Made by a program: the position numbers and the translations under genes
NCBI GenBank assembly: GCA_003599755.1
Contig: QZJO01000009.1
Span: 22,140-86,139 of the forward strand
Reading direction: 5' to 3'
Length of the DNA stretch: 64,000 nt
From: Candidatus Parcubacteria bacterium
Lineage (GTDB): Bacteria > Patescibacteriota > Minisyncoccia > Sungbacterales > SURF-37
Notes under the pieces: generated by a model
The model's database searches: none
Told to the model about the DNA's origin: nothing
What the model saw: the letters and a program-made list of their open reading frames with translations, nothing else
In this document: piece by piece, positions 1-64,000 of the stretch
How the letters are laid out: every line of letters begins with the position of its first letter
Numbering within the stretch: position 1 is the stretch's first letter

Positions 1-1253
<1,253 letters not shown>

Positions 1254-1265
1254 AATTTTCTGAAA

Positions 1266-1292
1266 TTAGCACTTGCGACCTTAGACTGCTAA
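1266..1292. promoter_or_regulatory. CIRCE-like inverted repeat (HrcA operator) upstream of groES
   Basis: TTAGCACTT-N9-GACTGCTAA matches the CIRCE consensus TTAGCACTC-N9-GAGTGCTAA with 2 mismatches. It lies 13 nt upstream of the groES start. Confidence 0.6.
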
Positions 1293-1402
1293 CACTAGAT
1301 GTACTTTCCCATAGCGCCCCATGTCAAGAGGAAACGGGAGGAAACTATACACAACGCTGCCTCGGGCCAAATCTGTATTCAGATCGGCGGGAATGCCCTA
1401 CC

Positions 1403-4252
<2,850 letters not shown>

Positions 4253-4800
4253 GGCATGGTAGTGTACTGCCAATCGGACGCGGGTTCAAGAGTGAACGGC
4301 ATCCGCCCTAGACGGATGCCGTTTCAGATGTCTGGAGCGCGCGACCGCATGGCCATCGCGCTATTCGTGGCGATTGAACGCCCGCGCCACCCGGGCAACC
4401 GGAACGCCATTGCGGCGCATCGCGACAAGCCGGCTATAACGATGCCGCAGCCGCGTCAGGTGCGACGCGCCTCCTCCGACGGCGAAGTCCTCCACGTCCC
4501 GGATCGCATCCGCAAGAAACGTACCATTCCTTCCCTCCCCGCACACGATCAGGGCGACCAGGATCTGCTGATCCAGCGGAATCGTTCGAAGCCGGAGCCC
4601 TGGTTCTTGATGGCCCTCCCGTGAACGCCGCGTTCGTTTCGGCATTGTCGCCTCCTCTCGGTTTACGATCTTATACGGGTATATCTGCCACACCGGATCC
4701 CAGCGCCGCACGGCTCAACCGCCGATGTATATGGGAACCTTCCGTTCCTTTGCAACGGTTATACTATACGCTAGACAATGGAAGCCGCACATTCAATTCT

Positions 4801-6123
4801 ATGGTCACCAAACCCACCGCCATCCCCGCATATCCCGGCGTTTATATCTTTCGCCGCGATGGAACGCCGATCTATGTCGGCAAAGCCGCGAACCTCAAAA
4901 CGCGGCTCGGTTCGTATTTCCAGAAACGGCCGAACCTCGGCACGAAAACCGAGCGGATGCTCGCCGAAGCCACAAGCGTGGATTTTGAAAGGGTCGTATC
5001 CGAGATCGATGCGCTGATCAAAGAAGCGGAGCTGATCAAAAAATTCCATCCCCGGTTCAACGTCATCATGCGCGATGACAAGAACTACTCGTTCGTCGGC
5101 ATTACCAAAGAGCCGTTTCCCCGCATCTTCGTCACGCATCAGCCGACCGACGCCGAGGCCAAGCGTCGCGCCGGCGCCAAAGGCGGCGCGAGTTACTACG
5201 GCCCGTTTACGAGCGCATCCGAACTCCACATGGCGCTCAAGCTTCTGCGCCGCGTATTCCCCTATTGCACCTGCAAACAGCCGCATAAACGTCCCTGCCT
5301 GAATAGCCAGATCGGCCGCTGTCCCGGCGTCTGCTGTATCACAGATCCGCGCGCCAGATTCAAGAAACTGGCGCACGCGCGGGCGCAGTACCGCCGCACG
5401 ATTCGGAAAATTATCGCCGTGCTCAAGGGTGATCGCCAGCGGCTGATGCAATCGCTCAAGCGCGAGATGGCACGCGCGGCCAGGACCGAACGCTATGAAG
5501 AGGCCGCGCGCCTGCGCGACGAGTTATCGGGACTCGAGAGCTTATTCGAGCATCGCACCGTGATCCGCCGACCGGACGCAGGCCCCCTATGGCAAGAGAC
5601 CGAAGCCCATTTGCGCGTAATGCTCGGCACGGACATGCCAATCAGCCGCATCGAGGGCTACGACATCTCCAATATCAGCGGTACCGAGGCGACCGGTTCC
5701 ATGGTGGTGTTCACCGATGGCCGACCGGACAAAAGCCAGTACCGAAAATTTCGCATCAAGACCGTGGTCGGCCCCAACGACGTCGCGTCGCACGGCGAGG
5801 TATTGCGCCGCCGCTTTACCCATCCCGAATGGCATTACCCCCAACTCGTCGTGATGGACGGCGGCAAGCCGCAGCTCAATGCCGCGCTCGCGGCCCTGAA
5901 GGATTCGGCCAAACGCGATAAAATTATCGGCCGCGTGATCGTCACCGCGCTTGCCAAGCGCGAGGAGATTCTCTTCACCGCCGACGGCCGATCCATCCGC
6001 CTCGCCAACGAGCACCCGGCGCTCTTCAATCTCTTTCGCTTCATCCGGAACGAATCCCACCGCTTCGCCCAGGCCTATCATCATAAACTCCGCCAAAAAT
6101 TCTATGCCGCGTCATCGCGATAA
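4801..6123 (+). CDS. uvrC: Excinuclease ABC subunit C, short form
   Basis: GIY-YIG motif at the N-terminus (PGVYIFRRDGTPIYVGKAANLKTRLGSYF) plus the UvrC endonuclease region. Start chosen at the Met directly preceding the GIY-YIG domain. Confidence 0.85.
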   Translation: MVTKPTAIPAYPGVYIFRRDGTPIYVGKAANLKTRLGSYFQKRPNLGTKTERMLAEATSVDFERVVSEIDALIKEAELIKKFHPRFNVIMRDDKNYSFVGITKEPFPRIFVTHQPTDAEAKRRAGAKGGASYYGPFTSASELHMALKLLRRVFPYCTCKQPHKRPCLNSQIGRCPGVCCITDPRARFKKLAHARAQYRRTIRKIIAVLKGDRQRLMQSLKREMARAARTERYEEAARLRDELSGLESLFEHRTVIRRPDAGPLWQETEAHLRVMLGTDMPISRIEGYDISNISGTEATGSMVVFTDGRPDKSQYRKFRIKTVVGPNDVASHGEVLRRRFTHPEWHYPQLVVMDGGKPQLNAALAALKDSAKRDKIIGRVIVTALAKREEILFTADGRSIRLANEHPALFNLFRFIRNESHRFAQAYHHKLRQKFYAASSR

Positions 6124-6281
6124 GAAAACAAAATCCGAACGCCGTGAGAAAACAAAGCGCCCGCGCATGCTGGTCTCGGGAAAGGGCGTCTTCTTACTGG
6201 CCGCAGTGCAGCGTAAACGCCGCAGTCGCTAAGGGACGCCGTGCTTTGACCCATGGCCGCCGGCTTGGTACCATAGAATTC

Positions 6282-6674
6282 GTGTTTTTCTTGAAATTCG
6301 GGATACGTATTACCGCCAATGCCGGGGCCTTGTGGGTCGCGGATCGCCTCTTTGCGGGTTTCAGCGTCATTCCCCATGTCTTGCCGAGCATGGCGGGCAT
6401 CGGCGTCGAATCTATGGCGCAGACGTTTCTGATCAGCGGCCTGATCTTGGCGATATTGTTTGCCTTTGTCCGGCCGATTCTGAAACTCCTGAGCTTCCCG
6501 CTCATTATCCTGACGTTCGGCATCTTCAACATCGTCATCAGCATCATCCTCATCGCCCTTGCCGATTGGATTGCCGGCGGCATCGAAGTAACCGGATTCA
6601 TTGCGTATGTCGGCGGCGCGCTCATCATCAGTGCTGCCAACGCTTTCATCGAACTCCTCTTCCGCACGTCATAA
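6282..6674 (+). CDS. Phage-holin-4_2 / DUF360 (YvlD-like) small membrane protein
   Basis: Four predicted TM segments. FVRPILKLLSFPLIILTFGIFNIVIS resembles the conserved core of YvlD-family proteins. The start (GTG or TTG) is uncertain. Confidence 0.55.
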   Translation: MFFLKFGIRITANAGALWVADRLFAGFSVIPHVLPSMAGIGVESMAQTFLISGLILAILFAFVRPILKLLSFPLIILTFGIFNIVISIILIALADWIAGGIEVTGFIAYVGGALIISAANAFIELLFRTS

Positions 6675-6676
6675 TT

Positions 6677-6898
6677 ATGGATACCATCCTGAACATTATC
6701 CTCGTCGTCACGGCGGTGTTGCTCATTGCCGCCATTCTTTTGCAGCAGCGCGGCACCGGCCTCTCGACCGCGTTCGGCGGCGACGGCACGGTCTATCGCA
6801 CCAAGCGCGGCCTCGAAAAAGGGATCTTCTTCGCGACGATCGTTCTGGCGATCCTGTTTTTCGGAACGGCGCTCGCGCGCATCGTCTTTCCGTCCTAA
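6677..6898 (+). CDS. secG: Preprotein translocase subunit SecG
   Basis: 73 aa with two TM helices flanking a Gly-rich loop (LLQQRGTGLSTAFGGDG), as in SecG. Confidence 0.8.
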   Translation: MDTILNIILVVTAVLLIAAILLQQRGTGLSTAFGGDGTVYRTKRGLEKGIFFATIVLAILFFGTALARIVFPS

Positions 6899-6916
6899 CG
6901 AATCCGATTTCTTCGC

Positions 6917-8704
6917 ATGACGCTCCTTGCATCGGGTGACCCCGATTCCTCAGGCGGCATACCGCAAAGCCGTCCGTCATCGCGCTGGCAGACGCTGCGG
7001 CGGCTTTCCCGCCGCCAGTGGCTCTATCTGCCGCGCCTGTTCCCGCGCCGGGAACGGATATTCATCGTCGTGCTTGTCCTGATCGCCATAAGCTCGGCAA
7101 GCGCGCTCTCGGCGCGTGTTGTCTGGCGCGTCACCGTGCCGCAGCCGGCGGTCGGAGGGACGCTGCGCGAAGGCGCCCTGCAGGAGCCGCGCTTCATTAA
7201 CCCGATCTACGCCTCCTCCGACACCGATCGGGCGCTCGCCGCACTCGTCTTTTCGCAGCTCGTCCGCTATAACCCCGCGGGCGAGATCGAAATGGATCTG
7301 GCCGAGGACGTAGTCGTCGCAAGCGACGGCAAGGCCTACACGGTCAATCTCCGCCGCGGCGTCCAATGGCATGACGGCGAGGACTTCACGGCTGATGACG
7401 TGCTCTACACCATCCGCACGATCCAAGACCCCGGCTACCAAAGCCCGTTGCGCGCCAATTGGCAGGGAGTCACGGCCGAGAAACTCAACGATTACACCGT
7501 CCGATTTTCGCTGCGCCAACCCTATGCGCCGTTTATGGAAAATCTCGCGGTCGGCATCGTGCCCGCGCACCTCTGGGAGCGCATTCCGCGCGACGGCGCG
7601 CCCCTGTCCGATCTCAACCTCAAACCCGTCGGTACGGGACCGTACCAATTCGATAAATTCACGCGGCGCGAAGACGGCGTCATCACGCTCGTCGCGCTCA
7701 AGCGCTACAAAAATCATCACCGCGGTTCGCCGTTCGTAAAAGAAATCCGCTTCTCGTTCTATCCGAGCGAGGAGCGCATGGTAGCGGCCTACCGCCGCGG
7801 CGAAATCGACGCGCTGCCGGTCGCCACGCCCGACGCGATCGCGGCGCTCGCGGAGCTGGATGCCGAAATCCATGAAATGAATATTCCGAAGGTTTTCGGC
7901 GTCTTCTTGAATGCGAGCACCCAGCCGATACTCGGCAAGCGAACGCTGCGCGAAGCCCTGTCGCACGCGATCGACCGCGAACGCATTATCCGCGAGACCA
8001 CGAACGGCGGCCAAGCCATCGGCTCAGCACTCCCGCCGGGCACCATCGGGTTTCGAGACGATCTCAAGCCCGCGGCATACGATCCGGATCTTGCCCGCGA
8101 ACTGATCGCCCAGGACGGCTGGAAGGATGCGGACGAGGACGGCGTGCTGGAACGTTCGGAAACCGATGCGAACCGCCGAAAAGTTACGCGCAAGTTGGAA
8201 GTCATCATTACGACCGCCGACACGCCGGAGCTTGCCGGCGCGGCGAACTTGATCGCCGAGATGTGGCGGGCGGTCGGCGTAAAAACCGAAGTGCGCGCGC
8301 TCGCGACCGCGAATCTCGAAGCTGATGTCATTCGTCCCCGCTCCTACGAAATTCTGATCTTCGGCGAGGCGTTCAGCCACGAACCCGATCCCTATGCATT
8401 CTGGCACACCTCGCAGCTCAAAGATCCCGGACTCAACATTGCGCTGTACTCGAATCCGACCGTGGATAATCTCCTCGCCGAGGCCCGCGGCCTGGCCGAC
8501 CGCGACGCGCGCGCGGAGCGGTACCGCCAATTCCAAAAAATCGTCTCGGACGAGATCGGCGCCATTTTCCTCTACAGCCCGCGCACCTATTATGCGATCC
8601 GCCAGAGCACCAACGGCGTCCAACTGACCGCCGTGGCCCTGCCCGAAGACCGCTTCGCGGATATCCACCGCTGGTACCAAGACACGCGAAGAGCGCTGAA
8701 GTAA
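6917..8704 (+). CDS. ABC transporter substrate-binding protein, family 5 (oligopeptide/nickel type)
   Basis: 595 aa with an N-terminal signal anchor and full-length resemblance to OppA/DppA-like solute-binding proteins. Confidence 0.7.
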   Translation: MTLLASGDPDSSGGIPQSRPSSRWQTLRRLSRRQWLYLPRLFPRRERIFIVVLVLIAISSASALSARVVWRVTVPQPAVGGTLREGALQEPRFINPIYASSDTDRALAALVFSQLVRYNPAGEIEMDLAEDVVVASDGKAYTVNLRRGVQWHDGEDFTADDVLYTIRTIQDPGYQSPLRANWQGVTAEKLNDYTVRFSLRQPYAPFMENLAVGIVPAHLWERIPRDGAPLSDLNLKPVGTGPYQFDKFTRREDGVITLVALKRYKNHHRGSPFVKEIRFSFYPSEERMVAAYRRGEIDALPVATPDAIAALAELDAEIHEMNIPKVFGVFLNASTQPILGKRTLREALSHAIDRERIIRETTNGGQAIGSALPPGTIGFRDDLKPAAYDPDLARELIAQDGWKDADEDGVLERSETDANRRKVTRKLEVIITTADTPELAGAANLIAEMWRAVGVKTEVRALATANLEADVIRPRSYEILIFGEAFSHEPDPYAFWHTSQLKDPGLNIALYSNPTVDNLLAEARGLADRDARAERYRQFQKIVSDEIGAIFLYSPRTYYAIRQSTNGVQLTAVALPEDRFADIHRWYQDTRRALK

Positions 8705-8760
8705 GATCGAATTAAGCGTCGCGGGTTTCATCGCCGCTAACGAGGATCGGTTGTTTACCT

Positions 8761-9603
8761 ATGCTGCAGTCGCTGGAAAAACAGGCTGGCCTTCCCCTTT
8801 CCCTGGATCCGGCAACCAACACGATCGCGTGGCCGGACGCTGTACGCGTGGAGAAAACCAGCGTCCGGTCGTTGGCCGAGATGCGGGCCTTTCTTTCAAA
8901 CTTTCGGACCAGCGCTCCGACCGACACGATCTACACCATGTACCGCAACGTCTGCCTGGCCGCGGACGAAGCGGCCATCCGCTCGCTCGACCTGCGGTAT
9001 GACATCACCGTCATTCCGCCCGGCGCGTTCGACGGCAAGCGGCGCCGGGAATTGTTCCGCACCGCGGGCCACTACCATCCGTTCAAGCCGGGCACGGGCG
9101 TGGCGTACCCCGAGATCTACGAAGTATTGAGCGGCCACGCGTATTGGCTCATTCAGCGGCCGAAAATAAGCGATCCGGCGATCGTGGAAGAGGTCTATCT
9201 TATTGAGGCCGGGCCGGGCGAAAAAGCGATTATGCTTCCCGGCTTCGGCCATGTGACGATCAATGCCTACCAGGAACCGCTCGTGCTTTCCGATTGGACC
9301 AGCACCGCGTTTACCAGCGATTACGAGCCGTATCGGCGCATGCACGGCGCGGCCTACTGGGCATTCGAAGGGCCGAATCCCGAGACCATCGTATTCGACG
9401 TCAACACCCATTACCGCAACGTGCCGGACCTGGCCAAGTACCGCCCGCGCGAAATTCCCGAATTCGGCCTGACATTCGATACGCCCGCCTATGAGCTGGT
9501 GCGCGATCTGGAAAAGCTGCGCTTCCTCAGCGATCCCGAAGATTTTACCGCACTGCTGACGCTTAATCGGTGCTACGAAAAAGTAGCGTCGGGCGGGGAT
9601 TGA
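8761..9603 (+). CDS. Cupin-type glucose-6-phosphate isomerase family protein
   Basis: GHYHP metal-binding motif and overall similarity to archaeal-type cupin PGI (PF06560-like). Confidence 0.5.
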   Translation: MLQSLEKQAGLPLSLDPATNTIAWPDAVRVEKTSVRSLAEMRAFLSNFRTSAPTDTIYTMYRNVCLAADEAAIRSLDLRYDITVIPPGAFDGKRRRELFRTAGHYHPFKPGTGVAYPEIYEVLSGHAYWLIQRPKISDPAIVEEVYLIEAGPGEKAIMLPGFGHVTINAYQEPLVLSDWTSTAFTSDYEPYRRMHGAAYWAFEGPNPETIVFDVNTHYRNVPDLAKYRPREIPEFGLTFDTPAYELVRDLEKLRFLSDPEDFTALLTLNRCYEKVASGGD

Positions 9604-9854
9604 CAGATCGGTTCGGGCGCGGTAGTATTGCACCATAACAATCTCCGCAATATCGCAATCGTTCACGGGTTTGCGTTCATAACCGCATCCCCGGAACATT
9701 CTTTTGCCGCGGTAGATGGAATGGCAGATTTACCCCGCCCAGATGATGGGCAGGTGGTGGAATCGGCAGACACGTACGGTTCCCCGCACCAGAGCAAAGC
9801 TCGGTGCGAGGTGGGCGCTGCCGTATGCCGCCCATCGAATTCCAAAATGCATAT

Positions 9855-9936
9855 GCCCTGGTGGCGGAACTGGCAGACGCGCACGGTTCAGAGCCGTGTG
9901 AGGCAACTCGTGGGAGTTCGACTCTCCCCCAGGGCA
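9855..9936 (+). tRNA. tRNA-Leu (anticodon CAG)
   Basis: Manual fold: acceptor GCCCTGG/CCAGGGC, D arm, anticodon loop TTCAGAG, long variable arm TGAGGCAACTCGT, T loop TTCGACT, discriminator A. No CCA is encoded. Confidence 0.8.
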
Positions 9937-10087
9937 CTGCACGGTCATATGACCAAGCATTCATTATTCGTCTAACGTAATTGGGTAATACGCAGACACT
10001 CCAAAGGCCGGTTTGCTATTTACCTCGACGCGCGTATTCTCCGATGCGCTCGTATCGCAGTAACACGACGACTATCTGCATAACCGC

Positions 10088-11833
10088 ATGATACGCACCA
10101 CGCAAAGCCGGCGCCGCGGCGAATCCTTGCCGCTGGTACTCCGGTCACTCAATCACGAAAATCGCCCCGCGCTCCGCATTATCCCGGTCGGGGGCGTCGA
10201 GGAAGTCGGTCGCAACATGACTATCCTCGAATACGGCAATGACATCATCGTCGTCGACATGGGCCTCCAATTTCCCGAGGAGGACATGCCGGGGATCGAC
10301 TACATCATTCCGAATATCGAATACCTCATCCCCAAGAAGAAAAACATCCGGGGCATCATCATCACGCACGCGCACTACGATCACATCGGCGCGATCCCCC
10401 ACCTCATGCCCATGCTGGGGGACTCGATTCCGATCTATGCCACCGACCTGGCCTGCGCGATCATCGCGCGCCGCCAGGAGGACTACAAGCACTACGGCTC
10501 GCGCCTGCAGCTCAACGAGATCAAAAACGACACCAAGCTTACGCTCGGCGCGTTCAAGATCGAATTCTTCGGCGTGTCGCACAACATCCCCGGTTCGGTC
10601 GGCGTGATCGCCGAGACGCCCGGGGGCATCGTGGTGCACACCGGCGACTTCAAGATCGATCTTAAATCCGATATCGCCGGCCGCACCGAAGTCGAGAAAA
10701 TAAAGGCGCTCGGCAAGCGAAACGTCCTTGCCCTGCTCTCGGACTCGACCAACGCCCGCGAGTCAGGCCACCAAAACTCCGAACACGAAATCAAACTGCA
10801 GCTCGAAGACATCATCCGCGATACCAAAGGCCGCCTCATCATCGGCACGTTCGCCTCGCTCTTGGGCCGCCTCAACCAGATCATCCAGCTGGCCGAGAAA
10901 TACAAGCGCAAAGTCGCCATCGACGGCCATTCGATGAAGCTCAACATTGAAATCGCCAAGAAGCTCGGCTACATGCAGTTCAACGAAAAGACGGTTATCC
11001 CGATCCAGGAGGTCGAGAACTACCGGCCCGAGCAAGTCATGATCCTTGCGACCGGCGCCCAGGGCGAAGAGCGCGCCTCGCTCATGCGCATGGCCAATCG
11101 CGAGCACCGGGTGCTCCGTATCCAGCCGGGCGACACGGTGGTCTTCTCCTCGTCGGTCATCCCGGGCAATGAGCGCACGGTCCAGCGCCTCACCGATAAG
11201 CTCTACCGCGAAGGAGCGGAAGTCATCAACAAATACATGCTCGACATCCACGCCGGCGGGCATGCCAAACGCGAGGACCTGAAGCAAATGGTGGAGTGGA
11301 TCCGGCCGAAATTTCTCGCGCCGATAGAAGGCAACCACTCGTTCTTGAAAATGCACGGCAAGGCCGCAATGGAAGCGGGCATGAAGCCCGAGCAGATCCT
11401 CATCGCCGACAATGGCCAGGTTATCTCCTGCCAGGGCAGCGTCTGCACGCTTACCGACGAACGCATCCCCTCGAGCTACGTCTTCGTCGACGGCCTCGGC
11501 GTCGGCGACATCGGCGAAGTGGTGCTGCGCGATCGCGAGGCGCTTGCCTCCGACGGCATGTTCGTCATCATCGCCGTCATCGACAGCCAGACCGGAAAAC
11601 TCCGGGGTTCGCCCGACATCATTTCGCGCGGCTTCGTGTATCTCCGGGAAAACCAGGAACTCCTGAAAGACGTGCGAAAGAAAATAAAAGACATCATCGA
11701 ATCGAGTACCACGCCAAATGAAACCTTGAACCCGCAGTACGTGCGCGACAATCTGCGCGACCGCGTGGGCCAATACCTCTTCACGAAAACCCAGCGCCGA
11801 CCCATGGTCCTGCCCGTCGTGGTCGAAGTCTAG
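10088..11833 (+). CDS. rnj: Ribonuclease J
   Basis: Metallo-beta-lactamase / beta-CASP motifs (HAHYDHIG) and full-length RNase J similarity. Confidence 0.85.
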   Translation: MIRTTQSRRRGESLPLVLRSLNHENRPALRIIPVGGVEEVGRNMTILEYGNDIIVVDMGLQFPEEDMPGIDYIIPNIEYLIPKKKNIRGIIITHAHYDHIGAIPHLMPMLGDSIPIYATDLACAIIARRQEDYKHYGSRLQLNEIKNDTKLTLGAFKIEFFGVSHNIPGSVGVIAETPGGIVVHTGDFKIDLKSDIAGRTEVEKIKALGKRNVLALLSDSTNARESGHQNSEHEIKLQLEDIIRDTKGRLIIGTFASLLGRLNQIIQLAEKYKRKVAIDGHSMKLNIEIAKKLGYMQFNEKTVIPIQEVENYRPEQVMILATGAQGEERASLMRMANREHRVLRIQPGDTVVFSSSVIPGNERTVQRLTDKLYREGAEVINKYMLDIHAGGHAKREDLKQMVEWIRPKFLAPIEGNHSFLKMHGKAAMEAGMKPEQILIADNGQVISCQGSVCTLTDERIPSSYVFVDGLGVGDIGEVVLRDREALASDGMFVIIAVIDSQTGKLRGSPDIISRGFVYLRENQELLKDVRKKIKDIIESSTTPNETLNPQYVRDNLRDRVGQYLFTKTQRRPMVLPVVVEV

Positions 11834-11845
11834 CAAAATGGGAAA

Positions 11846-11879
11846 ACCCGGCAGAGCGCTTCGCTCCGCCGGGTTTTTC
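11846..11879. terminator. Hairpin plus T-run after rnj, bidirectional
   Basis: CCCGGCAGAGCG...CGCTCCGCCGGG followed by TTTTTCG. Confidence 0.5.
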
Positions 11880-11885
11880 GTTGAC

Positions 11886-12194
11886 TCACTTCACCGAGGA
11901 GAGCCGCCCGAGATCGCGCACAAGACGAAACCCGCGGAACCCTGCCAGAGTTAGAGCAACGAACGCGTTGGCAAGATGCCGGGCATCGGTGCCCTGGCCG
12001 CGGAACAATCGCCGCGCCTCGGCCAGCGGCACGCGGTTCCGGGCTGCATACTCCGCGACGCCGCGGATCCATCCGCGGCGAGCTCGGCGCAGGAGCCGCT
12101 TGCGCACCCCGGTATTGGCGAGGCCAGAGATCGCCGCCCAGAGTCCCGGCAAGAACCACAGCGCGACCGCGATCGCGACCATGAGTTTTGTCAT
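11886..12194 (-). CDS. Small basic membrane protein, hypothetical
   Basis: GGAGG lies 8 nt upstream of ATG at 12194. The protein has an N-terminal TM helix followed by an Arg-rich tail. Confidence 0.4.
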   Translation of the reverse strand: MTKLMVAIAVALWFLPGLWAAISGLANTGVRKRLLRRARRGWIRGVAEYAARNRVPLAEARRLFRGQGTDARHLANAFVALTLAGFRGFRLVRDLGRLSSVK

Positions 12195-12247
12195 TGCAAC
12201 TGCCTCCGGCATTGGTTTTCAGCCCGTTTTACGATAGAATGCGGACG

Positions 12248-13246
12248 ATGAAGGGTCAATCACGCATATTCAGCGGCATCCGCCCCTCGGGCGATTTACA
12301 TATCGGCAACTATCTCGGCGCGATCAAGCAATGGATCAAACTGCAGGACTCGCATGAGATTATCGCCGGTATCGTGGATCTGCATGCCATCACCACGCCG
12401 CACGAGCCCGAAAAACTCCGCCGCGCCACGCTCGAGACCGCGATGGTCTATTTGGCCGCGGGTCTGGATCCGAACAAAGTGACGCTCATGGTGCAATCGC
12501 ACGTGCCCGCACACACCGAGCTTGCGTGGATTTTAGGCACCATGACGCCGCTGGGCGAGCTTGAGCGCATGACGCAATTTAAGGAGAAGGGACGCGAAGC
12601 GGCCGCGCGCCAAGGCATCATGGCCGGCCTCCTCAACTATCCGGTGCTTATGGCAGCCGATATTCTTCTGTATCAGACCGCGGTCGTGCCGGTCGGCGAG
12701 GACCAAGAACAGCACGTCGAACTCGCCCGCTCCATTGCCGAGCGCTTCAACAACAAATACGGTGAAACGTTTACGGTACCGGCCGTGCAACTGCAAAAAG
12801 AATCGGCGCGCATCATGTCGCTGACTGATCCGGAAAAGAAAATGTCCAAAAGCGACGAGTCGGCCAAAAGCGCCATCATGCTGGCTGATGAGCCCGGCGC
12901 GATCCGAGAAAAAATAAAATCCGCGGTCACGGATTCGGGCAAAGAAATCCGCTACGACCCGGACGCCAAGCCGGCGGTATCGAATCTCCTCGTTATCTTT
13001 TCCGAACTTTCCGGCCGGCCGATCAAGGAGCTCGAAGAATCCTATAACGGCAAAGCCTACGCTGAATTCAAATCAGACCTCGCCGAAGCGGTGATCGAAG
13101 GCCTCAAGCCGTTGCAGGCCAAGCTCACGGAACTCCGCGAGAACGAACAAGCGGTGCTGACGATTCTCCGCGACGGCAGCGAAAAGGCCGCCGCGATCGC
13201 GAACAAAACCTTGGCAAGCGTGCGCGAAAAAATCGGATTTCTCTAA
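12248..13246 (+). CDS. trpS: Tryptophan--tRNA ligase
   Basis: Class I HIGN (HIGNYLG) and KMSKS motifs with full-length TrpRS similarity. Confidence 0.9.
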   Translation: MKGQSRIFSGIRPSGDLHIGNYLGAIKQWIKLQDSHEIIAGIVDLHAITTPHEPEKLRRATLETAMVYLAAGLDPNKVTLMVQSHVPAHTELAWILGTMTPLGELERMTQFKEKGREAAARQGIMAGLLNYPVLMAADILLYQTAVVPVGEDQEQHVELARSIAERFNNKYGETFTVPAVQLQKESARIMSLTDPEKKMSKSDESAKSAIMLADEPGAIREKIKSAVTDSGKEIRYDPDAKPAVSNLLVIFSELSGRPIKELEESYNGKAYAEFKSDLAEAVIEGLKPLQAKLTELRENEQAVLTILRDGSEKAAAIANKTLASVREKIGFL

Positions 13247-13259
13247 GCGGTCTATAGGC

Positions 13260-13293
13260 AAAACTAGCCAAGACGATCGTCTTGGCTAGTTTT
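13260..13293. terminator. Perfect 34-nt palindromic hairpin, bidirectional terminator
   Basis: AAAACTAGCCAAGACG-ATCGTCTTGGCTAGTTTT sits between convergent trpS and the gene at 13318. Confidence 0.7.
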
Positions 13294-13317
13294 CGGTTCC
13301 GTATCTTTTCGCCGGCA

Positions 13318-13749
13318 CTACTTCTTTTCGTCCCGGTCCGCGAAGCCAAACCACCAGAGTATACTTCCGAAAAACGCGACCGCGATATCGCGGATAACGT
13401 CGCGCTGCCAAATTTCGGTCATGTGCAGCGCGTAATAACGGACGTCATCGTCGAAATAGTATTCATACACCTCCCAGGAGACCGTCACGGCAAGCGTCAC
13501 GATCATGAGGCGCCAGAGCCGCGGCTGAAGCGCGAACCACTCGTATGCGAGCGCGATCAGCACGCCGCCGAAAAAATGGGGAATTTTATCGATGTCATGG
13601 GCGCCGATGTAGCGCAATTGCTGGCGCGTGGCGAAAAAATCCACGAAAACCAAAAAGCCCGCGAGCCCGAGCCCGATGACCGAACCCAACGCCTGTTTCC
13701 ACGGCGCAAAACCGCGATTCCACCGCATGCGGATAGCCATCACCGCCAT
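13318..13749 (-). CDS. Hypothetical polytopic membrane protein
   Basis: ORF with several hydrophobic segments. The start is uncertain and the longest ORF reaches 13824. Confidence 0.45.
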   Translation of the reverse strand: MAVMAIRMRWNRGFAPWKQALGSVIGLGLAGFLVFVDFFATRQQLRYIGAHDIDKIPHFFGGVLIALAYEWFALQPRLWRLMIVTLAVTVSWEVYEYYFDDDVRYYALHMTEIWQRDVIRDIAVAFFGSILWWFGFADRDEKK

Positions 13750-13756
13750 AGCGTAC

Positions 13757-14281
13757 TTATTTTCCCAGAGAAATAGAGAATCGCCAAGGTTTCGCGCGCC
13801 ACGCGCCGGCATAATCCACGCCAATGCGCGGACTGCGCCTGATGGCGCGCGGCGGAATCTTTGCGCCCCGATCTTCGATCCAAAGCCCCGTTTTGTACAT
13901 TGCCGGCATGCGATTCAGGCGGCCGTCTATGCCCAACGCTTTCGTCACGCGCGCAGGACCGATGACGCCTTCAATGCCGCGCATCAAAATGGCAGCCGGG
14001 TACGCTTCGCGCTCGGTCACAACGTTGAGCATCCAATGCATGCCGTACGTGAAATACACATACCAGTAACCGGGCGGCCCGAACATGATGCTGTTGCGGA
14101 TAGTTTTGCCGCGACTGGCGTGCGATGCAAGATCATGCGGACCGACATAGGCCTCGACCTCGGTGATCATGGCTGCGATCTCGCGCCTGCCGCGTTTGCG
14201 CACCAAATATTTCCCAAGCAAATCTTTCGCCACGACGAGCGTCGGGCGATCGAAGAATTTCGGACCGAGGAGGCGCCTCAT
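13757..14281 (-). CDS. mpg: DNA-3-methyladenine (methylpurine) glycosylase, Mpg/AAG family
   Basis: EVEAYVGPHDLASHASRGKT...FGPPGYWYVYFTYGMHWMLNVV closely matches the MPG family. Confidence 0.8.
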   Translation of the reverse strand: MRRLLGPKFFDRPTLVVAKDLLGKYLVRKRGRREIAAMITEVEAYVGPHDLASHASRGKTIRNSIMFGPPGYWYVYFTYGMHWMLNVVTEREAYPAAILMRGIEGVIGPARVTKALGIDGRLNRMPAMYKTGLWIEDRGAKIPPRAIRRSPRIGVDYAGAWRAKPWRFSISLGK

Positions 14282-14847
14282 TGGCCGTTTTGCGCCAAAA
14301 GTTTTTCGATCACCGGTTCAACCTGCGCCTCGAGTTCAGCCACCGTGCCGTTGTTCTGAAATAGGTAGTCCGCCATCTTGATACAGGCGGCGATATTTTG
14401 CTGATATGGCTCGGGATTTTGCATTTCGCGCTCCTCGTCAGCCATAAATTTCTCGAACGATACGCGGTCGGTTTCGCTCTGGCGCGCCACGATGCGCTCG
14501 TAGCGGATCTTCGGATCGGCGTCCACGGCAAAAAGTATGAAATCTCCTTTGGCGCGCAGGGATTCCACTTCCGCGGTGGCGCGCAGGGATTCGATAATAG
14601 TATTCTTGCCGCTTGCTTTTGCCTGTTCGTAGAGCGCCTCGGCAATGTAGTTTGGCCCGTTTTTCATGCGCAGATCATTCGCCGTCGCGGTCATGATATC
14701 GCGATCCACATCCAACCCGCGGCGCTTGATCTCATCCACGATCAGATCGCGCGCGGAAAAATGCGCGAAGCCGTGCTCGCGGATAAGATAATCGACGATC
14801 GTTCCTTTTCCCGCGCCGAGCGTCCCGGTAATGCCGATGATACGCAT
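14278..14847 (-). CDS. P-loop nucleotide/nucleoside monophosphate kinase-like protein (AAA_18 or dephospho-CoA-kinase-like)
   Basis: N-terminal Walker A IGITGTLGAGKGT. Start placed at MRIIGITG. The substrate is unknown. Confidence 0.55.
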   Translation of the reverse strand: MRIIGITGTLGAGKGTIVDYLIREHGFAHFSARDLIVDEIKRRGLDVDRDIMTATANDLRMKNGPNYIAEALYEQAKASGKNTIIESLRATAEVESLRAKGDFILFAVDADPKIRYERIVARQSETDRVSFEKFMADEEREMQNPEPYQQNIAACIKMADYLFQNNGTVAELEAQVEPVIEKLLAQNGQ

Positions 14848-14976
14848 GCTCAAGATAGATAATTCAATCCGCATGCTAGCACGATTCGATCCCTTTGCCG
14901 ATACGCATACCGCTCGGGCATGCGCTGTGCAAAATCCGGGTGCCATTCCCCGAAACTCGCGTATACTGGGAAGGAC

Positions 14977-17061
14977 ATGCATACGCCCCCGGTATCCCGG
15001 CAGAGTACCGCAACGCTCGTGTGGTTGGGCATCGCGATCGTGCTATTTCTCGCTACCCCGCTCGCGGCAGCCGAAGCCCAAAACGGCACGATCGTGGGTA
15101 CGCTCGAGGAGCGGCTTCTTTCGTTAGCGTCGAGTTCCCGCCGGCACATTGACGCCCTTGCGGCGAACATTTCAACGAGTCTCAGCGGCATTCTCGGACA
15201 GCTTTCCGCCATCGCGCGCGACGGGAATCCTACGCAAATCACGGCGCTATCGAATGAGGTAAGCGCGCTCTACGCGCGCGCGTTCAGCGATGCGACTGCT
15301 ATTACAAAGGCGCAGCGGGAAATCGAACAAGCTGAATTGACGCGAAATCAAATCCAGGAACTCTCCGGCGCGAGCTTTGCGGTGATTCCCGCGGCCGAAC
15401 TCGACGCCATTGATACCGCGCTCGCGAAAGCGCGCACTGCATTCGACGCCACCAAATACAACGACGCGATCGATGCCGCCCAAAAGGCGCAGAAACTCGG
15501 CGATGCGCTGATTGCCGATTATTTCCCCGCCTCCGCCGGCGGCACGGGAACCGTGCTCATCAAGCGCGTCGGCGCCGATGACACGGTCAAGACCGCTCCG
15601 GCCGGCACCGCGGGCTGGATCGGTTCGCTCGCCGCAAATGCCGACAACTCTGCCAAATTGAAAGATACGGCAACGGGTGCGCACATCGCATTCGCAACCG
15701 ATGCCAAAGAGTACGTCGAGCGCGCCGGTATCTGCACGTTCCGTTCCAATTCCAAGGAATGCAGGATCTCGGTCTTTCCGATCACGCCAAGCTGCGACGG
15801 CGCCGCCTGCAGCGTTCCCATCCAAGTGAAAAAGGATGAAACCACCAAAGTAGTGTTCAAATATTTTGCCGCGAATAGTATCCCTCCGCCACCACCGCCT
15901 GCGCCGGCCCCGACACCAGCGCCTTTGCCGCCGCCACCCGCACCGGCGCCATCCCCTACGCCACCGCCTCCGCCATCGCCAACTCCCATTCCCGCGCCGC
16001 CGCCTCCGCCCCCTCCATCCGACGCATCGCTCGAGGGCTTCGGAGCAAAAACGCCGGGCGGATCGCTCGGTACCACAATCCGCGTCACGAATCTCAATGA
16101 CGCGGGCCCGGGCAGCTTGCGCCAGGCCCTTCTGCAAGGCAATCGCACGATCGTATTCGACGTCGGCGGCACCATAACGCTCCAGAGCGATATCGTGATC
16201 AAAGAGCCGTTTATGACCATCGACGGACGCAGCGCGCCGATGCCGGGCATCACGCTCAGCGGGGCCGGGCTCATCATCCATGGCACGCCGCGCTATTACG
16301 CCGGCTCCAACGCGCATGACGTCATCATCCGCAACATTCGCATCCGCGATGCGGTAGCTGACGGCATCCAGATCGCGTGGGGCGCGTATAACGTCGTGGT
16401 TGATCACGTATCGGTGAGCAATGCGGGCGACGGCGATATCGATATCACGCACGGCGCGCACGACGTTACGGTGCAGTGGAGCGTACTACGCGACACGTCG
16501 AAAATCATGCTCGTCAAAACACAGACGGCCGAAGCTCCGGGCGAGACAAGCCGCGTCACGCTCCATCACAATGCCTTTCTCACCAGCGAAGACCGCAATC
16601 CGCGGGTCAGCAATCTCGCAAACGGATCAACCAGAGCAGCGACCATCACGGCCGACGTGCGCAATAACCTCATCTGGCAATGGGGCGGCGGCCTGGGCAC
16701 GGACGTGGAATGCGGCGCCAAAGCGAATATCGTTAATAATTTTTACTCCTCGCCCTCCAGTTCGCTCGGCAATAAGCAGCAGGCGCTCGTCATCCGCGCG
16801 GACAGCGACCCGGTAACGCGATGCGCGTTCGGAGGGCCGTCGTACGTGAATGGGAACTTCAGCGGAGACAAGTTGAGTATTGATATCAACACCGGGCCCT
16901 GGGTATTGAACCGTGTTGCGACACCATACCCGGCAGACCCCGTCGCCACCACCGATGCCTGCACCGCCGCTCGCGCGATTGTAAACGCCGGGGGTGCGCA
17001 GCCACGGGATGCCGATGATCGAAGCCATTTCAATCAGATCTCGCTCGCGGCGTGCCCGTAA
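14977..17061 (+). CDS. Secreted pectate-lyase-like (PL1-type) right-handed beta-helix protein with a proline-rich linker
   Basis: N-terminal signal/TM, a ~60-aa poly-Pro/Ala/Thr linker, then PL1-like motifs (NVVVDHVSVSNAGDGDIDIT...VTLHHNAF...RNPRV). GGAAGGA RBS precedes ATG 14977. Confidence 0.7.
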   Translation: MHTPPVSRQSTATLVWLGIAIVLFLATPLAAAEAQNGTIVGTLEERLLSLASSSRRHIDALAANISTSLSGILGQLSAIARDGNPTQITALSNEVSALYARAFSDATAITKAQREIEQAELTRNQIQELSGASFAVIPAAELDAIDTALAKARTAFDATKYNDAIDAAQKAQKLGDALIADYFPASAGGTGTVLIKRVGADDTVKTAPAGTAGWIGSLAANADNSAKLKDTATGAHIAFATDAKEYVERAGICTFRSNSKECRISVFPITPSCDGAACSVPIQVKKDETTKVVFKYFAANSIPPPPPPAPAPTPAPLPPPPAPAPSPTPPPPPSPTPIPAPPPPPPPSDASLEGFGAKTPGGSLGTTIRVTNLNDAGPGSLRQALLQGNRTIVFDVGGTITLQSDIVIKEPFMTIDGRSAPMPGITLSGAGLIIHGTPRYYAGSNAHDVIIRNIRIRDAVADGIQIAWGAYNVVVDHVSVSNAGDGDIDITHGAHDVTVQWSVLRDTSKIMLVKTQTAEAPGETSRVTLHHNAFLTSEDRNPRVSNLANGSTRAATITADVRNNLIWQWGGGLGTDVECGAKANIVNNFYSSPSSSLGNKQQALVIRADSDPVTRCAFGGPSYVNGNFSGDKLSIDINTGPWVLNRVATPYPADPVATTDACTAARAIVNAGGAQPRDADDRSHFNQISLAACP

Positions 17062-17083
17062 ATAGCTTCTTGGATGAATAGAA

Positions 17084-17114
17084 CCCCGCCGGCTAAAAGG
17101 CCGGCGGGGTTGTT
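17084..17114 (+). terminator. Rho-independent terminator of the pectate-lyase-like gene
   Basis: CCCCGCCGGC-TAAAAG-GCCGGCGGGG followed by TTGTT. Confidence 0.6.
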
Positions 17115-17160
17115 ATATATGCAACACGTAAAAACTCGGAGCGTTTTTTTGAATTGAAGA

Positions 17161-17184
17161 CACCCGGCCGCTTAGCCGGGTGCC
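17161..17184 (-). terminator. Hairpin downstream of the minus-strand ORF 17203-17397
   Basis: CACCCGGC-CGCTTAGC-CGGGTG. Confidence 0.4.
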
Positions 17185-17202
17185 ATTACATCTTGCTCTT
17201 CC

Positions 17203-17397
17203 CTACTTGGGCAGCATCCCCTTCCATTGAAGGATGAGAGGGATGGCGAGGATGGAAATTGCGCCCAAGTAGGCAAGCGTACCTACAATCCGCTCAGGCC
17301 AGGTCGATGCCGGTATGGAGTCGTCCTGATCATCCATTACGCTTTCTCCCTTCATCCGCCGAACGGCGGCCAGTAGCGAACGCTCTGCCACGCCCAA
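17203..17397 (-). CDS. Small hypothetical membrane protein (64 aa)
   Basis: ORF with a C-terminal TM helix (IVGTLAYLGAISILAIPLIL) and a hairpin downstream. Weak call. Confidence 0.3.
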   Translation of the reverse strand: MGVAERSLLAAVRRMKGESVMDDQDDSIPASTWPERIVGTLAYLGAISILAIPLILQWKGMLPK

Positions 17398-17531
17398 AGA
17401 ACGGCAACGGTAATACCAAAGAGCTCAAATATACGACGGCTTGCGAATACTCCGCATATAGAAAAAAGGAAGGGTACCATGGATTTTGCCAGAATGCGCC
17501 GCCCACAAGGGGCGGCGCAAGTTCTATCATA

Positions 17532-17605
17532 CGCTCCCAAAGGGATTCGAACCCTTGATCTTCTGGCTGAGAACCAGATGTCCTAGGCCTCTAGACGATG
17601 GGAGC
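17532..17605 (-). tRNA. tRNA-Glu (anticodon CUC)
   Basis: Reverse complement GCTCCCATCGTCTAGAGGCCTAGGACATCTGGTTCTCAGCCAGAAGATCAAGGGTTCGAATCCCTTTGGGAGCG folds as a 74-nt cloverleaf with anticodon loop TTCTCAG. Confidence 0.85.
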
Positions 17606-17663
17606 ACACCCGCATTGATATACCACGCAATCGCCATCAAAGGTAGTGCCTGAGTCGCGGGAC

Positions 17664-17891
17664 TCAGGCACGGGACGCCACCTGGAGGGCTCGAGCCATG
17701 CGGCTCAGCGTCGGCGAATAATGCCCGCCGTTGGCATGGCACATCTCCGGCAACGGCTCCTGATGGATACGGAGGATCTTGGGCGCCCGGCAGAAACACC
17801 AGCCGGACTTGTCGGCGTTGTTCTTGCGGCACGTGCAGTGGCCAGCGTCACTCCAGTCGGTTTCGTGGCCGCATGCGACGCAAATGCCCAT
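17664..17891 (-). CDS. Small Cys-rich protein (75 aa), hypothetical, possibly zinc-binding
   Basis: Strong RBS (AAGGAGG plus 6 nt plus ATG). Sequence MGICVACGHETDWSDAGHCTCRKNNADKSGWCFC contains 9 Cys and 3 His. Confidence 0.5.
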   Translation of the reverse strand: MGICVACGHETDWSDAGHCTCRKNNADKSGWCFCRAPKILRIHQEPLPEMCHANGGHYSPTLSRMARALQVASRA

Positions 17892-17928
17892 CCAGCACCT
17901 CCTTGTGCTTCTGCCTAAAGCGTACTCC

Positions 17929-19236
17929 CTAGCGGCGTTTCTTCCAATCCCCATCCTGTCGCACCAGGAGCCGCCGCGCTTTTTCCGGCTCGGCCATCAC
18001 TTCCTCGGTCACCCGCTCCATGCGCATGCCCTGCGAGCCCTTTACAAGCACCGCGTCGCCGGGCCGCAGCACGCGCTCCAGTTCTTTGCCCGCGGACTGC
18101 GAATTCGAAAACCACTGCATTTGGGCGCGCACCATGCGCCGCCGATTCTCCGGCCCCGGCTGCATGGCCTCATCCATGGCGAACTTCATGCGCTCCCCTA
18201 CGGCAATGAAATAATCGCACACCTCGGCCACCTCTTCGCCGATGGTCCGATGCGCCATTTCCGTGAAGCGCCCAAGCTCCAACATGTCGCCGAGCACCGC
18301 AATGCGCCGCTTCGCGGGAAATTCCGCGAGCACGTCCAGCGCCGCCAGGGTCGAGATCGGCGAGGCGTTGTACGTGTCGTCCAAAATCCAGGCGCTGCGG
18401 TGCGCGGGAATAAGCTTGAGCCGGCCGGGCGGCGCCTCGTATGCCAAAAGGCCATCGGCAATTTCCTCGAATGAAAGATCGAGCGCGCGCCCCACGGCCG
18501 CGGCCGCCGCGGCCGCATAGGCCTGGTGCTTACCGAAGGTATTGGCAAGCCGTACGGCCACCGTGTCCGACCCCGCGCGGAGCTTGAACCATATGCCATC
18601 CAGCCGCATCGCCTCGCCCACGCCCGATGCGCGCAATTCGTAGTGCGTGATGCGGATATCCGCGCCGGGCGCGAAGCCGTAGGTCACTACTTCGGCATGC
18701 GTTTTATCCTCGCCGCTGGCGACCGTCTCGTCGTCGCGGTTCAGGATCGCCGTGCCGTTTTCAGGCAGAACTTGAATGAGTTTGAGTTTCTCGCGGCGGA
18801 GCTCCTCGGCATTGGCGAAATATTCCACATGCACGGGGATATCGCCGATCGTCGTGACAATGCCGATATTCGGACGCGCAAGGCCGATCAAAAAATCCAT
18901 GTCGCCCCGTTTCTGAATGCCGTATTCGAGCACCAAGACATCGGGATACTCCTTGGCGAACCAGAGGCGCCACGCCGCGCCCGCGATCGCGCCCGCCCAG
19001 GCAAACGCGTTTTTGCCCTGGTGCTGCATGCCAAGGATGGTCAGCGGCACGCCGATTTCGGTATTGAAACTTTTTTCGCTCTTGCGCACCCGAAAATGCG
19101 GCTTCAACACGGCCCAGATCGCTTCCTTCGTGGAAGTTTTGCCGGCCGAGCCGGTCACGGCAATGACATACGGCCGGCGGCGGCGGACCGTCGCGCGGGC
19201 TAATGATGCCAATATGAGTTCCAGCAAGCGGCGCAT
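17929..19236 (-). CDS. murF: UDP-N-acetylmuramoyl-tripeptide--D-alanyl-D-alanine ligase
   Basis: Mur ligase P-loop (VTGSAGKTSTKE) and full-length MurF-like organisation. Confidence 0.85.
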   Translation of the reverse strand: MRRLLELILASLARATVRRRRPYVIAVTGSAGKTSTKEAIWAVLKPHFRVRKSEKSFNTEIGVPLTILGMQHQGKNAFAWAGAIAGAAWRLWFAKEYPDVLVLEYGIQKRGDMDFLIGLARPNIGIVTTIGDIPVHVEYFANAEELRREKLKLIQVLPENGTAILNRDDETVASGEDKTHAEVVTYGFAPGADIRITHYELRASGVGEAMRLDGIWFKLRAGSDTVAVRLANTFGKHQAYAAAAAAAVGRALDLSFEEIADGLLAYEAPPGRLKLIPAHRSAWILDDTYNASPISTLAALDVLAEFPAKRRIAVLGDMLELGRFTEMAHRTIGEEVAEVCDYFIAVGERMKFAMDEAMQPGPENRRRMVRAQMQWFSNSQSAGKELERVLRPGDAVLVKGSQGMRMERVTEEVMAEPEKARRLLVRQDGDWKKRR

Positions 19237-19238
19237 GA

Positions 19239-20114
19239 TCAGTGCTTGAGCATCCGGTTGAGCGCCGTGCGCAGTTCCGGCCGCTTTTTGGCGAACGCGA
19301 TATTGGCCGCAAGATAGCCGATCTTGCTGCCGCAGTCATACCAGGCGCCCGCAAGCTCGACGCCGCAAACGGGCTGATCCCGAACGTACCGCGCGAGGCC
19401 ATCGGTGATGCCGAGCTCCCGGTCTTTCCCGAGCGTGCGCTCGGCCATATACAGCGCGACCAGCACGCCGGGCGTCAGCACGTAGCGGCCGACCACGGCC
19501 AACGGCTCGCGAATCGCGGCGGTATTCTTCGGCTTCTCGATAATCCGTTCTACGTTCCATGCCCTACCCTCCTTGCGCGAACCCGCGATCGTCCCATACC
19601 GCGATAAATCCGCCCGCGGCACGCGCGCGAGGGCCATGGTCGGCGCGCCGCGCTTTTGGAAGACCGCGATAACCTGGGCGAGCGCCGGCCGCGGCGCATC
19701 GATCAAATCGTCGCCGAACAACACGGCAAACGGCTCGTCCGGGCCGATCAGGTGCGCGGCGCGCAAGATCGCGTCGCCGTTGCCTCGCGGCATGGGTTGG
19801 CGCACATAGACGAACCGCGCAAGTTTCGGCAGGTGCTCGACCAGCTTCAACAGATCGCGTTTGTCGCGCTCGACCAGCGTCCGTTCCAATTCATACGACG
19901 CATCGAAATGATCTTCGATCGCCCGTTTCCCGCGCCCGGTCACAAAAATGATATCCGTGATGCCCGAGGCGACGGCCTCCTCAACCAAATATTGAATCAC
20001 CGGCTTGTCCACGACCGGCAGCATCTCCTTGGGCATGGCTTTGGTCACCGGTAAAAAACGGGTGCCATACCCGGCAACGGGAATAATCGCCTTGCGAACA
20101 GGTCTCATGGACAT
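19239..20114 (-). CDS. galU: UTP--glucose-1-phosphate uridylyltransferase
   Basis: N-terminal AIIPVAGYGTRFLPVTKAMPKEMLPVVDKP signature of GalU. Confidence 0.85.
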   Translation of the reverse strand: MSMRPVRKAIIPVAGYGTRFLPVTKAMPKEMLPVVDKPVIQYLVEEAVASGITDIIFVTGRGKRAIEDHFDASYELERTLVERDKRDLLKLVEHLPKLARFVYVRQPMPRGNGDAILRAAHLIGPDEPFAVLFGDDLIDAPRPALAQVIAVFQKRGAPTMALARVPRADLSRYGTIAGSRKEGRAWNVERIIEKPKNTAAIREPLAVVGRYVLTPGVLVALYMAERTLGKDRELGITDGLARYVRDQPVCGVELAGAWYDCGSKIGYLAANIAFAKKRPELRTALNRMLKH

Positions 20115-20132
20115 AGCGGCTCCCTGGGCCGA

Positions 20133-21866
20133 TCAGCGCGCGCCGGGCGCGTCCGGCGGCACGTCATAATACGCGAGGATGAATTCGGCCAAGTTATGGA
20201 ACGCGGGCGTCAGCGTGTTGGAGGCGAAGATATTGCCTTGGGGGCGCACGAGTTGGAAGAACGCCAAAAACCTCGGGTCGCTTGCCGGCGCGAAGCCGAC
20301 GAACGAATGGATATATTCCTCGGAATACCCGCGGCCCGAAGGCAGGGGGATCTGCGCCGTGCCGGTTTTGCCGGCCACGCGGTAGCCATCGACTTCGGCC
20401 TTGCTCTCGAAGCTATGTTCGACGGTCGCCACGAGGATATCGGTAATCGCATCGGCCGCCGTGGGCTCGATCGCCCGTCCCAGTGCTACGGGCTCGCGCA
20501 CCTCCTCGTTTCCGGCCGAATCAATGATGCGCTCCACGATATACGGCTTCATTCGTACCCCATCATTGGCGATGGCGCCAATCGCGGACGCGATCTGCAG
20601 CGGCGTGACCGCGATGCCTTGCCCGAATGCCGCGGTCGCGTAATCGATGTCCCGGCCCGCGTCGAGATTCGCGATATTGCCGGCGACCTCGTTCGGAAAA
20701 TCCACGCCGGTCGCGGTCCCGAAGCCGAAGCGCCGCAAATAATCCTTGAAGCGCTCTTGGCCGAGTTTCTGCTGGGCAAACACCGCGCCGACGTTCAACG
20801 ACTTCTCGATCACTTGGCTCATGGTCTGCACGCCGTAGGCCCGACCGTCGAAATTGCGGATCGTATGCGTGCCGAATTTTACCGCGCCGGTATCTTCATA
20901 GGTGGTCTTCGGCGTCACCGCGCCCGCGTCGAGTGCCGCGGCCATGGTAATCGGTTTCAATACCGAACCGAGCTCGTACTGCGCGTCCACGATCGGCAGG
21001 CGGAATCGCTGGTAATCGGTCACGCGCGAATATTCATTAGGATTGAACGAAGGCGCGGCTGCGGCGGCCAGGATCCGGCCGGTCTTGGGTTCGATCACCA
21101 GCGCCAGGCCCTGCTCGGCCTGCCATCGCTCCATGAGCGCGGCAAGTTCCGCCTCGGCCTTATACTGGATGTTTGAATCGATCGTGAGCACGAGCGAGTC
21201 GCCGTCTACCGGCGGATTCAGAATCCGCCGGCCAAGCGCGACCCAATACCCCTTCGCGTCTTTCTCGCCCTCGAATAATCCGCGCGCACCCTTGAGCACG
21301 CCGTCGTATTCGCGTTCCAGTCCGTATTCGCCCTGCTCCTCGTTTTCGCGGTAACTTATAAAGCCCAAGAGATTCGCCCCGAGCGCCTCTTGCGGATAGC
21401 TCCGCCGCGCCTCCTCCACGAGCGAGACGCCGGGCATCCCGAGCGCGCGAATGCGCTCGGCCGCGGCCTCATCAATGCGCCGCGCGATAATCTCATAGGG
21501 ATCGTCCTCCTTCGCGAGCTTGGCCGTAATTTCGGCCCGTTTGATGCCGAGAATTTCGGCCAGCTTCTCGCTTGCGTACGGTGCGTCCGCGATATTTTTG
21601 GGCACCGCAACCACGGTGTAGGCGCGCTGCTGAACCGCGAGCGGATGCTGCTGGCCGGACTTATCCTGGGCGTAAATCGCGCCGCGGCGCGACGGCAGGA
21701 TTTCGATCAGCTGGTGCTGCCGATCGGCGGCGAGCGCGAACTGGCGATGATCGATGATGGATAAGGAAAAAACCCGCGCCACGAGCGCGGCCAACAGCAC
21801 GAGAAAGAATACGGCTAGGATCGCCAGCCGCCAGTGGAATGTCTGATGGGATCGAAGGGCAGCCAC
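20133..21866 (-). CDS. ftsI: Peptidoglycan D,D-transpeptidase (PBP2/FtsI class)
   Basis: N-terminal TM anchor, a dimerisation domain and a transpeptidase domain (SxxK, SxN, KTG context) in the cell-wall cluster position. Confidence 0.85.
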   Translation of the reverse strand: MAALRSHQTFHWRLAILAVFFLVLLAALVARVFSLSIIDHRQFALAADRQHQLIEILPSRRGAIYAQDKSGQQHPLAVQQRAYTVVAVPKNIADAPYASEKLAEILGIKRAEITAKLAKEDDPYEIIARRIDEAAAERIRALGMPGVSLVEEARRSYPQEALGANLLGFISYRENEEQGEYGLEREYDGVLKGARGLFEGEKDAKGYWVALGRRILNPPVDGDSLVLTIDSNIQYKAEAELAALMERWQAEQGLALVIEPKTGRILAAAAAPSFNPNEYSRVTDYQRFRLPIVDAQYELGSVLKPITMAAALDAGAVTPKTTYEDTGAVKFGTHTIRNFDGRAYGVQTMSQVIEKSLNVGAVFAQQKLGQERFKDYLRRFGFGTATGVDFPNEVAGNIANLDAGRDIDYATAAFGQGIAVTPLQIASAIGAIANDGVRMKPYIVERIIDSAGNEEVREPVALGRAIEPTAADAITDILVATVEHSFESKAEVDGYRVAGKTGTAQIPLPSGRGYSEEYIHSFVGFAPASDPRFLAFFQLVRPQGNIFASNTLTPAFHNLAEFILAYYDVPPDAPGAR

Positions 21867-21891
21867 GCTCGGAACATTTCGGGAAAAATTA

Positions 21892-22281
21892 CTAGCGCGT
21901 CAGGGCGACGGAGTGCTCGCCGCTCAAATAGCGGATGTGATCCACGCCGACCATGCCGTGCGCGCGGGCGGCGGCCTCGAGCCGCGCGGGTGCGCGCTGG
22001 CGGGCGATCTCGGCCTCCAGCATGTCGCGGTCTTGCTCGAGCGCTTCGAGCGTTCGGCGCGCCTCCAATACCGCTTCGCCGGAAAACATCATTGCCTGGA
22101 CCACGGCTACATAGATTACCACGGACGCGGCGATAACCCCCAATGCGCCCGCGCTTGTCCAAAAACGCGCTTCGGGGCGGAACAAAAAGCGCGGCATCCC
22201 GAGCGCGGGCACGGTGAGTGCGCGCACGGCAGCCGGTGCGGCGGAACGGCGAAGGATATAGGTAGAAAAGAAATGGCTCAT
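21892..22281 (-). CDS. ftsL: Cell division protein FtsL-like
   Basis: Small bitopic protein with a TM helix and coiled coil, located between rsmH and ftsI. An alternative start lies at 22197. Confidence 0.55.
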   Translation of the reverse strand: MSHFFSTYILRRSAAPAAVRALTVPALGMPRFLFRPEARFWTSAGALGVIAASVVIYVAVVQAMMFSGEAVLEARRTLEALEQDRDMLEAEIARQRAPARLEAAARAHGMVGVDHIRYLSGEHSVALTR

Positions 22282-23258
22282 GAAATTTTTTCGATAGCGC
22301 GGAGCATTGCGGATCGGGCGCGCGGATTCGCTCGGACTTCATCCGCGCCCGGCCGGATGGGTTTTTTGGTGAGCAATCGGGCTTCGCCGCGCGCGGCCCA
22401 GTCGCGGAACCGCCGCTTCACGATGCCGTCCTCGCCCGAGTGGAAGGCGATCACGGCGATGCGGCCGCGCGGCGCGAGCGCCGCGAATGCGGCGGCCAGT
22501 CCTGCTTCGATATTCTCAAACTCCCGATTCACCGCGATCCGCAGCGCCTGGAATGCGCGCGTCGCCGGATGAATCTTCCCGCGGCGGAATCGAGCGGGTA
22601 TGCCCGCGGCGATCGCATCCAGAAAATCGCCTACCGTGCGAATCGGCCGCCGGCCCCGCGTTGCGACCACCGCGGCGGCGATGCGATCGGCGAACCGCTC
22701 TTGGCCGTAGTCGCGGAATATCGCCGCGAGCTCGTCGTGCGTCCGCGCGTTGAGTATGTCGGCGCCGGTTTCTCGGAGATCGCGGGAAAATCGCATGTCG
22801 AGTTCTTCAGCGTGATTTTGGAAACTGAATCCGCGCTTGGACCGCTCGAGGTGGAACGAACTCAGGCCGAGATCGAACAGGACTCCGTCCACCGGACCGA
22901 ACCCGAGCGATCGGACGAGGTTTTCGATCTGGACGTAGCTCGTCCGTTGCAAGACGCAAGCGTTGTTGCCGCGAGGCCATGTGCGCGCGATGCGTTCCTC
23001 GAGATTTGTGAAGAGCGTCTCGTCCCATTCGATTGCGAGCACCCGGCCGGTCGGACCGATGGCGTTCGCGATGTCGATCGTATGTCCGCCGCCGTCGGCC
23101 GTCGCATCGATGTAGCGGCCGCCGGGCCGGATTCCTAAATATTCGAGCGCTTCGTGGCGGAATACCGGCTCGTGCACTTGCCCTGAGCGGGGCGAAGGGC
23201 CGTGCGCGCCGTCCGAAGCGCTAGGCGCCGAGTTCTCCGAGGCGTTCGGCGATCTCAT
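22278..23258 (-). CDS. rsmH: 16S rRNA (cytosine1402-N4)-methyltransferase
   Basis: RsmH/MraW motifs (IDATADGGGHT, PVDGVLFDLGLSS). The start is either ATG 23258, overlapping mraZ by 38 nt, or GTG 23177. Confidence 0.8.
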   Translation of the reverse strand: MRSPNASENSAPSASDGAHGPSPRSGQVHEPVFRHEALEYLGIRPGGRYIDATADGGGHTIDIANAIGPTGRVLAIEWDETLFTNLEERIARTWPRGNNACVLQRTSYVQIENLVRSLGFGPVDGVLFDLGLSSFHLERSKRGFSFQNHAEELDMRFSRDLRETGADILNARTHDELAAIFRDYGQERFADRIAAAVVATRGRRPIRTVGDFLDAIAAGIPARFRRGKIHPATRAFQALRIAVNREFENIEAGLAAAFAALAPRGRIAVIAFHSGEDGIVKRRFRDWAARGEARLLTKKPIRPGADEVRANPRARSAMLRAIEKIS

Positions 23259-23652
23259 CGGTCTTTTGTTCGACGCGGCCTCGGTATTCGCGCCACTTGG
23301 CCTCGTCCCAGATCTCCGCGCGGCTATGGAGGCCGATAACGACCGCGCGATCGGTAATGCCGGCAAACGTCCGCAGGCCTTCGGGAATGAGGATCCGTCC
23401 CTGGCTGTCGATGTCGGCGTGCGATGCTCCCGAGAGTAACATTCGGGCGAATGCCCGCGAATCGGCCTGGTTCATGGGGAGGTGCGATAGCTTATCGGCG
23501 AGCTTCGCCCATTCGTCGAGGGGGTACATATATAAACACTGATCGAGCCCCCGCGTGACCACGACGCCGCCGGCAAGCGTCTTGCGGAATTTTGCCGGCA
23601 CCGCGAGCCGTCCCTTGTCGTCTATCGAATGTTCGTATTCGCCGAGCAGCAT
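23221..23652 (-). CDS. mraZ: Transcriptional regulator MraZ
   Basis: 143 aa with duplicated MraZ domains (DDKGRLAVPAKFR ... DSQGRILIPEGLR). Confidence 0.85.
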   Translation of the reverse strand: MLLGEYEHSIDDKGRLAVPAKFRKTLAGGVVVTRGLDQCLYMYPLDEWAKLADKLSHLPMNQADSRAFARMLLSGASHADIDSQGRILIPEGLRTFAGITDRAVVIGLHSRAEIWDEAKWREYRGRVEQKTDEIAERLGELGA

Positions 23653-23783
23653 GGTCGCCGCAATATCCGTTTAATCGAATGATTCGATACGACGCGCGAA
23701 CGACCGAGAATCCGGGAAAACCGCTCACCACGCCCTGCGCGATTGCAGGGCATGGCGACCAGTTATGCACATAAGGGGTTACT

Positions 23784-23812
23784 TATCCCCAAAGTTATCC
23801 ACAATTCCCCAC
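23784..23812 (-). promoter_or_regulatory. Putative MraZ operator: three direct repeats in the mraZ promoter region
   Basis: On the mraZ strand the region reads GTGGGGAAT TGTGGATAA CTTTGGGGATAA. These are three GTGGG-like boxes at ~10-bp spacing, the known MraZ-box architecture, inside an AT-rich intergenic region. Confidence 0.45.
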
Positions 23813-24030
23813 TACTGCTCCATTCTATACCACCGACGTTTCACCAATCAAATATTTACAGCAAATATGCGGCCAACTTCGATTGCCCGCTGTTTCTCTT
23901 GATTTTTTGCCGTTTTGATTTCCGGTATTCACACCTTATACACTGATATGCCATTTCACCGGGGAATCGCTGCGGCGGAAAAACGCAAAACAGCCCGCCG
24001 AAGGCGAGCTGCTTTGCGATGGTTGCGCGG

Positions 24031-24294
24031 CTATGCGGTCGGCTGCGGCCGCGGCTCTTCCCGACGATGTCCCGCTGGGCGGCGCGGAATAACGAGCACT
24101 GCTAGCAAATATGCCAGGATACCCGGGAAAAATCCGGTGAAAATAACGATCAGGAGCCAAACCAGGCGCAAGAGCGTAGGATCCACGTCGAAATATTCTC
24201 CGATGCCGCCGACCACGCCGGCAATAATTTGATTTTCCTCGCTGCGGTACAGACGCTTCATAGTTGTTATCGTTGCCATATAACGGTGACGCAT
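24031..24294 (-). CDS. PspC-domain membrane protein
   Basis: MKRLYRSEENQIIAGVVGGIGEYFDVDPTLLRLVWLLIVIF is a canonical PspC domain. GGGAGAG RBS lies 7 nt before ATG 24294. Confidence 0.65.
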   Translation of the reverse strand: MRHRYMATITTMKRLYRSEENQIIAGVVGGIGEYFDVDPTLLRLVWLLIVIFTGFFPGILAYLLAVLVIPRRPAGHRREEPRPQPTA

Positions 24295-24401
24295 ACTAAT
24301 ACTCTCCCTTTCTCGGCCGTTCCACAACGCTTCGCGATCTCCCGCTATACATAAAGTTAGGAGCGGTGCTCCTCTGCACCGCTCCCGGGCCCCGTCTCCT
24401 C

Positions 24402-25058
24402 CTATCGATTGAGGGCCTTCAAGGAATTCCGGACGCGCCGGACGATGCAGGCGGCTACGGCCGCGCCATGAACTTCCTCGTCCCCATTGGTGAAATACTC
24501 GTGGAAGCGAACTCCTCGTGCTTCCACATTCCAGCTTCGGCACGCCGTGAGCCGGCGTTCGATGTCCTCCGCGTTGTCTCCCCGTTCATGCATGCGCCGC
24601 CGGATGATCTCATCGGGTAGCGCAGCAAGGCCGATACTCAGCAGCGAATCCGCCATGCCGATGCCGGCAAGGTACTTCTGAAGATCTGCTGCGGCCGCGG
24701 GCGGGGCCTCCAAAATCCGCACGGCCCTGCCTTGGAAGCAGGCATGAACGTTCGCCTTGCGCCCGCCGTATCGGTGACCCTGCACGGGATTTATCCAGAC
24801 AAGCTCGCCGGCGTCCCGCAACCGATCGAAGGCCTTGTTCTGGATGTACTCGTACTGACCGGGAAGATCGGCCGGTTTGCGGTGCCGCGTCGTCGTAATC
24901 GGAAATGGCTTGAATTCCACCTCCTTGCTCGCGACGAGCTGTCGCAGAATCGCGCTCTTCCCCGCCCCGCTCGGTCCGCTGATCGTAAGGATGCGTGTAA
25001 CCACGAACTGCCTCCTCTCTTGCACGGTATGCTGCCTTGCCACCAGCAATGCATACAT
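24402..25058 (-). CDS. Guanylate kinase-like P-loop kinase, paralog A
   Basis: Walker A ISGPSGAGKS, a GMP-site-like TTTRHRKP...YEY motif and a Gmk-like C-terminus (IVNDD-like FTNGDEE). The start is uncertain. Confidence 0.6.
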   Translation of the reverse strand: MYALLVARQHTVQERRQFVVTRILTISGPSGAGKSAILRQLVASKEVEFKPFPITTTRHRKPADLPGQYEYIQNKAFDRLRDAGELVWINPVQGHRYGGRKANVHACFQGRAVRILEAPPAAAADLQKYLAGIGMADSLLSIGLAALPDEIIRRRMHERGDNAEDIERRLTACRSWNVEARGVRFHEYFTNGDEEVHGAAVAACIVRRVRNSLKALNR

Positions 25059-25141
25059 GATGCGGGAAAGCAATGCGTTCCGCTGCCGAAACGGCAGCAA
25101 AGAGTTCGGAGCGGCGCGCGCGGGCGCCGCTCCGATATCGT

Positions 25142-25753
25142 TTACGCTCGCACGCCCCACAGATACCGATAGGACTCGAGGACGCGCCGGATGATTGCGG
25201 CGCTTACCGCAGCGCCGGGAACTTCCTCATCATCGTTGACGAGGCATTCATCGAAGCATTCCAGGCGCCGGGCATCCGCATCCCAGGCGCGGCACGCGTC
25301 GAACCGATCCCGGATTTCCGCCGCGGAATCGCCGCGCTTCTCCATGCGCCGCAGCAGCACGTCGTCCGGCGCAGTCAGGTACACGCTCCAGACCGAATCA
25401 TGGATGCCGCTCTCACGCACGTACCCCTTCAGGCGCGGCACGATGTCCGGCGTGAGCGCCATAACGGATACCGCGCTTCCCCGAAGACAGGCGTTGATGT
25501 TTCGCCTGCGCCCGCCGTACCGATAGCCGCCGAACGACTTGACCCAGACGAATTCGCCCTGCTCATCGAACTCATCGAACGCCGGATTGGTGCAGTACTC
25601 GTAGTCGTCCCCTGCATCGGTCGGCCTCTGCAGCCGAGTGGTCGTGCTGAGAAACGGCCGGAACTTCGGTTCCGGATGCTCGAGCAGCCGCCGCATGATC
25701 GTGGTTTTACCCACGCCGCTTCGACCGCTCAGTACAACGATCCGTATGACCAT
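25142..25753 (-). CDS. Guanylate kinase-like P-loop kinase, paralog B
   Basis: Walker A LSGRSGVGKT and STTTRLQRP...YEY. GAGGAGGGGG RBS precedes ATG 25753. Collinear with paralog A. Confidence 0.6.
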   Translation of the reverse strand: MVIRIVVLSGRSGVGKTTIMRRLLEHPEPKFRPFLSTTTRLQRPTDAGDDYEYCTNPAFDEFDEQGEFVWVKSFGGYRYGGRRRNINACLRGSAVSVMALTPDIVPRLKGYVRESGIHDSVWSVYLTAPDDVLLRRMEKRGDSAAEIRDRFDACRAWDADARRLECFDECLVNDDEEVPGAAVSAAIIRRVLESYRYLWGVRA

Positions 25754-25953
25754 CGCCCCCTCCTCGCGAATGAGTGAACTGCCCATGCCTGGCACCAGGC
25801 ATACCCGAAACGAACGACTCCGTCAACCCATGGCGTTCCCGCGCGAAAACATGCCGACATCCCGTTTCGGAATGCCGGCATGCGCTCTACTTCGACATAT
25901 AAAAATGACGTTGCCGCTGCTTCCGTCTTTCCGGGCCAACGTCAACCGCGCGA

Positions 25954-26364
25954 TCAAATGCAAAGATCCACGGAGAAATCCTGGTGGCCGCGGCCGGGCC
26001 AGCATTTCTGCATCTCCTCGATGTCGCCGACGCGCCAGGCGCCGTTTTCATACGTTACTTGGGCGCGCATGCGCGAGGCCTGGACTGAATCATCAAAAAA
26101 TCCATCATAGACGACCGTAACTATCCAGCGGCCGTTTTCTTTTTCAACATCCAGCGTGCACGAGCGGTAGCTTTCCGCGATGCCTTCCGGACGGCAGTCC
26201 GCGAACAGATATCCTTCCAAAAGCACTGCCGCCGTCTCTTCGGTCAGCTCCGGCGCGGTGCCGGCCGCGTCGCCCGTGTATGCCGGACCTTCGGAGCGCA
26301 AATACAGCCACGCGCCGCCGACAACAACGATAAGAATTGCAATCGCGATGATGACCGTCTTCAT
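25954..26364 (-). CDS. Hypothetical N-terminally anchored protein
   Basis: MKTVIIAIAILIVVVGG TM anchor followed by a soluble ~110-aa domain. Confidence 0.45.
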   Translation of the reverse strand: MKTVIIAIAILIVVVGGAWLYLRSEGPAYTGDAAGTAPELTEETAAVLLEGYLFADCRPEGIAESYRSCTLDVEKENGRWIVTVVYDGFFDDSVQASRMRAQVTYENGAWRVGDIEEMQKCWPGRGHQDFSVDLCI

Positions 26365-26496
26365 GCCAGGCATTATTGCAAATACACCGACCGTCCGCAA
26401 TACGGATGCTCTTCCTCAATCACTGAATTAAAAGTGTAGAGCGGCGCCCGCAGGCGCCGCTTTGCGATACTTGCTGCACGCGCGACTACGCTCCGG

Positions 26497-26949
26497 TCAG
26501 ACGCCCCAGGGTCGGACGAGGATGAGCCGGGGCTCGCCGTCGCCGAAGTAGTTGTCCTGCCACGACTCGACGACGAACCCGAAGTTGAGGGCGAGCCGGA
26601 GCGAGCGCCGGTTGTGCGGGTGAACCGCCATGTCGATGCGCTCGACGCTCTTGAGCTCCTTGAGCACGAAGTGCAGCGCCACGTGGCCGACGCCCCGTTC
26701 CTGGAACTCCGGCCGCACCACGATGCCGCTGATGTGCGCGTGCTTCGGGCTCTTGATCTCGTACTGGATCGTACCGGCGATCTTGCCGTCCACCGTGATG
26801 AAGTACACGATGCTCGCCGCGAGCTCCTGCCGTGCTTCATCCTGGTCAGTGATGCCCGAGTAGGTCGGGGGGCCCATGACGGAGCGCTCAACGGCCAGGT
26901 AATCGGCGAAGTCGGCGACCCGAGCCCGATAGAACTGGATGTCGCTCAC
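26497..26949 (-). CDS. GNAT family N-acetyltransferase
   Basis: Acetyl-CoA-binding motif VVRPEFQERGVG. AGGAGG lies 8 nt upstream of GTG 26949. Confidence 0.75.
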   Translation of the reverse strand: MSDIQFYRARVADFADYLAVERSVMGPPTYSGITDQDEARQELAASIVYFITVDGKIAGTIQYEIKSPKHAHISGIVVRPEFQERGVGHVALHFVLKELKSVERIDMAVHPHNRRSLRLALNFGFVVESWQDNYFGDGEPRLILVRPWGV

Positions 26950-27077
26950 CGGTCGTTCCTCCTTTCGGTAGATGAACGTCAGCGGATGAACTTCCTGCCT
27001 GCAGCAGTACCGCAAACGGACCGAAAACGCAATCGAACAGGGGCTGCGGCGTTCTCTATGTTAACCATCGATCCGGC

Positions 27078-27160
27078 TTATTCTGGCGTTCTTAAGAATT
27101 TGAGAATGAATTGCCGTGTGCGGGAGGGCGCTATTTCCGCTGTCCCCTCTGTTGGTTTTC
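27078..27160. repeat. Island repeat R1, carrying a 28-bp palindrome around TTCTTAAGAA
   Basis: ATTCT-GGCG-TTCTTAAGAA-TTTG-AGAAT, followed by a CTGTCCCCT block. It is related to R2-R5. Confidence 0.6.
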
Positions 27161-27499
27161 CTTAAGACGGGCGCGGATGATCTTTTTGATGAGTGCGGTG
27201 GGAACCTTCGCGCCGCGGGGAATCTGCAGCGTGCTCGCGACCACCTTTTGCGCGGCGAGCTCTTTTTTGAATGTCTTTTTGTCTTTGGCGCTAATCCAGA
27301 AAAAACTGCAGTGATTTTTGAATGCGGCAAAATACGCCAGCCGGCCGTTCTGGCTGTAGTACGGCATATGGTAGCTGATCGACTCTTTGGCTTTGGGCGC
27401 GGCGGCCCTGATCGTCCGGCGCAATTCCCGCAACGTGCCGCGGGCCCACGGCGGGGCTGAAGTAATGTAGGCGGTTACGGTTTTGGGGTTGGGGTTCAT
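27131..27499 (-). CDS. DUF1801-domain protein
   Basis: 122 aa matching the YdhG/DUF1801 fold family. Lower GC than the flanking core. Confidence 0.55.
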   Translation of the reverse strand: MNPNPKTVTAYITSAPPWARGTLRELRRTIRAAAPKAKESISYHMPYYSQNGRLAYFAAFKNHCSFFWISAKDKKTFKKELAAQKVVASTLQIPRGAKVPTALIKKIIRARLKENQQRGQRK

Positions 27500-27528
27500 G
27501 GCGTTCGGCTCATTGTCATGTACCGTTT

Positions 27529-27912
27529 TTACGTTTTGCGTGAGTGCCGCTTAAGCCAGGCAGCGATGTCCGCTATGGATTCCTTCTTCATAGCTACCCG
27601 AACCATGAAGCGCACGATTTCGTTGTTCGGCGCGCTGAATTCGTAACGATTCAAGAATAAAAAGCGCGCCGCCGCTGCAATCGCCGTGCGCTTATTGCCA
27701 TCCACGAAGACGTGGTAATTCGCAATCGCTTCAAGGTAGACGGCGGCTCTGGCGAATATATCGCGATATAACTTCTTGCCGCCGAATGCCGCCTTGGGCT
27801 TATCGGCTAGAGCGGCGAACAGTCCAACGTCGCGCACGCCATGCAAGCCGCCGGTCTCGTCGATGATTTCCGAGTGAATGATGAGGATATCCTCGGCGCT
27901 TAGGTGGCGCAT
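27529..27912 (-). CDS. doc: Doc (death-on-curing, Fic-fold) toxin
   Basis: Fic/Doc core around HVFVDGNKRTAIAAAARFL, immediately downstream of the antitoxin. Confidence 0.8.
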   Translation of the reverse strand: MRHLSAEDILIIHSEIIDETGGLHGVRDVGLFAALADKPKAAFGGKKLYRDIFARAAVYLEAIANYHVFVDGNKRTAIAAAARFLFLNRYEFSAPNNEIVRFMVRVAMKKESIADIAAWLKRHSRKT

Positions 27913-27916
27913 AGGA

Positions 27917-28147
27917 TCAGCGCTTCGCGAGCGCTTCGAGCGCCGGGCGATAGCGCTCGATAAACTTGCGGGTCCAGTCGAGCGTTTCGCGATCCACGGT
28001 TTTGTGCGGCTTGATCACCACCGACGCCTGTTTTTTGTTTATCTCAACGGAAACCCGATCCCCCACTTTGAGCCCGAGTTCTTCGAGCGTGCGTTTCGGG
28101 ATGGTCACGGCGGCCGAGCTGCCGACTTTGAGCACTTTTTGGGTCAT
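27917..28147 (-). CDS. AbrB/MazE/SpoVT-fold antitoxin (Phd-like partner of Doc)
   Basis: 76 aa with a swapped-hairpin beta-barrel signature (KVGSSAAVTIPKRTLEELGLKVGDRVSV). It lies 5 nt upstream of doc. Confidence 0.75.
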   Translation of the reverse strand: MTQKVLKVGSSAAVTIPKRTLEELGLKVGDRVSVEINKKQASVVIKPHKTVDRETLDWTRKFIERYRPALEALAKR

Positions 28148-28267
28148 ATCATGAATTATAACAATATTATAATATCGTATTCAACATAGCGCCCATCAAG
28201 TGATGACGTCAAATAGCGATATTCCATTTCTCCTGTCTTTGTAAGAAGTTCGTAAAAAGCTATCCAA

Positions 28268-28320
28268 GCTTATTCTCAAGTTCTTAAGAACATGAGAAGA
28301 AGAGTGTTGCGGGAGCTACA
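28268..28320. repeat. Island repeat R2, with a perfect 12-bp palindrome GTTCTTAAGAAC
   Basis: TTATTCTCAAGTTCTTAAGAACATGAGAAGAAG forms a 26-bp near-palindrome centred on TTAA, in the Phd/Doc upstream region. Confidence 0.6.
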
Positions 28321-28636
28321 CGCGGATTTCGAGGGAGAATGGAATCGTCTGGCCGGCTACGATCCCCTCTCTTTTGCGCATTTCGGCCTTGAGCGGCAGA
28401 AGGTAAGCGCCGGCTTTGGTATCGGGAAAGATTGAAGTCCGCCATTTGCTTTTGCCGATTGTGACGTTGACCGGCAGCGAGCCCCACCCTCGCTTTATCA
28501 CGCCGAACACTTTCTTGATCTCATCGGATTGCTTTTTCGGCAAGGTCACGAAATGCCACCCCGCCATGCCGGGATAAAGCCATACTTTCGCCCGCATCTC
28601 GTAGCGGGTTTTCGGTGTGCGTTTGGAGGACTGCAT
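28316..28636 (-). CDS. DUF1905-domain protein
   Basis: 106 aa matching DUF1905 small proteins. Confidence 0.55.
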   Translation of the reverse strand: MQSSKRTPKTRYEMRAKVWLYPGMAGWHFVTLPKKQSDEIKKVFGVIKRGWGSLPVNVTIGKSKWRTSIFPDTKAGAYLLPLKAEMRKREGIVAGQTIPFSLEIRV

Positions 28637-28685
28637 CCGCAGTTTGCTGTTCTACTTTTTGTTTACGGTGCTATCGTCCGCGCAC

Positions 28686-28712
28686 CATTCCATCATTCGC
28701 GCGAATTAGAAA
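28686..28712. promoter_or_regulatory. Palindromic element ATTCCATCATTCGCGCGAATTAGA, copy 1
   Basis: Perfect 12-bp palindrome ATTCGCGCGAAT about 50 nt upstream of the DUF1905 gene start. A near-identical copy sits at 29418-29444. Confidence 0.5.
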
Positions 28713-29332
28713 TACCAAGGAAGAGGAGCAATCCCGAGCAATAGTATGGCGCATCGTATCATAACGCCTTTTTTTATTGCTTCGATATACTTGGGGTGAT
28801 CAATTTTATGCGGCGCATCTTCTACGATAATGAGCTTGGCTCGTTTCGCCAGCGCAGCAGTTTCTTCGCATCTTATTTTCAATTGCGGAAATCTGCGTCC
28901 CTCGACCGCCCCATAAAATATCGTCGTCGGCATCGTGAGGGTTTGGGCGATGGTTCGAGCGCTTCGAGTCCGAGTATCTTCGAATCTCCGCTTACCGATC
29001 AGTTTTCTAACCCAGGATTTCATAGCGGTTCGATCTTCGCGGAAATCTGGACTCAACGAGCACAAGTAGAGTTGTTTGGGCTTAAATTCGCCTGCGGTCA
29101 TAAAGGCGATAACCGCCCCATAAGAGAATCCGAGAAAATAGTCATTGCCAGTTCGATGTTCTCGGTAAAACTTTTTAAAATCAATGACATAGTCCGACAC
29201 CACGCGGTACTTCCATTTGATCGGGACCCCGAAGACTCGAAAACCTTTGTGTTTTAAGAATTTAATTAACCAACCATAATTCCGGCTCGATGTTTTTTCT
29301 TGCCAACCAGGAATGACAAAAATTGTTTTCAT
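28706..29332 (-). CDS. Alpha/beta hydrolase-fold protein
   Basis: 208 aa with GFSYG nucleophile-elbow motif. AT-rich. Confidence 0.6.
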   Translation of the reverse strand: MKTIFVIPGWQEKTSSRNYGWLIKFLKHKGFRVFGVPIKWKYRVVSDYVIDFKKFYREHRTGNDYFLGFSYGAVIAFMTAGEFKPKQLYLCSLSPDFREDRTAMKSWVRKLIGKRRFEDTRTRSARTIAQTLTMPTTIFYGAVEGRRFPQLKIRCEETAALAKRAKLIIVEDAPHKIDHPKYIEAIKKGVMIRCAILLLGIAPLPWYF

Positions 29333-29417
29333 TGTTACCCGCTATTTCTTATAAATCCGAGATAAAACTGCTATGGAATTATTGTGGGTCGTGGATTGTG
29401 TTAATTTCTATTTCTAC

Positions 29418-29444
29418 TATTCCATTATTCGCGCGAATTAGACA
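29418..29444. promoter_or_regulatory. Palindromic element ATTCCATTATTCGCGCGAATTAGA, copy 2
   Basis: Same 12-bp palindrome about 95 nt upstream of the hydrolase gene start. Confidence 0.5.
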
Positions 29445-29523
29445 AGGAGACGAGAGACGAGGAGGGAGAGAAAAATGGATGGAAGAAGATTCGAGGCGGC
29501 GCCAGCAGCGCCGCCTCCTCGGT

Positions 29524-30132
29524 TTACTGTTGCTCCTGTCGCTCGTGGATACCGTAGCGCCGGAGAAGATGCTCGCGTACCTTCCCGCCCTGTTCGTACG
29601 GCACAATGACCGCCGTGATTGGGATGCCGTAGAACTGGTTCAGGAATGTGAAGACGTCGTCCATCTGCTCCTTCCCGACCTTACCGGATCCGCTGCAGTC
29701 GGTGCAACCGGCCGCGATGAGGACCTTGTGCGGCGTCCCCACCTCGTAGACCACGTCGTGACGGCTGCGATCGGGTTCCCAGCATTCCGCATGAATGACG
29801 CGAAGATACCATCCGCGCAGGAAGCCCGGGAACGCCTTGCCGAGCTCACTGACCGTATGAGCGATGAGTGGATCCTGATAGGGCGACCCGGGATACCCGA
29901 CGAGCGCGATGCGGCGAGGCCGACCGTTCTCCTGGCTCGGAACCGAAAGACCGTACGGATGCTCGTCCAGATCGCAGATCTGCTCATGCGGCTTCGCGTC
30001 ATCATATACGATGCGCTGCGCCGACCGTTGCGCGACTTGAAGCAGGTACGACAGGCCAGCCATGGCTGGAGGTAGCGAGTCGCCATTGTGCACGGCGATC
30101 CGCTGGGAGGAGTTGGGCTTAGCGTGTCTCAT
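29524..30132 (-). CDS. Hypothetical protein, high-GC insert within the island
   Basis: GGAGG plus 4 nt plus ATG. Contains W/Y/H/C-rich segments (CTDCSGSGKVGKE) and no recognisable family. A 200-aa antisense ORF with its own RBS exists at 29479-30075, so the strand is not certain. Confidence 0.4.
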   Translation of the reverse strand: MRHAKPNSSQRIAVHNGDSLPPAMAGLSYLLQVAQRSAQRIVYDDAKPHEQICDLDEHPYGLSVPSQENGRPRRIALVGYPGSPYQDPLIAHTVSELGKAFPGFLRGWYLRVIHAECWEPDRSRHDVVYEVGTPHKVLIAAGCTDCSGSGKVGKEQMDDVFTFLNQFYGIPITAVIVPYEQGGKVREHLLRRYGIHERQEQQ

Positions 30133-30214
30133 ACGCCTCCTTGAAAGAGCATTTTTTTGTCTCGAGAGCTATTTTCTATTATATTATATTTATATAAATA
30201 GTCAAGTCTATCCT

Positions 30215-30310
30215 CGCATTCTCAAGAATGTTGGAATGTTCCTGTCCCCTGCTTCGGATCTGTGGATTCTCGGGGCGGCGGCGATGGAGGCGTCGAGGTT
30301 TTTGATGGTG
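30215..30310. repeat. Island repeat R3
   Basis: CATTCTCAAGAATGTTGGAATG ... CTGTCCCCTG ... GGGGCGGCGGCGATGGAGGCGTCGAGG is about 85 % identical to R5. Confidence 0.6.
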
Positions 30311-30446
30311 GATTTCTATGAATTGGTCGAGCCTGCGTTATTGCCTAGGACTAGGAATGTGCAGAAAATACTGTGTTTCAGAGCTTGGGTTGAAAATAAC
30401 CATAAATCCTAGTACCATTGAAACAGAAGAGTCGTTATGCCGTCAG

Positions 30447-30677
30447 ATGTATAGTGGCATGAAATTTGAGTTTACGCAGCATGCCCGGCAGCGCTGTAAG
30501 GAACGACGCATTAGATTTCAAGACGTCAAAGCGGTTGTCTCGAATCCCTCTACGACAAAGATAACTGCAGCCGGAACTATTGAAGCCCGGGGTAGAATTC
30601 GCAGCAAGACACTGGTAGTAATTTTCGCGGTGAAGCGAGATCTGCGTATAATAATTACGGCATATTATGAAGTTTAG
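30447..30677 (+). CDS. DUF4258-domain protein, toxin-like
   Basis: MKFEFTQHARQRCKERRI matches DUF4258. Its stop overlaps the start of the next gene. Confidence 0.6.
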   Translation: MYSGMKFEFTQHARQRCKERRIRFQDVKAVVSNPSTTKITAAGTIEARGRIRSKTLVVIFAVKRDLRIIITAYYEV

Positions 30678-30885
30678 CTACGACAAATACGCTGACGCAG
30701 TGTATATACGAGCGAAGTCGGCAAAGATTAAAAGAACTGAAAAATTTCAGGACGATATTCTTATTGACTTTGATGCGGAAAACAAAGTCCGTGGTATAGA
30801 GATATTGAATGTATCCGAATGGCTATCTAAAGATAAAACTCCAAGCGTGGAAATCGGAAACCGCAAAATACCCATTCCGGCGTAG
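30667..30885 (+). CDS. DUF2283-domain protein, antitoxin-like partner of DUF4258
   Basis: 72 aa with YDKYADAVYIR...DFDAENKVRGIEI (DUF2283), overlapping the upstream gene by 11 nt. Confidence 0.6.
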   Translation: MKFSYDKYADAVYIRAKSAKIKRTEKFQDDILIDFDAENKVRGIEILNVSEWLSKDKTPSVEIGNRKIPIPA

Positions 30886-30897
30886 TGAACGAGTCAA

Positions 30898-30925
30898 AGG
30901 CCGCTCCTTTAGAGAGCGGCCTTTG
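30898..30925 (+). terminator. Hairpin terminator after the DUF2283 gene
   Basis: AAAGGCCGCTC-CTTTAGAG-AGCGGCCTTT. Confidence 0.55.
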
Positions 30926-30940
30926 TATTTCAATCGTCAA

Positions 30941-31055
30941 TCCGGTTTATTCTGATGTTCCTAAGAAGATCGGAATAAATGGAGATGGGCGGAAGATGGA
31001 TGATCGGATCTTTTGTGGGTTTGCGGGGCGGCGGCGATGGAGTTTATGCTGCTTC
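30941..31055. repeat. Island repeat R4
   Basis: TCCGGTTTATTCTGATGTTCCTAAGAAGATCGGAATAAATGGAG...GGGGCGGCGGCGATGGAG combines the R1-type 5' part with the R3/R5-type 3' part. Confidence 0.6.
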
Positions 31056-31066
31056 AGCTATGACGG

Positions 31067-31462
31067 TTAGCTTTGGAACTCCGGCTTCGAAAGATATTCC
31101 TCGGGAATGATTTTCGCTTTGATGGTCTTTGCTCCCTGGAGATAGGCCTTTGCTAACCGATGCACGCCGTCGATGACAACAAGTCGACCGTTGAATCGCC
31201 GAAGGAGGATCGGATATTGCAAGTCGGTGTCATCGACGCGTTTTTGATGCGCTGATGTCCCCGCCTCTCCGCGGATGACTTGCCATGGCGTGAGATTCCA
31301 ATCATCGGTGCCGTCCTGTTCCCAGACCGGCATATCGAAATGCCATACAAGTTCGTCGATCGCCACATCGATAATCGGCAGCGGCAACTCGCGGAGTTTT
31401 ACGGTGTCTACAAATAAATTGAGGCCGGCATCGGTCAGTATTTTGGGCGGTGTTTGTTCCAT
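31067..31462 (-). CDS. ParB/sulfiredoxin-fold nuclease-domain protein
   Basis: VVIDGVHRLAKAY carries a DGxHR motif typical of ParB N-terminal (ParBc) nuclease domains. Confidence 0.5.
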   Translation of the reverse strand: MEQTPPKILTDAGLNLFVDTVKLRELPLPIIDVAIDELVWHFDMPVWEQDGTDDWNLTPWQVIRGEAGTSAHQKRVDDTDLQYPILLRRFNGRLVVIDGVHRLAKAYLQGAKTIKAKIIPEEYLSKPEFQS

Positions 31463-31506
31463 AAAAACATGAGAAGCTGCGGGGCTGATTGAAAGCGAGG
31501 AAATGT

Positions 31507-31625
31507 GACATTCTCACATTCTCAAGAATGTTGGAATGTACTCGTTTCCTGTGGCCTGTCCCCTGTTCTGGGCTGGTGGGTTTGCGGGGCGGCGGCGATG
31601 GAGGCGTCGAGGGGTTTAAGGGGCG
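31507..31625. repeat. Island repeat R5
   Basis: CACATTCTCAAGAATGTTGGAATG...CTGTCCCCTGTTCTGG...GGGGCGGCGGCGATGGAGGCGTCGAGGGG. Confidence 0.6.
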
Positions 31626-32018
31626 GATTTTATGGTTGCTGCCAAAGTGGGACGAGTTCCGAACGATAAAGTGGGATGAAATGTTCGAATTTCCTAGCGT
31701 TTCTCTCGACCAGATGCAGAAATTGCTTGCGCTCCAGTGATGCCGGATCAACATTCGAACCGGCTATTAGTTGAAACTGGCAGAGCAACGCTGCTGGTAT
31801 TTTGTAGTAATGAATGATAATGCCAGCGTGTTAGTATTTGCATTCACAATCTTCGCCATTATAGTCACTCTGTTTTTGCTGCCATCGGTTTTTGGACTCT
31901 ACGCTACGCGCCAACCGTGGCGATTTGAAGAATGGTGCCTCGGCGTTTACGGTAAAGAACGATGTGAACGAGAGCGCCATCTTCTCCGGTGGGAGTTTTC
32001 TGAATTTCAGTAAAAGAT

Positions 32019-32798
32019 TCACTTTCGAGTTCTTAAGTCTTTCAAAAACTTCGAAAATGTCTTCTGTAAATTCGGAAGGCCGCTTAGTGAATCGTTCCCA
32101 AATTTTATCAGTAGAATCGCTCCGGGGACTGCGAAGACAATATACGACAAGAAGTAGAATAGCCACCAGCTTTTATCTGTATACTTTGGAATTACAACTA
32201 AACTACCGCCGAGTCGCACAGCGGCAATTTCCGGTGAATCAATAACTTGCCCGACATTAGAAATCGCACAGAATATTTCCTGCCATCTTTGCGAAACTTC
32301 CGTGATACGAATAGAGGACAAAACTTGTCTGCGCTGCCCGGGATCGATTTCAACTGGCTCACCATTGCCCGGAGGGGTACATTTCAGTGTAAATGCTGTC
32401 GATGTAGCAAAAATTGGCTCGTCTTGTGTTCCCGAAAATTGATCTAGCGCGAGATGATTTTCAATTTCGATGTTGTATTCAATTCTCGGAGATGACCTTA
32501 ACCATCCGATGAATTCGTTTATTTCTTTTTGTTCAACCGCTTCTCGGACCGCTTGAGCAATTTGATCATCAGCTGGATAGAGGATCTCATTCCCCTCTCG
32601 AGCAATTGAGGCTTCGAAACCATATGATGATTCGTTGAATGAGAAGCTAATACCCTTGACGGACGGCGAAATGAAAAAATAACCAACCTCCAAGAGCAAC
32701 GCGACCAGAAGAACACCGAAAATCGGCCAAAAATGCCTAAAGAAAATTTTCAAAAATCTGAAAACTTTCTGGCTAGCCTCGCCAAATTTTGAAAGCAT
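32019..32798 (-). CDS. Hypothetical membrane protein, AT-rich
   Basis: 259 aa with two N-terminal TM helices. No recognisable domain. Confidence 0.45.
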   Translation of the reverse strand: MLSKFGEASQKVFRFLKIFFRHFWPIFGVLLVALLLEVGYFFISPSVKGISFSFNESSYGFEASIAREGNEILYPADDQIAQAVREAVEQKEINEFIGWLRSSPRIEYNIEIENHLALDQFSGTQDEPIFATSTAFTLKCTPPGNGEPVEIDPGQRRQVLSSIRITEVSQRWQEIFCAISNVGQVIDSPEIAAVRLGGSLVVIPKYTDKSWWLFYFLSYIVFAVPGAILLIKFGNDSLSGLPNLQKTFSKFLKDLRTRK

Positions 32799-32911
32799 AG
32801 CGGTTAATCACTTCGGTCTTGTCGTTTCAAATGGGAAAATTTTGTAATATCGCGCAATTTCTTTCTCCCGCGAAGGACTAAAGGACTTGCGGGCGAGGCT
32901 CTCTAGAAGTC

Positions 32912-33763
32912 CTATCTGGCAGCAATAGTGCGAGGCACATTTAAACCAGAACTGAAAAAGAGGATCTCTTTGCCCACTCGTGGTCCGCGCGCAGTATGCA
33001 AAAGATGGTGACGCTTTGATCTAAGACCGGCATAAATCTTTCGAATCTCGGCATGATCATCGTAGGAAACAATCCACCTCACCCCTTTGATGCTTCTTAC
33101 TACTTTACCGACGGCTACATGGTCATCCTTGTCGTAATGGTTCATGTATAAAGACTCGCCTTTTAGATAGTACGGAGGGTCAAGGTAGAATATTGTTTTT
33201 TTGTTCTCTAACCTCCTCGCAATTTTCCGAACTAAATCCATTGCGTCCATATGTTTGACATGGATTTTGCTTTTATGCTTGGCAATTTTCTTTATGCGCT
33301 TTATCAGCTCCTTTTTGTTGAAGCGACAATTCAGCTTGTACTCGCCCGTCTGATGAATATTCCCGATAGGGCCTCCGTTGAGAATCCCCGAGACATTTGT
33401 TCTATTCAGGAAGAAAGTAGCAAAGCCGAGCTTAAGCAAAGGTTCGTTCTCTTTATTTTGAAGAATCGCGCGCTGCCTCTTCCATGTTGTAATATTTACC
33501 CGTGTCGCGCGGATGAGTTTTATCAACTCTTCCGAGCGGTGAACTGCGGAGTACCAAAAAGCATAAATAGCCCTATCCTTATCGTTTATTGTTATCTCTG
33601 AAACGTACCCCTCAAACAAAAGGTGGAGAGCCACAGATGCACCTCCGGCATACGGCTCTACATAATGTCCGTTGATATCGTTGCGCTCACAGATTTTTGC
33701 AATAAACTTTGCGAGCTCATTTTTTCCTCCCGGATATCGAAGCGGTGAATAAAATTTTTTCAT
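32912..33763 (-). CDS. dam: DNA adenine methyltransferase (Dam/D12 class, N6-adenine)
   Basis: N-terminal LRYPGGK (motif I/FxGxG region) and DPPY catalytic motif. Confidence 0.85.
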   Translation of the reverse strand: MKKFYSPLRYPGGKNELAKFIAKICERNDINGHYVEPYAGGASVALHLLFEGYVSEITINDKDRAIYAFWYSAVHRSEELIKLIRATRVNITTWKRQRAILQNKENEPLLKLGFATFFLNRTNVSGILNGGPIGNIHQTGEYKLNCRFNKKELIKRIKKIAKHKSKIHVKHMDAMDLVRKIARRLENKKTIFYLDPPYYLKGESLYMNHYDKDDHVAVGKVVRSIKGVRWIVSYDDHAEIRKIYAGLRSKRHHLLHTARGPRVGKEILFFSSGLNVPRTIAAR

Positions 33764-35136
33764 GACAACTTGTTTGTGTCTAAGCTGCTCAGGAGATCGT
33801 TCGGCTCTTGCAGCATAAACTCGATCAAGGGTATCAGATTCTCGCCTTGTGTTCTCGCATCACTCGCGGACGCGCCTACCTTATAATTATGCACTACTTG
33901 ATGTAGCTTTTCGAGGTCGAATCCACGGAAAGCGTTTTTTGTACCAGTGTCGGTGATCAGCTCGGTAAATTTTTCTTTTAACACGGCAAAGTTGGTGTAA
34001 GTGTTTCTCCTACCATGCCTGTCGTAGAAGGCGGAATGAAAATTGTTGTACGATGCAAGCTCCTTATTTTTGTATTTCGTCTCCGCAACAACATATTTCA
34101 GCACGGCCTCAAATGTAACACGAACAAGAGCAACCTTCGCGTTCGCAAACTGCGAGTTGTCGAGGTTATAACATTCGTTAACGAGGCGCTTTAATTTCGG
34201 TGCAACTTGTTTCCGCTCATACGCCGGTCGTGTCTTTACGGATCCTCTTTTACCCGGAGTGATTGGCGTAGTTGTTGGGAGAGATGTGGGCGTTGTACCT
34301 TGCTCGACCTCTGCTTTCGGCAGTTCTTTTGGCGTAAAGCCATGGGTAGACAACCTCTTGAGAAAATCCCCGTGTTCGTGATCCACATCACCATGTGAGG
34401 TTTTAGGCTTAGCGTTAAGATATGCAACGAGGGCGCTGATATACGAAGTAAACTGCGCTTGATCTAGTATCTCGATAACGTATGCAGGCTTGCCCTTGAA
34501 CTGATAGCCGCACTGCTTACTGTACGCAAACAGACGTTCAAAAATAATGGTTTTGCCACCGGCGTTCCCTTTTCCACGACGCAACAATTTCTTTAGGTCT
34601 TCTTCTCCAATCTTTACAGCCTCGTAGTAGAAGCTAGCGAGCTTAATGAGCCGCGATGGGTTTGAGTCGATCTCGCGTATTACTTCTTCTGAGGAACCGG
34701 ATTGGTGCATTTCGTACGCTTTGAGGGCTTTTGCAATCGGATCCCATTCCCTAAAGAGGCTATGCATGTGCTGTTCTTGGATGCGTCGATCAAGCTCTTT
34801 CTCGTCGCGGTACACCAGCACAGGTAGCTGTTTTATATCTACCTTTGCGAGCTCAAGCCCGTACTTCCTTTGGTTACGTAGGGCTTTGACGGCCGCACAT
34901 CTGCGATTACCATCGCGCACAAGAAAATTCTTGCCTTTTGGCACAACCCACAAAGCTTGATCTGGGTAGAAATAACCACGATCAGAGATATTCTTTGCCA
35001 CTTCTTCAGCCGCCTCTGTATAAAGTAGGTATTCAACAAGATCTTCCTCTCTTCCGCTGCCACTATAAAGCTCTGCGAACCTATGATTATTAGGATCGAG
35101 TATGAGCTGAGTTATATTCTTATATTCGATTTTCAT
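33760..35136 (-). CDS. ParB N-terminal-domain protein (458 aa), translationally coupled to dam
   Basis: ILDPNNHRF ... LVRDGNRRCAAVKAL resembles the ParB NPxQPR and GERRxRA boxes. It overlaps the dam start by 4 nt. Confidence 0.55.
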   Translation of the reverse strand: MKIEYKNITQLILDPNNHRFAELYSGSGREEDLVEYLLYTEAAEEVAKNISDRGYFYPDQALWVVPKGKNFLVRDGNRRCAAVKALRNQRKYGLELAKVDIKQLPVLVYRDEKELDRRIQEQHMHSLFREWDPIAKALKAYEMHQSGSSEEVIREIDSNPSRLIKLASFYYEAVKIGEEDLKKLLRRGKGNAGGKTIIFERLFAYSKQCGYQFKGKPAYVIEILDQAQFTSYISALVAYLNAKPKTSHGDVDHEHGDFLKRLSTHGFTPKELPKAEVEQGTTPTSLPTTTPITPGKRGSVKTRPAYERKQVAPKLKRLVNECYNLDNSQFANAKVALVRVTFEAVLKYVVAETKYKNKELASYNNFHSAFYDRHGRRNTYTNFAVLKEKFTELITDTGTKNAFRGFDLEKLHQVVHNYKVGASASDARTQGENLIPLIEFMLQEPNDLLSSLDTNKLS

Positions 35137-35186
35137 GCTTCGTTCTAGATTTGCTATTCCGATTTTGAAAGGCTAGTACTAAAAGG

Positions 35187-38027
35187 TTATGCGCTACTGG
35201 AAGCCGTCGTACGCTTGTAAGCGCTATGTGCTCGCACAGATTTTGTTTTTACCGCTTCACGACCCACATAAACCCCGTATAGCCCAAAAAGAAATTCGAG
35301 ACGTTCCGCTTCCGTTTTGAATGAACGCTTGCCGTAGCAGGCATCAACTGCACGATCGAGCGCGCGATGTGCTTCGAGAAGTTTCAGCGGCATGGTTTCG
35401 GGATTGTAGAGATCAGCGAGCGTGGCGTTCGGGAATTGTTTTCTAGCATCAAGCACGGACTGCGCCGCTTGCTCTACTTTTTCTTTTTGCTCTTTCGTAG
35501 GATTTTCCGGCCATGGAAAGTTGTTATATACGATATCTTTTGAATAACGGTAGTCGGACTTGAGACGGCCGGCTACGGCTCGGACCCATGTCATATGCAT
35601 TTCGCTTTGAAGAACGCCGAAGTGATAGAGAGAGGCGTTAGGAACGATCTTCAAAAGATTGCTGGCAAGCGTATCCGGTTCGATAAAGCCAATTGGAATA
35701 TAATGCCGCCGCTCAGATGAAACTTCTGGTATGACTAAATATGTATCCTTCGGCATATTCTCCACATGGAATCGCGTCGGCGTTTCCGCTAATTTTCGTG
35801 TCGGAGCGCTTTTGCTCAAGCGACGGAATTCAGCTACCGCCTGAATGCGTCGAAGTACTTCAGGCATGGCCGCAATTTCTTCGGGCGCGGCGTCGCCGAG
35901 CCAGAGACACCAGCGTTCATATCCGTTCAGAAATTCATCAGCGCCGATCCAGCGCTTAAAGAATTTTTCTGCCTTCGGTTCTTTTTCAAGAAATGCTTCT
36001 TTTTCTTCTGGTGTGAAAAGATAGAGTCCCCCATCGATCGGTTTATTGCCAATTCCGATTTCCGGAACGTCCGCAATCGGCTTGCCTCGACTTTCAACCA
36101 GTACATTTGGTGCATCCACGAGATATGCATTAATCTGCTGCGCCAGAATCTCGTGCGGTTCACTGCGGATATCCGCATATTCATAAATACGGGGGCGTGG
36201 GTGCGGGGACGTGCCAAACCCGATAATGACGCAGTAGACCGCAGCTTTGCCCGGCGCTTCATTGCTCCATTTGAACGTCCGATGGGCAAAATGAATCTTG
36301 ATTCCCCGTTGATTGAGGAGCCGCCACAGCACAGCGACCTGTTCGCCCTGGGTAATCGAGTTTGTTGAGACAAAGGCACAGGCGATAGCCGTTCCTTGAA
36401 TGTATGCTGATGCCTTGGCGTACCAGCCACAGACGAAATCGAGCGTCCCGGATCCTGGCGCATTTTGAAAAAGATCCGTGATTTCCTTCCGCTGCGTATC
36501 GGACATAAGCTTCGAGCCGACGAAGGGCGGATTGCCGAGGACGTAGGTCAATTGTGATTTCGGTACGGCACTTTCCCAGTCGAGTGTGAGTGCATTATCT
36601 TCAACGATGTGCGGCTGTTCTGTGAGTGGGAGTTTGGCAAACGGCCTTCCGAAGTGGTCGCCAAGCTCGGTATTCGCAATGTGATCAGCGAGCCAAAGCG
36701 AGAGCCGGGCAATGGCCGCTGGAAATGATTCTATCTCAATGCCGAACATGCGTTCGATGGAAAGCTTCGAAATTTTCGTAATATCAAATGTTCCGGGCGC
36801 TTCACTTCCCCTGCGGATATCTTCTACTTTTTCCGCGTAGAACCGTTTGATGATCTCGAGTTCAATCCGGCGGAGTTCGCGATACGCTACCACAAGGAAA
36901 TTCCCGCAGCCGCAAGCCGGGTCAAGAAGCGCTATTGCCGCAATTTTGTTCCATAGGCGATCGAGTTTTGCATGGCTCGTACCGGCATCAGCGAGTTCTT
37001 TATGGAGATCATCGAGAAAAAGCCCGCTGATGACTTTTAGAATATTCTTTTCGGACGTATAGTGCGCTCCCAGATCATGGCGCGCTTTTTCATCCATCAC
37101 TGATTGGAACATGGATCCGAAGATGGCCGGCGATATTCCGGACCAGTCGAAGGACATACAACTCAAAATATTCTCGCGGATACTGACGGTGCCGAATACG
37201 GAAGATAGATGCTCAGCGAACAGGCCACCATTCACGTATGGCAAAGCGGCTAAATCTTCATCGAGCGTCGTCTGACGCTTTTCGATGGGCGTATTGAGAA
37301 CCTCGAATATCGCTCCGAGATGATAGCCGATATCCGAACCATCAATCTCGGTTCTATCCTCCAAGTACATTTTGAACGAGTCGCGATTGAAAATTCCGGT
37401 ATCATCAGCAAAAAAGCAGAATACCAGACGGGTGAGGAGTGTGCTTATTTCATTGGGTGGATAGTTTGATGCGCGGAGCGCGTCATAGAGCTTCCCGATC
37501 GCGCTTACCGCTTTGATCGTAATCGGGCTTTCTTCTTTGTAGGTTCTCGTCTGGAATCCGAGGATAAACGCAAAGCGACGGACGTGCTTGGGAAAATCCG
37601 AAAGCAGGCACTGGAATTGCTCGATTCCGTTTTCACCCTCTAGATCATAGAGACGGATAAGGATGAAGTTTGAAACAATGATGTAGCGCGGTTTTTCTTC
37701 TTCGGGAAGCGCATCAAAGTACGACCCCGCTTGGTCATAGGCACTGTCAAGATTTTCGCCGACCGATTTATGCTCGACAATGAGGACTCCAGGCCAAAAG
37801 AGATCAATAAAACCAGTATTTCCCTTCAGCCGTTTTACGTGCTGTTGATAGCGCGCAACGGTTCTTCGGCGGATACCAAATACCTCGAAAAATTCATTCC
37901 AAAAAGAAGCGTACTCCGCTTCTCGCTCTTCATTTTCCCATTCACGGGCGAATTGCACCGCGCGGTTCCGAATTTCGTTCCAGTTCAGCATGCACGTTTC
38001 TAATGCAGTTTCTGCCGATAAAATCAC
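35187..38027 (-). CDS. Type IIL restriction-modification enzyme, MmeI family (single-chain nuclease, methyltransferase and target-recognition)
   Basis: N-terminal PD-ExK region with FWNEFFEVFGI...GFIDLFWPGVLIVEHKS matches the MmeI-family signature. The central gamma-class N6-adenine MTase motifs are NPPF (LGNPPFVGSK) plus a SAM-binding segment. 946 aa, ~48 % GC. Confidence 0.8.
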   Translation of the reverse strand: MILSAETALETCMLNWNEIRNRAVQFAREWENEEREAEYASFWNEFFEVFGIRRRTVARYQQHVKRLKGNTGFIDLFWPGVLIVEHKSVGENLDSAYDQAGSYFDALPEEEKPRYIIVSNFILIRLYDLEGENGIEQFQCLLSDFPKHVRRFAFILGFQTRTYKEESPITIKAVSAIGKLYDALRASNYPPNEISTLLTRLVFCFFADDTGIFNRDSFKMYLEDRTEIDGSDIGYHLGAIFEVLNTPIEKRQTTLDEDLAALPYVNGGLFAEHLSSVFGTVSIRENILSCMSFDWSGISPAIFGSMFQSVMDEKARHDLGAHYTSEKNILKVISGLFLDDLHKELADAGTSHAKLDRLWNKIAAIALLDPACGCGNFLVVAYRELRRIELEIIKRFYAEKVEDIRRGSEAPGTFDITKISKLSIERMFGIEIESFPAAIARLSLWLADHIANTELGDHFGRPFAKLPLTEQPHIVEDNALTLDWESAVPKSQLTYVLGNPPFVGSKLMSDTQRKEITDLFQNAPGSGTLDFVCGWYAKASAYIQGTAIACAFVSTNSITQGEQVAVLWRLLNQRGIKIHFAHRTFKWSNEAPGKAAVYCVIIGFGTSPHPRPRIYEYADIRSEPHEILAQQINAYLVDAPNVLVESRGKPIADVPEIGIGNKPIDGGLYLFTPEEKEAFLEKEPKAEKFFKRWIGADEFLNGYERWCLWLGDAAPEEIAAMPEVLRRIQAVAEFRRLSKSAPTRKLAETPTRFHVENMPKDTYLVIPEVSSERRHYIPIGFIEPDTLASNLLKIVPNASLYHFGVLQSEMHMTWVRAVAGRLKSDYRYSKDIVYNNFPWPENPTKEQKEKVEQAAQSVLDARKQFPNATLADLYNPETMPLKLLEAHRALDRAVDACYGKRSFKTEAERLEFLFGLYGVYVGREAVKTKSVRAHSAYKRTTASSSA

Positions 38028-38334
38028 ATATTTGCTGTATTAAATCAAGAGCTCCCGCAAACCAATATGCAGTTGCATGAATTTGGCGGTTTACTTAAAA
38101 ATCTTGGAATATTTAAACCAACGAGGACTACCGCAGCTTACGGTAGTCCTCGAAGCCTCAAAAATTATTTTTTTCTCGAGGGTTTTGTATCGCCGTGTCC
38201 CGGTTTCGGAACTCTCTCTACGACATGCGTGTCGGGATAGCGACGCGCTTTCTTCACGGTCGTAAATTCGCCGTTGCGAGCATCCCGGCCACGAAGAGTA
38301 GTTTTTGAGTCCTTACTCATTACGGTTATGGACG

Positions 38335-38607
38335 CTAGAACGTCCTGCCGCGAAGCCAGGTCAATCCCTCCTGGTCATCTATTCGTCCCCACCACTCTCT
38401 CGTCAAGCCAAAAACGATGAGTTCGTCATTGCGATCGAGATGAGGGGCGAGGCGATCATAGATCTGCTGTGCGCTCAGTGAGGTATCAACGAGCCATACG
38501 GACGTGGTGTGATGCCACCACGATCCAGAAAGGCTTCGAATCGCTTCGTGAAGAGAGCTGTAATCGCGTCCCGGTGAGTGAAGAGTATAGGAGATGATGT
38601 GAATCAC
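38335..38607 (-). CDS. Hypothetical 90-aa protein
   Basis: ORF only. A 51-aa basic ORF follows at 38166-38320. Confidence 0.35.
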   Translation of the reverse strand: MIHIISYTLHSPGRDYSSLHEAIRSLSGSWWHHTTSVWLVDTSLSAQQIYDRLAPHLDRNDELIVFGLTREWWGRIDDQEGLTWLRGRTF

Positions 38608-38830
38608 CTGTTCTCAGATACTGTTGATAGCTGGAAACTGCCGCTGATATGATGGATGCACAGTAAGCGCGCCAATCGACCGGGAGTCAAACTGAAGGCC
38701 ATCATACCATTTCGTTTGATTCCGCTTGGTTGCCTGCGGTACTCAGCTTCAGTGCCCACAAAAACCGCCGCATGGCGGTTTTTGTCGATTCTAAAGAAAT
38801 ATATTTATGCGTACGTCAGGGAGGGGCATA

Positions 38831-39211
38831 TTAATTTAAATCTTTCAGGGAAATACTTTTGACCACGCTACCGTGATAAACTTTTCTCCTGTAATACAAG
38901 GCTAATCCGAGGAATAGGACGGTCAGCGTCGTAAAAACGCAGGCGCTCCACCAAAGAGCGAGCGGCTGGGAGGGCTCAATGGCGTAAGCAGTCCAGAAAC
39001 CGACTGCAATAGGTGCAATAAGCGCTACGAGCCATTGGAACAACTCGTAATGTCTAAGTTCATTCGCTTGCACAAGTTCCATGCCGATTTCATCGGGGAA
39101 TCGGACGGTTACTCTTGTTTGCCGCCCTATATGGGGAGCTGATTTATTATCAGAAGATTCTTCTTTTATGCGCCCGTTCTTCATCTTCGATCGGGATAAT
39201 TTGGTAATCAT
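38831..39211 (-). CDS. Small membrane protein downstream of lexA, candidate SOS-induced toxin
   Basis: Basic N-terminus followed by two TM helices (FQWLVALIAPIAVGFW ... CVFTTLTVLFLGLALYY). It either overlaps the lexA 3' end by 62 nt or starts at ATG 39082. Confidence 0.4.
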   Translation of the reverse strand: MITKLSRSKMKNGRIKEESSDNKSAPHIGRQTRVTVRFPDEIGMELVQANELRHYELFQWLVALIAPIAVGFWTAYAIEPSQPLALWWSACVFTTLTVLFLGLALYYRRKVYHGSVVKSISLKDLN

Positions 39212-39839
39212 CCATCCGTTCGACCTGAATCACCTGAATAACCTTTCCGAATATTTGGAAGTCCCGCCGTAGAATTATGGCTTTATGCTCGGAGTCCGAG
39301 GTAACTGGGGTGAGTACGATGGCATTATTGCCGAATGCGATTTTCTTAATCACGGCATTGTCGTCGATAATGGCAACGACGATATCTCCGGTTTGAACAT
39401 TCTGCGTCATTTCGGTAAGAACGAAATCGCCGTCGTGGATTCCGGCATCTTCCATCGACGAACCGACCGCTCGGATAACATAAACATTTTCACGGCCGGA
39501 GATCAGGCTCGCGGCCACGGGGATATATTCGTCGAACTGCCGGTCGGCAATCACGCTCGGACTGCCACACCCTGCGGAGGCGAATACTGGCACCTGCAAG
39601 ATTTCCTCGCGAGCTGGATCATCTTCGACAATTTGTATACCGCGGCGGGAAAACCGACCTCGTCGAATTAGCCCTTTACTTTCGAGTGCTTTCAAGTACT
39701 GGGTCACTGACCGAATGCTTTTGGCGCCGACTGCCTTTCCGATTTCAGCCAAAGTAGGTGCTTCTCCCCTCTGGGCAAGACATGCCTTAATAAAATCGTA
39801 AACGCATCGCTGATTTGCCGTGAGCAGAGCCGGTTTCAT
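39150..39839 (-). CDS. lexA: LexA-family repressor (S24 peptidase) with an extended C-terminal tail
   Basis: wHTH N-terminus, an Ala-Gly cleavage-site region (ASAGCG), Ser (GSSM) and Lys (IKKI) catalytic dyad context, and a ~40-aa extra C-terminal extension. Confidence 0.8.
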   Translation of the reverse strand: MKPALLTANQRCVYDFIKACLAQRGEAPTLAEIGKAVGAKSIRSVTQYLKALESKGLIRRGRFSRRGIQIVEDDPAREEILQVPVFASAGCGSPSVIADRQFDEYIPVAASLISGRENVYVIRAVGSSMEDAGIHDGDFVLTEMTQNVQTGDIVVAIIDDNAVIKKIAFGNNAIVLTPVTSDSEHKAIILRRDFQIFGKVIQVIQVERMDDYQIIPIEDEERAHKRRIF

Positions 39840-39847
39840 CGGGAGTA

Positions 39848-39884
39848 ATTATAGCATCCACCTTTTCGCATTGCAAGATCCACC
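39848..39884 (-). promoter_or_regulatory. Predicted sigma70-type promoter of lexA
   Basis: On the lexA strand: -35 TTGCAA, 17-nt spacer, -10 TATAAT ending 9 nt before the ATG, so the transcript is probably leaderless. GGTGGAT direct repeats flank the -35 box. Confidence 0.45.
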
Positions 39885-39911
39885 ATATCCTACCCAGCCG
39901 CCCAAGGCTAC

Positions 39912-40361
39912 TTACCTCCTCCGCTCCTCCCACTCCGGCACGTCTTCGCCAACAATATAGAAAAAATGGAATGCGCCGGTGGGGCCGATCCAGCGAAAGG
40001 TTTTGACCAGGATCGCGCGGCGCTTGGCGTAGGGCAGCTTCCTGATGGAACGGATGAAAGCGGCAAAGGAGCCGTGCTCTTTTTGCAGGCCCTGGATGAT
40101 GCGCGCGTTTTCTATTGTGCCGCGGATCTTCGCGCCGTTCCTAATAATGCCCGGATCGGCGAGCAAGCGCAGAACGTCACGCGCGCCCATCTTCGCCACT
40201 TTCTGAACATTGAAATTATGGAATGCCTTTCGGAAATGCGGCCACTTGTTGCGCACGACTTCCCAGGAAAACCCCGCCTGGAATACGGATTGCGCCAGCG
40301 CTTCAAGATAGCCGTTGTCGTCCTTCGGGCGCTTGGGCGTGGGAATGTAGTAGTCGTACAT
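39912..40361 (-). CDS. tag: DNA-3-methyladenine glycosylase I
   Basis: Full-length similarity to Tag, including a conserved aromatic/Glu core (FHFFYIVGED...). Confidence 0.75.
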   Translation of the reverse strand: MYDYYIPTPKRPKDDNGYLEALAQSVFQAGFSWEVVRNKWPHFRKAFHNFNVQKVAKMGARDVLRLLADPGIIRNGAKIRGTIENARIIQGLQKEHGSFAAFIRSIRKLPYAKRRAILVKTFRWIGPTGAFHFFYIVGEDVPEWEERRR

Positions 40362-40404
40362 AGCCGTATTGTTCGCCGTTTGAACTCCCTATTCGCAGCA
40401 TCAT

Positions 40405-40426
40405 CCAAACCAAAACCGCCCGCAAG
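40405..40426. repeat. 22-nt exact repeat CCAAACCAAAACCGCCCGCAAG, copy 1
   Basis: An identical 22-mer is found at 41233-41254. Both lie upstream of minus-strand transcription units. Confidence 0.6.
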
Positions 40427-40430
40427 CTCT

Positions 40431-40472
40431 AAAAAAACAACCCGCCCCGGCGCATGCGAGCGCGCGGGGCGG
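40431..40472 (-). terminator. Rho-independent terminator on the minus strand
   Basis: On the minus strand the hairpin CCGCCCCGCGCGCTCGCATGCGCCGGGGCGG is followed by TTGTTTTTTT. It lies downstream of the small membrane gene 40540-40677. Confidence 0.6.
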
Positions 40473-40539
40473 TGGCTTTTCGTCCACGAAGGTACTGCTC
40501 TGACTGGTGCAGAACCAGCGCGTGGCTAGGCTGCCGGCA

Positions 40540-40677
40540 TCACGGCGTTTTACCGGTGAGTGTACCGACGATGAGGGCGGTGACGAGAAGCAGGGTGGCG
40601 ACGATCGCGCCCCAGGAGGTGATCTGAACGAACCATCCCTCTCTTGCTCGCTCTCTCTTGAGGATATCCCTATTCAT
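40540..40677 (-). CDS. Small hydrophobic protein (45 aa)
   Basis: GAGGAGA RBS lies 6 nt before ATG 40677. The protein MNRDILKRERAREGWFVQITSWGAIVATLLLVTALIVGTLTGKTP has one TM helix. Confidence 0.45.
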   Translation of the reverse strand: MNRDILKRERAREGWFVQITSWGAIVATLLLVTALIVGTLTGKTP

Positions 40678-40693
40678 GTATTGTCTCCTCTTC

Positions 40694-41047
40694 TCAGCGA
40701 AAGAGAACTGGTGCGTGATAGATCGCCCGAACCAACCAAACAAGAGCGACGAAAATACCGATGCCCGAGAACAACCTTCGGCTGGCGAGCGCGCGAGAGC
40801 GTCTTTCTTCGAACTCCGGATCACTGAAGATCTTGACCCTCGCACTGTCGGAGCCGTCCTGGTCGATCTCTTCCAGAGCCGCAAGTCTGGCGTCGAAGAA
40901 GGCGATCCAGTTATTAGCGCGGCCCGTCGCGCTCAGGATGAGCAGGTGCACAAATAGTCCGACCAGACTGATGACGAACTTCACCCACTCCGGTTGTCCT
41001 GTACCGAATACGATGGGCAATGCCACGGTGTTAAAGACCAGGAACAT
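40694..41047 (-). CDS. Hypothetical membrane protein (117 aa)
   Basis: Three hydrophobic helices. Located immediately upstream of the 45-aa gene, probably forming an operon with it. Confidence 0.5.
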   Translation of the reverse strand: MFLVFNTVALPIVFGTGQPEWVKFVISLVGLFVHLLILSATGRANNWIAFFDARLAALEEIDQDGSDSARVKIFSDPEFEERRSRALASRRLFSGIGIFVALVWLVRAIYHAPVLFR

Positions 41048-41232
41048 CTGAACCCGGCCTCACTGCTGTTGCATGTAGCTGCTGCGGACATTGCAGAGGC
41101 CCGTGTATATGTTAGGTTCGCCGTTTTGCACGGTTGTTCCCCTTTCTCCGCTGGCGTCGCTTTATTTCCTTTACCATGTTTGAACTTAAAAATCAAGAAG
41201 ATATTTCTCGAATTGCAGGATAATTTTTAGTC

Positions 41233-41254
41233 CCAAACCAAAACCGCCCGCAAG
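41233..41254. repeat. 22-nt exact repeat CCAAACCAAAACCGCCCGCAAG, copy 2
   Basis: Second copy, about 190 nt upstream of the operon at 40540-41047. Confidence 0.6.
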
Positions 41255-41570
41255 GGGTCGCCCCCTCACCTCCTCCGGTCCTCCCATTCAAATGAGCCGT
41301 GCTCCTTTGAAGCCTCGAAACTCCTCTGCCCCTGGCCGTGTCCTATCAAATAACACGCCGGATCACGAACGGTTCGGCTGATGGGGCGCCCAAGGCCCCC
41401 GACAATGTCCGCCAGGCGGACGCCAGCGGTCGCTGGTACCCTCAAGGGGTCAGGCGGCTTTTTTTATTGCGCGAGGCGGTTGCCATTTCTCCAAAATAGT
41501 GGTTTATTTTCCATAGTCCCGCTCTTCTCAGAACCGTGCGCGGCAGTCCCACCCCCACAAGGAGGAACGC

Positions 41571-42419
41571 GTGAACACGCTGCTCTTCGCCGACGCCCAG
41601 GTGTTTTCCGACCTCGCCCCGGAGCGCGACGACGCGCCGCTCCACTACGAGCAGGACCTCGCCTACGACACGGGCTTCTACCAGATCCGCAAGGCCATCG
41701 ACTGCGGCCTCTGGGGATCCGCGGAGCTGGACCTCAACCAGATGATCACCGCGGTGAACCAGCACGAGACTCCGGCCAGCCGCTTCGCGAAGCTCGAGTG
41801 GACCCCCGCGGTGCGCGGCGCCAAGACCGCCCTGCTCGCCGAGCGCGGCGTCCGGCCGATCCACATCGAGGAGTATGAGACGTGGTGCGCATGGCTCCCG
41901 CGCGCGAGCCGGTTCCCCGACGACGGGACGCGCGCGTGGACCTACCGCTTCGACTCCGTCCCCTTCTCGGTGCGCGAGGTGATCGCCGCGGCCATGCGGG
42001 CCGAGGCCTTCGAGTCGTTCGAGATCCGGTTCCCGGCCGAGCCCAAGGCGGTGGATCCGGTCCTGTTCGGGAAGATCGGACGCGTCGCCTACCTCATCGC
42101 GCGCTGGGGCGCGGAGCAGTTCCTCACGCTCGATCAGGTCCGGATGGGACTCGAAGCGCGGCAGCGGCATGACCGCCTGGACCAGTGGTGCAACCGCACC
42201 GTGAACAACGGGTCTGTCTTCCTCGGCGGCACCGTGGGCTCGGGCCTCGCGAGCGCGTTCATCAGCTTCGGTTTCCTCGGAGACCACCCGCTCCTGCTCC
42301 CCCTCGGCGTCCTCAGCGGCGTCGCCGCCGCGGCGGTCATGCTCAGCGTCGAGAAGCTCTTCTTCCGGAAGAAGATGGCAGCGATTCGCGCGGAATGCCC
42401 CTACGCGTTCGCGTCGTGA
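41571..42419 (+). CDS. Hypothetical protein with a C-terminal double TM anchor
   Basis: AAGGAGGAACGC-GTG start. 282 aa with a soluble N-domain and a C-terminal hydrophobic pair. The long antisense ORF 41442-42593 is judged spurious. Confidence 0.5.
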   Translation: MNTLLFADAQVFSDLAPERDDAPLHYEQDLAYDTGFYQIRKAIDCGLWGSAELDLNQMITAVNQHETPASRFAKLEWTPAVRGAKTALLAERGVRPIHIEEYETWCAWLPRASRFPDDGTRAWTYRFDSVPFSVREVIAAAMRAEAFESFEIRFPAEPKAVDPVLFGKIGRVAYLIARWGAEQFLTLDQVRMGLEARQRHDRLDQWCNRTVNNGSVFLGGTVGSGLASAFISFGFLGDHPLLLPLGVLSGVAAAAVMLSVEKLFFRKKMAAIRAECPYAFAS

Positions 42420-42446
42420 AGCAGTAAGCGGCAAACGCCGCACCCG

Positions 42447-42473
42447 CCGGCTCGGGAACGTTCCCGAGCCGGC
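42447..42473 (+). terminator. Perfect palindromic hairpin terminator
   Basis: GCCGGCTCGGGAACGTTCCCGAGCCGGC followed by GAAATATTTT. Confidence 0.55.
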
Positions 42474-42561
42474 GAAATATTTTAAATAAAGGCCTGGCTT
42501 TGCTTGAACGCCGAATCGCGCAATAATGCGCAAAGAACCAGCCCTTACCAAGGAGGCCGCT

Positions 42562-42972
42562 ATGGCGTGGCACCACGTGCGCACCGCGGGCATCGCGCTC
42601 CTCGCCGTGCTTCTCTGGACGCATGCCAGCTGCTACTTCGCAGAGTTCCTGCATCTCGGCGTCATGGCAACGCTCGTCCCGGCGCTGTGGATCTGCATCC
42701 TGATCGCGGATCATCTTTGCTTCTATCGGAAGATCGCTGCGTCGCCACTCTCGGCTGCCCACCAGGATACCTATATGCGCGCGCCGACCATCATGATCGG
42801 AGCCATGATCGCGACCCTGGGCCTGTATCGCGTCGGTCTTTTCACGTATGCGGATATGGCGCGCACCGTGATCGCGGGCACGATCGTCATCGCGGCCATA
42901 CGCATCGGGTTCATCATCCACATGCGACGCGCAAAGCGGGATGCGTCCGCCGCGCTGCGACGGGTACGCTAA
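42562..42972 (+). CDS. Hypothetical membrane protein (136 aa)
   Basis: AAGGAGG RBS. Four predicted TM helices. Confidence 0.5.
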   Translation: MAWHHVRTAGIALLAVLLWTHASCYFAEFLHLGVMATLVPALWICILIADHLCFYRKIAASPLSAAHQDTYMRAPTIMIGAMIATLGLYRVGLFTYADMARTVIAGTIVIAAIRIGFIIHMRRAKRDASAALRRVR

Positions 42973-43000
42973 CCGGAACATCCGGAACGGAGGGGAACCC

Positions 43001-43294
43001 ATGACCGAACAGGAGATCACGTTCTTCACGATCGGGCTTGTCGCGTTGGCCGGCGGACTCCTCATGACGCCGATCTTCATGGGCTTCGCGGTCGCTCGCC
43101 CGCTCCTGCTCGTCGCCGCGGGCTTCTGGGCCACCGTATTCGCGGTGTCCGCCGTGAGCGCCGCGATCCACTGGGACGGCCTGCAGCCCAAGGACATGCC
43201 CGGAATAATGGGAGGCCTCATTCCGTTTTCCGCCATATGCCTCGGCATCACCGGCTACAAGGCGTTTCGCGCGCGGAACAGAGAACTGGCGTAA
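43001..43294 (+). CDS. Hypothetical membrane protein (97 aa)
   Basis: GGAGGGGAA RBS. Three TM helices. Followed by a hairpin plus CTTCTTCTTTT tail. Confidence 0.5.
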   Translation: MTEQEITFFTIGLVALAGGLLMTPIFMGFAVARPLLLVAAGFWATVFAVSAVSAAIHWDGLQPKDMPGIMGGLIPFSAICLGITGYKAFRARNRELA

Positions 43295-43302
43295 ACCACA
43301 CA

Positions 43303-43354
43303 CTCGCGCAAGCCGCCCTGCGGCGGGAAGAATCCGCCACCGCAGTCGGCGGCT
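43303..43354 (+). terminator. Tandem hairpins plus GGCTTCTTCTTTT tail
   Basis: CCGCC-CTGC-GGCGG and CCGCCACCGCAGTCGGCGG followed by CTTCTTCTTTTG. This is the conserved terminator-tail type of this block. Confidence 0.5.
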
Positions 43355-43433
43355 TCTTCTTTTGACTCAAATAAAAACCGGCCCGCCGAGTGCGATACTT
43401 TGCACCCAACGGGCCGTAGCTATATATCTCCTT

Positions 43434-44024
43434 TCATCGGCTATGCCGGGTGTGGAAGAACCGTTTCGTTTCGACGATGATCTGACGGCCGAGATCGGTC
43501 ACGCCGGCGGCGTTCTCATCCAGGTTCAGCGACAGCGCGCCTCCCTTGCCGGAATCGCTTTGCACCATGCCTTGCCCCGTGAGGAATCCGAGCGTCTCGC
43601 GCAGCGCCGTGCGGTTGATGGAAGGGAGCTTCAGCTGGCCGAGCTTCCGCTCGACGTTCTGCAGCACCGAGTCCTCTTTCAAGGCATGTCCGCCGGCGAA
43701 GATTCGCCGACTCCCCGGCCTGGCAAAGCCGTAGACCAGCACGAGCTGCACATGGATGTGCGGCACGGGCAAGGACGCGTCGAGCCGCAGCGCGCGGTGC
43801 GGCTCGAGCCGCTGAAACTGCTTCATCGCGGCCGCAGTCCGACGCGCTTCCTTCTTTTGCTGCCGCGCCACCCAGCGCAGGGTCTGGCGCTCGGCCTCGG
43901 CCAGTTCCGCCCGGAGCCGGTCGGAGTTCTCGAGGCCCACGCGGCGGACGATCTGCGCGAACCAGCCCATCTGGATCGAAGGATACAGCTCTCGCAGCTG
44001 CCGAAACTCGCGTTCGATGTCCAC
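43434..44024 (-). CDS. Hypothetical protein (196 aa)
   Basis: AAGGAG lies 7 nt upstream of GTG 44024. The protein is more protein-like than the antisense plus-strand ORF 43362-44087. Confidence 0.4.
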   Translation of the reverse strand: MDIEREFRQLRELYPSIQMGWFAQIVRRVGLENSDRLRAELAEAERQTLRWVARQQKKEARRTAAAMKQFQRLEPHRALRLDASLPVPHIHVQLVLVYGFARPGSRRIFAGGHALKEDSVLQNVERKLGQLKLPSINRTALRETLGFLTGQGMVQSDSGKGGALSLNLDENAAGVTDLGRQIIVETKRFFHTRHSR

Positions 44025-44108
44025 CGATGGTCTCCTTGTCGGGGTTTCGAAGATCTGAATCGCGCGGTAATTAGTATACTAAAATAGTTGATTTGTCAAT
44101 CTATGCCG

Positions 44109-44139
44109 TTGATAGCTGCTCTAGAAAATGCTTAGCTGA
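44109..44139 (+). promoter_or_regulatory. Conserved promoter module P1 (TTGATA-N17-TGCTTAGCTGA)
   Basis: -35-like hexamer, 17-nt spacer and an extended -10-like TGCTTAGCT. Near-identical modules occur at 45802, 46304 and 48521. Confidence 0.5.
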
Positions 44140-44222
44140 GCACAGTTCCCCGCTCCTTTCCATTCCTCCTTCCCAGCCGGAAGTGCTGCCCGAACAACAC
44201 TTCCGCACTGGGAGGGAAACCT

Positions 44223-44681
44223 ATGCAAGAGGATCGATCGCTGCAACGAATCTCGCGCCGCGAAGCCCTAAAGTCAGCGCTGATCCAGCCAGGTATCGCG
44301 GCATTCGGCCTGGGCGTCGTCGCCGCCGTAATGGTTCTACTCGTGACCTCGCAGCCACTGGTGGCGAAGGTGCCGACGAGCTTCCTCGGCTATCCAGTGA
44401 CTATGCAGGACCTCGGTCGACTATGCGCCGTCGCGTTCTTCGTCCTGTCGCCACTGATGTTCATTCCATTCAGCTATCGCGACCTTCGGAAGAACTTCGT
44501 CCGGTGTCTGGAATGCGGCAAGCAACGATCACTTCATGCGATCGAACATCTCCGCGCCATGCGTCGGTGCGGGACCTGCCACCACGAGCTCCCGCCCCAG
44601 CTTCGATCGCAACCGCGAACCGGAGAAAAGCTATCGACCAACCAACTCATACTTCGGTACTTGCGAGCGCTCAATCGCTAG
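44223..44681 (+). CDS. Membrane protein with a C-terminal zinc-ribbon
   Basis: GGGAGGGAAAC RBS. Two TM helices, then CLECGK...CGTCHH (a CxxC-N17-CxxC motif). Confidence 0.55.
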   Translation: MQEDRSLQRISRREALKSALIQPGIAAFGLGVVAAVMVLLVTSQPLVAKVPTSFLGYPVTMQDLGRLCAVAFFVLSPLMFIPFSYRDLRKNFVRCLECGKQRSLHAIEHLRAMRRCGTCHHELPPQLRSQPRTGEKLSTNQLILRYLRALNR

Positions 44682-44701
44682 AACCTCGATAAGGAGGGGT
44701 C

Positions 44702-45070
44702 ATGGAAAAACTGATCGCCGCGATCTGGGGATTCACCCCTGACTGGTGGAGCTACGGCGACCCCACGGTGCGTACCATGGTGCTCGGCGTCGTGACGCTC
44801 ACGATCCTGATGGCCAGTGCCATGATCGGCATGGCCGTACTCGGACTCATCGCATATCTCCGGCGGCAACCGACCAGCTCTCGCCTAGTGAGACTCGAAC
44901 TCGCAATCTCTCTCGGGATGGTCGCGGGAGCCGCCATCATCCAGGTGCTTCCGCTTCATCTCGGTCCGCGCCTAGCCCTCACCATCGCGCTTCTCGCGCT
45001 CTGCCTCACCGCCACTGCGATCTATATTGCGGATGGGACCTCCAAGAGGAGGATATCCCATGAGCGCTGA
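44702..45070 (+). CDS. Hypothetical membrane protein (122 aa)
   Basis: AAGGAGGGG RBS. Four TM helices. Confidence 0.5.
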   Translation: MEKLIAAIWGFTPDWWSYGDPTVRTMVLGVVTLTILMASAMIGMAVLGLIAYLRRQPTSSRLVRLELAISLGMVAGAAIIQVLPLHLGPRLALTIALLALCLTATAIYIADGTSKRRISHER

Positions 45071-45227
45071 GACGCGCGAAGTCCTCTGCCTGATCTTCAT
45101 CCCGACTGCCAGCTTCGCGGCACTCTGGCTCGGGGTCGGCGCGCTCCTGTGGTTCAAGCCACACCTCTGGGACATCGCCGGCGATGCGGCAAAGTCCCCG
45201 CCGCTCGTCGAAGAGGAGATGCAATGA
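45060..45227 (+). CDS. Small membrane protein (55 aa)
   Basis: GAGGAGGA RBS. The start overlaps the upstream stop by 11 nt. One TM helix. Confidence 0.4.
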   Translation: MSAETREVLCLIFIPTASFAALWLGVGALLWFKPHLWDIAGDAAKSPPLVEEEMQ

Positions 45228-45739
45228 TGACCGACAAGCTCGTCGCGCTTCAGTTCAAAGATGAGCAGGGATTCGCGCGCGGCCTTGAAGCACTCGAAGC
45301 GCGAAGCGAGATTCCGTACTCGCTTCCCGGCAATCGAAACATCGCGCTGCCGACATCGGCACTGGGCTGGTTCGTGGCCGAGCTCCGACGTCTTTCCGTC
45401 AAATTCGAGGAGATTCCGGTGGTCGATGCCAGCGATCTTCCCGAAGGCAAGGCCGACCGGATCCGTCGGTCGGCGCGCGCATCCTCACCGCGCATGTTGA
45501 TTCGGGTTCGGAACGCAGAACGCCTGGCGCAGTTACTCCAGCTTCTCATTCGAACGGACTGTCCGTTCGTCTATCTCGGATCGGAGGAAGGCATCGTCGT
45601 CCGCTACGAGGACTGGACGCGATTCGTGCCCGATCAGTCCATGTTCGAGGGTTTCGAACATCGGGCCGTGTCCCAGATAACCCTCGACCTGCTCGCGATT
45701 CGAGGTAAGCCGCACCTCGCCGAGTTCCTCGGCATGTAA
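45224..45739 (+). CDS. Hypothetical soluble protein (171 aa), last gene of a translationally coupled 4-gene operon
   Basis: GAGGAG RBS, with ATGA start/stop overlap to the upstream gene. No recognisable domain. Confidence 0.5.
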   Translation: MMTDKLVALQFKDEQGFARGLEALEARSEIPYSLPGNRNIALPTSALGWFVAELRRLSVKFEEIPVVDASDLPEGKADRIRRSARASSPRMLIRVRNAERLAQLLQLLIRTDCPFVYLGSEEGIVVRYEDWTRFVPDQSMFEGFEHRAVSQITLDLLAIRGKPHLAEFLGM

Positions 45740-45760
45740 TCGCCCACCGCCCGCACGGAA

Positions 45761-45795
45761 GCCCGCCGTGCATCGCGGCGGGCTTCTTCTTTTTC
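45761..45795 (+). terminator. Hairpin plus GGCTTCTTCTTTTT terminator
   Basis: GCCCGCCG-TGCATCG-CGGCGGGC followed by TTCTTCTTTTTC. Confidence 0.55.
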
Positions 45796-45801
45796 GCCTT
45801 C

Positions 45802-45831
45802 TTGACGTCCCTGGCCGGCATGCTTAGCTGG
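45802..45831 (+). promoter_or_regulatory. Conserved promoter module P2 (TTGACG-N16-TGCTTAGCTG)
   Basis: Same architecture as P1, P3 and P4. It is followed by ~430 nt with no convincing ORF, then a conserved terminator. Confidence 0.5.
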
Positions 45832-46267
45832 AGTCAGCGATTCCCCTTAAACAAAATCGTGCGTCAGCGACAATCCGTGGGACGGGTCGTGCCTGGAAGT
45901 ACACGCGTAACGACACAGCGCTATACTGCGCTGGGACCCGAGTAATCACTCGGCGAACACCCACCGCCGTGACGGGGCTCATCCTGGGAATCGCCCCAGA
46001 CGCAACGCAGCATGTAAATCGCGGCAGGCATGTGACGGTAGAGAGGGTGACCTATCGCCGTACTCGGAGAATCCTCACGGAGGCACGGGCTGATGCTCGT
46101 CGCTGCTGACGCACGAGGTCAATTGCGAGCTAACCGGCTCGCATCGCTGTGGCGCAGGCGTCGGAAATTACGCTGGCCTGATAGTATAGTGAGGGGCTCA
46201 TCCACCCTCTCCCTTCCTGGTCAGGTCCGCGGACTTGCCGCCGGCGCTTGCGCCACACTCGATCACC

Positions 46268-46296
46268 GCCACCTAGCAGAGGTGGCGGCTTCTTTT
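46268..46296 (+). terminator. Hairpin plus GGCTTCTTTTG terminator
   Basis: GCCACCT-AGCAG-AGGTGGC followed by GGCTTCTTTTG. Confidence 0.5.
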
Positions 46297-46303
46297 GCTC
46301 TTC

Positions 46304-46333
46304 TTGACGTTCCTGGCCAATGTGCTTAGCTGA
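46304..46333 (+). promoter_or_regulatory. Conserved promoter module P3 (TTGACG-N16-TGCTTAGCTGA)
   Basis: Identical core to P2. Lies upstream of gtrA. Confidence 0.5.
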
Positions 46334-46403
46334 GCGCAGTTCTCCTTCCTCCCAGCCGAAAACGCCTCTCGCTCCGAGAGACCTTTCCGCCCTGGGAGGA
46401 AAA

Positions 46404-46802
46404 ATGCTCAGCCCTTCACAACTCTCTCAGATGCTTCGGTTTTCGACAGCCGGAGCCGCGACCGTTTCTCTGTACTACCTCCTGCTGGCTTTCCTGACGG
46501 AGGTGCTAGGGTTCTGGTACCTCACCTCATCCATCGCGGCGTTCCTGATTGGCTACGCAACGAACTTCACGCTCCAGAAACTCTGGACGTTCAAGGAACG
46601 CAGCACGCACGCGCTATCTCGCCAAGTCACTCTTCATCTCGCTCTTCAGTTCGGGAACCTCGTGCTCAACACGACCCTTCTGTATCTCCTCGTGGAATAC
46701 GGACAACTCTGGTACATCACCGCACAGCTCATCCTGACCGTTGCGCTATCCATCGAGAGCTACTTCGTTTCGCGATGGATCTTCGCTTCCGTTAGCCGGT
46801 GA
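46404..46802 (+). CDS. GtrA-family membrane protein (polysaccharide/lipid-linked sugar translocation component)
   Basis: 132 aa with four TM helices and the GtrA-like pattern F..VG......Y.....L......Y..A...A......NF.L.K.WTF. Confidence 0.65.
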   Translation: MLSPSQLSQMLRFSTAGAATVSLYYLLLAFLTEVLGFWYLTSSIAAFLIGYATNFTLQKLWTFKERSTHALSRQVTLHLALQFGNLVLNTTLLYLLVEYGQLWYITAQLILTVALSIESYFVSRWIFASVSR

Positions 46803-46850
46803 CCCTGTTCGTGTCGTCCCAAAACAACGCTTCCGCACTGGGAGGGAAAC

Positions 46851-47363
46851 ATGACGTATGATCCGTCGCTGCAGCCCATATCCCCCGATACAATGGCGAA
46901 CCTCAAGATGGTCAAGGGCGCCGTTCTCGACCTGGGGCGTATCCATCTTGTCGAGCTCACTCGCGTGGTCGAGAGTAAAGAGATAGTTACCGACTACAAA
47001 ACGAAAAACCGAGTCCTTGGAACGATTCGAGAATCGGTCGAGCAGATCGATGCAATGCTTGCCGCCATCGTCCGAGAGCTCGAAGCTGCGGGCAAACTCG
47101 CTGGAGCTGTCCGGCAAACGCTGGGAGTAATCGACGGGGTGCATGCGGTCTTCTTCGAAAGGGAAGGGCGCGTCACGCACATCTGGACGGTTCTCTCCGC
47201 CGATGATCGAAGTGTCGAGGAGGCGGTCTACGCAGGCGAGAGAAAGATTATCGACAAGCTCGGTAGCACGCCTCTCGACTTCCACCTCGTCGTCCGCGAC
47301 GGCCGGCCGCTCGACGAGCGCTTCCCCCGCGCAACGTGTCTCTATAAGCGAACACTCAGGTAA
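46851..47363 (+). CDS. Hypothetical protein (170 aa)
   Basis: GGGAGGGAAAC RBS. Its 5'UTR and first residues (M..DPSLQPIS) are duplicated from the gene at 44223. Confidence 0.45.
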   Translation: MTYDPSLQPISPDTMANLKMVKGAVLDLGRIHLVELTRVVESKEIVTDYKTKNRVLGTIRESVEQIDAMLAAIVRELEAAGKLAGAVRQTLGVIDGVHAVFFEREGRVTHIWTVLSADDRSVEEAVYAGERKIIDKLGSTPLDFHLVVRDGRPLDERFPRATCLYKRTLR

Positions 47364-47429
47364 CCGGTCATCGCTAGAGAAGAGTTCCCTAACTATACAG
47401 AGGGTGCTTCTCACCCTGAGGAGGAAGAT

Positions 47430-47837
47430 ATGACCATGGTTCAGCCCGTCCTGCAAGACGATCCGTTCGCAGCGCCTGCCTGGAACGCGAGCGGCGCAAT
47501 CCTCGCACTCGAGAAGTTGCGCAGCGGCGAGCAGTTGGACAACAACGACCGTCGAGCGATCACGAAGACCGAGGAGTTCCTCCGCTCGCTGCAATGGGGA
47601 GATGCTCAAGAAGACGACCTTTCAGACGAAGCCCGGCGCAACCAGGAGTTCTTGCTGAGAGCGAACCGCTTCCGACCTACACTGGATATCGTCAATCTCC
47701 ACCTTCAATTCGAGGCGCTGATCAGCCAGCTCGAGGCGTCCGCAGGTCTGAACGAGGAAGTTCTCGGCTTCGTCCCGCAGATGCAGGACACGCTTCTCGA
47801 CGTTCTCCATGTGCTCAACATCTGCCGGCAGCGCTGA
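47430..47837 (+). CDS. Hypothetical protein (135 aa)
   Basis: GAGGAGGAAGAT RBS. Acidic, predicted helical. Confidence 0.45.
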   Translation: MTMVQPVLQDDPFAAPAWNASGAILALEKLRSGEQLDNNDRRAITKTEEFLRSLQWGDAQEDDLSDEARRNQEFLLRANRFRPTLDIVNLHLQFEALISQLEASAGLNEEVLGFVPQMQDTLLDVLHVLNICRQR

Positions 47838-47933
47838 AAAACCGAACGCCGTCGCCCGCGACGAGAAAGAAGCTCGTCACCCCGGGTGGCGGCTTCTTCT
47901 TTTTCGACGACGATCATAACGACTAGAAAAGAT

Positions 47934-48206
47934 TCAACCGACGACCGAAGTAGATACACCAGCCGAGGCCAGCGAAAAATAGAGTGCGTCGGCCACAGGG
48001 ATCACGCCGATCCGTCCAAGCATTATATTGCGCTCGTGATAAATCCACCAGCCGTCTGCTACTGCAACCTGCCCCCACACGCCCCACCACATCACCGCGA
48101 GAACCGCAAAGCCCAACAGCATGAAACGCTCAAAGGGCCGGACGCCTGATCGCCACCACATCAACAGCCCGATCAGTAGAAGGATGCCGTACGCGGCCAG
48201 ATTCAT
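47934..48206 (-). CDS. Lycopene-cyclase-domain (CrtYd-like) small membrane protein
   Basis: 90 aa with 3 TM helices. ATGA overlap with the upstream partner. Carries a degenerate IPVAD.LYF motif. Confidence 0.45.
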   Translation of the reverse strand: MNLAAYGILLLIGLLMWWRSGVRPFERFMLLGFAVLAVMWWGVWGQVAVADGWWIYHERNIMLGRIGVIPVADALYFSLASAGVSTSVVG

Positions 48207-48469
48207 AACGTATTGCGCTTAGCCCAGATCAGGATCGCGGCGACATTGTAGAAGGCAAGGACGAACAACAGCATCTCTTCGATCGGAACCCCGGCGACTG
48301 TCGCGATAATCCGGTTGTTGGGGAAATTGCCGAGATAGCGAATCCAAAACGCATCGAAGATTGACCAGTAGAGAATAGTAACCGCGAGCACAGCCGCGCC
48401 CCGCCAAGTTAGGAGACGACGGCCGACCCGGAAATCGCCCGCCGCATCAAAGGCGATACTGATCGGCAA
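48203..48469 (-). CDS. Lycopene-cyclase-domain (CrtYc-like) small membrane protein
   Basis: 88 aa with 3 TM helices. GVPIEEMLLFVL matches the PxEE(x)LFF motif of the heterodimeric lycopene cyclase domain. Confidence 0.55.
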   Translation of the reverse strand: MPISIAFDAAGDFRVGRRLLTWRGAAVLAVTILYWSIFDAFWIRYLGNFPNNRIIATVAGVPIEEMLLFVLAFYNVAAILIWAKRNTL

Positions 48470-48520
48470 TACAAAGCTGAAGCGGTCAACGCGCTGACCT
48501 ACCGTTCACACTGGTCGCCC

Positions 48521-48550
48521 TTGACCTCCCCCGCCAGCGTGCTTAGCTGA
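48521..48550 (+). promoter_or_regulatory. Conserved promoter module P4 (TTGACC-N16-TGCTTAGCTGA)
   Basis: Same architecture as P1-P3. Upstream of the Ham1 gene. Confidence 0.5.
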
Positions 48551-48601
48551 TTTCAGATTCCTCCCCCAGGCGCTTCACTGCTTCAGCCCTTAAGGAGCAC
48601 C

Positions 48602-49204
48602 ATGATGAAAATCACAGTAGGTTCGACCAATCCCGCGAAGATCGCCCAGATACGGGACGCCTTGGCGCCGGCAGGAATCGATGTCCGGGGCATAACAGAC
48701 AAACGACTCCTTCCAGAAGTAATCGAAGACCAGCGAAGCGTGCAAGAAAACGCGAGAAAGAAAGCTCTTGCTTACGCCAAGGCGCTCGGAGAATTGGTGC
48801 TCTCAGTGGACAATGCACTATTTCTCGACGGTCTGCCTCCCGAGCAACAGCCGGGCATGTACGTGCGACGCATCGGCGGCCGAGAAGCCGCGACTGATAC
48901 CGATCTTCTTCGTCATGGCTCGGAGCTCGTGCAATCTCTCGGCGGTCGGACTACCGGCTACTGGGAATATGGGATCTGCGTCGCCAGCCCGGAGGGCAAG
49001 ACGTGGGAAACCACTATTCGAACTCCGCGAGTGTTCACGAGCGAGGCAAGTTCCGCGATCGTGCCCGGCTATCCGCTCGAGTCGATCCAAATCGATCCGG
49101 AAACTGGAAAGTACATCGCGGAGATGACCGCAGCGGAACAAGCTGCGTTCTGGCAGAGAACGCTCGGCGAGCCCCTCCGGAAGTTTTTCGAAGGCATCAG
49201 ATGA
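48602..49204 (+). CDS. Non-canonical purine NTP pyrophosphatase (Ham1/RdgB/ITPase family)
   Basis: VGSTNPAKIAQI N-terminal motif and overall Ham1-fold pattern. AAGGAG RBS. Confidence 0.75.
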   Translation: MMKITVGSTNPAKIAQIRDALAPAGIDVRGITDKRLLPEVIEDQRSVQENARKKALAYAKALGELVLSVDNALFLDGLPPEQQPGMYVRRIGGREAATDTDLLRHGSELVQSLGGRTTGYWEYGICVASPEGKTWETTIRTPRVFTSEASSAIVPGYPLESIQIDPETGKYIAEMTAAEQAAFWQRTLGEPLRKFFEGIR

Positions 49205-49245
49205 AGCGACCCGCAGGCGCGCCAAACACGCCCATCGTTCGCACG

Positions 49246-49285
49246 GAAGCCCGCCGTCGCGTCAACGGTGGGCTTCTTCTTTTCG
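49246..49285 (+). terminator. Hairpin plus GGGCTTCTTCTTTTC terminator
   Basis: GCCCGCCGT-CGCGTCA-ACGGTGGGC followed by TTCTTCTTTTC. Confidence 0.5.
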
Positions 49286-49299
49286 CTCAATCACTGATG

Positions 49300-49316
49300 T
49301 GCGCAGGGCAGGATTC
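49300..49316 (-). repeat. 17-nt direct repeat of the tRNA-Tyr 3' end (att-core-like scar)
   Basis: TGCGCAGGGCAGGATTC is identical to 49506-49522, which is the discriminator plus acceptor 3' strand plus T-arm 3' half of tRNA-Tyr. Confidence 0.6.
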
Positions 49317-49505
49317 CGGCGTTACGCGCCTAGAACCGTCGCGGCACGCGCACTCTGTGCGCTAACACCGCCTTTGAAACCTTGCGGTTTCAATACTTCC
49401 GCCATGGGGAAACTTCCGTTTCCCCCACCCCCCTTCCCGAGGTTCGAATCTTGCCCGTTCATCAAAGTAGACAGAACCCGCGAGGGGTCCAGTATACTTC
49501 GTTAA

Positions 49506-49588
49506 TGCGCAGGGCAGGATTCGAACCTGCGTAGCCGTAAGGCGCCAGATTTACAGTCTGGTGTAATTGACCGCTCTACCACCTGCGC
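49506..49588 (-). tRNA. tRNA-Tyr (anticodon GUA), class II with long variable arm
   Basis: The reverse complement folds as acceptor GCGCAGG/CCTGCGC, anticodon stem-loop CCAGA-CTGTAAA-TCTGG, a 14-nt variable arm, and T arm GCAGG-TTCGAAT-CCTGC. Confidence 0.85.
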
Positions 49589-49741
49589 AAATTACTTCGT
49601 AATTTCGGCATGCTGCCGAGTCAATTACACCATGCCTTCGGCATATGTAATTGTTCCCAGGCATCCTACTGCGTCTGCCCTGTGCTGTAGCTTCGAGCGT
49701 ACTCGTAATGCCCGTTCAAAGCAAAGCCCTTTGCTTTGAAC

Positions 49742-49760
49742 CCGCTCTACCACCTGCGCG
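49742..49760 (-). repeat. Duplicated 5' fragment (19 nt) of tRNA-Tyr
   Basis: CCGCTCTACCACCTGCGC[G] repeats the acceptor 5' strand and D-arm start of tRNA-Tyr. It lies about 150 nt upstream of the intact gene. Confidence 0.6.
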
Positions 49761-49803
49761 AATAACTCCGTAATTACCGTACCTGATTTTCCCGCGCTTT
49801 CGA

Positions 49804-49875
49804 AGCCACCTCTCGGATTTGAACCGAGGACCTACTGTTTACAAAACAGTTGCTCTGCCGCTGAGCTAAGGTGGC
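49804..49875 (-). tRNA. tRNA-Thr (anticodon UGU)
   Basis: Reverse complement GCCACCTTAGCTCAGCGGCAGAGCAACTGTTTTGTAAACAGTAGGTCCTCGGTTCAAATCCGAGAGGTGGCT folds as a 72-nt cloverleaf. Confidence 0.85.
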
Positions 49876-49922
49876 AACGAAAGGGCGGGACTGCTCTGCC
49901 GGCAGAAGAGTCTGCCGCGTTG

Positions 49923-50573
49923 CTACGCGATCGATATATCGCTCTCGCTGACGGCCGCTGTTTTTTTCTTCGACATGCGGCGGGGCTTCGGATTCGCTGC
50001 ATCAGCGTCCCCCATTCCGGACGCCGAGCGAACGCGCAATCGTTTCGGGCGCGCGATCACGGTTGATTGCAATGTTCTCTCGATACGACTCGGGACGAGT
50101 ACGGATACGGCTTCGGCAGCGGCGGCTTCAACCGGCGGCGCGATCGGCGAAATCGCGACTTCGGCCCGCGCCGATTTCGGCTCGGCCGGCGCATCGGATA
50201 CGAGCCGCGTATCGGTTTTGAACCCTTTCAGATTCTCCCAGTAACGCTGCCGCTCTTCCGCAAAGTCGCGGCTTTTGGCTTCCAAGATCGACGCAAGATG
50301 ATATACGGAGCGCTCCATGCGGAGTAGGCGCACGCGGATCAAATTGAGCGCCCAGAGTGCCGTCGTATACCAAAGATCATAGTAGCGCTGCTCGCGGAAG
50401 AACCGCGCGACCGCTTCCACGAGGCGCTTGAGGCGGCTCGGGCGCGTGACGAAACTTTCCTCAATCAATTGCTGCGGCACCTGCAAGAGCAGCGGGATCT
50501 TGCGCCACACGAGGACGCCCGCACCGCCGAAGCTCGCCAGGAATACCGCGAGCAGAGTCAGATCGAGAGCCAT
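49923..50573 (-). CDS. Hypothetical N-terminally anchored protein (216 aa)
   Basis: N-terminal TM helix, a basic/helical middle and a Pro/Ala-rich C-terminus. Confidence 0.45.
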   Translation of the reverse strand: MALDLTLLAVFLASFGGAGVLVWRKIPLLLQVPQQLIEESFVTRPSRLKRLVEAVARFFREQRYYDLWYTTALWALNLIRVRLLRMERSVYHLASILEAKSRDFAEERQRYWENLKGFKTDTRLVSDAPAEPKSARAEVAISPIAPPVEAAAAEAVSVLVPSRIERTLQSTVIARPKRLRVRSASGMGDADAANPKPRRMSKKKTAAVSESDISIA

Positions 50574-50585
50574 AAAAGCGTTGGG

Positions 50586-51029
50586 TTAGAGTTCGAACCG
50601 GGTGAAATTCCCGATCTGGATATTCTCGCCGAACGTGCCGATCGCCTCCTTTACCAATTCACCGATGCGGCGGGACGGATTGCGCACGAATTCTTGTTCT
50701 TCAAGCTCTGCCCGGTCCTGCGGCGCCATGGCCGCGATATGAAGCGCTAGGTCATGGGCGAGTTCCTTGAATTTGGGATTGCGCGCCACGAAGTCGGTTT
50801 CGCACTGGAGCTCGATCATCGCGCCGATCCTCCCGTTTTGGTGGATATAGGCGTCCACGAGGCCGGCTTTGACTTCTCGGGCGGCCTTCTTCTCGGCGAT
50901 CGCGCCGAGCTTGGTTTTAAGGATATCACGGGCGCGCTCGAGGTTATCCCCGCTCTCGGCCAGGGCCGCGCGGATCTCACCGATAGAGGCACCCGTCTCC
51001 TCCCGGAGCTGCTTCAACGCTTCAATCAT
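50586..51029 (-). CDS. tsf: Elongation factor Ts, short form
   Basis: N-terminal UBA-like (IGEIRAALAESGDNLERARDIL) and EF-Ts core. 147 aa. Overlaps the rpsB stop. Confidence 0.85.
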   Translation of the reverse strand: MIEALKQLREETGASIGEIRAALAESGDNLERARDILKTKLGAIAEKKAAREVKAGLVDAYIHQNGRIGAMIELQCETDFVARNPKFKELAHDLALHIAAMAPQDRAELEEQEFVRNPSRRIGELVKEAIGTFGENIQIGNFTRFEL

Positions 51030-51862
51030 ACACGCGGTTTACCCTGAGCGGCGTCGAGGGATGCCGTGCCATTGGCCGCTGCGCCGGCCCCGAGCGGCGT
51101 CGAGGGGGTCGGGGCTGTTTCTTGGTTGCGAGCCGCCTCGGCGCCTTCGGCAAAGGCGCCGCGCATGCGGCCGAGCAGATACTGGAGCGATGGCCGGGCG
51201 TCGTCATTGGCCGGGATGGGATAGGTCACCATGCGCGGATCGGTGTTCGTGTCAGTGAGCGCCACGACCGGGATCTTCATGCGGCGCGCCTCGCGCAGCG
51301 CCGATGCATCATGGGCGATGTCGATGATCACCATGAGGTCGGGCATCTTCGTCAAACGGCGAAGGCCGTTGAAGTTCTGGTTCAGGCGGGCGATTTCTTT
51401 TTCTTTTTCCAGCTGCTCTTTCTTGGTGTATTTTTCGAAGCCGCCGGTCGCGCGCTCTTGCTCGAGTCCCTCCATGGTCTCCACGCGCTTGCGGACCACC
51501 TTGAAATTTGTCAGCGTGCCGCCGATCCAACGCTCGGTCACCGCGGGGTAGCCAAGCTGGATAGCCATGTCGCTGACCAGCGCGCGCGACGAAGGCCGCG
51601 TGCCCACGAGGAGCACGAGCTTCTTGGCCGCGGCCGCTTGCTTGAGCACGGCCAGGGCATGGTCCAGAAGTTCCTTAGTTTTAGTCAGGTCAATGATCTC
51701 GACGTTATTCCGGACACCCCAAAGATACGGCATCATGCCGGGATTGCGCCGGGACCGGCTGTGGCCCAGGTGCACCCCTGCGGCCATCATGTCTTCAATC
51801 TCAGGATCCACCGGGGTGTTGATCTCGGCGGGATTCAGCTTTTCCGATTGGGCGGTCGTCAT
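51026..51862 (-). CDS. rpsB: 30S ribosomal protein S2
   Basis: MMAAGVHLGHSRSRRNPGMMPY...IIDLTKT matches the S2 N-terminus, with a C-terminal low-complexity extension. The start is Met17 of the long ORF. Confidence 0.85.
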   Translation of the reverse strand: MTTAQSEKLNPAEINTPVDPEIEDMMAAGVHLGHSRSRRNPGMMPYLWGVRNNVEIIDLTKTKELLDHALAVLKQAAAAKKLVLLVGTRPSSRALVSDMAIQLGYPAVTERWIGGTLTNFKVVRKRVETMEGLEQERATGGFEKYTKKEQLEKEKEIARLNQNFNGLRRLTKMPDLMVIIDIAHDASALREARRMKIPVVALTDTNTDPRMVTYPIPANDDARPSLQYLLGRMRGAFAEGAEAARNQETAPTPSTPLGAGAAANGTASLDAAQGKPRV

Positions 51863-52025
51863 ACTGAACGAGCATAGCACCTTGCGGCCCGGGAGGCAAT
51901 ATGCTAGCATTCATCCCGTTACAGCCGCTTCGGCCGGTTTGAGCCGGCACGGCGCGCGTAAAGATGCCTGATCCCGGCTTCCTGAAATTTACATCGTGTT
52001 TTGCGGCGGTAACGGGATTCATATA

Positions 52026-52235
52026 ATGAAGACCGACATTCACCCGACATATCATCCCCAGGCCAAGGTTTCCTGCGCCTGCGGCAACACCTTTACCGTG
52101 GGCTCCGCCAAGGAGCGCCTGGAAGTTGAAATTTGTTCGAAATGCCACCCGTTCTACACGGGGGGCTCCAAAATCGTGGATACCGCGGGACGCGTGGAGA
52201 AGTTCCGCCAGCGCCTCGCCAAAAAGAAGAAATAA
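52026..52235 (+). CDS. rpmE: 50S ribosomal protein L31
   Basis: [10 protein letters not shown]...CACGNTF...[10 protein letters not shown] is the L31 zinc-ribbon. Confidence 0.85.
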
Positions 52236-52286
52236 GGAACGACGAAATCCCGCCAGGGCGGATCTGGGCGGGATTTTGCTACTTTC

Positions 52287-53183
52287 ATGGCCAGTCGCGA
52301 CGAATTACTCGAACGCAAAGCCGAACTCGAACGCCAGCTTTCCGATCCGGCGGTGCTTTCCGATCCCGCAAAAATCAAAGCGGCAAGCATCGAATACGGC
52401 CGCGTCGAACACGAACTCCAGGCGCTCGAGCGCGGCGGCGGGACCGAAGGCCTCGGCGCCCGGCAGTTGATTCTCGAAATCCGCGCGGGCACGGGCGGCG
52501 ATGAAGCGGCCCTCTTTGCCGGCGAGCTTATGGGCATGTACGAGGCCTACGCCCGAAAGCGCGGCTGGGCCGTTACAACGGTGGATTCAAACCCGACGAC
52601 GCTCGGCGGCATCAAGGACGCAACGCTTGAGATCACCGGCAAAGACGCGTTCGACGTGTTCCAGCACGAAGCGGGCGTGCACCGGGTGCAGCGCATTCCG
52701 GCTACGGAAAAAACCGGGCGTATCCACACCTCGACCGCATCGGTCGCCGTACTGCCGATTGCCCAGGAATCGGACATCGAAATCAAGCCGCAGGATATCG
52801 AACTGGAATTTTCCCGCTCCGGCGGCGCGGGCGGCCAGAACGTGAACAAAGTGGAGACCGCGGTGCGCATCATCCACAAACCCACCGGCATTGCCGTGCG
52901 CTCGCAGGATTCGCGCTCCCAACAGAAGAACCGCGAAACAGCGATGATGATCCTCCGCTCGAAACTGCTCGAGATCCAAAAGAGTACTGCGGCGACTCAA
53001 ACCGCTGAAGCGCGGCGCGAACAGATCGGCAGTGCGGAGCGGTCGGAAAAAATCCGAACCTATAATTTCCCCCAAGACCGTATTACTGACCATCGCATCA
53101 AGAAAAGTTTCCACAATATCCCCGAGATCCTCGCCGGAAAGCTGGATCCGATCGTTGAAGCATTCCAAACGGCGGCACCCTAA
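52287..53183 (+). CDS. prfA: Peptide chain release factor 1, short form
   Basis: GGQ motif ([17 protein letters not shown]) and PAT tripeptide anticodon ([10 protein letters not shown]). Only 298 aa, with a reduced N-terminal domain. Confidence 0.8.
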
Positions 53184-53335
53184 ACCGCGCCTGACATAGT
53201 CAGGCGCGGTCGGGCGATCCGTCGGAGCGGGTTTAGCATAGCGAAGCGATCCTTGCCGGGAACATGGATCCGGTCGCCGAAAGCTTCTCGGAATCGGGAA
53301 ACGAACCCGCCGCGGCGGGTTTTGCATAGCCGGGA

Positions 53336-54784
53336 TTACGGATTGATTGCCCGCTCGATGTCCGCAGCCAAGGTCTGGATACGATTGGCGTATGCGATAC
53401 AGGCGCTCCGCGCCGCGCCGCTTGCGGGACAATTCGGCCGGCCGCTGATATAGGTGCGCGCCGCACGAATTTCGCCATCGCGCGTTTTCGAAGCCGCGCC
53501 GGATTCGGACAGAAACACGGCCGACGCGGTAAAGGCGTCCTCGATATTCCAAGGATTCGGCGGTTTATGGCCGGTAATAGTGCCGACTTTATCCGAGAAC
53601 AAAAGCCAGGTGGATGCGATGAACTGCGCCGGACCCATGGCGCCGCCGCAACCGTAGGACGGCCGCCGCGATACCGGCATTTGCGTGTCGGGATCAAGGC
53701 CGAGCCCTTCGGCGATTTTGAAAAACGCGCGCTTCTCCGCCTCAGCCACGGACGTGCGGCCGAAGCTGACGTAGCAGTCGTACATGTCGGTTTTCCAGTG
53801 GCCGGTGCCGAGATTCGTGCCCACGGTAATCACCCCGTTTTGGAATTGGCGACCGGTCTCGACTTCCAGAAGCGCCAAAAGAAACGCCGTACGGATGCCG
53901 GTGCGATTCGCGGCAAGCTGGGCATACTGCAGCGCTTCGGCCGCGCTGACGCCGGTGCGCTCCAAATAGTACAGCTGCTGCCGCAAGGCCTGAAGATCTT
54001 GTTTGCGCTGGGCAAGCAGCGTCTGGTACGCCGCTTCGCGGCCTTTGGTAATTTTGAGCAGTTGATCTTTCTCGGTGCGCTTGGCCTGAACCCCGCGCCG
54101 CTCCTGCTCGGAGATGGCTTTCAATTGCTGCTGTTCGGCGCGATAGTCCTCGAGCTCTACCTTTTGGAGCGCCAGCAATTCGCGGTTCTCGCGCAGACCC
54201 GAGACCAATTGGACGATTTGTCCTTGAAGATCACGCATGTTATCAAGCGCGATCAAAAAATCGGAGAGCGAATCGTTTTTCGCGAACGAAACGATCAAGC
54301 TCTCGCGCTCATAGGCATCGAGTGTTTGCAAATGCCGGCCCAAAAGATCGCGATTGGTATCGATGCGGCCGGTCAGATCGTCGATGCCCGCGATTTTGAC
54401 CTGGATATCGAGTTCCGCCTCGCGGATCTCGAGCGCCAAGCGCTGGATCTCGATCTCCCGGCGGCGGATCTCGGCGTCGAACGTGCGGATTTGCGACTGG
54501 AGCGTTCGCGCTTCGCCCTGCGCCTGGTCGATTTGCACGTCCAATACGGCCGCTTCTCGTTCGAGCGCTTCGATCTGCTGGCGGAGTGAATCGCGTTGGC
54601 CTTGACTGGGCGCATCCTGCGCACGCAACGGCACGGCAAACAAGAACGTCGCGCCGACGGCTGCGGCAAGCGCTCCGATGATGATCGCTTTTGTTGCGGC
54701 GCGGCCCGCCTGCCCTCCTCCGGCGGATGAACCGGCGGGTAGGCGGATGTCCGCTCGCCGTTGCATTCCCGACTGCATCGGCAT
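53336..54784 (-). CDS. Coiled-coil protein with a C-terminal MltB-type (SLT_2) lytic transglycosylase domain
   Basis: N-terminal anchor, ~280 aa of heptad-repeat coiled coil, then GCGGAMGPAQFIASTW (the MltB/SLT_2 signature). Confidence 0.7.
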   Translation of the reverse strand: MPMQSGMQRRADIRLPAGSSAGGGQAGRAATKAIIIGALAAAVGATFLFAVPLRAQDAPSQGQRDSLRQQIEALEREAAVLDVQIDQAQGEARTLQSQIRTFDAEIRRREIEIQRLALEIREAELDIQVKIAGIDDLTGRIDTNRDLLGRHLQTLDAYERESLIVSFAKNDSLSDFLIALDNMRDLQGQIVQLVSGLRENRELLALQKVELEDYRAEQQQLKAISEQERRGVQAKRTEKDQLLKITKGREAAYQTLLAQRKQDLQALRQQLYYLERTGVSAAEALQYAQLAANRTGIRTAFLLALLEVETGRQFQNGVITVGTNLGTGHWKTDMYDCYVSFGRTSVAEAEKRAFFKIAEGLGLDPDTQMPVSRRPSYGCGGAMGPAQFIASTWLLFSDKVGTITGHKPPNPWNIEDAFTASAVFLSESGAASKTRDGEIRAARTYISGRPNCPASGAARSACIAYANRIQTLAADIERAINP

Positions 54785-54799
54785 GGTATGCGGTTAGCG

Positions 54800-55480
54800 T
54801 TACGACCCTGCTTCTTCGGTAGCGGCCTCTTCGGCAGCTTTGGCCTCGGCTTTGATTTCTCGTTCGGTTTTGACTTCTTCCACGCCTTCGGCCGCTTCCG
54901 GCTTTGCCAGCTCTTCCAGTTCCGCTTCCGAGCGCGGCGCCTCGATCAGCGCGACCACTTCATCGGCATCGGCTTCGATCGTGACGCCCTGGGGCGCGGC
55001 AATATCGCGAACATGGATTTTCGCGCCGATAGCATTCAGCGCTTCGATGGAAATTTCGATCTCGTGCGGCAAGTCCTTGGGCAGCGCCGAGACCGGCAAT
55101 TCATGGATAACTTTGACCAAAATACCGCCTTCATTTTTCACCGCAGCCGACTCGCCCGTAAAGGCGAGCGGAATCTTGGCCTCGATGGGCTTGTCCATGC
55201 GCACGGCATAGAAATCAGCATGGATGGGCTTGAGCGTCAGCGGGTCCTTAGCGACGTCATGGATCAGCACGTTGAAGGTCTTGCCGCCTTCCACGGCAAT
55301 GCTGACCAAGCTCGTCTCCCCCGCCTCTTTGAGGGTCTTGCGGAATTCATCGAGGGAAACGGCAAGCGACATGGCCGGTACGTTCTCGCCATAGAGCACA
55401 ACCGGCAAAAACCCCTCACGGCGGAGGGATTGCACCTTTTTTCCCGTTATTTCGCGCGGTTTTGCTGCCAAAGTCGGCAT
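54800..55480 (-). CDS. rplY: 50S ribosomal protein L25 / general stress protein Ctc
   Basis: L25 beta-barrel N-domain plus Ctc-type C-domain and an acidic tail. The start is Met77 of the long ORF. Confidence 0.8.
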   Translation of the reverse strand: MPTLAAKPREITGKKVQSLRREGFLPVVLYGENVPAMSLAVSLDEFRKTLKEAGETSLVSIAVEGGKTFNVLIHDVAKDPLTLKPIHADFYAVRMDKPIEAKIPLAFTGESAAVKNEGGILVKVIHELPVSALPKDLPHEIEISIEALNAIGAKIHVRDIAAPQGVTIEADADEVVALIEAPRSEAELEELAKPEAAEGVEEVKTEREIKAEAKAAEEAATEEAGS

Positions 55481-55533
55481 AAAAAGCAATGTAGCATACA
55501 GAACCGGACTCGGCCAGAGCCCCGGGGATATCT

Positions 55534-56502
55534 CTAGCCCTTGACGATGTTGGGGGGCGTCTTGCCTTCTAGGGCGGCGATAATGTTCTCGGCCGCAATG
55601 CGGCTCATCTCCTGCCGGGCTTGATCCGTGGCCGAAGCGATATGCGGAGTCAGGATAACGGTATCCAGTTCCGTAAGGCCCGGCGTCAGTTTGGGCTCGA
55701 ACTCCCATACATCGAGCGCCGCGCCGCGGATGCGCTTAGCCCTCAGCGCGTCCAGGAGTGCGGCCTCATCCACCACTGGACCGCGCGACGTATTTACCAG
55801 ATACGCCGTCGGCTTCATGAGGGCGAGCCGCTCGGCGTTGATCAAATGCTTGGTCGTCGGCAAAAGCGGCACGTGAATGGATACGATATCCGCTTCGCGG
55901 AGCACGTCGTCCACGTTTGCCGAGAATACCGCGCCCGATTCTTTCTCGAATGCTTCGTTGCGGACGACATCGTAGTACAGGGTCGGCATCTCGAACCCGC
56001 GCGCATGAAACGCAACGCGCGATCCGATGCGGCCGAGGCCCACGATGCCCAGGGTCTTTCCCGAAATTTCCTGCCCGAGCAGCAGTTCCGGCTCCCAGCC
56101 CTGGTATTTGCCGGCGCGCGAAAAGCGGTCGGCTTCGGGGATGCGGTGCGCAATGGCCAGGATGAGCGCGAAAGCAAACTCGGCGACGGAATTGGTCAGC
56201 ACGCCCGGCGTATTGGTCACGAATATCGCGCGCTCGGCCGCGGCTTTGATGTCCACGTTATCGAAGCCGACCGCGTAGTTGGCGAAGATTTTGACTTGCT
56301 TGCCCGCCGCATCCATGACGTCGGCATCGATCTTGTCAGTCAGCAAGCACAGCACCGCATCGTAGCCGCCGGCTTTGAGTTTGGCGATAAGCTCCTCCTT
56401 GGTCAGAACTCGATCCTCGGAGCTGACCGTGACCTCGTGCCCCCTTTCTTGGAGCAGCTTGATGCCGCGATCCGGGATATTGCGCGTGATGAAAATTTTC
56501 AT
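55534..56502 (-). CDS. D-isomer-specific 2-hydroxyacid dehydrogenase (glyoxylate/hydroxypyruvate reductase-like)
   Basis: NAD-binding GxGxxG (GIVGLGRIG) and a catalytic Arg-Glu-His context. Confidence 0.8.
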   Translation of the reverse strand: MKIFITRNIPDRGIKLLQERGHEVTVSSEDRVLTKEELIAKLKAGGYDAVLCLLTDKIDADVMDAAGKQVKIFANYAVGFDNVDIKAAAERAIFVTNTPGVLTNSVAEFAFALILAIAHRIPEADRFSRAGKYQGWEPELLLGQEISGKTLGIVGLGRIGSRVAFHARGFEMPTLYYDVVRNEAFEKESGAVFSANVDDVLREADIVSIHVPLLPTTKHLINAERLALMKPTAYLVNTSRGPVVDEAALLDALRAKRIRGAALDVWEFEPKLTPGLTELDTVILTPHIASATDQARQEMSRIAAENIIAALEGKTPPNIVKG

Positions 56503-56514
56503 GGCATTTTATGA

Positions 56515-56901
56515 TTAGCGGCCGGAGCGACGCATGACCGCGCGGCCGATGTTTGTTATGGCATACAATGTCAGCGCCCATCCGACGAACAGGGCGGTGA
56601 GCTGAAATACGGAATTACTCGTCGCGAAGTTGGAAACGAGCGACCAATAGCGGATTCCGATCGCGCCGCCATAAATCGCGGCAGCCGCGAGGATAAGCCA
56701 AAACGCATGATACCACGCTAAACCCAAAAGCCCGATCGCGAAGCCCAAAAGCGCTCCGGCAGCCAAAAACCCATAGACGAACGCCGAGGCCCATCCCGCG
56801 CTTTCCAGGGGGATCAGCGCAAGCACCGCCAGTGCCGCGCCGGCCAAGATTACGGCCGTGCCGAGCGCAATGGTGATTGCGCGCTTCGATGAGTTAGTCA
56901 T
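56515..56901 (-). CDS. Hypothetical polytopic membrane protein (128 aa)
   Basis: Four TM helices. Overlaps the fba stop by 4 nt. Confidence 0.45.
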   Translation of the reverse strand: MTNSSKRAITIALGTAVILAGAALAVLALIPLESAGWASAFVYGFLAAGALLGFAIGLLGLAWYHAFWLILAAAAIYGGAIGIRYWSLVSNFATSNSVFQLTALFVGWALTLYAITNIGRAVMRRSGR

Positions 56902-57764
56902 ATGCGATCCATTGCTCCGAATAATTTCAGCTTTTCTTCGATCACTTTAGCCATAGTTTGCTCCGCTTCGCGATAAAGCTTGTACGGCGTCGTCTCGTCC
57001 GGATGCTCGGATAAATCCTGGCGCAGGCCCCGCACAAACGCCACTCGGAGTTCCGTATTGACGTGGATATTCGCGATGCCCGCCGCGATCGCCGCTTTGA
57101 TTTGATCCTCGGGAATGCCCGATCCGCCATGCAGCACGAGCGCCACCGATTCGGGCACGCGCGCGCGTACGGCGCGGATGCGCTCGATATCGAGCGCGGG
57201 CTCGTCCAGGGCGATGCCGTGCGAGTTGCCGACCGCCGGCGCAAGACGATCCACGCCCGTCTCGGCGACGAAATGCTCGGCCTGATCCGGGTCGGTCAGA
57301 TCTTCGGGTTTGATCTCGATTTTTTCCTTTTGCAATTTCGACTCGCCGCGTAAATACCCCAGCTCTCCTTCCACGACCACGCCGGCGTTTTTTGCGCGCG
57401 CGTAGATCACGACCTCTTTCGTACCGGCCAGATTCTCCGCGAACGGCTTTGCAGACAGATCGATGTGCACCGAATCGTACCCCGCGTCTACCGCCGCTTT
57501 GGCCGTCTCGACGGATTTGGAATGATCAGCATTGAGAAACACCGGAATGCCAAACTCATGGCGGAGTGCCGAACGCAGCGCCACGGCTTCGGCAAGTCCC
57601 ATGTGGTCGCGCTCGCCTTCGGAAGTGCCGATCATGGCCGGACTTTTGAGATCCCGGCATACGCGGCAAATCACCCGCATCTGCTCAAGATTCGACGCGT
57701 TGAAATGGCCGACGGCCCAGCCCTCGGTCCTCGCGCGCTTCAAAATATCGGATAGCGATTCCAT
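56898..57764 (-). CDS. fba: Class II fructose/tagatose-bisphosphate aldolase
   Basis: Metal-binding His motifs (LHGGSGIP, HVNTE) of class II aldolases. Confidence 0.8.
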   Translation of the reverse strand: MESLSDILKRARTEGWAVGHFNASNLEQMRVICRVCRDLKSPAMIGTSEGERDHMGLAEAVALRSALRHEFGIPVFLNADHSKSVETAKAAVDAGYDSVHIDLSAKPFAENLAGTKEVVIYARAKNAGVVVEGELGYLRGESKLQKEKIEIKPEDLTDPDQAEHFVAETGVDRLAPAVGNSHGIALDEPALDIERIRAVRARVPESVALVLHGGSGIPEDQIKAAIAAGIANIHVNTELRVAFVRGLRQDLSEHPDETTPYKLYREAEQTMAKVIEEKLKLFGAMDRI

Positions 57765-57780
57765 GCCGTAATTATAAAGC

Positions 57781-57805
57781 GCCCTCGCCGGAAGGGCGAG
57801 GGCGT
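57781..57805 (-). terminator. Hairpin downstream of the S8 peptidase gene
   Basis: CGCCCTCGCC-GGAA-GGGCGAGGGCG, followed by a T/A-rich stretch on the minus strand. Confidence 0.45.
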
Positions 57806-57812
57806 TTCGGGG

Positions 57813-60800
57813 CTATGGCCCCGCTTCTTCGGGAACGAGGTCGAAGGCGGGATCGCGGGTCCCCGCAACGCCGCTTTCCCAGATGGCAGTATTATTATCT
57901 TCGTTCTGTTCAGCAACTTTATTATCCGGATCTATGCGCACCGTGAGCGGCAACTGGCGGACTTTGCCCGTGAGGCGCTTCATCTGGCCCGGCTCCAATT
58001 TCGACAAATTCACCCGCTTCGGGGAGAGCGAACCTTCGCGGATCTCGATGACTGTTGACGGCGATGCAACCGATCCGCGATTTGCAACCCACACTTCGTA
58101 GAAGAAGTCGCCTTTTTTCGAAAATACTTGCAAGCTTTCTATCGCCAGATCGGGGCCCTCCACGCTGGCTACGTACGCGAAGTCCTCGCCAATCGTGCCG
58201 GCGGCGCTCTGTACTTCCAAACGAAGGATGTATGGCCGGGTATCGGGGAACAGCTTGGGTTCGAGCTTCAAGAATACGCCGTCGGCGGGAAGCGCGGTTC
58301 CTTGCGCCAGCTGCTTCCATGTCCGCGATCCGGTGAAACCGCTCGCCGGCGTCGAAGATACGCGCCACTCAACAAGTCCCTCGACGTCGAAATCCGCGCG
58401 CAGCGAAGCGGTCCGCGTGTTCTCGAGAGGTTGAATCTCTACGGCCGGCCAGACCGCTCCTCCGAGCACGGCAAGGATATCCAAGAATCCGGAGCCTTGG
58501 GAAATCTCGTTTTGCGCAAGCACCGATGCAGAGCCCCTCAGCGCCGCCTTCACCTGGGCAGGCGACCAATCGGGATGCGCGCCGATGAGTAATGCCGCCG
58601 CACCCGCAACGTGCGGCGTAGCCATGGATGTCCCGGAAAGCGCGACATGCTGCGGCCCGCAGTTTGGAGCGTACCCAGCGGTTGCGGCCGCGCAGATGGC
58701 GACGCCCGGGGCGGCGATGTCCGGCTTCATTAGGGAAAGGTTGTTCCAAAGCACGGGGCCGCGAGAGCTGAAGAGCGCAATGAGCTTGTCCTTGCCCGTA
58801 GCCGCGACCGTAATGGCATCCTTCGCCGATCCCGGCGTGCCGATGGACGAGGTCGCGGGTCCGTTATTGCCGGCGGCAACAACCACTACCGACCCCGCCG
58901 CAACAGCGGCATCCACGGCTTGGGCCATAGGATCCGACGGATTGCCGGAACCGCCCAAACTCAAGTTGATGACGTCGGCCGCATCCGAAAGGTCGCCGTC
59001 CTGGTTTGGATCCAGCGCCCGATTGATGCCGGCGATGACATCCGACCAGAATCCGGAGCCCGAATCATCGAGCACGCGGTACGCGAGAATCTTCGCGTCT
59101 GGGGCAACACCTTTCAGTGCGCCGTTGCCGGCGGCCGTTGCCGCAACGTGCGTGCCATGGCCGTTTCCGTCCATCGGGTCGCCGTCATTAGAAACGAAAT
59201 CATACCCGCCGATAACTTTCGTATTGAATTCGGGAGCTGAGATGATATAGGGATCAGACGGATTATAGGTATGACAGTAAATATCCGCCCCCATCGAAAG
59301 CATACACATTCGGTCTCCTTCGGCCTCGAAGTCGTAAGCCACTTTCGTGGTGTTCAGCAAGGCATACCGATCAAGGACTCGATCATACGCCACGATTGAC
59401 GTTATTTCATTAATATTTTTCGTGAAGTACACAAGATTTCCTTCCAGCTCCGCCCGGCTAATCCATTCGTAGAAGGAAAATCCGCTTGCGCCGAGCGTCG
59501 CACCCTCTGCGGCGCTCGAAAACTTCATCTCTTCGTGCACACCCGTGGTGACATTGTAACGATAATACGTATCCCATCGTTCCGTCGCCGGATCGCAAGC
59601 AACATAGAGAATCTCCTCGCCTACAGCGTCGAGCACGGGGCCTGCTTTCGGCGGATTGACCGTGCGCGTCTCGCCCGTCGCGAAATCGAATACAGATATA
59701 CCTGCAAAGCACAACGATGCGGGATTCGGCCAATACGCTTTATCGTTTGCGACCACGGGAGAAATGATATAGCCCCCGGTTTCGGCAACAATGGTTTCCT
59801 GATCCGCATCGATGTCGTAGGCGTATATCTTCAGGGAGCTGGTCGTGTCCTTCATCCGGCTATAGACAATGCGCCCATCATTAATGTCGATCGTGCTCAA
59901 TGCCGTCGCGGCTCCGATTTTTTTATGCGTTTGGGTGCCGCGGTTATACGCATATAGCGCCCCGTTCTGGAAGAACTGATCGGTCGCGAAATACGCGATA
60001 CTATCGCCCCGCATCACGACACGGTGCACTTTGTGACCCGCCTGCACCGGCGGGATGACTTCGGTCGCCCCCGTGGAAAACGAATACAGGTTCAAGCCGC
60101 CCGAGGAAAGATAAACGACCGCATCGCCATCCATATCAAATTGCTGGTCAACCCGGTATGACAGCGGAAATGCGGTCGCGATGGGCTCGGTCGTGATCTT
60201 CGTAAACGGACGATCCGATGAGGGCGACGCGCCAAGATCCGGATGCGTGTAATCTACGCCCGTATCCACGACCGCGATCGTCGTGCCCGCGCCGGTGTAC
60301 CCGGCAGACCAGGCCGCCGCAGCGCCAACCAGCGGCACCGAATCGCTCAACGCAGCTTTCACGATTCCGTTCGGCCATACCGTGAAGCCGGCATTTTGAA
60401 TGGCCGCTGCTTCCTCGGGCGTCGCTTCTATTGCAAACCCGTTAAATGCCGTCTCGAACGTCTGCTTGATCTTGGCTTTGGGCGCGCGAGCCTGGATGGC
60501 GCGCTCGCCCGCGAGACGATCCGCCGCGAGCGTAGCGCGATGCGCCGCCACGACGCTCTTCTTCAACGCCGTGAGCTCTTCGATACGGGCCCGCAACGAC
60601 TCTTTGGCGGCATCGTCCTCTGCTTTGGCCAATTCTTTTTTGAGATCTTTGATCTGGCGCTCGACTTCTCCCTGCTTCTCCGCAAGCGACGGACTCGCCA
60701 GCTTGACGATGTAGCGGGGGGATCCGGGCTCTGCGCTGCCGGCCGGCGCAAGCGGCATATCTTTAAATTTGGAAAGGTCGCGAATGCCGAGCAGTCCTTT

Positions 60801-60953
60801 GTCGCGAATACTTGCAGTCAGGCGAACATCGCCTTCGGATGTTCCGGCAAATGACGTCACAATCGCCAAAAGAACCACCAACAACACCAGCCCCCACGTC
60901 TTCTTCGACTGCAGCCCCCGGTCAATCGCGTCTTGCATGCTCGTCATAGGCAT
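57813..60953 (-). CDS. Membrane-anchored S8 family serine peptidase (subtilase), 1046 aa
   Basis: N-terminal TM anchor and coiled coil. Catalytic triad motifs VAVVDTGVDYTHPDL (Asp), HGTHVAATAAGNG (His), GTSMATPHVAGAAALL (Ser). A ~350-aa insert lies between the Asp and His motifs. Confidence 0.8.
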   Translation of the reverse strand: MPMTSMQDAIDRGLQSKKTWGLVLLVVLLAIVTSFAGTSEGDVRLTASIRDKGLLGIRDLSKFKDMPLAPAGSAEPGSPRYIVKLASPSLAEKQGEVERQIKDLKKELAKAEDDAAKESLRARIEELTALKKSVVAAHRATLAADRLAGERAIQARAPKAKIKQTFETAFNGFAIEATPEEAAAIQNAGFTVWPNGIVKAALSDSVPLVGAAAAWSAGYTGAGTTIAVVDTGVDYTHPDLGASPSSDRPFTKITTEPIATAFPLSYRVDQQFDMDGDAVVYLSSGGLNLYSFSTGATEVIPPVQAGHKVHRVVMRGDSIAYFATDQFFQNGALYAYNRGTQTHKKIGAATALSTIDINDGRIVYSRMKDTTSSLKIYAYDIDADQETIVAETGGYIISPVVANDKAYWPNPASLCFAGISVFDFATGETRTVNPPKAGPVLDAVGEEILYVACDPATERWDTYYRYNVTTGVHEEMKFSSAAEGATLGASGFSFYEWISRAELEGNLVYFTKNINEITSIVAYDRVLDRYALLNTTKVAYDFEAEGDRMCMLSMGADIYCHTYNPSDPYIISAPEFNTKVIGGYDFVSNDGDPMDGNGHGTHVAATAAGNGALKGVAPDAKILAYRVLDDSGSGFWSDVIAGINRALDPNQDGDLSDAADVINLSLGGSGNPSDPMAQAVDAAVAAGSVVVVAAGNNGPATSSIGTPGSAKDAITVAATGKDKLIALFSSRGPVLWNNLSLMKPDIAAPGVAICAAATAGYAPNCGPQHVALSGTSMATPHVAGAAALLIGAHPDWSPAQVKAALRGSASVLAQNEISQGSGFLDILAVLGGAVWPAVEIQPLENTRTASLRADFDVEGLVEWRVSSTPASGFTGSRTWKQLAQGTALPADGVFLKLEPKLFPDTRPYILRLEVQSAAGTIGEDFAYVASVEGPDLAIESLQVFSKKGDFFYEVWVANRGSVASPSTVIEIREGSLSPKRVNLSKLEPGQMKRLTGKVRQLPLTVRIDPDNKVAEQNEDNNTAIWESGVAGTRDPAFDLVPEEAGP

Positions 60954-61037
60954 ACGTTATTCGCGCATCGTGCGGAAAATGGGTGATATCTTATCATGTA
61001 CCGATACATGGTTATAGTCAATGAATGCGTTAACCGC

Positions 61038-62030
61038 TCATAACGGTTGCGGGGCATAGCCGTCCGGAGCATGAAGAAGATACTGCTCAAGCGCTTCGCG
61101 TTTCAAGAGGCCCGCGCGGGCGCCGATACCCTGCACCACGGACATGGAATTGACCGGTCCCCAGCGCAGCGCCTCCGTAAACGGCTTGCCGAGCGCAAGC
61201 GCGGCAACGATAGTTGAAGAAAACGCGTCCCCCGCGCCCGTTCGCGATACCGGCGGCTTAGGATCGGGGTAGACCGGCATGGACCAATATTTGTCTTCGA
61301 AGTCGCGGGCATACGCGCCGTCCGGGCCATCGGTAATGCACACGGCTTTCGGACCGAGCGCATGAATGCCGTCGAGTAATTTTTTGATATCCGATTCCTC
61401 GGTGCCGAGAATCCGCTGCGACTCCTCTTTATTGCAAAAGAATATCTCGGTCCTCCGATAGATACGGGAAAGCGCGTCGATGCCCATTTTCATTTGAAAC
61501 GTGCCGGGCTGGAATGCGAACTTGACGTCCGGATGCGACTCGAAATAATCCGCGAGCGCATCGTGGAATTTCGCGGCATGCTCGCCGAGCGATGACAAAT
61601 ACACCCAATGCGGCGAACCGATATCCGGCAGGCGGTAATCGAATTCCTCGTGCTTGATGAGGATCGTACGGTCGTCCTTATACCAGAGCACGTAATGGTA
61701 GTTGGTTTTCTTTCCCGCGTGCACGGCGATGAATTCGGTGCTCATGCCCTCGCCGGCAAGCGATTCGATAATTTCTTTGCCATGCGCATCATCGCCCACG
61801 TTCGATACGAACGCCGTCTTGAGACCAAGGCGCGCCGCGGTTGTGGCGGCATTCGCGCTGTTGCCTACCCCGGGAACCACATAGACGTTCTCATAGGGAA
61901 TTTTATCGCCGAAGCGCATGCATAATTCGCGCCGCTCCTGGCTAATGGTTACTCGGGCCGAGTCCAGCTTGAGCCGAATAAACGCGTCCGTGACCGTATC
62001 GCCGATACTGACAAAATCGTATTCGGTCAT
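61038..62030 (-). CDS. PfkB-family carbohydrate kinase
   Basis: Ribokinase-fold signature DTTGAGDAFSSTIVAALALG near the C-terminus. Confidence 0.75.
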   Translation of the reverse strand: MTEYDFVSIGDTVTDAFIRLKLDSARVTISQERRELCMRFGDKIPYENVYVVPGVGNSANAATTAARLGLKTAFVSNVGDDAHGKEIIESLAGEGMSTEFIAVHAGKKTNYHYVLWYKDDRTILIKHEEFDYRLPDIGSPHWVYLSSLGEHAAKFHDALADYFESHPDVKFAFQPGTFQMKMGIDALSRIYRRTEIFFCNKEESQRILGTEESDIKKLLDGIHALGPKAVCITDGPDGAYARDFEDKYWSMPVYPDPKPPVSRTGAGDAFSSTIVAALALGKPFTEALRWGPVNSMSVVQGIGARAGLLKREALEQYLLHAPDGYAPQPL

Positions 62031-62038
62031 GGCGGTAA

Positions 62039-62671
62039 TTATAATTCGCTGCTAATCGTAAATGCCTTACGGTCCACGGCAAAAGGTATGCCGTCTTGGC
62101 TGACAAGCATCAGTTCCAAAACATATGCGCCTTCAGCCAGCGGCGCGCCGTCCCATTCTGCGGGCACCGTCCATGCAAACTGACCGGCTGAGGCCTGCAC
62201 GTATCCATCGTCGAGCAGCGCTTGGCGATGCAGTGGATCACAGCGGAATCCGCCGGTGCCGCGCGGCGCGCACGCGGAGGCCGGATATGCCGCGATACGG
62301 ACGCGATACAACACGCGCGGCACTGCCACGGCCGCGGCATCGTTGGGCGGCCGGAAATCCCATGCGATGATCCGTTCCTCGCCCGGCCGCCACACCGCCG
62401 TGCTTGCCGGCTCCACAATACGAACCGGGCGCGCAAGCGGGGCCCCGTCCTCGGCCGGAGCTATCGGGTTGCGATTCGCGGCACCGGTAATGGCAACCGC
62501 GACCAATACCGCCCCGAGGATGCTTGCCCAAGCGAGCCCATTGCTGACGCGCACGGACGGCGCGAACAAATGAAATTCGCGATGCAGCTGCGATGCGGAT
62601 GAAGTGATCGTCCGCATCGAAGGAGGCGGCGGGGCCTTGGGCGGAGGTGGCGGGATTGCGGGCTTATTCAT
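62039..62671 (-). CDS. Hypothetical Pro-rich N-terminally anchored protein
   Basis: Poly-Pro N-terminus, one TM helix and a ~150-aa extracytoplasmic domain. Confidence 0.45.
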   Translation of the reverse strand: MNKPAIPPPPPKAPPPPSMRTITSSASQLHREFHLFAPSVRVSNGLAWASILGAVLVAVAITGAANRNPIAPAEDGAPLARPVRIVEPASTAVWRPGEERIIAWDFRPPNDAAAVAVPRVLYRVRIAAYPASACAPRGTGGFRCDPLHRQALLDDGYVQASAGQFAWTVPAEWDGAPLAEGAYVLELMLVSQDGIPFAVDRKAFTISSEL

Positions 62672-62678
62672 AAAGACA

Positions 62679-63683
62679 TCATTTTCGCTTGATCGCGCGT
62701 TCTGCCGCCTGTCGGATGTGATTGACGCCCATGCCGAAATGCTCGATCAGTTCGGAAGGTGAACCCGATTCGCCGAAGCGGTTTTGCACGCCGATAAACT
62801 CCATCGGCACCGGATGCCGCTGTGCCAATAGCTCGGCCACGGCGGAGCCCATGCCGCCGGTTATCTGATGCTCTTCGACGGTGACGATCGCACCCGCGTC
62901 GCGGGCTGCGGCGACGACTGCCTGCTCGTCCATCGGTTTGATCGAGACCGCATTGAGTACGCGGACTTTGATGCCCGCGTGCTCCAGCTCGGCGGCGGCG
63001 AGCACGGCGTTATGCACGAGCGGGCCGCAGGCGACGATTGCAACATCCGGCTTCGTGTTCGGCGGCTCCACCCAAAATACTTGAGCCTTGCCGATGGCAA
63101 ATGGTGTGCCCGCGGTCGTAAACACCGGCGTCTTTTCCCGCGCGAATCGAACGTAGCAGGGATTCTTCGCGTTCGCGACGGCGATCGTCACCTTCTCCCC
63201 TTCTCCCATGTCGCAGGGCGCAAACACGAACATGTTCGGAATCGGCCGCATGATGGCGATGTCTTCAATAGCCTGATGCGTCGCGCCGTCCGGGCCCACC
63301 GATACGCCCGCATGCGAACCGATAACTTTCACGTTCTGTTCGTTGTAGCAAATGGTCGTGCGGATCTGCTCCCAATTCCGGCCGGGTGAGAACATCGCGT
63401 ACGAAGTAATGAACGGGATTTTGCCCATCGCCGCCATACCCGATGCGACAGCCGCGAGATTCTGCTCCGCAACGCCCATTTCCACGAACCGGTCTGGATA
63501 TTTTCTCGCGAACGGCTCCATGCGGGTGGATTCGGTCAGATCCGCACACAACCCAACTATTTCTGGAGAATCATCCGCCGCTTTAACCAGGCCCGCACCA
63601 AAACCCTCGCGCGTGGGCTTTTGCTCAAGCGCCTTCAAATCCAGCACATTTTCGACTAGCCGGGCCGACGGATTCGCGGGCAT
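62679..63683 (-). CDS. Transketolase family protein, C-terminal subunit of split transketolase
   Basis: Transketolase pyrimidine-binding and C-terminal domains across the full length. The start is Met21 of the long ORF. Confidence 0.8.
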   Translation of the reverse strand: MPANPSARLVENVLDLKALEQKPTREGFGAGLVKAADDSPEIVGLCADLTESTRMEPFARKYPDRFVEMGVAEQNLAAVASGMAAMGKIPFITSYAMFSPGRNWEQIRTTICYNEQNVKVIGSHAGVSVGPDGATHQAIEDIAIMRPIPNMFVFAPCDMGEGEKVTIAVANAKNPCYVRFAREKTPVFTTAGTPFAIGKAQVFWVEPPNTKPDVAIVACGPLVHNAVLAAAELEHAGIKVRVLNAVSIKPMDEQAVVAAARDAGAIVTVEEHQITGGMGSAVAELLAQRHPVPMEFIGVQNRFGESGSPSELIEHFGMGVNHIRQAAERAIKRK

Positions 63684-63685
63684 GG

Positions 63686-64000
63686 TCAGTAAAAACGAAG
63701 TGTCGTAAGTACAGTATCGAACAACTCTAAGCACCCTGGGCACTTTCGCGTGTCAGTAATTCTCATGCCGACATAAACAGCAAAGTCTCTATCCTTAGAC
63801 GCTACTAAGAACTCTTCAACGTCTTGGAAATTGCACGGATTATCCCACTCTGCTGGGGTCGGACACCCCCTTATATACCATCGCAAAGCCTCGTGCCCCG
63901 CAAATTGTGTCATAGCATGTGGCCGCTCATCTATCCAAGCTTGAAACGAGCCACCATCTTGAAAGTCAAGTATACCAAACGAAAGATGGTTCCCTGAATT
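63686..64000 (-). CDS. Hypothetical protein, 5'-partial. The ORF continues beyond the window end.
   Basis: An open frame with no stop runs from 64000 down to 63686. Moderately AT-rich. No recognisable domain. Confidence 0.35.
   Translation of the reverse strand, partial: NSGNHLSFGILDFQDGGSFQAWIDERPHAMTQFAGHEALRWYIRGCPTPAEWDNPCNFQDVEEFLVASKDRDFAVYVGMRITDTRKCPGCLELFDTVLTTLRFY

What the first reader, a model, noticed from the sequence alone, without database searches (positions are those of the whole stretch)
32912..38027. ParB-nuclease-domain protein overlapping a Dam methylase, adjacent to an MmeI-family Type IIL restriction-modification enzyme
A 458-aa protein with a ParB N-terminal domain (NPxQPR-like and GxRR boxes) overlaps dam by 4 nt, a ParB-Dam arrangement otherwise seen in phage and defence contexts.

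Its neighbour on the same strand is a 946-aa MmeI-like single-chain enzyme combining PD-ExK nuclease, gamma-class N6-adenine MTase (NPPF motif) and a target-recognition domain.

Two adenine methylation activities sit next to a ParB-type nuclease, which suggests a composite or layered defence module. The ParB-like protein may act on unmodified DNA in the manner of DndB or PglX accessory proteins. A ParB-nuclease/Dam pair next to a Type IIL enzyme may be an uncharacterised defence arrangement.
Basis: partly seen in the sequence, partly recalled or inferred. Interest (0 to 1): 0.8.

Follow-up and report, generated by a model that had tools for sequence, protein, structure and literature searches.

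The report
PD-lambda-5-type defence pair behind MmeI enzyme
The stretch holds two anti-phage modules of known kinds side by side, an MmeI-type restriction-modification enzyme and a 'ParB/HEPN protein plus adenine methylase' pair of the PD-lambda-5 type, and close relatives of that pair often sit inside other restriction-modification operons.

Summary
All three genes are real and lie at the stated coordinates on the minus strand of a low-GC island.

- **MmeI-family enzyme.** The 946-aa protein is an intact, full-length homologue of MmeI itself. All five MmeI Pfam domains are present, and the D-x9-ExK and NPPF motifs are kept. Published specificity residues predict an NNCGAG-type site.
- **The 458-aa protein.** It is not a partition ParB.
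- **The pair.** The 458-aa gene overlaps by 4 nt (ATGA) a D12-class adenine methyltransferase gene that is not an orthodox GATC Dam. 'ParB/HEPN + methyltransferase' is the architecture of PD-lambda-5, an E. coli anti-phage system that has been validated experimentally but whose mechanism is unknown. The methylase matches the PD-Lambda-5_B model over its full length. The 458-aa protein matches the A models only weakly and belongs to a divergent subfamily.
- **Context in relatives.** A and B are adjacent almost everywhere. In the window's own subclade, 9 of 21 distinct loci place the pair directly 3' of the methylase gene of another R-M system (MmeI, Type I HsdM, Type III Mod), often between the mod gene and the res or hsdS gene.

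The 'layered defence' reading has comparative support. The claim of an uncharacterised system is mostly superseded. Interest is moderate.

The parts
35187..38027 (-). MmeI-family Type IIL (IIG) single-chain restriction-modification-specificity enzyme. The ORF is 946 aa from GTG 38027, but the likely true start is Met13 (ATG at 37991), giving 934 aa.
   Evidence: Pfam MmeI_N, MmeI_hel, MmeI_Mtase, MmeI_TRD and MmeI_C are all present. PADLOC REase_MTase_IIG scores 1181.9 bits. The match to MmeI 5HR4 is 943 bits over residues 14-918, with D-x9-ExK and NPPF conserved. Specificity residues are E768/N790, L791/R827 and K823/D825.
35137..35186 (-). 50-nt spacer between the MmeI stop codon and the start of gene A, with no terminator-like hairpin.
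   Evidence: Sequence read; scan.
33760..35136 (-). Gene A: 458-aa ParB/Srx-fold + HEPN protein, a divergent PD-lambda-5_A-type protein.
   Evidence: Seventeen PADLOC PD-Lambda-5_A models hit, best 2e-17, on the N-terminal stretch plus a C-terminal stretch. AlphaFold model with pLDDT 84.7. At least 383 homologues, all labelled 'hypothetical protein'.
34762..35136 (-). A residues 1-125: ParB/sulfiredoxin-fold domain with the invariant motifs LDxxNxRF and DGNRR.
   Evidence: Foldseek hits to ParB, Noc, KorB and sulfiredoxin. Invariant columns. DndB Pfam hits in 18 of 41 family members, best 1.8e-6.
34312..34761 (-). A residues 126-275: helical middle region. The Foldseek alignments to ParB, Noc and KorB extend into it.
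   Evidence: The role is inferred.
34240..34311 (-). A residues 276-299: disordered, Pro/Thr-rich linker.
   Evidence: pLDDT below 50 for residues 276-299.
33763..34239 (-). A residues 300-458: HEPN-fold domain with a non-canonical motif. R339 and E343 are invariant. In H412-Q-x-x-H416-N-Y418, H416 and Y418 are invariant. There is no conserved Rx4-6H.
33760..33763 (-). ATGA overlap of the A stop codon and the B start codon (translational coupling).
32912..33763 (-). Gene B: 283-aa alpha-group D12-class N6-adenine DNA methyltransferase, PD-lambda-5_B type.
   Evidence: PADLOC PD-Lambda-5_B: E 6.5e-116, 384.7 bits, residues 1-279 against profile positions 1-278 of 291. PF02086. Below the Dam cut-offs. 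It follows A directly in nearly all related loci.
32019..32798 (-). 259-aa predicted membrane protein, 113 nt downstream of B on the same strand. Whether it belongs to the module is doubtful.
   Evidence: No Pfam, NCBIfam or PADLOC hit. No homologue next to A-B in any related locus.
38122..38152 (-). 14-bp-stem hairpin about 95 nt upstream of the MmeI ORF. It probably ends the upstream transcription unit.
   Evidence: I4.

Best explanation
The locus is a stack of two defence modules that both depend on DNA modification. Both were acquired horizontally (low-GC island) and they are probably transcribed together.

**Module 1: the MmeI-family Type IIL enzyme.** One polypeptide recognises an asymmetric 6-bp site, methylates one adenine in it and cuts unmethylated DNA about two helical turns away. 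The published determinant residues predict a site of the form NNCGAG.

**Module 2: a PD-lambda-5-type pair.** It starts 50 nt downstream and its two genes are translationally coupled.
- B is a D12-class adenine methyltransferase that marks the cell's own DNA at a second, still unknown motif.
- A is the effector and sensor. Its ParB/sulfiredoxin-fold half keeps the nucleotide-binding and nicking site residues (LDxxNxRF, DGNRR). Its HEPN-fold domain is of the kind that acts as an RNase in abortive-infection systems.

**Most likely mechanism (inferred, not shown).** A engages DNA through the ParB-like half. It stays silent on B-methylated DNA, or through B itself. On unmodified invading DNA, or when modification is disturbed, it nicks DNA and/or releases HEPN RNase activity. 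That would make it a compact 'R-M plus Abi' device.

**Relation to MmeI.** The window's A-B cassette belongs to a subclade that is repeatedly found directly behind the methylase gene of Type I, Type III and Type IIG/IIL operons. The MmeI adjacency is therefore one instance of a recurrent layering, most plausibly co-expression and co-transfer with a second line of defence. It is not a fused new system and not a fixed MmeI partnership.
For: Identity of the parts:
- MmeI.
- B matches the PD-Lambda-5_B model over its full length at 384.7 bits.
- A hits 17 PD-Lambda-5_A models on both its N- and C-terminal parts.
- Vassallo et al. list PD-lambda-5 as 'ParB/HEPN, methyltransferase'. They call it a compacted RM+Abi system with broad protection and cloned it in a delta-mrr host (PMC9519451).
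- The window's A shares motifs with a canonical full-length PD-lambda-5_A (L008 paralogue, PDLC04009, 9.6e-141) and with a split phage version: LDxxNxR, (D/E)GNRR, RVxxE and L[HND]xxxH.

A-B as the conserved unit:
- B directly follows A in nearly all informative loci from Patescibacteria, Bacteroidota, Gammaproteobacteria, Lachnospiraceae and Cloacimonadota.
- One 67% relative stands alone among housekeeping genes.

Layering with other R-M systems. Fifteen distinct loci have a same-strand upstream gene within 50 nt of A or overlapping it. In 11 of them that gene is the methylase gene of another R-M system:
- MmeI: window, L052.
- HsdM: L043, L053, L054, L075.
- N6_Mtase-Methylase_S fusion: L003.
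- HSDR_N_2+N6_Mtase: L088.
- Type III Mod or N6_N4 MTase: L057, L068/69, L056.

HsdS or Res follows B in L053, L054, L075, L088, L057 and L069. In the window's subclade of the A tree, 9 of 21 distinct loci are embedded in this way, and the host R-M type switches between neighbouring branches.

Horizontal origin: GC is 43-52% across 28-40 kb against about 60% in the flanks.

MmeI specificity prediction: window residues E768/N790, L791/R827 and K823/D825 correspond to MmeI E751/N773, A774L/R810 and E806K/R808D. These specify C3, G4 and G6 (PMC2731914).
Against: - No biochemical activity of A has been shown for any family member. The HEPN domain lacks the canonical Rx4-6H motif, so RNase activity is uncertain.
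- The ParB/Srx domain could be a pure NTP-binding switch and not a nickase.
- A matches the PADLOC A models only partially (best 61.6 bits). Automated tools might therefore not call the system, and functional equivalence to E. coli PD-lambda-5 is extrapolated.
- Co-transcription with MmeI rests only on the short spacer and the absence of a predicted terminator.
- Most family members, especially the Bacteroidota clade, are not next to any R-M gene. The closest relative with readable context (L050, 82% identity) has no R-M gene in the 1.4 kb upstream. Embedding is therefore not required for function.
- The specificity prediction for the MmeI homologue covers only 3 of 6 positions.
Confidence: 0.75

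Rival explanations
1. A-B is simply a small Type II-like R-M system. The ParB/Srx domain of A is the restriction nuclease that cuts DNA lacking B's methylation. The HEPN-fold domain is only a dimerisation or DNA-binding scaffold with no RNase role and no abortive infection. MmeI is an unrelated neighbour.
For: - A and B are translationally coupled, like many R-M gene pairs.
- The catalytic-site motifs of the ParB/Srx fold are invariant.
- The canonical HEPN Rx4-6H motif is absent.
- PADLOC's generic Type II MTase model also hits B at 1.2e-95.
- ParB/Srx proteins can nick DNA (background cited in PMC12839542).
Against: - The HEPN-domain residues R339, E343, H416 and Y418 are invariant across 41 homologues. 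They are also shared with canonical PD-lambda-5_A, which argues for a conserved active or binding site.
- E. coli PD-lambda-5 protects more strongly against T-even phages, whose DNA is heavily modified, than against lambda or T7. That is unusual for plain restriction.
- The authors themselves read it as RM+Abi.
Confidence: 0.25
2. A-B is a guard of the neighbouring R-M enzyme, working like PrrC or RloC in Type Ic hsd loci. A is held inactive while the resident R-M system (here MmeI) is functional. It fires its HEPN domain, killing the infected cell, when a phage anti-restriction protein disables that system. B serves as the silencing partner or bait.
For: - In 11 distinct loci the cassette lies directly behind the methylase gene of Type I, III or IIG/IIL systems. 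It often sits between mod/hsdM and res/hsdS, the same kind of position as prrC.
- The architecture, a nucleotide-binding-type N-domain plus a HEPN C-domain, parallels PrrC.
- The literature already places PD-lambda-5 with the dual RM/Abi strategies.
Against: - The host R-M type varies. Type I and IIL use gamma-class N6_Mtase, while Type III uses beta-class N6_N4 Mod, so a specific protein-protein lock is unlikely.
- Many family members have no R-M neighbour.
- E. coli PD-lambda-5 protects when cloned alone.
- A always carries its own methylase, which a pure guard would not need.
Confidence: 0.2
3. The adjacency to MmeI means nothing functionally. A-B and MmeI are independent cargo of a defence island and lie together by chance or through shared insertion hot spots.
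For: - The island also carries Doc and DUF4258/DUF2283 toxin-antitoxin-like genes.
- An MmeI-type neighbour occurs in only 3 of about 75 distinct loci.
- Between the window and L052, A is 75% identical but MmeI only 48% and B only 44%.
- Other relatives have SIR2, SMC-like or trypsin-like defence-type neighbours.
Against: - Chance does not explain why the gene immediately upstream, within 50 nt on the same strand, is an R-M methylase gene in 11 of 15 tightly coupled cases. It also does not explain why the cassette lies inside the mod-res and hsdM-hsdS intervals.
- Re-assembly of the same gene order from divergent parts argues for selection of the arrangement, or for a strong insertion preference.
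Confidence: 0.3
4. The 458-aa protein is an ordinary partition or nucleoid ParB and the methylase is an orphan Dam used for regulation.
For: The fold of the N-terminal half resembles the N-domains of ParB, Noc and KorB, and the GxRR-type box is present.
Against: - No ParBc Pfam hit.
- The C-terminus is a HEPN fold, not a ParB dimerisation domain.
- No ParA among the neighbours.
- No parS-like repeat array near the genes.
- B is below the Dam thresholds.
- The pair is patchily distributed and mobile across phyla.
Confidence: 0.02

Closest known systems
PD-lambda-5 (Vassallo et al. 2022, E. coli ECOR7 P2-like prophage; proteins RCQ13837.1 and RCQ13838.1)
   Same: - Two co-oriented genes, A then B.
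- A is ParB-like plus HEPN, and B is a D12-class methyltransferase.
- B matches the PD-Lambda-5_B HMM over its full length.
- A shares the N-terminal LDxxNxR and (D/E)GNRR motifs and the C-terminal RVxxE and L[HND]xxxH motifs with canonical A proteins.
   Different: - A belongs to a separate subfamily. It forms about 52 clusters at 50% identity with E<=1e-30, out of 1,492 clusters for the wider family at E<=1e-3. No PADLOC A model covers it end to end (best 61.6 bits).
- It lies on a chromosomal island of an uncultured bacterium labelled Parcubacteria, not in a P2 prophage hotspot.
- Its subclade is frequently embedded in other R-M operons.
- It was not compared directly with the ECOR7 sequences, which were not available in the tools.
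MmeI (Type IIL/IIG R-M enzyme, PDB 5HR4) and NmeAIII
   Same: Full-length collinear homology at 943 bits. The domain order is the same, and the catalytic D-x9-ExK and NPPF motifs are kept. The residue pairs at the three mapped specificity positions equal those of NmeAIII and of engineered MmeI(4G6G).
   Different: Positions 1-2 of the site cannot be predicted. The ORF has a 12-codon N-terminal extension that is probably not translated. It is followed by an embedded A-B cassette.
PrrC / RloC (HEPN anticodon nucleases embedded in Type I hsd loci)
   Same: A HEPN-domain protein with a nucleotide-binding-type N-terminal domain, located inside or next to an R-M operon. This is the conceptual 'R-M + Abi' second line of defence.
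   Different: The N-domain is ParB/Srx fold, not an ABC ATPase. The HEPN motif is not Rx4-6H. The protein is always accompanied by its own methyltransferase. Family members also work or occur without a host R-M system. There is no sequence homology.
GmrSD / BrxU / SspE (DUF262 ParB-like NTPase + DUF1524 HNH nuclease) and DndB
   Same: The N-terminal domain is of the ParB/Srx superfamily, with a DGxxR-type motif, in a defence context related to DNA modification. There is a weak Pfam DndB signal in 18 of 41 family members.
   Different: The C-terminal effector is a HEPN fold, not HNH. The system carries a methyltransferase, so it is self-marking and not modification-dependent. The DndB score is below the Pfam threshold, and there are no dnd, ssp or brx genes nearby.

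Membership tests
PD-lambda-5 defence system | Two adjacent, co-oriented genes, A upstream of B | tested here: met
   A is at 33760..35136 and B at 32912..33763 on the same strand, with a 4-nt ATGA overlap. The same order holds in nearly all related loci.
PD-lambda-5 defence system | B is a D12-class DNA methyltransferase matching the PD-Lambda-5_B profile | tested here: met
   PDLC04018: E 6.5e-116, 384.7 bits, residues 1-279 against profile positions 1-278 of 291. PF02086. DPPY and motif I are present.
PD-lambda-5 defence system | A has a ParB-like N-terminal part and a HEPN C-terminal part ('ParB/HEPN', Table S2 of PMC9519451) | tested here: met
PD-lambda-5 defence system | A matches PD-Lambda-5_A sequence profiles over its full length | tested here: inconclusive
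   Seventeen A models hit, but only partially. The best is 61.6 bits (E 2e-17), covering residues 7-91 plus a C-terminal stretch. PDLC04008 aligns residues 288-439. A canonical paralogue in L008 scores 467.8 bits end to end.
PD-lambda-5 defence system | Confers phage resistance; the methylase is active in vivo | not testable with these tools
   This needs cloning and phage challenge, plus a methylome.
MmeI-family Type IIL (IIG) R-M enzymes | Single chain with the MmeI N-terminal nuclease, helical spacer, gamma-class N6-A MTase, TRD and C-terminal domains in order | tested here: met
   PF20464, PF20465, PF20473, PF20466 and PF20467 are all above their cut-offs. 943 bits to MmeI 5HR4 over residues 14-918.
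MmeI-family Type IIL (IIG) R-M enzymes | Catalytic PD-(D/E)xK motif (D-x9-E-x-K) and NPPF/NPPY methylase motif IV | tested here: met
   GFIDLFWPGVLIVEHKS aligns to MmeI GFVDLFWPGILLIEMKS. GNPPFVG is conserved.
MmeI-family Type IIL (IIG) R-M enzymes | Cuts about 20/18 nt from an asymmetric site; methylates one strand only | not testable with these tools
   This is a biochemical property. Only the site positions 3, 4 and 6 (C, G, G) could be inferred from PMC2731914.
Partition ParB (ParABS) | ParBc domain, HTH and a C-terminal dimerisation domain | tested here: not met
   No PF02195 hit in the protein or in any of 41 homologues. The C-terminal domain is a HEPN fold.
Partition ParB (ParABS) | Adjacent ParA ATPase and parS centromere repeats | tested here: not met
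   The neighbouring ORFs scanned in 24-43 kb show no ParA. There is no repeat array at the genes.
DndB (Dnd phosphorothioation regulator) | Pfam DndB above the gathering score, and dndCDE neighbours | tested here: not met
   15.6 bits against a cut-off of 29.1. No dnd genes among the scanned neighbours.
Orthodox Dam (GATC) methyltransferase | Scores above the Dam subfamily or equivalog cut-offs | tested here: not met
   TIGR00571 scores 66.6 against 114.85. NF008152 scores 15.2 against 441.
PrrC/RloC-type R-M-embedded HEPN nucleases (considered for 'works like') | ABC-type ATPase N-domain and a HEPN domain with Rx4-6H | tested here: not met
   The N-domain is ParB/Srx fold. The conserved HEPN-region motif is HQxxHNY, with no conserved Arg 4-6 residues upstream.
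PrrC/RloC-type R-M-embedded HEPN nucleases (considered for 'works like') | Gene located inside an R-M operon | tested here: met
   Between hsdM and hsdS (L053, L054, L075), between mod and res (L057, L069), and after MmeI (window, L052).

The most novel reading that the evidence does not exclude
The window-type ParB/HEPN + D12-methylase cassette may be a dedicated 'rider' on R-M operons. It would be a distinct PD-lambda-5 subfamily selected to sit directly behind the methylase gene of Type I, Type III and Type IIG/IIL systems and to be functionally coupled to them. One form of coupling would be firing its HEPN or ParB effector when the host R-M system is evaded or inhibited. That would make it a general second-line layer independent of R-M type, analogous to PrrC but carrying its own self-marking methylase.
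Probability: 0.25. Interest if true: 0.65.

Novelty: new member of a known kind. Interest (0 to 1): 0.42.

Why it matters
**Annotation.** A 'hypothetical protein' family found in at least 383 sequences can now be labelled as a PD-lambda-5_A-type ParB/HEPN protein. Current PADLOC A models cover this subfamily poorly, so defence-system censuses probably under-count it in uncultured lineages such as Patescibacteria.

**Biology.** The mechanism of PD-lambda-5 is unknown. One of its subclades is repeatedly wired into Type I, Type III and Type IIL operons, between the modification gene and the restriction or specificity genes. This gives a concrete, testable lead on how an 'R-M plus Abi' device cooperates with classical restriction. 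It also supplies natural constructs (MmeI-A-B, hsdM-A-B-hsdS, mod-A-B-res) for testing synergy or guarding.

**Practical point.** The MmeI homologue carries the residue pairs that experimentally specify C3, G4 and G6. A site like NNCGAG can therefore be predicted and checked.

Tried and rejected
- **Sequence searches on the 458-aa protein.** Pfam and NCBIfam gave nothing above threshold. Profile searches of the whole family and of its C-terminal domain against PDB sequences gave nothing. Only structure prediction plus fold search resolved the two domains.
- **Exact lookup of the window's own protein.** This found no encoding contig.
- **First context survey.** It looked only for MmeI homologues and suggested that the adjacency was a one-off. 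This was revised once the close relatives were read gene by gene and Type I and Type III components were added as queries.
- **tblastn against phages.** Only the N-terminal ~160 aa matched, at about 30% identity, in P2-like phages. Those phages carry three-gene sets (ParB-N protein + hypothetical + MTase on the opposite strand). These are related but not the same architecture.
- **Third conserved gene after B.** The small membrane-protein genes that follow B in the window and in L069, L054, L075 and L052 are unrelated to each other, so the idea was rejected.
- **Island borders.** No tRNA lies at either edge, no integrase was found among the scanned ORFs, and no flanking direct repeats were found (only chance-level 16-mers).
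- **Rfam scan of 26-41 kb.** No match.
- **Repeated palindromic elements at 27-32 kb.** Considered as integron attC-like sites, but the R''/R' core sequences are not evident and no integron integrase was seen. Left unexplained.
- **Partition-ParB and orphan-Dam reading.** Rejected (see the membership tests).

Full report
**1. The observation**

- The 458-aa gene ends and the methylase gene begins in the sequence ATGA, a 4-nt overlap.
- The MmeI-type gene stops 50 nt before the 458-aa gene starts. No terminator-like hairpin lies between them.
- The genes lie in a block of about 12 kb with 43-52% GC, inside a window that is otherwise about 60% GC. This looks like horizontally acquired DNA.
- A 100%-identical protein is on record as a hypothetical protein of a metagenome-assembled 'Candidatus Parcubacteria bacterium', on a contig of 263,839 bp.

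**2. The 946-aa protein**

- All five MmeI Pfam domains are present in order (N-terminal nuclease, helical spacer, MTase, TRD, C-terminal), with E-values from 1e-23 to 1e-89.
- PADLOC's Type IIG model scores 1181.9 bits.
- The protein aligns end to end with MmeI itself (PDB 5HR4) at 943 bits. The nuclease motif D-x9-E-x-K (GFIDLFWPGVLIVEHKS) and the methylase motif NPPF are kept.
- The alignments start at residue 13-14, so Met13 (ATG at 37991) is the likely start.
- Morgan and Luyten (PMC2731914) showed that pairs of residues set the bases recognised at positions 3, 4 and 6.
  - Window E768/N790 corresponds to MmeI E751/N773 and specifies C.
  - Window L791/R827 corresponds to A774L/R810 and specifies G.
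  - Window K823/D825 corresponds to E806K/R808D and specifies G.
  - By inference the site is NNCGAG, as in NmeAIII (GCCGAG) or engineered MmeI (TCCGAG).

**3. The 283-aa protein**

- It is a D12-class N6-adenine methyltransferase (PF02086) with an intact motif I and DPPY.
- It scores below the cut-offs of the Dam models, so it is not an orthodox GATC Dam.
- It matches PADLOC's PD-Lambda-5_B model from end to end (E 6.5e-116, 384.7 bits).

**4. The 458-aa protein**

Sequence libraries say little:
- There is no ParBc hit, only a sub-threshold DndB hit. DndB hits appear in 18 of 41 homologues.
- PADLOC gives hits to 17 different PD-Lambda-5_A models. They cover only the first ~90 residues plus a C-terminal stretch, and the best is 61.6 bits.

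An AlphaFold model built on 41 homologues (pLDDT 84.7) shows two bodies joined by a disordered linker at residues 276-299.
- The N-terminal body matches the N-terminal halves of ParB, Noc and KorB, and also sulfiredoxin, with Foldseek probability 1.0. This is the ParB/Srx fold.
- The canonical Rx4-6H motif is absent. The conserved residues are instead R339, E343 and H412-Q-x-x-H416-N-Y418.

**5. What the pair is**

- Vassallo et al. 2022 (PMC9519451) list the components of PD-lambda-5 as 'ParB/HEPN, methyltransferase'. The system comes from an ECOR7 P2-like prophage (Table S2).
- They report broad protection that is strongest against T-even phages. They needed a delta-mrr host to clone it. [quoted passage not shown]
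- Later papers repeat this reading, and I found no mechanistic study.
- The window's A-B pair has the same architecture.
- A multiple alignment with a canonical A protein shows shared motifs in both halves: LDxxNxR, (D/E)GNRR, RVxxE and L[HND]xxxH. The canonical protein is the L008 paralogue, at 467.8 bits end to end to PDLC04009. The alignment also included a split A from Vibrio phage ValB1MD-2.
- A whole-library profile search finds about 52 clusters (50% identity) at E<=1e-30 for the window's subfamily, against 1,492 at E<=1e-3 for the wider family.
- The window's A is therefore a divergent branch of the PD-lambda-5_A family, and the pair is a member of a known kind of system.

**6. Is MmeI part of it?**

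I collected 40 loci from species genomes, 46 from metagenomes, and contigs of the nearest relatives.

- *A-B linkage.* B directly follows A nearly everywhere, across Patescibacteria, Bacteroidota, Gammaproteobacteria, Lachnospiraceae and Cloacimonadota. One 67% relative stands alone among housekeeping genes. A-B is therefore the autonomous unit.
- *MmeI as neighbour.* An MmeI-type neighbour is rare: the window, L052 and L008/L074.
- *Reading the close relatives gene by gene changed the picture.* Fifteen distinct loci have a same-strand upstream gene within 50 nt of A or overlapping it. In 11 of them that gene is the methylase gene of another R-M system:
  - MmeI: window, L052.
  - Type I HsdM: L043, L053, L054, L075.
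  - N6_Mtase-Methylase_S fusion: L003.
  - HSDR_N_2+N6_Mtase Type IIG-like protein: L088.
  - Type III Mod or N6_N4 methylases: L057, L068/69, L056.
- *The remaining four.* They are a B-type methylase (L014), a DpnI-like gene (L093) and two unknown small ORFs.
- *Downstream of B.* HsdS follows in L053, L054, L075 and L088, and Res follows in L057 and L069. The cassette therefore sits inside these operons.
- *Phylogeny.* On a neighbour-joining tree of A, these cases concentrate in the window's subclade, where 9 of 21 distinct loci are embedded. The host R-M type switches between neighbouring branches.
- *Not one inherited block.* Between the window and L052, A is 75% identical while MmeI is 48% and B is 44% identical. 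The same gene order was re-assembled from divergent parts.
- *Members with no R-M neighbour.* In the Bacteroidota clade the pair lies next to housekeeping genes such as ilvC or a dipeptidase gene. In other loci it lies next to SIR2-like, SMC-like or trypsin-like genes.

**7. Mechanism**

Shown:
- The domain composition of A.
- Intact catalytic motifs in MmeI and in B.
- Translational coupling of A and B.
- Recurrent operonic embedding.

Known from the literature: PD-lambda-5 protects E. coli, and its methylase makes DNA that Mrr attacks.

Inferred:
- B marks self DNA at its own motif.
- A reads DNA through the ParB/Srx half, which in other families binds NTPs and can nick DNA (PMC12839542). 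When modification is missing or disturbed, A nicks DNA and/or activates the HEPN domain.
- MmeI supplies an independent first layer with a different motif.
- The embedding most plausibly gives co-expression and co-transfer, with the cassette acting as a second line when classical restriction is evaded.

Rivals:
- A plain Type II-like R-M system with an inert HEPN scaffold.
- A PrrC-like guard of the neighbouring R-M enzyme.
- Mere island co-location.
- A partition ParB. This one is excluded: there is no ParBc hit, the C-terminus is HEPN, and there is no ParA and no parS array.

**8. Verdict**

It is a layered, two-methylase defence locus. Its ParB/methylase half is a known system type, PD-lambda-5, and the MmeI half is a textbook family.
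- What is new is modest but real: a poorly modelled A subfamily, and a recurrent habit of sitting behind R-M methylase genes of three R-M types. I could not find this habit described in the literature searched.
- I rate it a new member of a known kind, with moderate interest.

Noticed in passing
window 27076-27106, 28268-28298, 30206-30236, 30945-30975, 31506-31536, 32017-32047; also 30241-30320, 31015-31042, 31555-31634: There are six copies of a ~31-nt imperfect palindrome with the core GTTCTTAAGAAC. Three of them are followed by a GC-rich 28-80-nt module (GTGGGTTTGCGGGGCGGCGGCGATGGAG). The copies lie 0.5-1.9 kb apart between small gene cassettes of the low-GC island, and the last copy abuts the stop codon of the 259-aa ORF. 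Several copies fold as hairpins (z about -3.2 to -3.8). There is no Rfam match and no integrase nearby. The elements could be cassette-boundary or regulatory repeats.
   Followed up: partly
window 27529-27912 (-), 30318-30677 (+), 30667-30885 (+): The same island carries toxin-antitoxin-type genes: a Fic/Doc family protein and an overlapping DUF4258 + DUF2283 pair.
   Followed up: no
window 39150-39839 (-), 39912-40361 (-): A LexA-type repressor (LexA_DNA_bind + Peptidase_S24) lies at the high-coordinate edge of the low-GC block. Next to it is a 149-aa 3-methyladenine glycosylase (Tag) homologue that covers only profile positions 21-116 of 177, so it may be truncated.
   Followed up: no
window 37991-38027: The MmeI-type ORF as listed starts at GTG 38027. 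The homology to MmeI, to L052 and to the profiles starts at Met13 (ATG 37991), so the first 12 codons are probably not translated.
   Followed up: yes
window 35547-35561 and 35655-35726 (MmeI-homologue residues 823-827 and 768-791): The specificity-determining residue pairs equal those of NmeAIII and of engineered MmeI(4G6G). This predicts an NNCGAG-type recognition site.
   Followed up: yes
L008 7977-16469 (= L074); also L014 5714-9365 and L042 7962-11578: Some loci carry two different A-type ParB/HEPN genes with one B methylase. In L008 a window-type A is followed by a canonical PD-lambda-5_A, then B, then an MmeI-like protein that lacks the N-terminal nuclease region, then a helicase-like protein.
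   Followed up: partly
L048 1193-3846 (Streptococcus phage Javan645); L049 1131-3828 (Citrobacter phage phiNP); L047 1446-3885 (Vibrio phage ValB1MD-2): In prophages, B-type methylases pair with different upstream partners. In Javan645 and phiNP the partner is an ABC/OLD-like ATPase (hits to AriA, PtuA and GajA models). In the Vibrio phage it is a PD-lambda-5_A split into two genes, a ParB half and a HEPN half.
   Followed up: partly
L093 52-525; L054 4477-4914: DpnI-family (methyl-adenine-directed restriction) genes lie directly next to the A-B cassette in two loci. One is 5 nt upstream of A and the other follows hsdS.
   Followed up: no
window 32019-32798 (-); L069 4797-5372; L052 7244-7741; L054 2909-3430; L075 10298-10879: A small gene follows B in several loci. 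The window, L069 and L052 proteins have hydrophobic, membrane-type stretches, and the L052 protein is DUF2726. These proteins are not homologous to each other.
   Followed up: yes
window 38108-38166: A strong 14-bp-stem hairpin with 26-nt imperfect arms lies about 95 nt upstream of the MmeI-type ORF. It is probably the terminator of the preceding unit.
   Followed up: no
window 24402-25160 (-), 25142-25795 (-): Two adjacent guanylate-kinase-like P-loop ORFs lie just outside the island.
   Followed up: no

Follow-up and report, generated by a model that had tools for sequence, protein, structure and literature searches.

A lexA gene and an overlapping two-helix membrane-protein gene at the edge of a low-GC defence island in a Parcubacteria bacterium

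The two genes and their products

The window, a stretch of 64,000 nucleotides from a Candidatus Parcubacteria bacterium, was analysed around two adjacent genes on its minus strand: lexA (positions 39150..39839, 229 aa) and, directly downstream, a gene for a small membrane protein that we call ORF2 (38831..39211, 126 aa from the first ATG). Pfam searches with the first product returned LexA_DNA_bind (PF01726, E = 1.8e-15) and Peptidase_S24 (PF00717, E = 5.3e-22). The protein scored 139.1 bits against the NCBIfam LexA equivalog TIGR00498, for which the cut-off is 110.95, and it was aligned to the E. coli LexA structures. An N-terminal winged-helix DNA-binding domain is followed by a linker, the S24 peptidase domain and a C-terminal tail, and the catalytic dyad S128 and K165 corresponds in the alignment to S119 and K156 of E. 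coli. The length is typical of the clade (219-235 aa). The recognition helix, SIRSVTQYL, agrees with the clade consensus, which leaves any altered operator specificity without an explanation. An earlier note on this DNA had read the gene as lexA; the Pfam domains and the equivalog score bear this out, and judged by its sequence the first gene encodes a genuine LexA of the kind found in Parcubacteria.

Two pairs of linker residues are putative scissile bonds. A89-G90 stands out in the clade alignment, where G90 is invariant and A89 occurs in at least 90% of rows, and C91-G92 is the pair aligned to the E. coli scissile bond A84-G85. Cys-Gly is the cleavage site of UmuD. The tail extends 25 aa past the last residue aligned to E. 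coli LexA, where E. coli has 6, and 28 aa past the Pfam S24 match; the earlier estimate of about 40 aa was too long. Conservation of its first half, with the motif VE.xDDYQIVP, extends to all LexA proteins of Parcubacteria, and the last 12 or so residues, encoded within the overlap with ORF2, are variable. In the AlphaFold2 model the tail has a pLDDT of 48-58. Judged by this alignment the tail is a feature of the clade, and its variable end here merely reflects that lexA runs on into the overlapping ORF2.

The NCBI annotation starts ORF2 at M44 and gives a product of 83 aa. That start lies inside a conserved segment and would cut it, so the true start should be M1 or, more likely, M10 (position 39184, MKN..., 117 aa). 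With M10 the 3' end of lexA and the 5' end of ORF2 overlap by 35 nt (39150..39184, minus strand), and with M1 by 62 nt (to 39211). In relatives the two genes overlap by up to 23 nt or stand a few nucleotides apart, and the junction is kept tight at loci L003, L004, L094, L105 and L134, each with an ORF2 homologue directly 3' of lexA. Behind ORF2 stands an intrinsic terminator (38758..38785, minus strand; 12-bp stem ACAAAAACCGCC-AUGC-GGCGGUUUUUGU, folding energy -29.2 kcal/mol, z = -3.9), which the terminator scan called on the plus strand as well. When 38000-40500 was scanned for promoters, the interval from the lexA start to the ORF2 start yielded no promoter-like site, and neither did the opposite strand of ORF2 upstream of 38831. 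Because ORF2 overlaps lexA and is followed by a strong terminator, the two genes most plausibly form one operon.

The ORF2 protein has a variable polar N-terminus, a conserved segment T.V.V.FPD.I.IELVQANELRHYE, two transmembrane helices (hydrophobic segments at residues ~57-78 and ~84-106) and a basic tail, YRRKVYHGS. AlphaFold2 folds the two segments into a helical hairpin with pLDDT >90, and the charge distribution predicts that both the N- and the C-terminus lie inside the cell. The earlier description of the downstream gene as encoding a two-helix membrane protein thus agrees with the model, and its co-transcription with lexA is inferred from the overlap and the terminator. Searches of Pfam, NCBIfam, PADLOC and PHROGs gave no match for ORF2, and neither did viral contigs, phages or plasmids. 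No homology to any named toxin and no LysM domain could be detected, no Rfam RNA was found as an antisense partner, and a Foldseek search of the PDB with the model returned generic helical hairpins only, all at E >1.

Island setting and the ORF2 family

The pair lies at the edge of an island with a GC content of 0.43-0.50, compared with about 0.60 in the flanks. The island carries PD-Lambda-5, a type IIG restriction-modification gene (MmeI-type) and a DUF4258/DUF2283 pair. Third-position GC is 0.53 in lexA and 0.49 in ORF2, values that match the low-GC defence island, unlike those of tag (0.74), which lies 72 nt upstream of lexA, and of the core genes (0.77-0.78; uvrA 0.78). In composition the earlier placement of lexA on the island is thus supported. 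No recombinase was found among the ORFs scanned, no tRNA at either island edge and no credible boundary repeat. The named relatives of UvrA are all Sungbacteria, whereas the named relatives of LexA come from other Parcubacteria lineages and include no Sungbacteria. Composition and this taxonomic discordance together suggest that lexA-ORF2 was acquired laterally.

These observations bear on the simplest alternative, that the gene is the housekeeping LexA with a standard SOS regulon elsewhere, that ORF2 is a chance neighbour, and that the low GC comes from an island inserted beside lexA. Besides passing TIGR00498, the protein is clade-typical in length, tail and catalytic residues, and its gene in promoter layout. 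The window holds a single lexA copy, and the five other genomes of its LexA subclade returned by the genome scan (L001-L003, L005 and L006) have one locus each among the 80 loci kept. Against this alternative stand the GC3 gap between lexA and both tag and the core genes, the absence of Sungbacteria among the named LexA relatives, and the overlap of ORF2 with lexA in a pair that recurs in different lineages, which argues that the adjacency is not accidental. Further, matrix and repeat scans of the 64 kb turned up no operator-like repeat at uvrA and not a single canonical LexA box; with no such site at uvrA, a wider LexA regulon would be hypothetical. On balance we consider a housekeeping LexA with a chance neighbour unlikely.

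The family of ORF2, which has no name, comprises 262 clusters, occurs in many uncultured bacteria and has residues invariant across phyla. Of 39 distinct loci, 17 have a gene with a LexA domain next to ORF2, as a canonical LexA in 7 and as a LexA-methyltransferase fusion in 10, the fusion genes being transcribed divergently from ORF2. Among 80 species-representative lexA loci only 2 have ORF2 after lexA, and elsewhere it follows toxin-antitoxin or restriction genes, a distribution that points to an accessory gene and not to a core SOS function. LexA-box-like sites precede ORF2 at two loci without an adjacent lexA (L132, 15.7 bits; L131, 10.1 bits). In 11 of the 39 loci ORF2 comes after an HTH_3-SocA_Panacea gene, with a gene for a RelE-like protein of 112-114 aa in between that overlaps the antitoxin gene. 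We dropped the idea of ORF2 as a Panacea-neutralised toxin as a main reading, since the gene paired directly with the antitoxin is the RelE-like one; the 64-kb window has no Panacea gene. Ten distant members of the family gave only noise-level matches to Pfam, including Holin-X at E of at least 0.003.

The neighbourhoods of this family raise a second alternative, a mobile, damage-triggered switch for killing or arrest. Phage attack or damage by self-restriction would lead to LexA cleavage and free a depolarising or holin-like effector, and the pair would be an abortive-infection or addiction module comparable to lambda cI-rexA-rexB. Such a module would fit a pair of lateral origin, by composition, that has PD-Lambda-5 and a gene for a type IIG restriction enzyme as neighbours. 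It would also fit a family that is patchily distributed and adjoins restriction-modification components, toxin-antitoxin pairs and LexA-methyltransferase fusions, and a protein with two transmembrane helices and a basic C-terminus. Yet nothing in PADLOC, PHROGs, viral contigs, phages or plasmids matches ORF2, the Panacea-type antitoxins pair directly with a RelE-like protein instead, and the holin matches are at noise level. Moreover, residues of ORF2 are strongly conserved across phyla, which is unusual for non-specific membrane toxins. We therefore regard a kill or arrest module as quite improbable.

The lexA promoter and a candidate operator

The lexA promoter (39848..39876, minus strand) consists of a -35 element TTGCAA (39876-39871), a 17-nt spacer and an extended -10 element TGcTATAAT (39856-39848; TATAAT at 39853-39848). 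The elements and the spacer are as first described, and 8 nt separate the -10 from the ATG. These 8 nt, TACTCCCG, contain no Shine-Dalgarno sequence and imply a predicted mRNA leader of 0-2 nt. Of 76 relatives, 38 have TANNNT at a distance of 6 nt from the lexA ATG, 55 have it at a distance of 5-9 nt, and one shows an SD-like 4-mer. Elsewhere in the window, promoters of leaderless type stand before uvrA, groES and the genes at 56898 and 61038. With the -10 within about 10 nt of the ATG and no Shine-Dalgarno sequence, the geometry fits a leaderless lexA mRNA, in line with what the earlier note thought probable. Neither this start nor the tail of the protein is a peculiarity of the island copy, since both are normal across the clade.

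GGTGGAT direct repeats had been reported to flank lexA. Two copies are indeed present, but they sit within the promoter, the first directly next to the -35 (39878..39884) and the second directly next to the extended -10, with which it has one T in common (39856..39862; both minus strand). An EM search of the 76 lexA upstream regions yielded a direct repeat, TTGTRTATATTGTRTATA, of 17 bits. At thresholds >12 bits, 152 of the 179 matches to the resulting clade matrix lie within 200 nt upstream of a lexA gene (1.4 million positions, both strands of ~0.7 Mb). In the closest relative, L134, a TTGTATAT unit abuts TTGCAAT and a AGTGTATAT unit stands before TATAAT, and these are the positions that the two GGTGGAT copies occupy in the window. 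The copy at the -35 also matches in position the GTGGAT/GTGTAT units of L001 and L004. A degenerate third unit, GTAGGATAT (39885..39893, minus strand), lies 9 nt ahead of it, gives a GGAT-N5-GGAT match at 39878-39890 and aligns with the first tandem unit of L134, L001 and L004, so that the three-unit layout is found at all four promoters. We read the GGTGGAT copies, placed where L134 has the repeated 9-bp unit of the clade, as a candidate LexA operator.

Against the clade matrix GTAGGATAT is poor, with 2.3 bits for the pair, and the maximum anywhere in the window is 8.8 bits. We accordingly rejected the description of this promoter as containing a canonical LexA box and preferred positional homology; with the lexA promoter scoring 2.3 bits, the operator assignment depends on that homology and requires that G be tolerated in place of T at one position of the unit. 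The whole window has two pairs of GTGGAT with a spacing of 2-24 nt, where 0.10 would be expected by chance; the pair outside the lexA promoter (14704-14739) lies within a coding region. It had been proposed that the motif might recur before other island genes and that LexA might control the restriction-modification genes. Besides the coding pair, single GGTGGAT copies lie at 30307, before the DUF4258 gene, and at 46200, in a long non-coding stretch; none of the three sites is convincing as an operator. The MmeI-type and PD-Lambda-5 genes have no operator-like repeat upstream, which leaves LexA control of restriction-modification unsupported.

The GGTGGAT repeats might instead not be LexA sites: DnaA or some other factor could bind them as degenerate DnaA-box-like elements (TTATCCAC), or they could have arisen by chance inside an ordinary promoter. 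TTATCCAC is the core of the DnaA box, and the TTATCCAC/GTGGATAA element resembles that box. At many lexA promoters TTATCCAC stands, in either orientation, beside the TGTRTAT repeats and not in their place, and it occurs in intergenic regions where the likely operator is a different one, an ACCGAA repeat. Single GGTGGAT copies exceed expectation in the window (18 against 6) and are mostly coding. However, of the 77 occurrences of TTATCCAC in 607 kb, 47 are at most 250 nt upstream of lexA, which ties the element to lexA and makes it no general one. Before the Panacea operons, related elements share the promoter in its entirety, and TTATCCAC therefore carries little independent weight there. In L001, L004, the window and a Kaiserbacteria group, GTGGAT is found at positions that otherwise hold GTRTAT units, and two copies set exactly against the -35 and the -10 have the look of repressor sites. 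A DnaA-type element or a chance repeat is thus very unlikely in our view.

Proposed mechanism and relation to known systems

In our judgement it is fairly probable that lexA and ORF2 are a self-contained two-gene operon that arrived with or beside the low-GC defence island, with a leaderless mRNA, repression by LexA and ORF2 as the effector. The absence of a leader would be shared, as it appears, with the whole clade and with other operon-first genes of the window. LexA would repress its own promoter through the repeated GTGGAT units, placed where L134 has the consensus TGTRTAT. With these units against the -35 and the -10, self-repression would keep both genes low until LexA cleaves itself, presumably on RecA filaments after DNA damage, whereupon lexA and ORF2 would be expressed; the recA gene itself is not in the window. 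The ORF2 protein would span the inner membrane as a helical hairpin whose two ends, like its best-conserved segment, face the cytoplasm, and would act through a specific partner. By analogy with the lexA-adjacent small membrane proteins of Gram-positive bacteria, it would most likely restrain division or the synthesis of the envelope; we give a lower probability to an effector of growth arrest or abortive infection.

The LexA proteins of Patescibacteria and Parcubacteria have reportedly been surveyed by comparative genomics. The protein described here resembles other Patescibacteria LexA in domain order, Ser/Lys dyad, linker Ala-Gly, length and tail motif, and its gene in the repeated-unit promoter of its own and the leaderless layout. 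It differs in that the gene is a compositional outlier in its genome, has GTGGAT for GTRTAT and is co-transcribed with a membrane-protein gene.

YneA of B. subtilis, SosA of S. aureus, ChiZ of M. tuberculosis and DivS of C. glutamicum are SOS-induced division inhibitors of the membrane, as is SidA of Caulobacter. In Firmicutes and Actinobacteria such inhibitors are encoded beside lexA, and they show little conservation between groups and are recognised by position (PMC6851548). Like YneA, SosA, ChiZ and DivS, ORF2 encodes a small membrane protein directly beside lexA, and by this analogy LexA control would be expected. Members of that class have one transmembrane helix, an extracellular C-terminus and often a LysM domain, and their genes diverge from lexA. 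In contrast, the ORF2 protein has two helices, both ends predicted cytoplasmic and no LysM, shows no sequence similarity to them, and is encoded downstream in the same operon. YneA and SosA act via the extracellular tail, whereas the conserved parts of the ORF2 protein are predicted to be cytoplasmic, an observation that counts against the analogy with a division brake.

The earlier note had likened ORF2 to toxins of the TisB/DinQ type. The products of the E. coli type I systems TisB/IstR-1 and DinQ/AgrB are hydrophobic membrane peptides under LexA control, as is proposed for the ORF2 protein. Toxins of this type stay under about 40 aa; these two are 27-29 aa long with one helix, have a LexA-controlled promoter of their own and are paired with an antisense RNA. 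ORF2 uses the promoter of lexA, with no antisense partner seen, and its product is 117-126 aa long, with two helices and a conserved soluble segment; with residues invariant across phyla and no homology to a named toxin, it does not fit that type.

Two further systems share the arrangement. The lexA2-imuA-imuB-dnaE2 cassettes reported from Proteobacteria have an extra or laterally spread lexA as the first gene of the operon it represses, in a self-contained cassette like the one proposed here; their cargo is error-prone polymerase genes, whereas that of lexA-ORF2 is one membrane protein. Lambda cI-rexA-rexB combines a self-cleaving S24 repressor, a leaderless mRNA and a co-transcribed, membrane-acting exclusion function. 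An S24 repressor, a leaderless layout and a co-transcribed membrane-protein gene recur at the present locus, but the repressor is a LexA of cellular type, no prophage genes lie nearby and there are no viral homologues.

We also put forward, with little confidence, a wider reading. Self-cleaving switches of LexA type that move together with restriction-modification and other defence genes might have the two-helix family of the candidate phyla radiation as their shared output, the switch being either a LexA in the same operon, as here, or a divergent LexA-methyltransferase fusion. The lexA-ORF2 pair would then be a mobile, self-regulating cassette that turns DNA damage into a membrane response, not a housekeeping SOS regulator, and its Sungbacteria-like host may otherwise lack LexA.

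There is almost no experimental knowledge of the stress responses of the ultra-small, uncultured Patescibacteria. Should the proposed operon prove wrong, the locus would be a correctly annotated LexA beside a hypothetical protein. If it is right, the locus provides an operator built of repeated units, in which GTGGAT is a natural variant of GTRTAT, a leaderless lexA as a clade-wide part of the Patescibacteria DNA-damage response, and a candidate family of membrane effectors that is nameless in any database. That members of this family recur beside LexA-methyltransferase fusions and restriction genes suggests that the sensing of DNA damage may be linked to defence islands.

The lexA gene, its product and its start

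The product of lexA (39839-39150, minus strand) is 229 aa long and combines a LexA DNA-binding domain with an S24 peptidase domain. Its naming as LexA in the earlier note was borne out: the product scored 139.1 bits against the NCBI LexA equivalog model (cut-off 110.95), E. coli LexA structures aligned with it over its whole length, and the catalytic S128 and K165 are retained. In the linker, Ala-Gly (A89-G90) is directly followed by Cys-Gly (C91-G92). No second lexA was found within the 64-kb window. The C-terminal tail is real but shorter than the roughly 40 aa proposed earlier, with 25 residues past residue 204, the last one aligned to E. coli LexA, compared to 6 in E. coli. Its last ~12 residues are encoded by a stretch that overlaps the downstream gene, ORF2, and its AlphaFold2 confidence is low (pLDDT 48-58). 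All close homologues (43-67% identity, 219-235 aa), which come from Parcubacteria or allied lineages, have a tail with the conserved motif VE.xDDYQIVP at its start and a variable end; judged from these alignments, the tail is therefore a trait of the clade and not peculiar to the window copy. A sequence-identical protein is already deposited as "repressor LexA [Candidatus Parcubacteria bacterium]"; the window LexA is ordinary for its clade and has been annotated before.

The lexA promoter (minus strand) consists of a TTGCAA -35 element (39876-39871), a 17-nt spacer and TGcTATAAT (39856-39848) ending 8 nt before the ATG, with no Shine-Dalgarno sequence before this ATG. We surveyed 80 lexA loci from species-representative genomes, 76 of them with sufficient upstream sequence. 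TANNNT was located exactly 6 nt before the lexA ATG in 38 of the 76 and 5-9 nt before it in 55, and a Shine-Dalgarno-like 4-mer was present in one only. In the window, where Shine-Dalgarno sequences are rare, the same geometry was seen at uvrA, groES and the genes starting at 57764 and 62030. The leaderless-type uvrA promoter (4252-4330, minus strand) reads TTGAAC-N17-TACACT and ends 8 nt before the ATG at 4252; no LexA-box-like site was detected at uvrA, and the ORF listing places its start at a TTG 7 codons too early. Given this geometry in the relatives and in other window genes, the leaderless lexA mRNA suspected earlier is a well-supported prediction, but a leaderless start is the way this lineage begins many operons and is not specific to lexA.

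A candidate operator and its reach

Two GGTGGAT copies, described earlier as flanking lexA, do exist, but both lie inside its promoter on the minus strand, one (39884-39878) touching the -35 and the other (39862-39856) the -10 element. An EM search of the 76 lexA upstream regions returned a direct repeat with period 9, TTGTRTATATTGTRTATA (17 bits). When 1.4 million positions (both strands, ~0.7 Mb) were scanned, 152 of the 179 matches above 12 bits fell in the 200 nt upstream of lexA. As autorepression is nearly universal for LexA, we infer that this repeat is the LexA operator of the clade.

The window lexA promoter scored only 2.3 bits against the clade matrix. Its layout matches that of L134, the nearest of the relatives in which the downstream gene is present too. 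In L134, TGTGTATAT-ATTGTATAT runs into TTGCAAT and AGTGTATATGA into TATAAT, 7 nt from the ATG; in the window, GTAGGATAT-GGTGGATCT runs into TGCAAT and GGTGGATGC into TATAAT, 8 nt from the ATG. Two further relatives, L001 and L004, carry GTGGAT or mixed GTGGAT/GTGTAT units in the same places. Within the window, GTGGAT pairs 2-24 nt apart occur in the lexA promoter and once inside a coding region, and nowhere else. In our reading GTGGAT is a candidate site, a variant form of the operator unit that is tolerated; a rival reading is that these units are bound by a factor other than LexA. In many other lexA promoters a TGTGGATAA unit stands next to units of the clade consensus, TGTRTAT. Its reverse complement, TTATCCAC, is the DnaA-box core and clusters in either orientation at Parcubacteria lexA genes (47 of 77 occurrences in 607 kb within 250 nt upstream, in loci L001-L080, mostly around position 4001). 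This core may represent a LexA half-site in variant form or be recognised by a second factor.

Scanning the window with GGTGGAT, the clade matrix and GTGGAT pairs revealed no operator-like repeat before the restriction or PD-Lambda-5 genes, which leaves the suggested LexA control of restriction-modification unsupported. Of the GGTGGAT copies looked for upstream of other island genes, only a single one, at 30307, is plausibly placed, 4 nt before a DUF4258 gene, and it belongs to a separate repeated element. This element, of ~110 nt, occurs at 30210-30320 and 31510-31634 (76-83% identity) and, in part, at 31015-31042. Both full copies end at an ATG, the first running into the DUF4258 gene, and the element contains TTCTCAAGAATGTTGGAATGTTCC and a GC-rich stretch, GGGGCGGCGGCGATGGAGGCGTCGAGG.

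Origin of the lexA-ORF2 pair

GC content drops from ~0.60 to 0.43-0.50 between ~28.6 and 39.9 kb of the window. On the minus strand this region holds a PD-Lambda-5 pair (32912-35136; A, 33760-35136; B, a methyltransferase, 32912-33763), adjoined by a complete MmeI-family type IIG restriction-methylase (35187-38027); further low-GC cargo comprises a DUF4258/DUF2283 pair and several genes of unknown function. Searches for an integrase, a tRNA or a boundary repeat at the island found none. At its left edge, a 27-nt direct repeat (28684-28710 and 29416-29442, 93% identity) brackets a single 208-aa hydrolase-like gene. The MmeI-type gene is separated from the lexA operon by two small minus-strand genes, which may be part of the operon's neighbourhood. 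One (38335-38607) encodes a 90-aa phrog_1090 match, with a homologue of 62% identity encoded just after lexA in L002; the other (38165-38320) encodes 51 aa, and a match of 74% identity lies downstream of lexA in L062. Elsewhere in the window, two terminator-like GC hairpins bound a stretch of ~540 nt (45760-46300) in which no ORF is convincing and which matches no Rfam family at the gathering threshold; it may be an unrecognised structured RNA.

GC3 is 0.53 in lexA, 0.49 in ORF2 and 0.52 in the MmeI-type gene, 0.74 in tag, adjacent and upstream of lexA, and 0.77-0.78 in uvrA and the cell-wall genes, so that the compositional step falls inside the 72-nt lexA promoter region. The named relatives of UvrA are all Sungbacteria (66-71% identity); no named LexA relative belongs to this lineage, nor does any record title among the 80 genome lexA loci name it. 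In a neighbour-joining tree the window LexA grouped with L134, L004, L003, L002, L001, L005 and L006. One MAG carries two lexA genes, one of the window's subclade with ORF2 (L004, CAZYEL010000015.1) and one with a canonical operator and without ORF2 (L040, CAZYEL010000021.1), which may reflect true paralogy or an artefact of binning. Taken as a whole, these observations favour, but do not prove, lateral acquisition of the lexA-ORF2 pair; the host may or may not have another lexA.

The ORF2 family and its possible role

ORF2 (39211-38831, minus strand) overlaps lexA and is followed by a 12-bp terminator hairpin (38785-38758, minus strand), which together define a two-gene operon. NCBI annotates 83 aa from M44. 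Homologues have a conserved segment, T.V.V.FPD.I.IELVQANELRHYE, upstream of M44 and an isoleucine in its place, so the true start, on sequence comparison, is M1 or, more likely in view of the widespread MKN... start, M10 at 39184. The product is predicted, as noted earlier, to have two transmembrane helices, with a short loop on the outside and a basic tail; the pattern of charges points to both ends being cytoplasmic. Pfam, NCBIfam, PADLOC and PHROGs contain no entry for the family, a fold search gave no informative match, and no members were found in viral, phage or plasmid collections. A full profile search gave 262 clusters at E <=1e-3 and 83 at E <=1e-10, all of ~100-150 aa.

Individual homologue look-ups and a metagenome scan yielded 39 distinct family loci with enough upstream sequence. 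A canonical lexA lies immediately upstream on the same strand in seven (the window, L003, L004, L094 from Woesebacteria, L105, L134 and L138, the last with a 154-aa ORF in between). In ten, the gene diverges from a 447-624-aa fusion of a complete LexA (HTH, Ala-Gly, Ser, Lys) with an N4/N6 DNA methyltransferase (among them, on the minus strand in locus coordinates, L083:2021-3523, L090:1368-2819, L095:41-1384, L104:1968-3842, L122:2531-3919, L130:974-2515 and L139:2384-3967), and in these listed loci the shared intergenic regions contain ACCGAA direct repeats ~11 nt apart and one TGTGGATAA/TTATCCACAG element. Eleven loci place it after a toxin-antitoxin pair (HTH_3-Panacea antitoxin and RelE-like protein), five after restriction-modification components (HsdS or D12 methylase) and six in other contexts. 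Two HsdS-type loci have LexA-box-like sites before the gene (L132, 15.7 bits; L131, 10.1 bits). Only two of the 80 lexA loci from species-representative genomes have the gene after lexA. It is thus accessory, and its link to LexA-domain regulators and to genes for DNA methylation or restriction is strong without being exclusive. In the Liptonbacteria locus L001 (4617-6159), lexA is overlapped by a different membrane protein (178 aa), followed by a 333-aa protein that is nucleotidyltransferase-like by eye only; this may be another LexA-plus-effector set.

By position, ORF2 comes closest, among functional analogues, to the SOS division inhibitors encoded beside lexA in Gram-positive bacteria, themselves recognised through synteny and not homology (PMC6851548), although ORF2 has another topology and orientation and no LysM domain. 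A division or envelope brake ranks slightly higher as a putative role, because residue-level conservation is strong across phyla; an M23 peptidase gene that follows in L003 and L094 hints faintly at a link to the cell wall. The family's defence-island company and patchy distribution would instead fit an arrest or abortive-infection effector, which we place slightly lower. The likeness to TisB/DinQ, E. coli SOS membrane toxins, fails on their defining features, as ORF2 differs in length and in the number of helices, and neither a promoter of its own nor an antisense RNA was seen. The earlier note made a real and mostly accurate observation and interpreted it in part correctly. New are the mis-annotation of ORF2, its membership of a conserved family that has no name, and the recurrent association of this family with LexA-type regulators, LexA-methyltransferase fusions among them.

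What the first reader, a model, noticed from the sequence alone, without database searches (positions are those of the whole stretch)
41400..49300. 8-kb block of short operons built from a repeated terminator-promoter module and duplicated 5' leaders
Four plus-strand transcription units start with almost identical promoters (TTGAC[G/C]-N16/17-TGCTTAGCTGA) at 44109, 45802, 46304 and 48521. Most units end with a hairpin followed by the unusual tail GGCTTCTTCTTTT, at 43303, 45761, 46268, 47855 and 49246.

Two genes (44223 and 46851) also share a 30-nt leader (CTTCCGCACTGGGAGGGAAAC) and the first few codons (M..D.SLQ.IS).

Most encoded products are small membrane or unknown proteins. This architecture is not a known island type. 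It may be a recombination-prone family of surface or envelope gene cassettes, or a regulon for a dedicated sigma or anti-sigma system.
Basis: seen in the sequence. Interest (0 to 1): 0.75.

Follow-up and report, generated by a model that had tools for sequence, protein, structure and literature searches.

The report
Private promoter-terminator cassettes plus unannotated structured RNA
In a variable, strain-specific stretch of a Parcubacteria genome, several short orphan-gene units and one roughly 460-base non-coding RNA all use the same home-made promoter, terminator and ribosome-binding leader, a way of expressing genes that differs from the rest of the genome; it is known from this one genome only.

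Summary
TGCTTAGCTGA (at most 1 mismatch) occurs four times in 64 kb, all on the plus strand between 44.1 and 48.6 kb. GGCTTCTTCTTTT closes five intrinsic terminators between 43.3 and 49.3 kb. A 28-nt leader occurs three times.

New findings:
1. The unit between promoter 45802 and terminator 46266 has no gene. It is a ~460-nt, strongly and strand-specifically structured RNA (z = -5.6, against -1.9 for the antisense strand). It has no Rfam match and is unannotated.
2. The 5' UTRs of units 44109 and 46304 are homologous hairpins that bury the Shine-Dalgarno sequence.
3. All 11 plus-strand genes carry strong Shine-Dalgarno sites, while 16 core or neighbouring genes carry none. Three of those 16 look leaderless.
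4. The block lies inside ~26 kb of accessory DNA between tRNA-Tyr and mraZ that is absent from the closest retrievable relative.

The encoded proteins are unrelated to each other, so this is not a cassette family. No sigma or anti-sigma gene was detected among the ORFs scanned, and no integrase or integron attC core site was found in the regions checked. The promoter looks like a variant of the host's TGn-extended -10 type.

Best reading: insulated, co-regulated, moron-like units built by local duplication of a terminator-promoter module. No homologous DNA was found anywhere, so the RNA's status rests on this one sequence.

The parts
41571..43294 (+). Unit 1: three genes (282 aa with a C-terminal TM segment; 136 aa and 97 aa membrane proteins). 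It has an ordinary promoter (TTGCCA-N17-TTTATT) and no TGCTTAGCTGA motif. GC3 is 0.80-0.94.
   Evidence: the 282-aa protein has about 100 distant homologues of unknown function
43303..43363 (+). Terminator t1 (compound hairpin followed by GGCTTCTTCTTTT)
43434..44024 (-). 196-aa gene (C4552_02335) conserved in other genomes. The model shows a helical N-terminal part and a winged-helix-like C-terminal part. It has its own promoter (TTGACA-N15-TATACT) and terminator (43416-43379).
   Evidence: homologues at 54-73% identity; different neighbourhoods in relatives, next to mraZ in L024; AF2 pLDDT 79 with only weak winged-helix matches
44109..44139 (+). Promoter P2: TTGATA-N14-TGCTTAGCTGA
44145..44222 (+). 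5' UTR of unit 2. Hairpin in which UCCUUCCCAG pairs with the Shine-Dalgarno region CUGGGAGGGA.
   Evidence: z = -3.4; no Rfam family
44223..45739 (+). Unit 2 genes: 152 aa (2 TM, weak Zn-ribbon match), 122 aa (3 TM), 55 aa (1 TM, not annotated by NCBI) and 170 aa (soluble orphan, C4552_02350)
45757..45793 (+). Terminator t2. It is 85% identical over 59 nt to t5.
45802..45831 (+). Promoter P3: TTGACG-N13-TGCTTAGCTGG. It drives the non-coding unit.
45836..46296 (+). Candidate ~460-nt structured non-coding RNA. Domain 1 is 45857-46116, closed by a 12-bp helix. A hairpin lies at 46125-46142. Domain 2 is 46143-46263 with a 17-bp helix. Its own terminator t3 is at 46266-46296.
   Evidence: no ORF and no codon periodicity; z = -6.1 / -5.6 on the plus strand, -1.9 on the reverse complement, controls +1.5 to -2.7; helix probabilities mostly 0.85-1.0 for the long helices; no Rfam hit; apparently unannotated, inferred from the numbering of the NCBI locus tags looked up
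46304..46333 (+). Promoter P4: TTGACG-N13-TGCTTAGCTGA. With the t3 tail it forms a direct repeat of the t2-tail/P3 module, 502 bp apart.
   Evidence: (D1)
46338..46403 (+). 5' UTR of unit 4. Homologous hairpin in which UUCCUCCCAG pairs with the Shine-Dalgarno region CUGGGAGGAA.
   Evidence: z = -3.8; alignment
46404..47837 (+). Unit 4 genes: GtrA-like membrane protein (132 aa), a 170-aa orphan and a 135-aa orphan. An internal copy of the leader lies at 46823-46850.
47855..47903 (+). Terminator t4, next to the convergent terminator of the minus-strand genes
47934..48469 (-). Two small lycopene-cyclase-domain membrane proteins. They have no Shine-Dalgarno site, which is the host-type pattern.
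48521..48550 (+). Promoter P5: TTGACC-N13-TGCTTAGCTGA
48602..49204 (+). Unit 5: Ham1/RdgB-like NTP pyrophosphatase (200 aa)
49245..49283 (+). Terminator t5

Best explanation
The stretch 43.3-49.3 kb is a string of small, insulated transcription units resembling prophage 'morons'. It sits in a strain-specific accessory region of a Candidatus Parcubacteria genome.

Each unit starts at a sigma-70-type promoter. This has a good -35 (TTGAC) and an invariant 11-mer, TGCTTAGCTGA, which I read as a TGn-extended -10 variant plus a discriminator or operator. A conserved initial transcribed sequence follows. Each unit ends at a strong intrinsic terminator from one sequence family.

The modules were spread by local duplication or recombination of a ~95-nt terminator-promoter piece. 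The 502-bp RNA cassette is bounded by direct repeats of that piece.

Because the promoter core is identical in all four units, they are most likely switched together by one factor acting at -10/+1 (inferred).

Translation of the first genes of units 2 and 4 is additionally gated by a 5' UTR hairpin that pairs an anti-Shine-Dalgarno stretch with the ribosome-binding site. That the hairpin forms is predicted; what opens it is unknown.

One unit makes a ~460-nt highly structured RNA instead of a protein. It is co-expressed with the orphan membrane and soluble proteins. Its function is unknown.

All plus-strand genes of the block depend on strong Shine-Dalgarno sites, in a lineage whose core genes mostly lack them. 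This marks the block as a separate expression system.
For: Motif and terminator statistics and positions.

Duplicated modules.
- t2 and t5 are 85% identical over 59 nt.
- t2-tail/P3 and t3-tail/P4 are 83% identical over 46 nt and lie 502 bp apart.
- The leader copies are 96% and 71% identical.

Leader hairpins: both fold with the Shine-Dalgarno site inside a 10-bp helix. Comparing the two by eye, pair 2 changes from C-G to U-A (compensatory) and pair 4 from U.G to C-G, while the inner hairpins differ in sequence.

RNA unit.

Shine-Dalgarno contrast:
- The 11 plus-strand block genes and the 196-aa gene have a predicted binding energy to the anti-Shine-Dalgarno sequence (dG) of -7.4 to -11.9 kcal/mol.
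- The 16 core or other genes have dG of -5.3 or weaker.
- Only 11 of 51 called genes in relatives reach -7.

Host promoters carry a TGn-extended -10 placed 6-8 nt before the ATG (rpsB, lexA, the fructose-bisphosphate aldolase (FBA) gene).

Accessory status:
- Relative L004 has tRNA-Tyr, about 1 kb, then mraZ. The window has 25.8 kb between them.
- The one orphan searched (the 170-aa protein at 45227-45739) has only a self-hit among 5.8 billion proteins.
- The six block proteins found by the exact look-up, five of unknown function plus Ham1, sit in 90%-identity clusters that occur only on this contig.
- None of the three block motifs occurs in the relatives' loci.
Against: - No transcript data exist. 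Promoters, start sites and terminators are all predictions.
- The -10 part does not meet a canonical TATAAT test (one search found 0 sigma-70 matches), so the 11-mer could be something other than a -10 element.
- Only 64 kb of a contig of at least 264 kb could be inspected, so the motif may be commoner elsewhere in the genome.
- No homologue of the RNA, the leaders or the modules was found, so there is no covariation support beyond two leader copies.
- No candidate regulator was identified. The neighbouring 196-aa winged-helix-like protein also occurs in relatives that lack the block.
- Base composition of units 2-5 is host-like, so recent foreign origin is not shown.
Confidence: 0.55

Rival explanations
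1. The motif is simply this organism's ordinary sigma-A promoter, and the hairpins are ordinary terminators. Their similarity reflects only recent tandem duplication of intergenic DNA, with no shared regulation.
For: The -35 is canonical. TGC-TTAGCT resembles the host's TGC-TATGCT (rpsB) and TGC-TATAAT (lexA). Flanking similarity between P3 and P4 (80% over 40 nt) shows duplication.
Against: P2 shares no upstream sequence with the other promoters, yet it keeps the 11-mer and the next 12 nt. This argues for selection on the motif. The motif is absent from every other promoter region inspected in the 64 kb.
Confidence: 0.2
2. The units form a regulon of a dedicated alternative sigma factor (with an anti-sigma factor), encoded elsewhere in the genome.
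For: An invariant non-TATAAT -10-like element is restricted to a few units.
Against: No sigma or anti-sigma domain was found in the block, the 26-kb insert or the other large ORFs of the window that were scanned. The -35 is the housekeeping TTGAC, and a TG sits at the extended -10 position. The spacing does not fit sigma-54 (my own inspection).
Confidence: 0.1
3. The block is the decayed remnant of an integrated mobile element or prophage at tRNA-Tyr. The uniform promoters and terminators are the element's own expression signals.
For: It is adjacent to tRNA-Tyr/tRNA-Thr with tRNA fragments nearby. It is absent in relatives, and another relative carries a resolvase and a DUF2283 gene at the same spot. 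Its genes use Shine-Dalgarno sites, unlike host genes. The flanking region carries restriction-modification, PD-Lambda-5-like, toxin-antitoxin and Fic genes.
Against: There is no integrase, no PHROG hit and no phage or plasmid DNA match. The 17-nt tRNA-Tyr repeat belongs to a conserved 170-nt element that is also present in a relative lacking the block. GC3 is host-like. A gene with homologues in other genomes (196 aa) sits in the middle.
Confidence: 0.15
4. The 'RNA unit' is not an RNA gene. It is either a decayed protein-coding cassette, or a long attenuator-type leader of the GtrA operon in which t3 acts as a conditional terminator.
For: It uses the same promoter and terminator modules as the protein-coding units. 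It lies directly upstream of the GtrA operon on the same strand.
Against: The fold energy is an outlier and strand-specific, and codon periodicity is entirely lost. A complete second promoter (P4) follows t3, and there is no known riboswitch match.
Confidence: 0.15
5. The block is an integron-like array, with the inter-cassette hairpins acting as attC recombination sites.
For: It is a series of short units, mostly of unknown function, on one strand and separated by imperfect hairpins.
Against: No GTTRRRY site occurs at any junction, and RYYYAAC occurs only three times near t1 and t4, never paired across a hairpin. No IntI-like integrase was found. The hairpins are followed by T-tracts and each unit has its own promoter.
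Confidence: 0.02

Closest known systems
Prophage 'morons' (autonomous promoter-gene-terminator units inserted between resident genes; concept recalled from the lambdoid-phage literature, not checked in a paper here)
   Same: Short accessory units, each with its own promoter upstream and a factor-independent terminator downstream. The products are mostly of unknown or membrane-associated function.
   Different: There is no prophage context. The promoters and terminators all belong to one sequence family. One unit encodes an RNA. The units sit next to a tRNA in a CPR (Candidate Phyla Radiation) chromosome.
Intergenic repeat families that carry regulatory signals (Neisseria Correia elements, REP/BIME, ERIC, BOX/RUP; from my own knowledge)
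   Same: Repeated 40-100-nt intergenic modules with hairpins that can terminate or start transcription.
   Different: Here the copies are confined to 6 kb of the 64 kb seen, with no terminal inverted repeats or target duplications. The module is terminator plus promoter in a fixed orientation.
Shine-Dalgarno-sequestering 5' UTRs (RNA thermometers such as ROSE/fourU; translational riboswitch expression platforms)
   Same: An anti-Shine-Dalgarno stretch pairs with the ribosome-binding site in a stable hairpin.
   Different: There is no ROSE, fourU or riboswitch match. The helix is long and GC-rich (-34 to -38 kcal/mol), so simple thermal melting is unlikely. The trigger is unknown.
Large structured bacterial non-coding RNAs (OLE, GOLLD, HEARO, ROOL, raiA)
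   Same: Several hundred nucleotides, multi-domain, strongly structured and independently transcribed.
   Different: No Rfam family matches even at E <= 10. No homologues are known, so conservation and covariation are untested.
tRNA-linked genomic or defence islands
   Same: Accessory DNA next to tRNA-Tyr that is absent from a relative. It contains restriction-modification, PD-Lambda-5-like, toxin-antitoxin and Fic genes.
   Different: No integrase and no flanking direct repeats were found. The block itself has host-like composition.

Membership tests
Intrinsic (factor-independent) terminators | GC-rich hairpin followed directly by a T-rich tract | tested here: met
   The scan finds t2, t3, t4 and t5. 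t1 is a compound hairpin with the same tail. The tails are C-interrupted (TTCTTCTTTT).
Sigma-70 (housekeeping) promoters | -35 hexamer close to TTGACA | tested here: met
   TTGACG, TTGACG, TTGACC and TTGATA
Sigma-70 (housekeeping) promoters | -10 hexamer close to TATAAT, with A at position 2 and T at position 6, at 16-18 nt spacing | tested here: not met
   The scan gives 0 hits in 40-52.5 kb. The best reading is TG-C-TTAGCT (extended -10, 16-nt spacer), which lacks A at position 2.
Sigma-54 promoters | GG and GC elements separated as in TGGCAC-N5-TTGC | tested here: not met
   By inspection, the TGGCC...TGC/AGC spacing is 8 or 13 instead of 11. P5 lacks TGG altogether.
Integron cassette array | attC sites with RYYYAAC...GTTRRRY core sites | tested here: not met
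   No GTTRRRY lies within any of the five junctions.
Integron cassette array | An adjacent IntI tyrosine recombinase | tested here: not met
   No recombinase domain was found in the ORFs scanned between 23.6 and 49.5 kb.
tRNA-integrated genomic island | Adjacent to a tRNA gene and absent from relatives | tested here: met
   tRNA-Tyr is at 49505-49589. Relative L004 has about 1 kb between tRNA-Tyr and mraZ, against 25.8 kb here.
tRNA-integrated genomic island | Integrase gene and flanking direct repeats derived from the tRNA 3' end | tested here: not met
   There is no integrase. The only tRNA-Tyr 3' repeat (49300-49316) lies 206 bp from the tRNA, inside a conserved element, and there is no distal copy.
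Prophage or phage-derived region | Phage hallmark proteins, or similarity to phage genomes | tested here: not met
   No PHROG hit for 10 block proteins. No phage, plasmid or IMG/VR match for the queries tried: the RNA unit with promoter P3 (45795-46300) against phages and plasmids, and four short patterns (three from the block, one from the tRNA-Tyr-linked element) against IMG/VR.
Any Rfam 15 RNA family (for 45836-46296 and the leaders) | Covariance-model score at or above the gathering threshold | tested here: not met
   Searches give only chance-level hits (terminator look-alikes and miRNA hairpins).
Structured non-coding RNA gene (generic) | Non-coding, with its own promoter and terminator, and a fold more stable than shuffles in a strand-specific way | tested here: met
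Structured non-coding RNA gene (generic) | Covariation-supported conserved structure in homologues | not testable with these tools
   No homologue was found. The source genome and its close relatives are absent from the searchable DNA collections.

The most novel reading that the evidence does not exclude
The transcript 45836-46296 would be the first member of a new class of large structured non-coding RNA in Parcubacteria. It would be expressed from a private promoter, leader and terminator system. That system lets a set of orphan, Shine-Dalgarno-dependent genes be switched on together in a host that otherwise translates mostly Shine-Dalgarno-less or leaderless mRNAs. In other words, it would be a self-contained accessory expression module rather than a collection of random insertions.
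Probability: 0.25. Interest if true: 0.7.

Novelty: new variant of a known kind. Interest (0 to 1): 0.5.

Why it matters
CPR (Candidate Phyla Radiation) bacteria are uncultured for the most part, and almost nothing is known about how they regulate genes.

This locus offers three concrete handles:
- a sharply defined promoter/operator motif;
- a repeated Shine-Dalgarno-masking leader;
- an unannotated ~460-nt structured RNA.

All three sit in one small region that can be synthesised and tested in a heterologous host or followed in metatranscriptomes.

The locus also shows that accessory genes in such a genome can carry a different translation-initiation pattern (strong Shine-Dalgarno sites) from the core genes. 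That is useful for gene calling and for recognising acquired DNA when base composition gives no signal.

If the RNA proves to be conserved, it would add a new large RNA class.

Tried and rejected
1. Genome-wide motif census. The source contig (263,839 bp, C4552 locus tags) is in neither DNA collection, and the look-up of encoding contigs could not return it.

2. Homologues of the RNA, leader and promoter. blastn and nhmmer against all fetched relatives' loci, phage and plasmid collections and four IMG/VR pattern scans found nothing related.

3. The RNA as an antisense regulator of the block's ribosome-binding sites. RNAduplex energies against block start regions were no better than against control genes, so this was rejected.

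4. Paralogy among the block proteins. There is none.

5. Function of the orphan proteins. Pfam, PHROGs, NCBIfam and PADLOC gave nothing for the orphans tested, and PDB sequence searches of three of them (170 aa at 45227, 170 aa at 46851, 135 aa) gave nothing. A single-sequence AlphaFold model of the 170-aa protein (46851) had pLDDT 57, so it was not used for fold search.

6. The 196-aa neighbour as the block's regulator. It is winged-helix-like (weak matches), but it occurs in relatives without the block. It is therefore not block-specific.

7. LexA-box and sigma-54 readings of the motif. Both were rejected on spacing, by inspection.

8. Literature searches on CPR promoters and Shine-Dalgarno use found nothing specific.

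Full report
**Source**

The window comes from a 263,839-bp contig of a Candidatus Parcubacteria MAG with locus tags C4552_xxxxx. The 170-aa protein at 45227-45739 is RJQ36712.1. The closest ribosomal protein S2 sequences in 5.8 billion proteins are only 65-71% identical. No close relatives are therefore available.

**Check of the observation**

- TGCTTAGCTGA with at most 1 mismatch occurs four times in 64 kb, at 44129, 45821, 46323 and 48540. All four are on the plus strand, and 0 of 100 shuffles reached four hits. Relaxing to 2 mismatches adds nothing above chance.
- GGCTTCTTCTTTT is exact at 43351, 45781, 47891 and 49271, with a variant at 46284.
- Each tail follows a GC-rich hairpin that a terminator scan recognises. 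The 'unusual tail' begins inside the stem (GAAGCC...GGCTTC).
- The repeat finder and BLAST show whole modules duplicated:
  - t2 (45741-45797) and t5 (49229-49286) are 85% identical over 59 nt;
  - t1 and t4 are 83% identical over 29 nt;
  - the t2-tail plus P3 (45786-45830) and the t3-tail plus P4 (46289-46332) are 83% identical and 502 bp apart.
- The leader 44193-44220 recurs at 46823-46850 (96%) and, diverged, at 46377-46404 (71%).
- Conservation continues past the 11-mer (TGCTTAGCTGAGCNCAGTTC).
- Minor corrections: the -35 to 11-mer gap is 13-14 nt; the -35 at 44109 is TTGATA; unit 1 (41571-43294) has a different, ordinary promoter.

**Anatomy of the block**

| Unit | Promoter | Product | Terminator |
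|---|---|---|---|
| 2 | P2, 44109 | four genes: 152, 122, 55 and 170 aa | t2 |
| 3 | P3, 45802 | no gene | t3 |
| 4 | P4, 46304 | GtrA-like, 170 aa, 135 aa | t4 |
| 5 | P5, 48521 | Ham1-like NTP pyrophosphatase | t5 |

- Between t4 and P5 lie two minus-strand lycopene-cyclase-domain genes.
- Between t1 and P2 lies a minus-strand 196-aa gene.
- Pfam recognises GtrA, Ham1 and one lycopene-cyclase-domain protein; the second lycopene-cyclase-domain gene has only a weak, sub-threshold NCBIfam match, and the 152-aa protein a weak Zn-ribbon match. NCBIfam confirms Ham1, and PHROGs and PADLOC recognise none of the block proteins submitted.
- All-against-all BLASTP finds no paralogy. What is repeated is regulatory DNA (plus about 33 nt of one coding start), not genes.

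**The non-coding unit**

- The stretch 45836-46296 has stop codons in all six frames.
- It shows no codon-position GC periodicity: 0.59/0.64/0.61, a range of 0.05. The other genes of the block have a range of 0.25-0.47, and Ham1 has 0.15.
- It appears to be unannotated at NCBI: the locus tags looked up step by five, leaving only 02355, presumably GtrA, between 02350 and 02360.
- It folds far better than shuffles, with z = -6.1 including the terminator.
- Without the terminator z is -5.6. The reverse complement gives -1.9, and 16 control windows of the same length give +1.5 to -2.7.
- The predicted structure is well defined:
  - a 260-nt multibranch domain closed by the 12-bp helix UCGUGCGUCAGC/GCUGACGCACGA;
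  - a small hairpin;
  - a 120-nt domain with a 17-bp helix;
  - then the terminator.
- No Rfam 15 family matches, even at E <= 10.
- I therefore read unit 3 as an RNA gene. This rests on one sequence.

**The leaders**

- The 5' UTRs of units 2 and 4 are homologous over their whole length.
- Both fold into a hairpin whose outer 10-bp helix pairs an anti-Shine-Dalgarno stretch with the ribosome-binding site: UCCUUCCCAG/CUGGGAGGGA and UUCCUCCCAG/CUGGGAGGAA.
- The two differ by one compensatory change (C-G to U-A) and one G.U-to-G-C change. The inner hairpins differ in sequence (z = -3.4 and -3.8).
- The internal copy before gene 46851 lacks the partner arm and does not fold.
- No riboswitch or thermometer family matches.

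**A distinct expression pattern**

- All 11 plus-strand genes of 41.5-49.2 kb, and the 196-aa gene, have strong Shine-Dalgarno sites. Their predicted binding energy (dG) to ACCUCCUUU is -7.4 to -11.9 kcal/mol.
- The 16 core or neighbouring genes have none (dG of -5.3 or weaker, mean -1.9).
- rpsB, lexA and the fructose-bisphosphate aldolase (FBA) gene have a TGn-extended -10 only 6-8 nt before the start codon. This suggests leaderless mRNAs.
- In relatives' loci, only 11 of 51 called genes reach -7.
- The block's 11-mer resembles the host's extended -10 (TGC-TTAGCT against TGC-TATGCT at rpsB). I therefore favour recognition by the primary sigma factor, with an added regulator, over a dedicated sigma factor.
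- No sigma or anti-sigma domain was found among the window ORFs scanned.

**Genomic context**

- Relatives keep the order rpsB-tsf-hypothetical gene-tRNA-Thr-tRNA-Tyr.
- In L004, tRNA-Tyr is followed after about 1 kb by mraZ-rsmH-PBP-murE-tRNA-Glu. In the window, mraZ lies at 23652-23227. So 25.8 kb are extra.
- The extra DNA holds:
  - two guanylate-kinase-like genes, a GNAT and a Fic/Doc gene;
  - a DUF4258/DUF2283 pair;
  - a Dam methylase next to a PD-Lambda-5_A-like protein;
  - an MmeI-type restriction-modification enzyme;
  - LexA and a 3-methyladenine glycosylase;
  - then the block.
- Part of the extra DNA (27-40 kb) has low GC.
- Another relative carries a resolvase and a DUF2283 gene at the same tRNAs. 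The site is therefore a hotspot.
- The 196-aa gene has homologues at 54-73% identity. These sit next to mraZ (L024) or next to purC/DUF5674 (L022, L023), and none has the block's motifs nearby.
- Units 2-5 have host-like GC3 (0.63-0.82, against 0.67-0.78 in core genes). Unit 1 and the 196-aa gene are higher, at 0.80-0.94.
- No integrase, phage protein or integron attC core site is present.

**Interpretation**

- The best-supported reading is a set of insulated, moron-like units assembled by duplication of a terminator-promoter module.
- They are co-regulated through an identical -10/+1 region.
- Two of them carry an additional translational gate.
- One encodes a large structured RNA.
- Shown: the repeats, their statistics, the absence of coding signal, the fold-energy outlier, the Shine-Dalgarno contrast, and the accessory location.
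- Inferred: that the motifs act as promoters and terminators, co-regulation, the gating, and any function of the RNA.
The idea of a private regulatory system is.

**Limits**

- Both large DNA scans returned only chance hits.
- The source genome beyond the window could not be read.
- Genome-wide motif frequency and RNA conservation therefore remain open.

Noticed in passing
window 49297-49465 (minus strand); L004 12278-12455: A conserved ~170-nt element lies just downstream of tRNA-Tyr. It is 88% identical over 93 nt between genomes whose proteins are about 65% identical. It has two GNRA-capped hairpins and no Rfam hit. In both genomes its 3' end is an exact 17-nt copy of the 3' end of that genome's own tRNA-Tyr, although the two tRNAs differ. 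Its 5' part pairs with that copy (GGGCAAGAUUC/GGAAUCCUGCCC against GGGUGAGAGUC/GACUCUCACCC). It is a candidate tRNA-linked structured RNA, not an att scar of the block.
   Followed up: partly
window 49742-49775 vs 49571-49604 (minus-strand genes): A 34-nt repeat (91% identity) comprises the first 18-19 nt of tRNA-Tyr plus its upstream 15 nt. The second copy lies between tRNA-Thr and tRNA-Tyr and is followed by a perfect hairpin (GTTCAAAGCAAAGGGCTTTGCTTTGAAC). Together with the 3' fragment at 49300-49316, the intact tRNA-Tyr is therefore bracketed by copies of its own two ends.
   Followed up: no
L004 about 11880-12090: In the relative, the tRNA-Thr(UGU) found by ARAGORN appears to be nested inside the anticodon loop of a second, split tRNA-Thr(UGU)-like gene. 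The 5' half (GCCGGTATAGCTCAGTGGTTAGAGCACCTGTTTTG) is upstream. The 3' half (TAAACAGGGTTGTCGGGGGTTCGATTCCCTCTACCGGCT) is downstream. This was seen by eye.
   Followed up: no
window 27000-40000: A low-GC block (0.43-0.52, against about 0.60) carries defence and addiction genes: Fic/Doc (27529-27912), DUF1905, a DUF4258+DUF2283 pair (30318-30885), a Dam methylase (32912-33763) next to a PD-Lambda-5_A-like protein (33760-35136), and an MmeI-type enzyme (35187-38027). LexA follows at 39150-39839.
   Followed up: partly
window core genes, e.g. 51862 (rpsB), 39839 (lexA), 57764 (fructose-bisphosphate aldolase, FBA): Core genes lack Shine-Dalgarno sites, and several have a TGn-TATAAT-like box 6-8 nt before the start codon. 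This suggests widespread leaderless mRNAs in this Parcubacteria lineage. Relatives show the same low Shine-Dalgarno use.
   Followed up: partly
window 40405-40426 and 41233-41254: An exact 22-nt direct repeat (CCAAACCAAAACCGCCCGCAAG-like) flanks the 8xMP-like membrane protein gene at 40694-41047.
   Followed up: no
window 23783-23819; L004 13118-13153; L024 1730-1762: A ~35-nt element just upstream of mraZ is conserved at about 91% across genomes. It is probably the mraZ promoter or a MraZ-binding region.
   Followed up: no
window 42445-42474: A perfect 30-nt palindrome (CGCCGGCTCGGGAACGTTCCCGAGCCGGCG) follows the 282-aa gene. It acts as a terminator-like hairpin inside unit 1.
   Followed up: no
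window 24402-25795 (minus strand): Two adjacent guanylate-kinase-like P-loop genes have strong Shine-Dalgarno sites, next to a GNAT acetyltransferase that also has one. They lie at the mraZ-proximal end of the accessory region.
   Followed up: no
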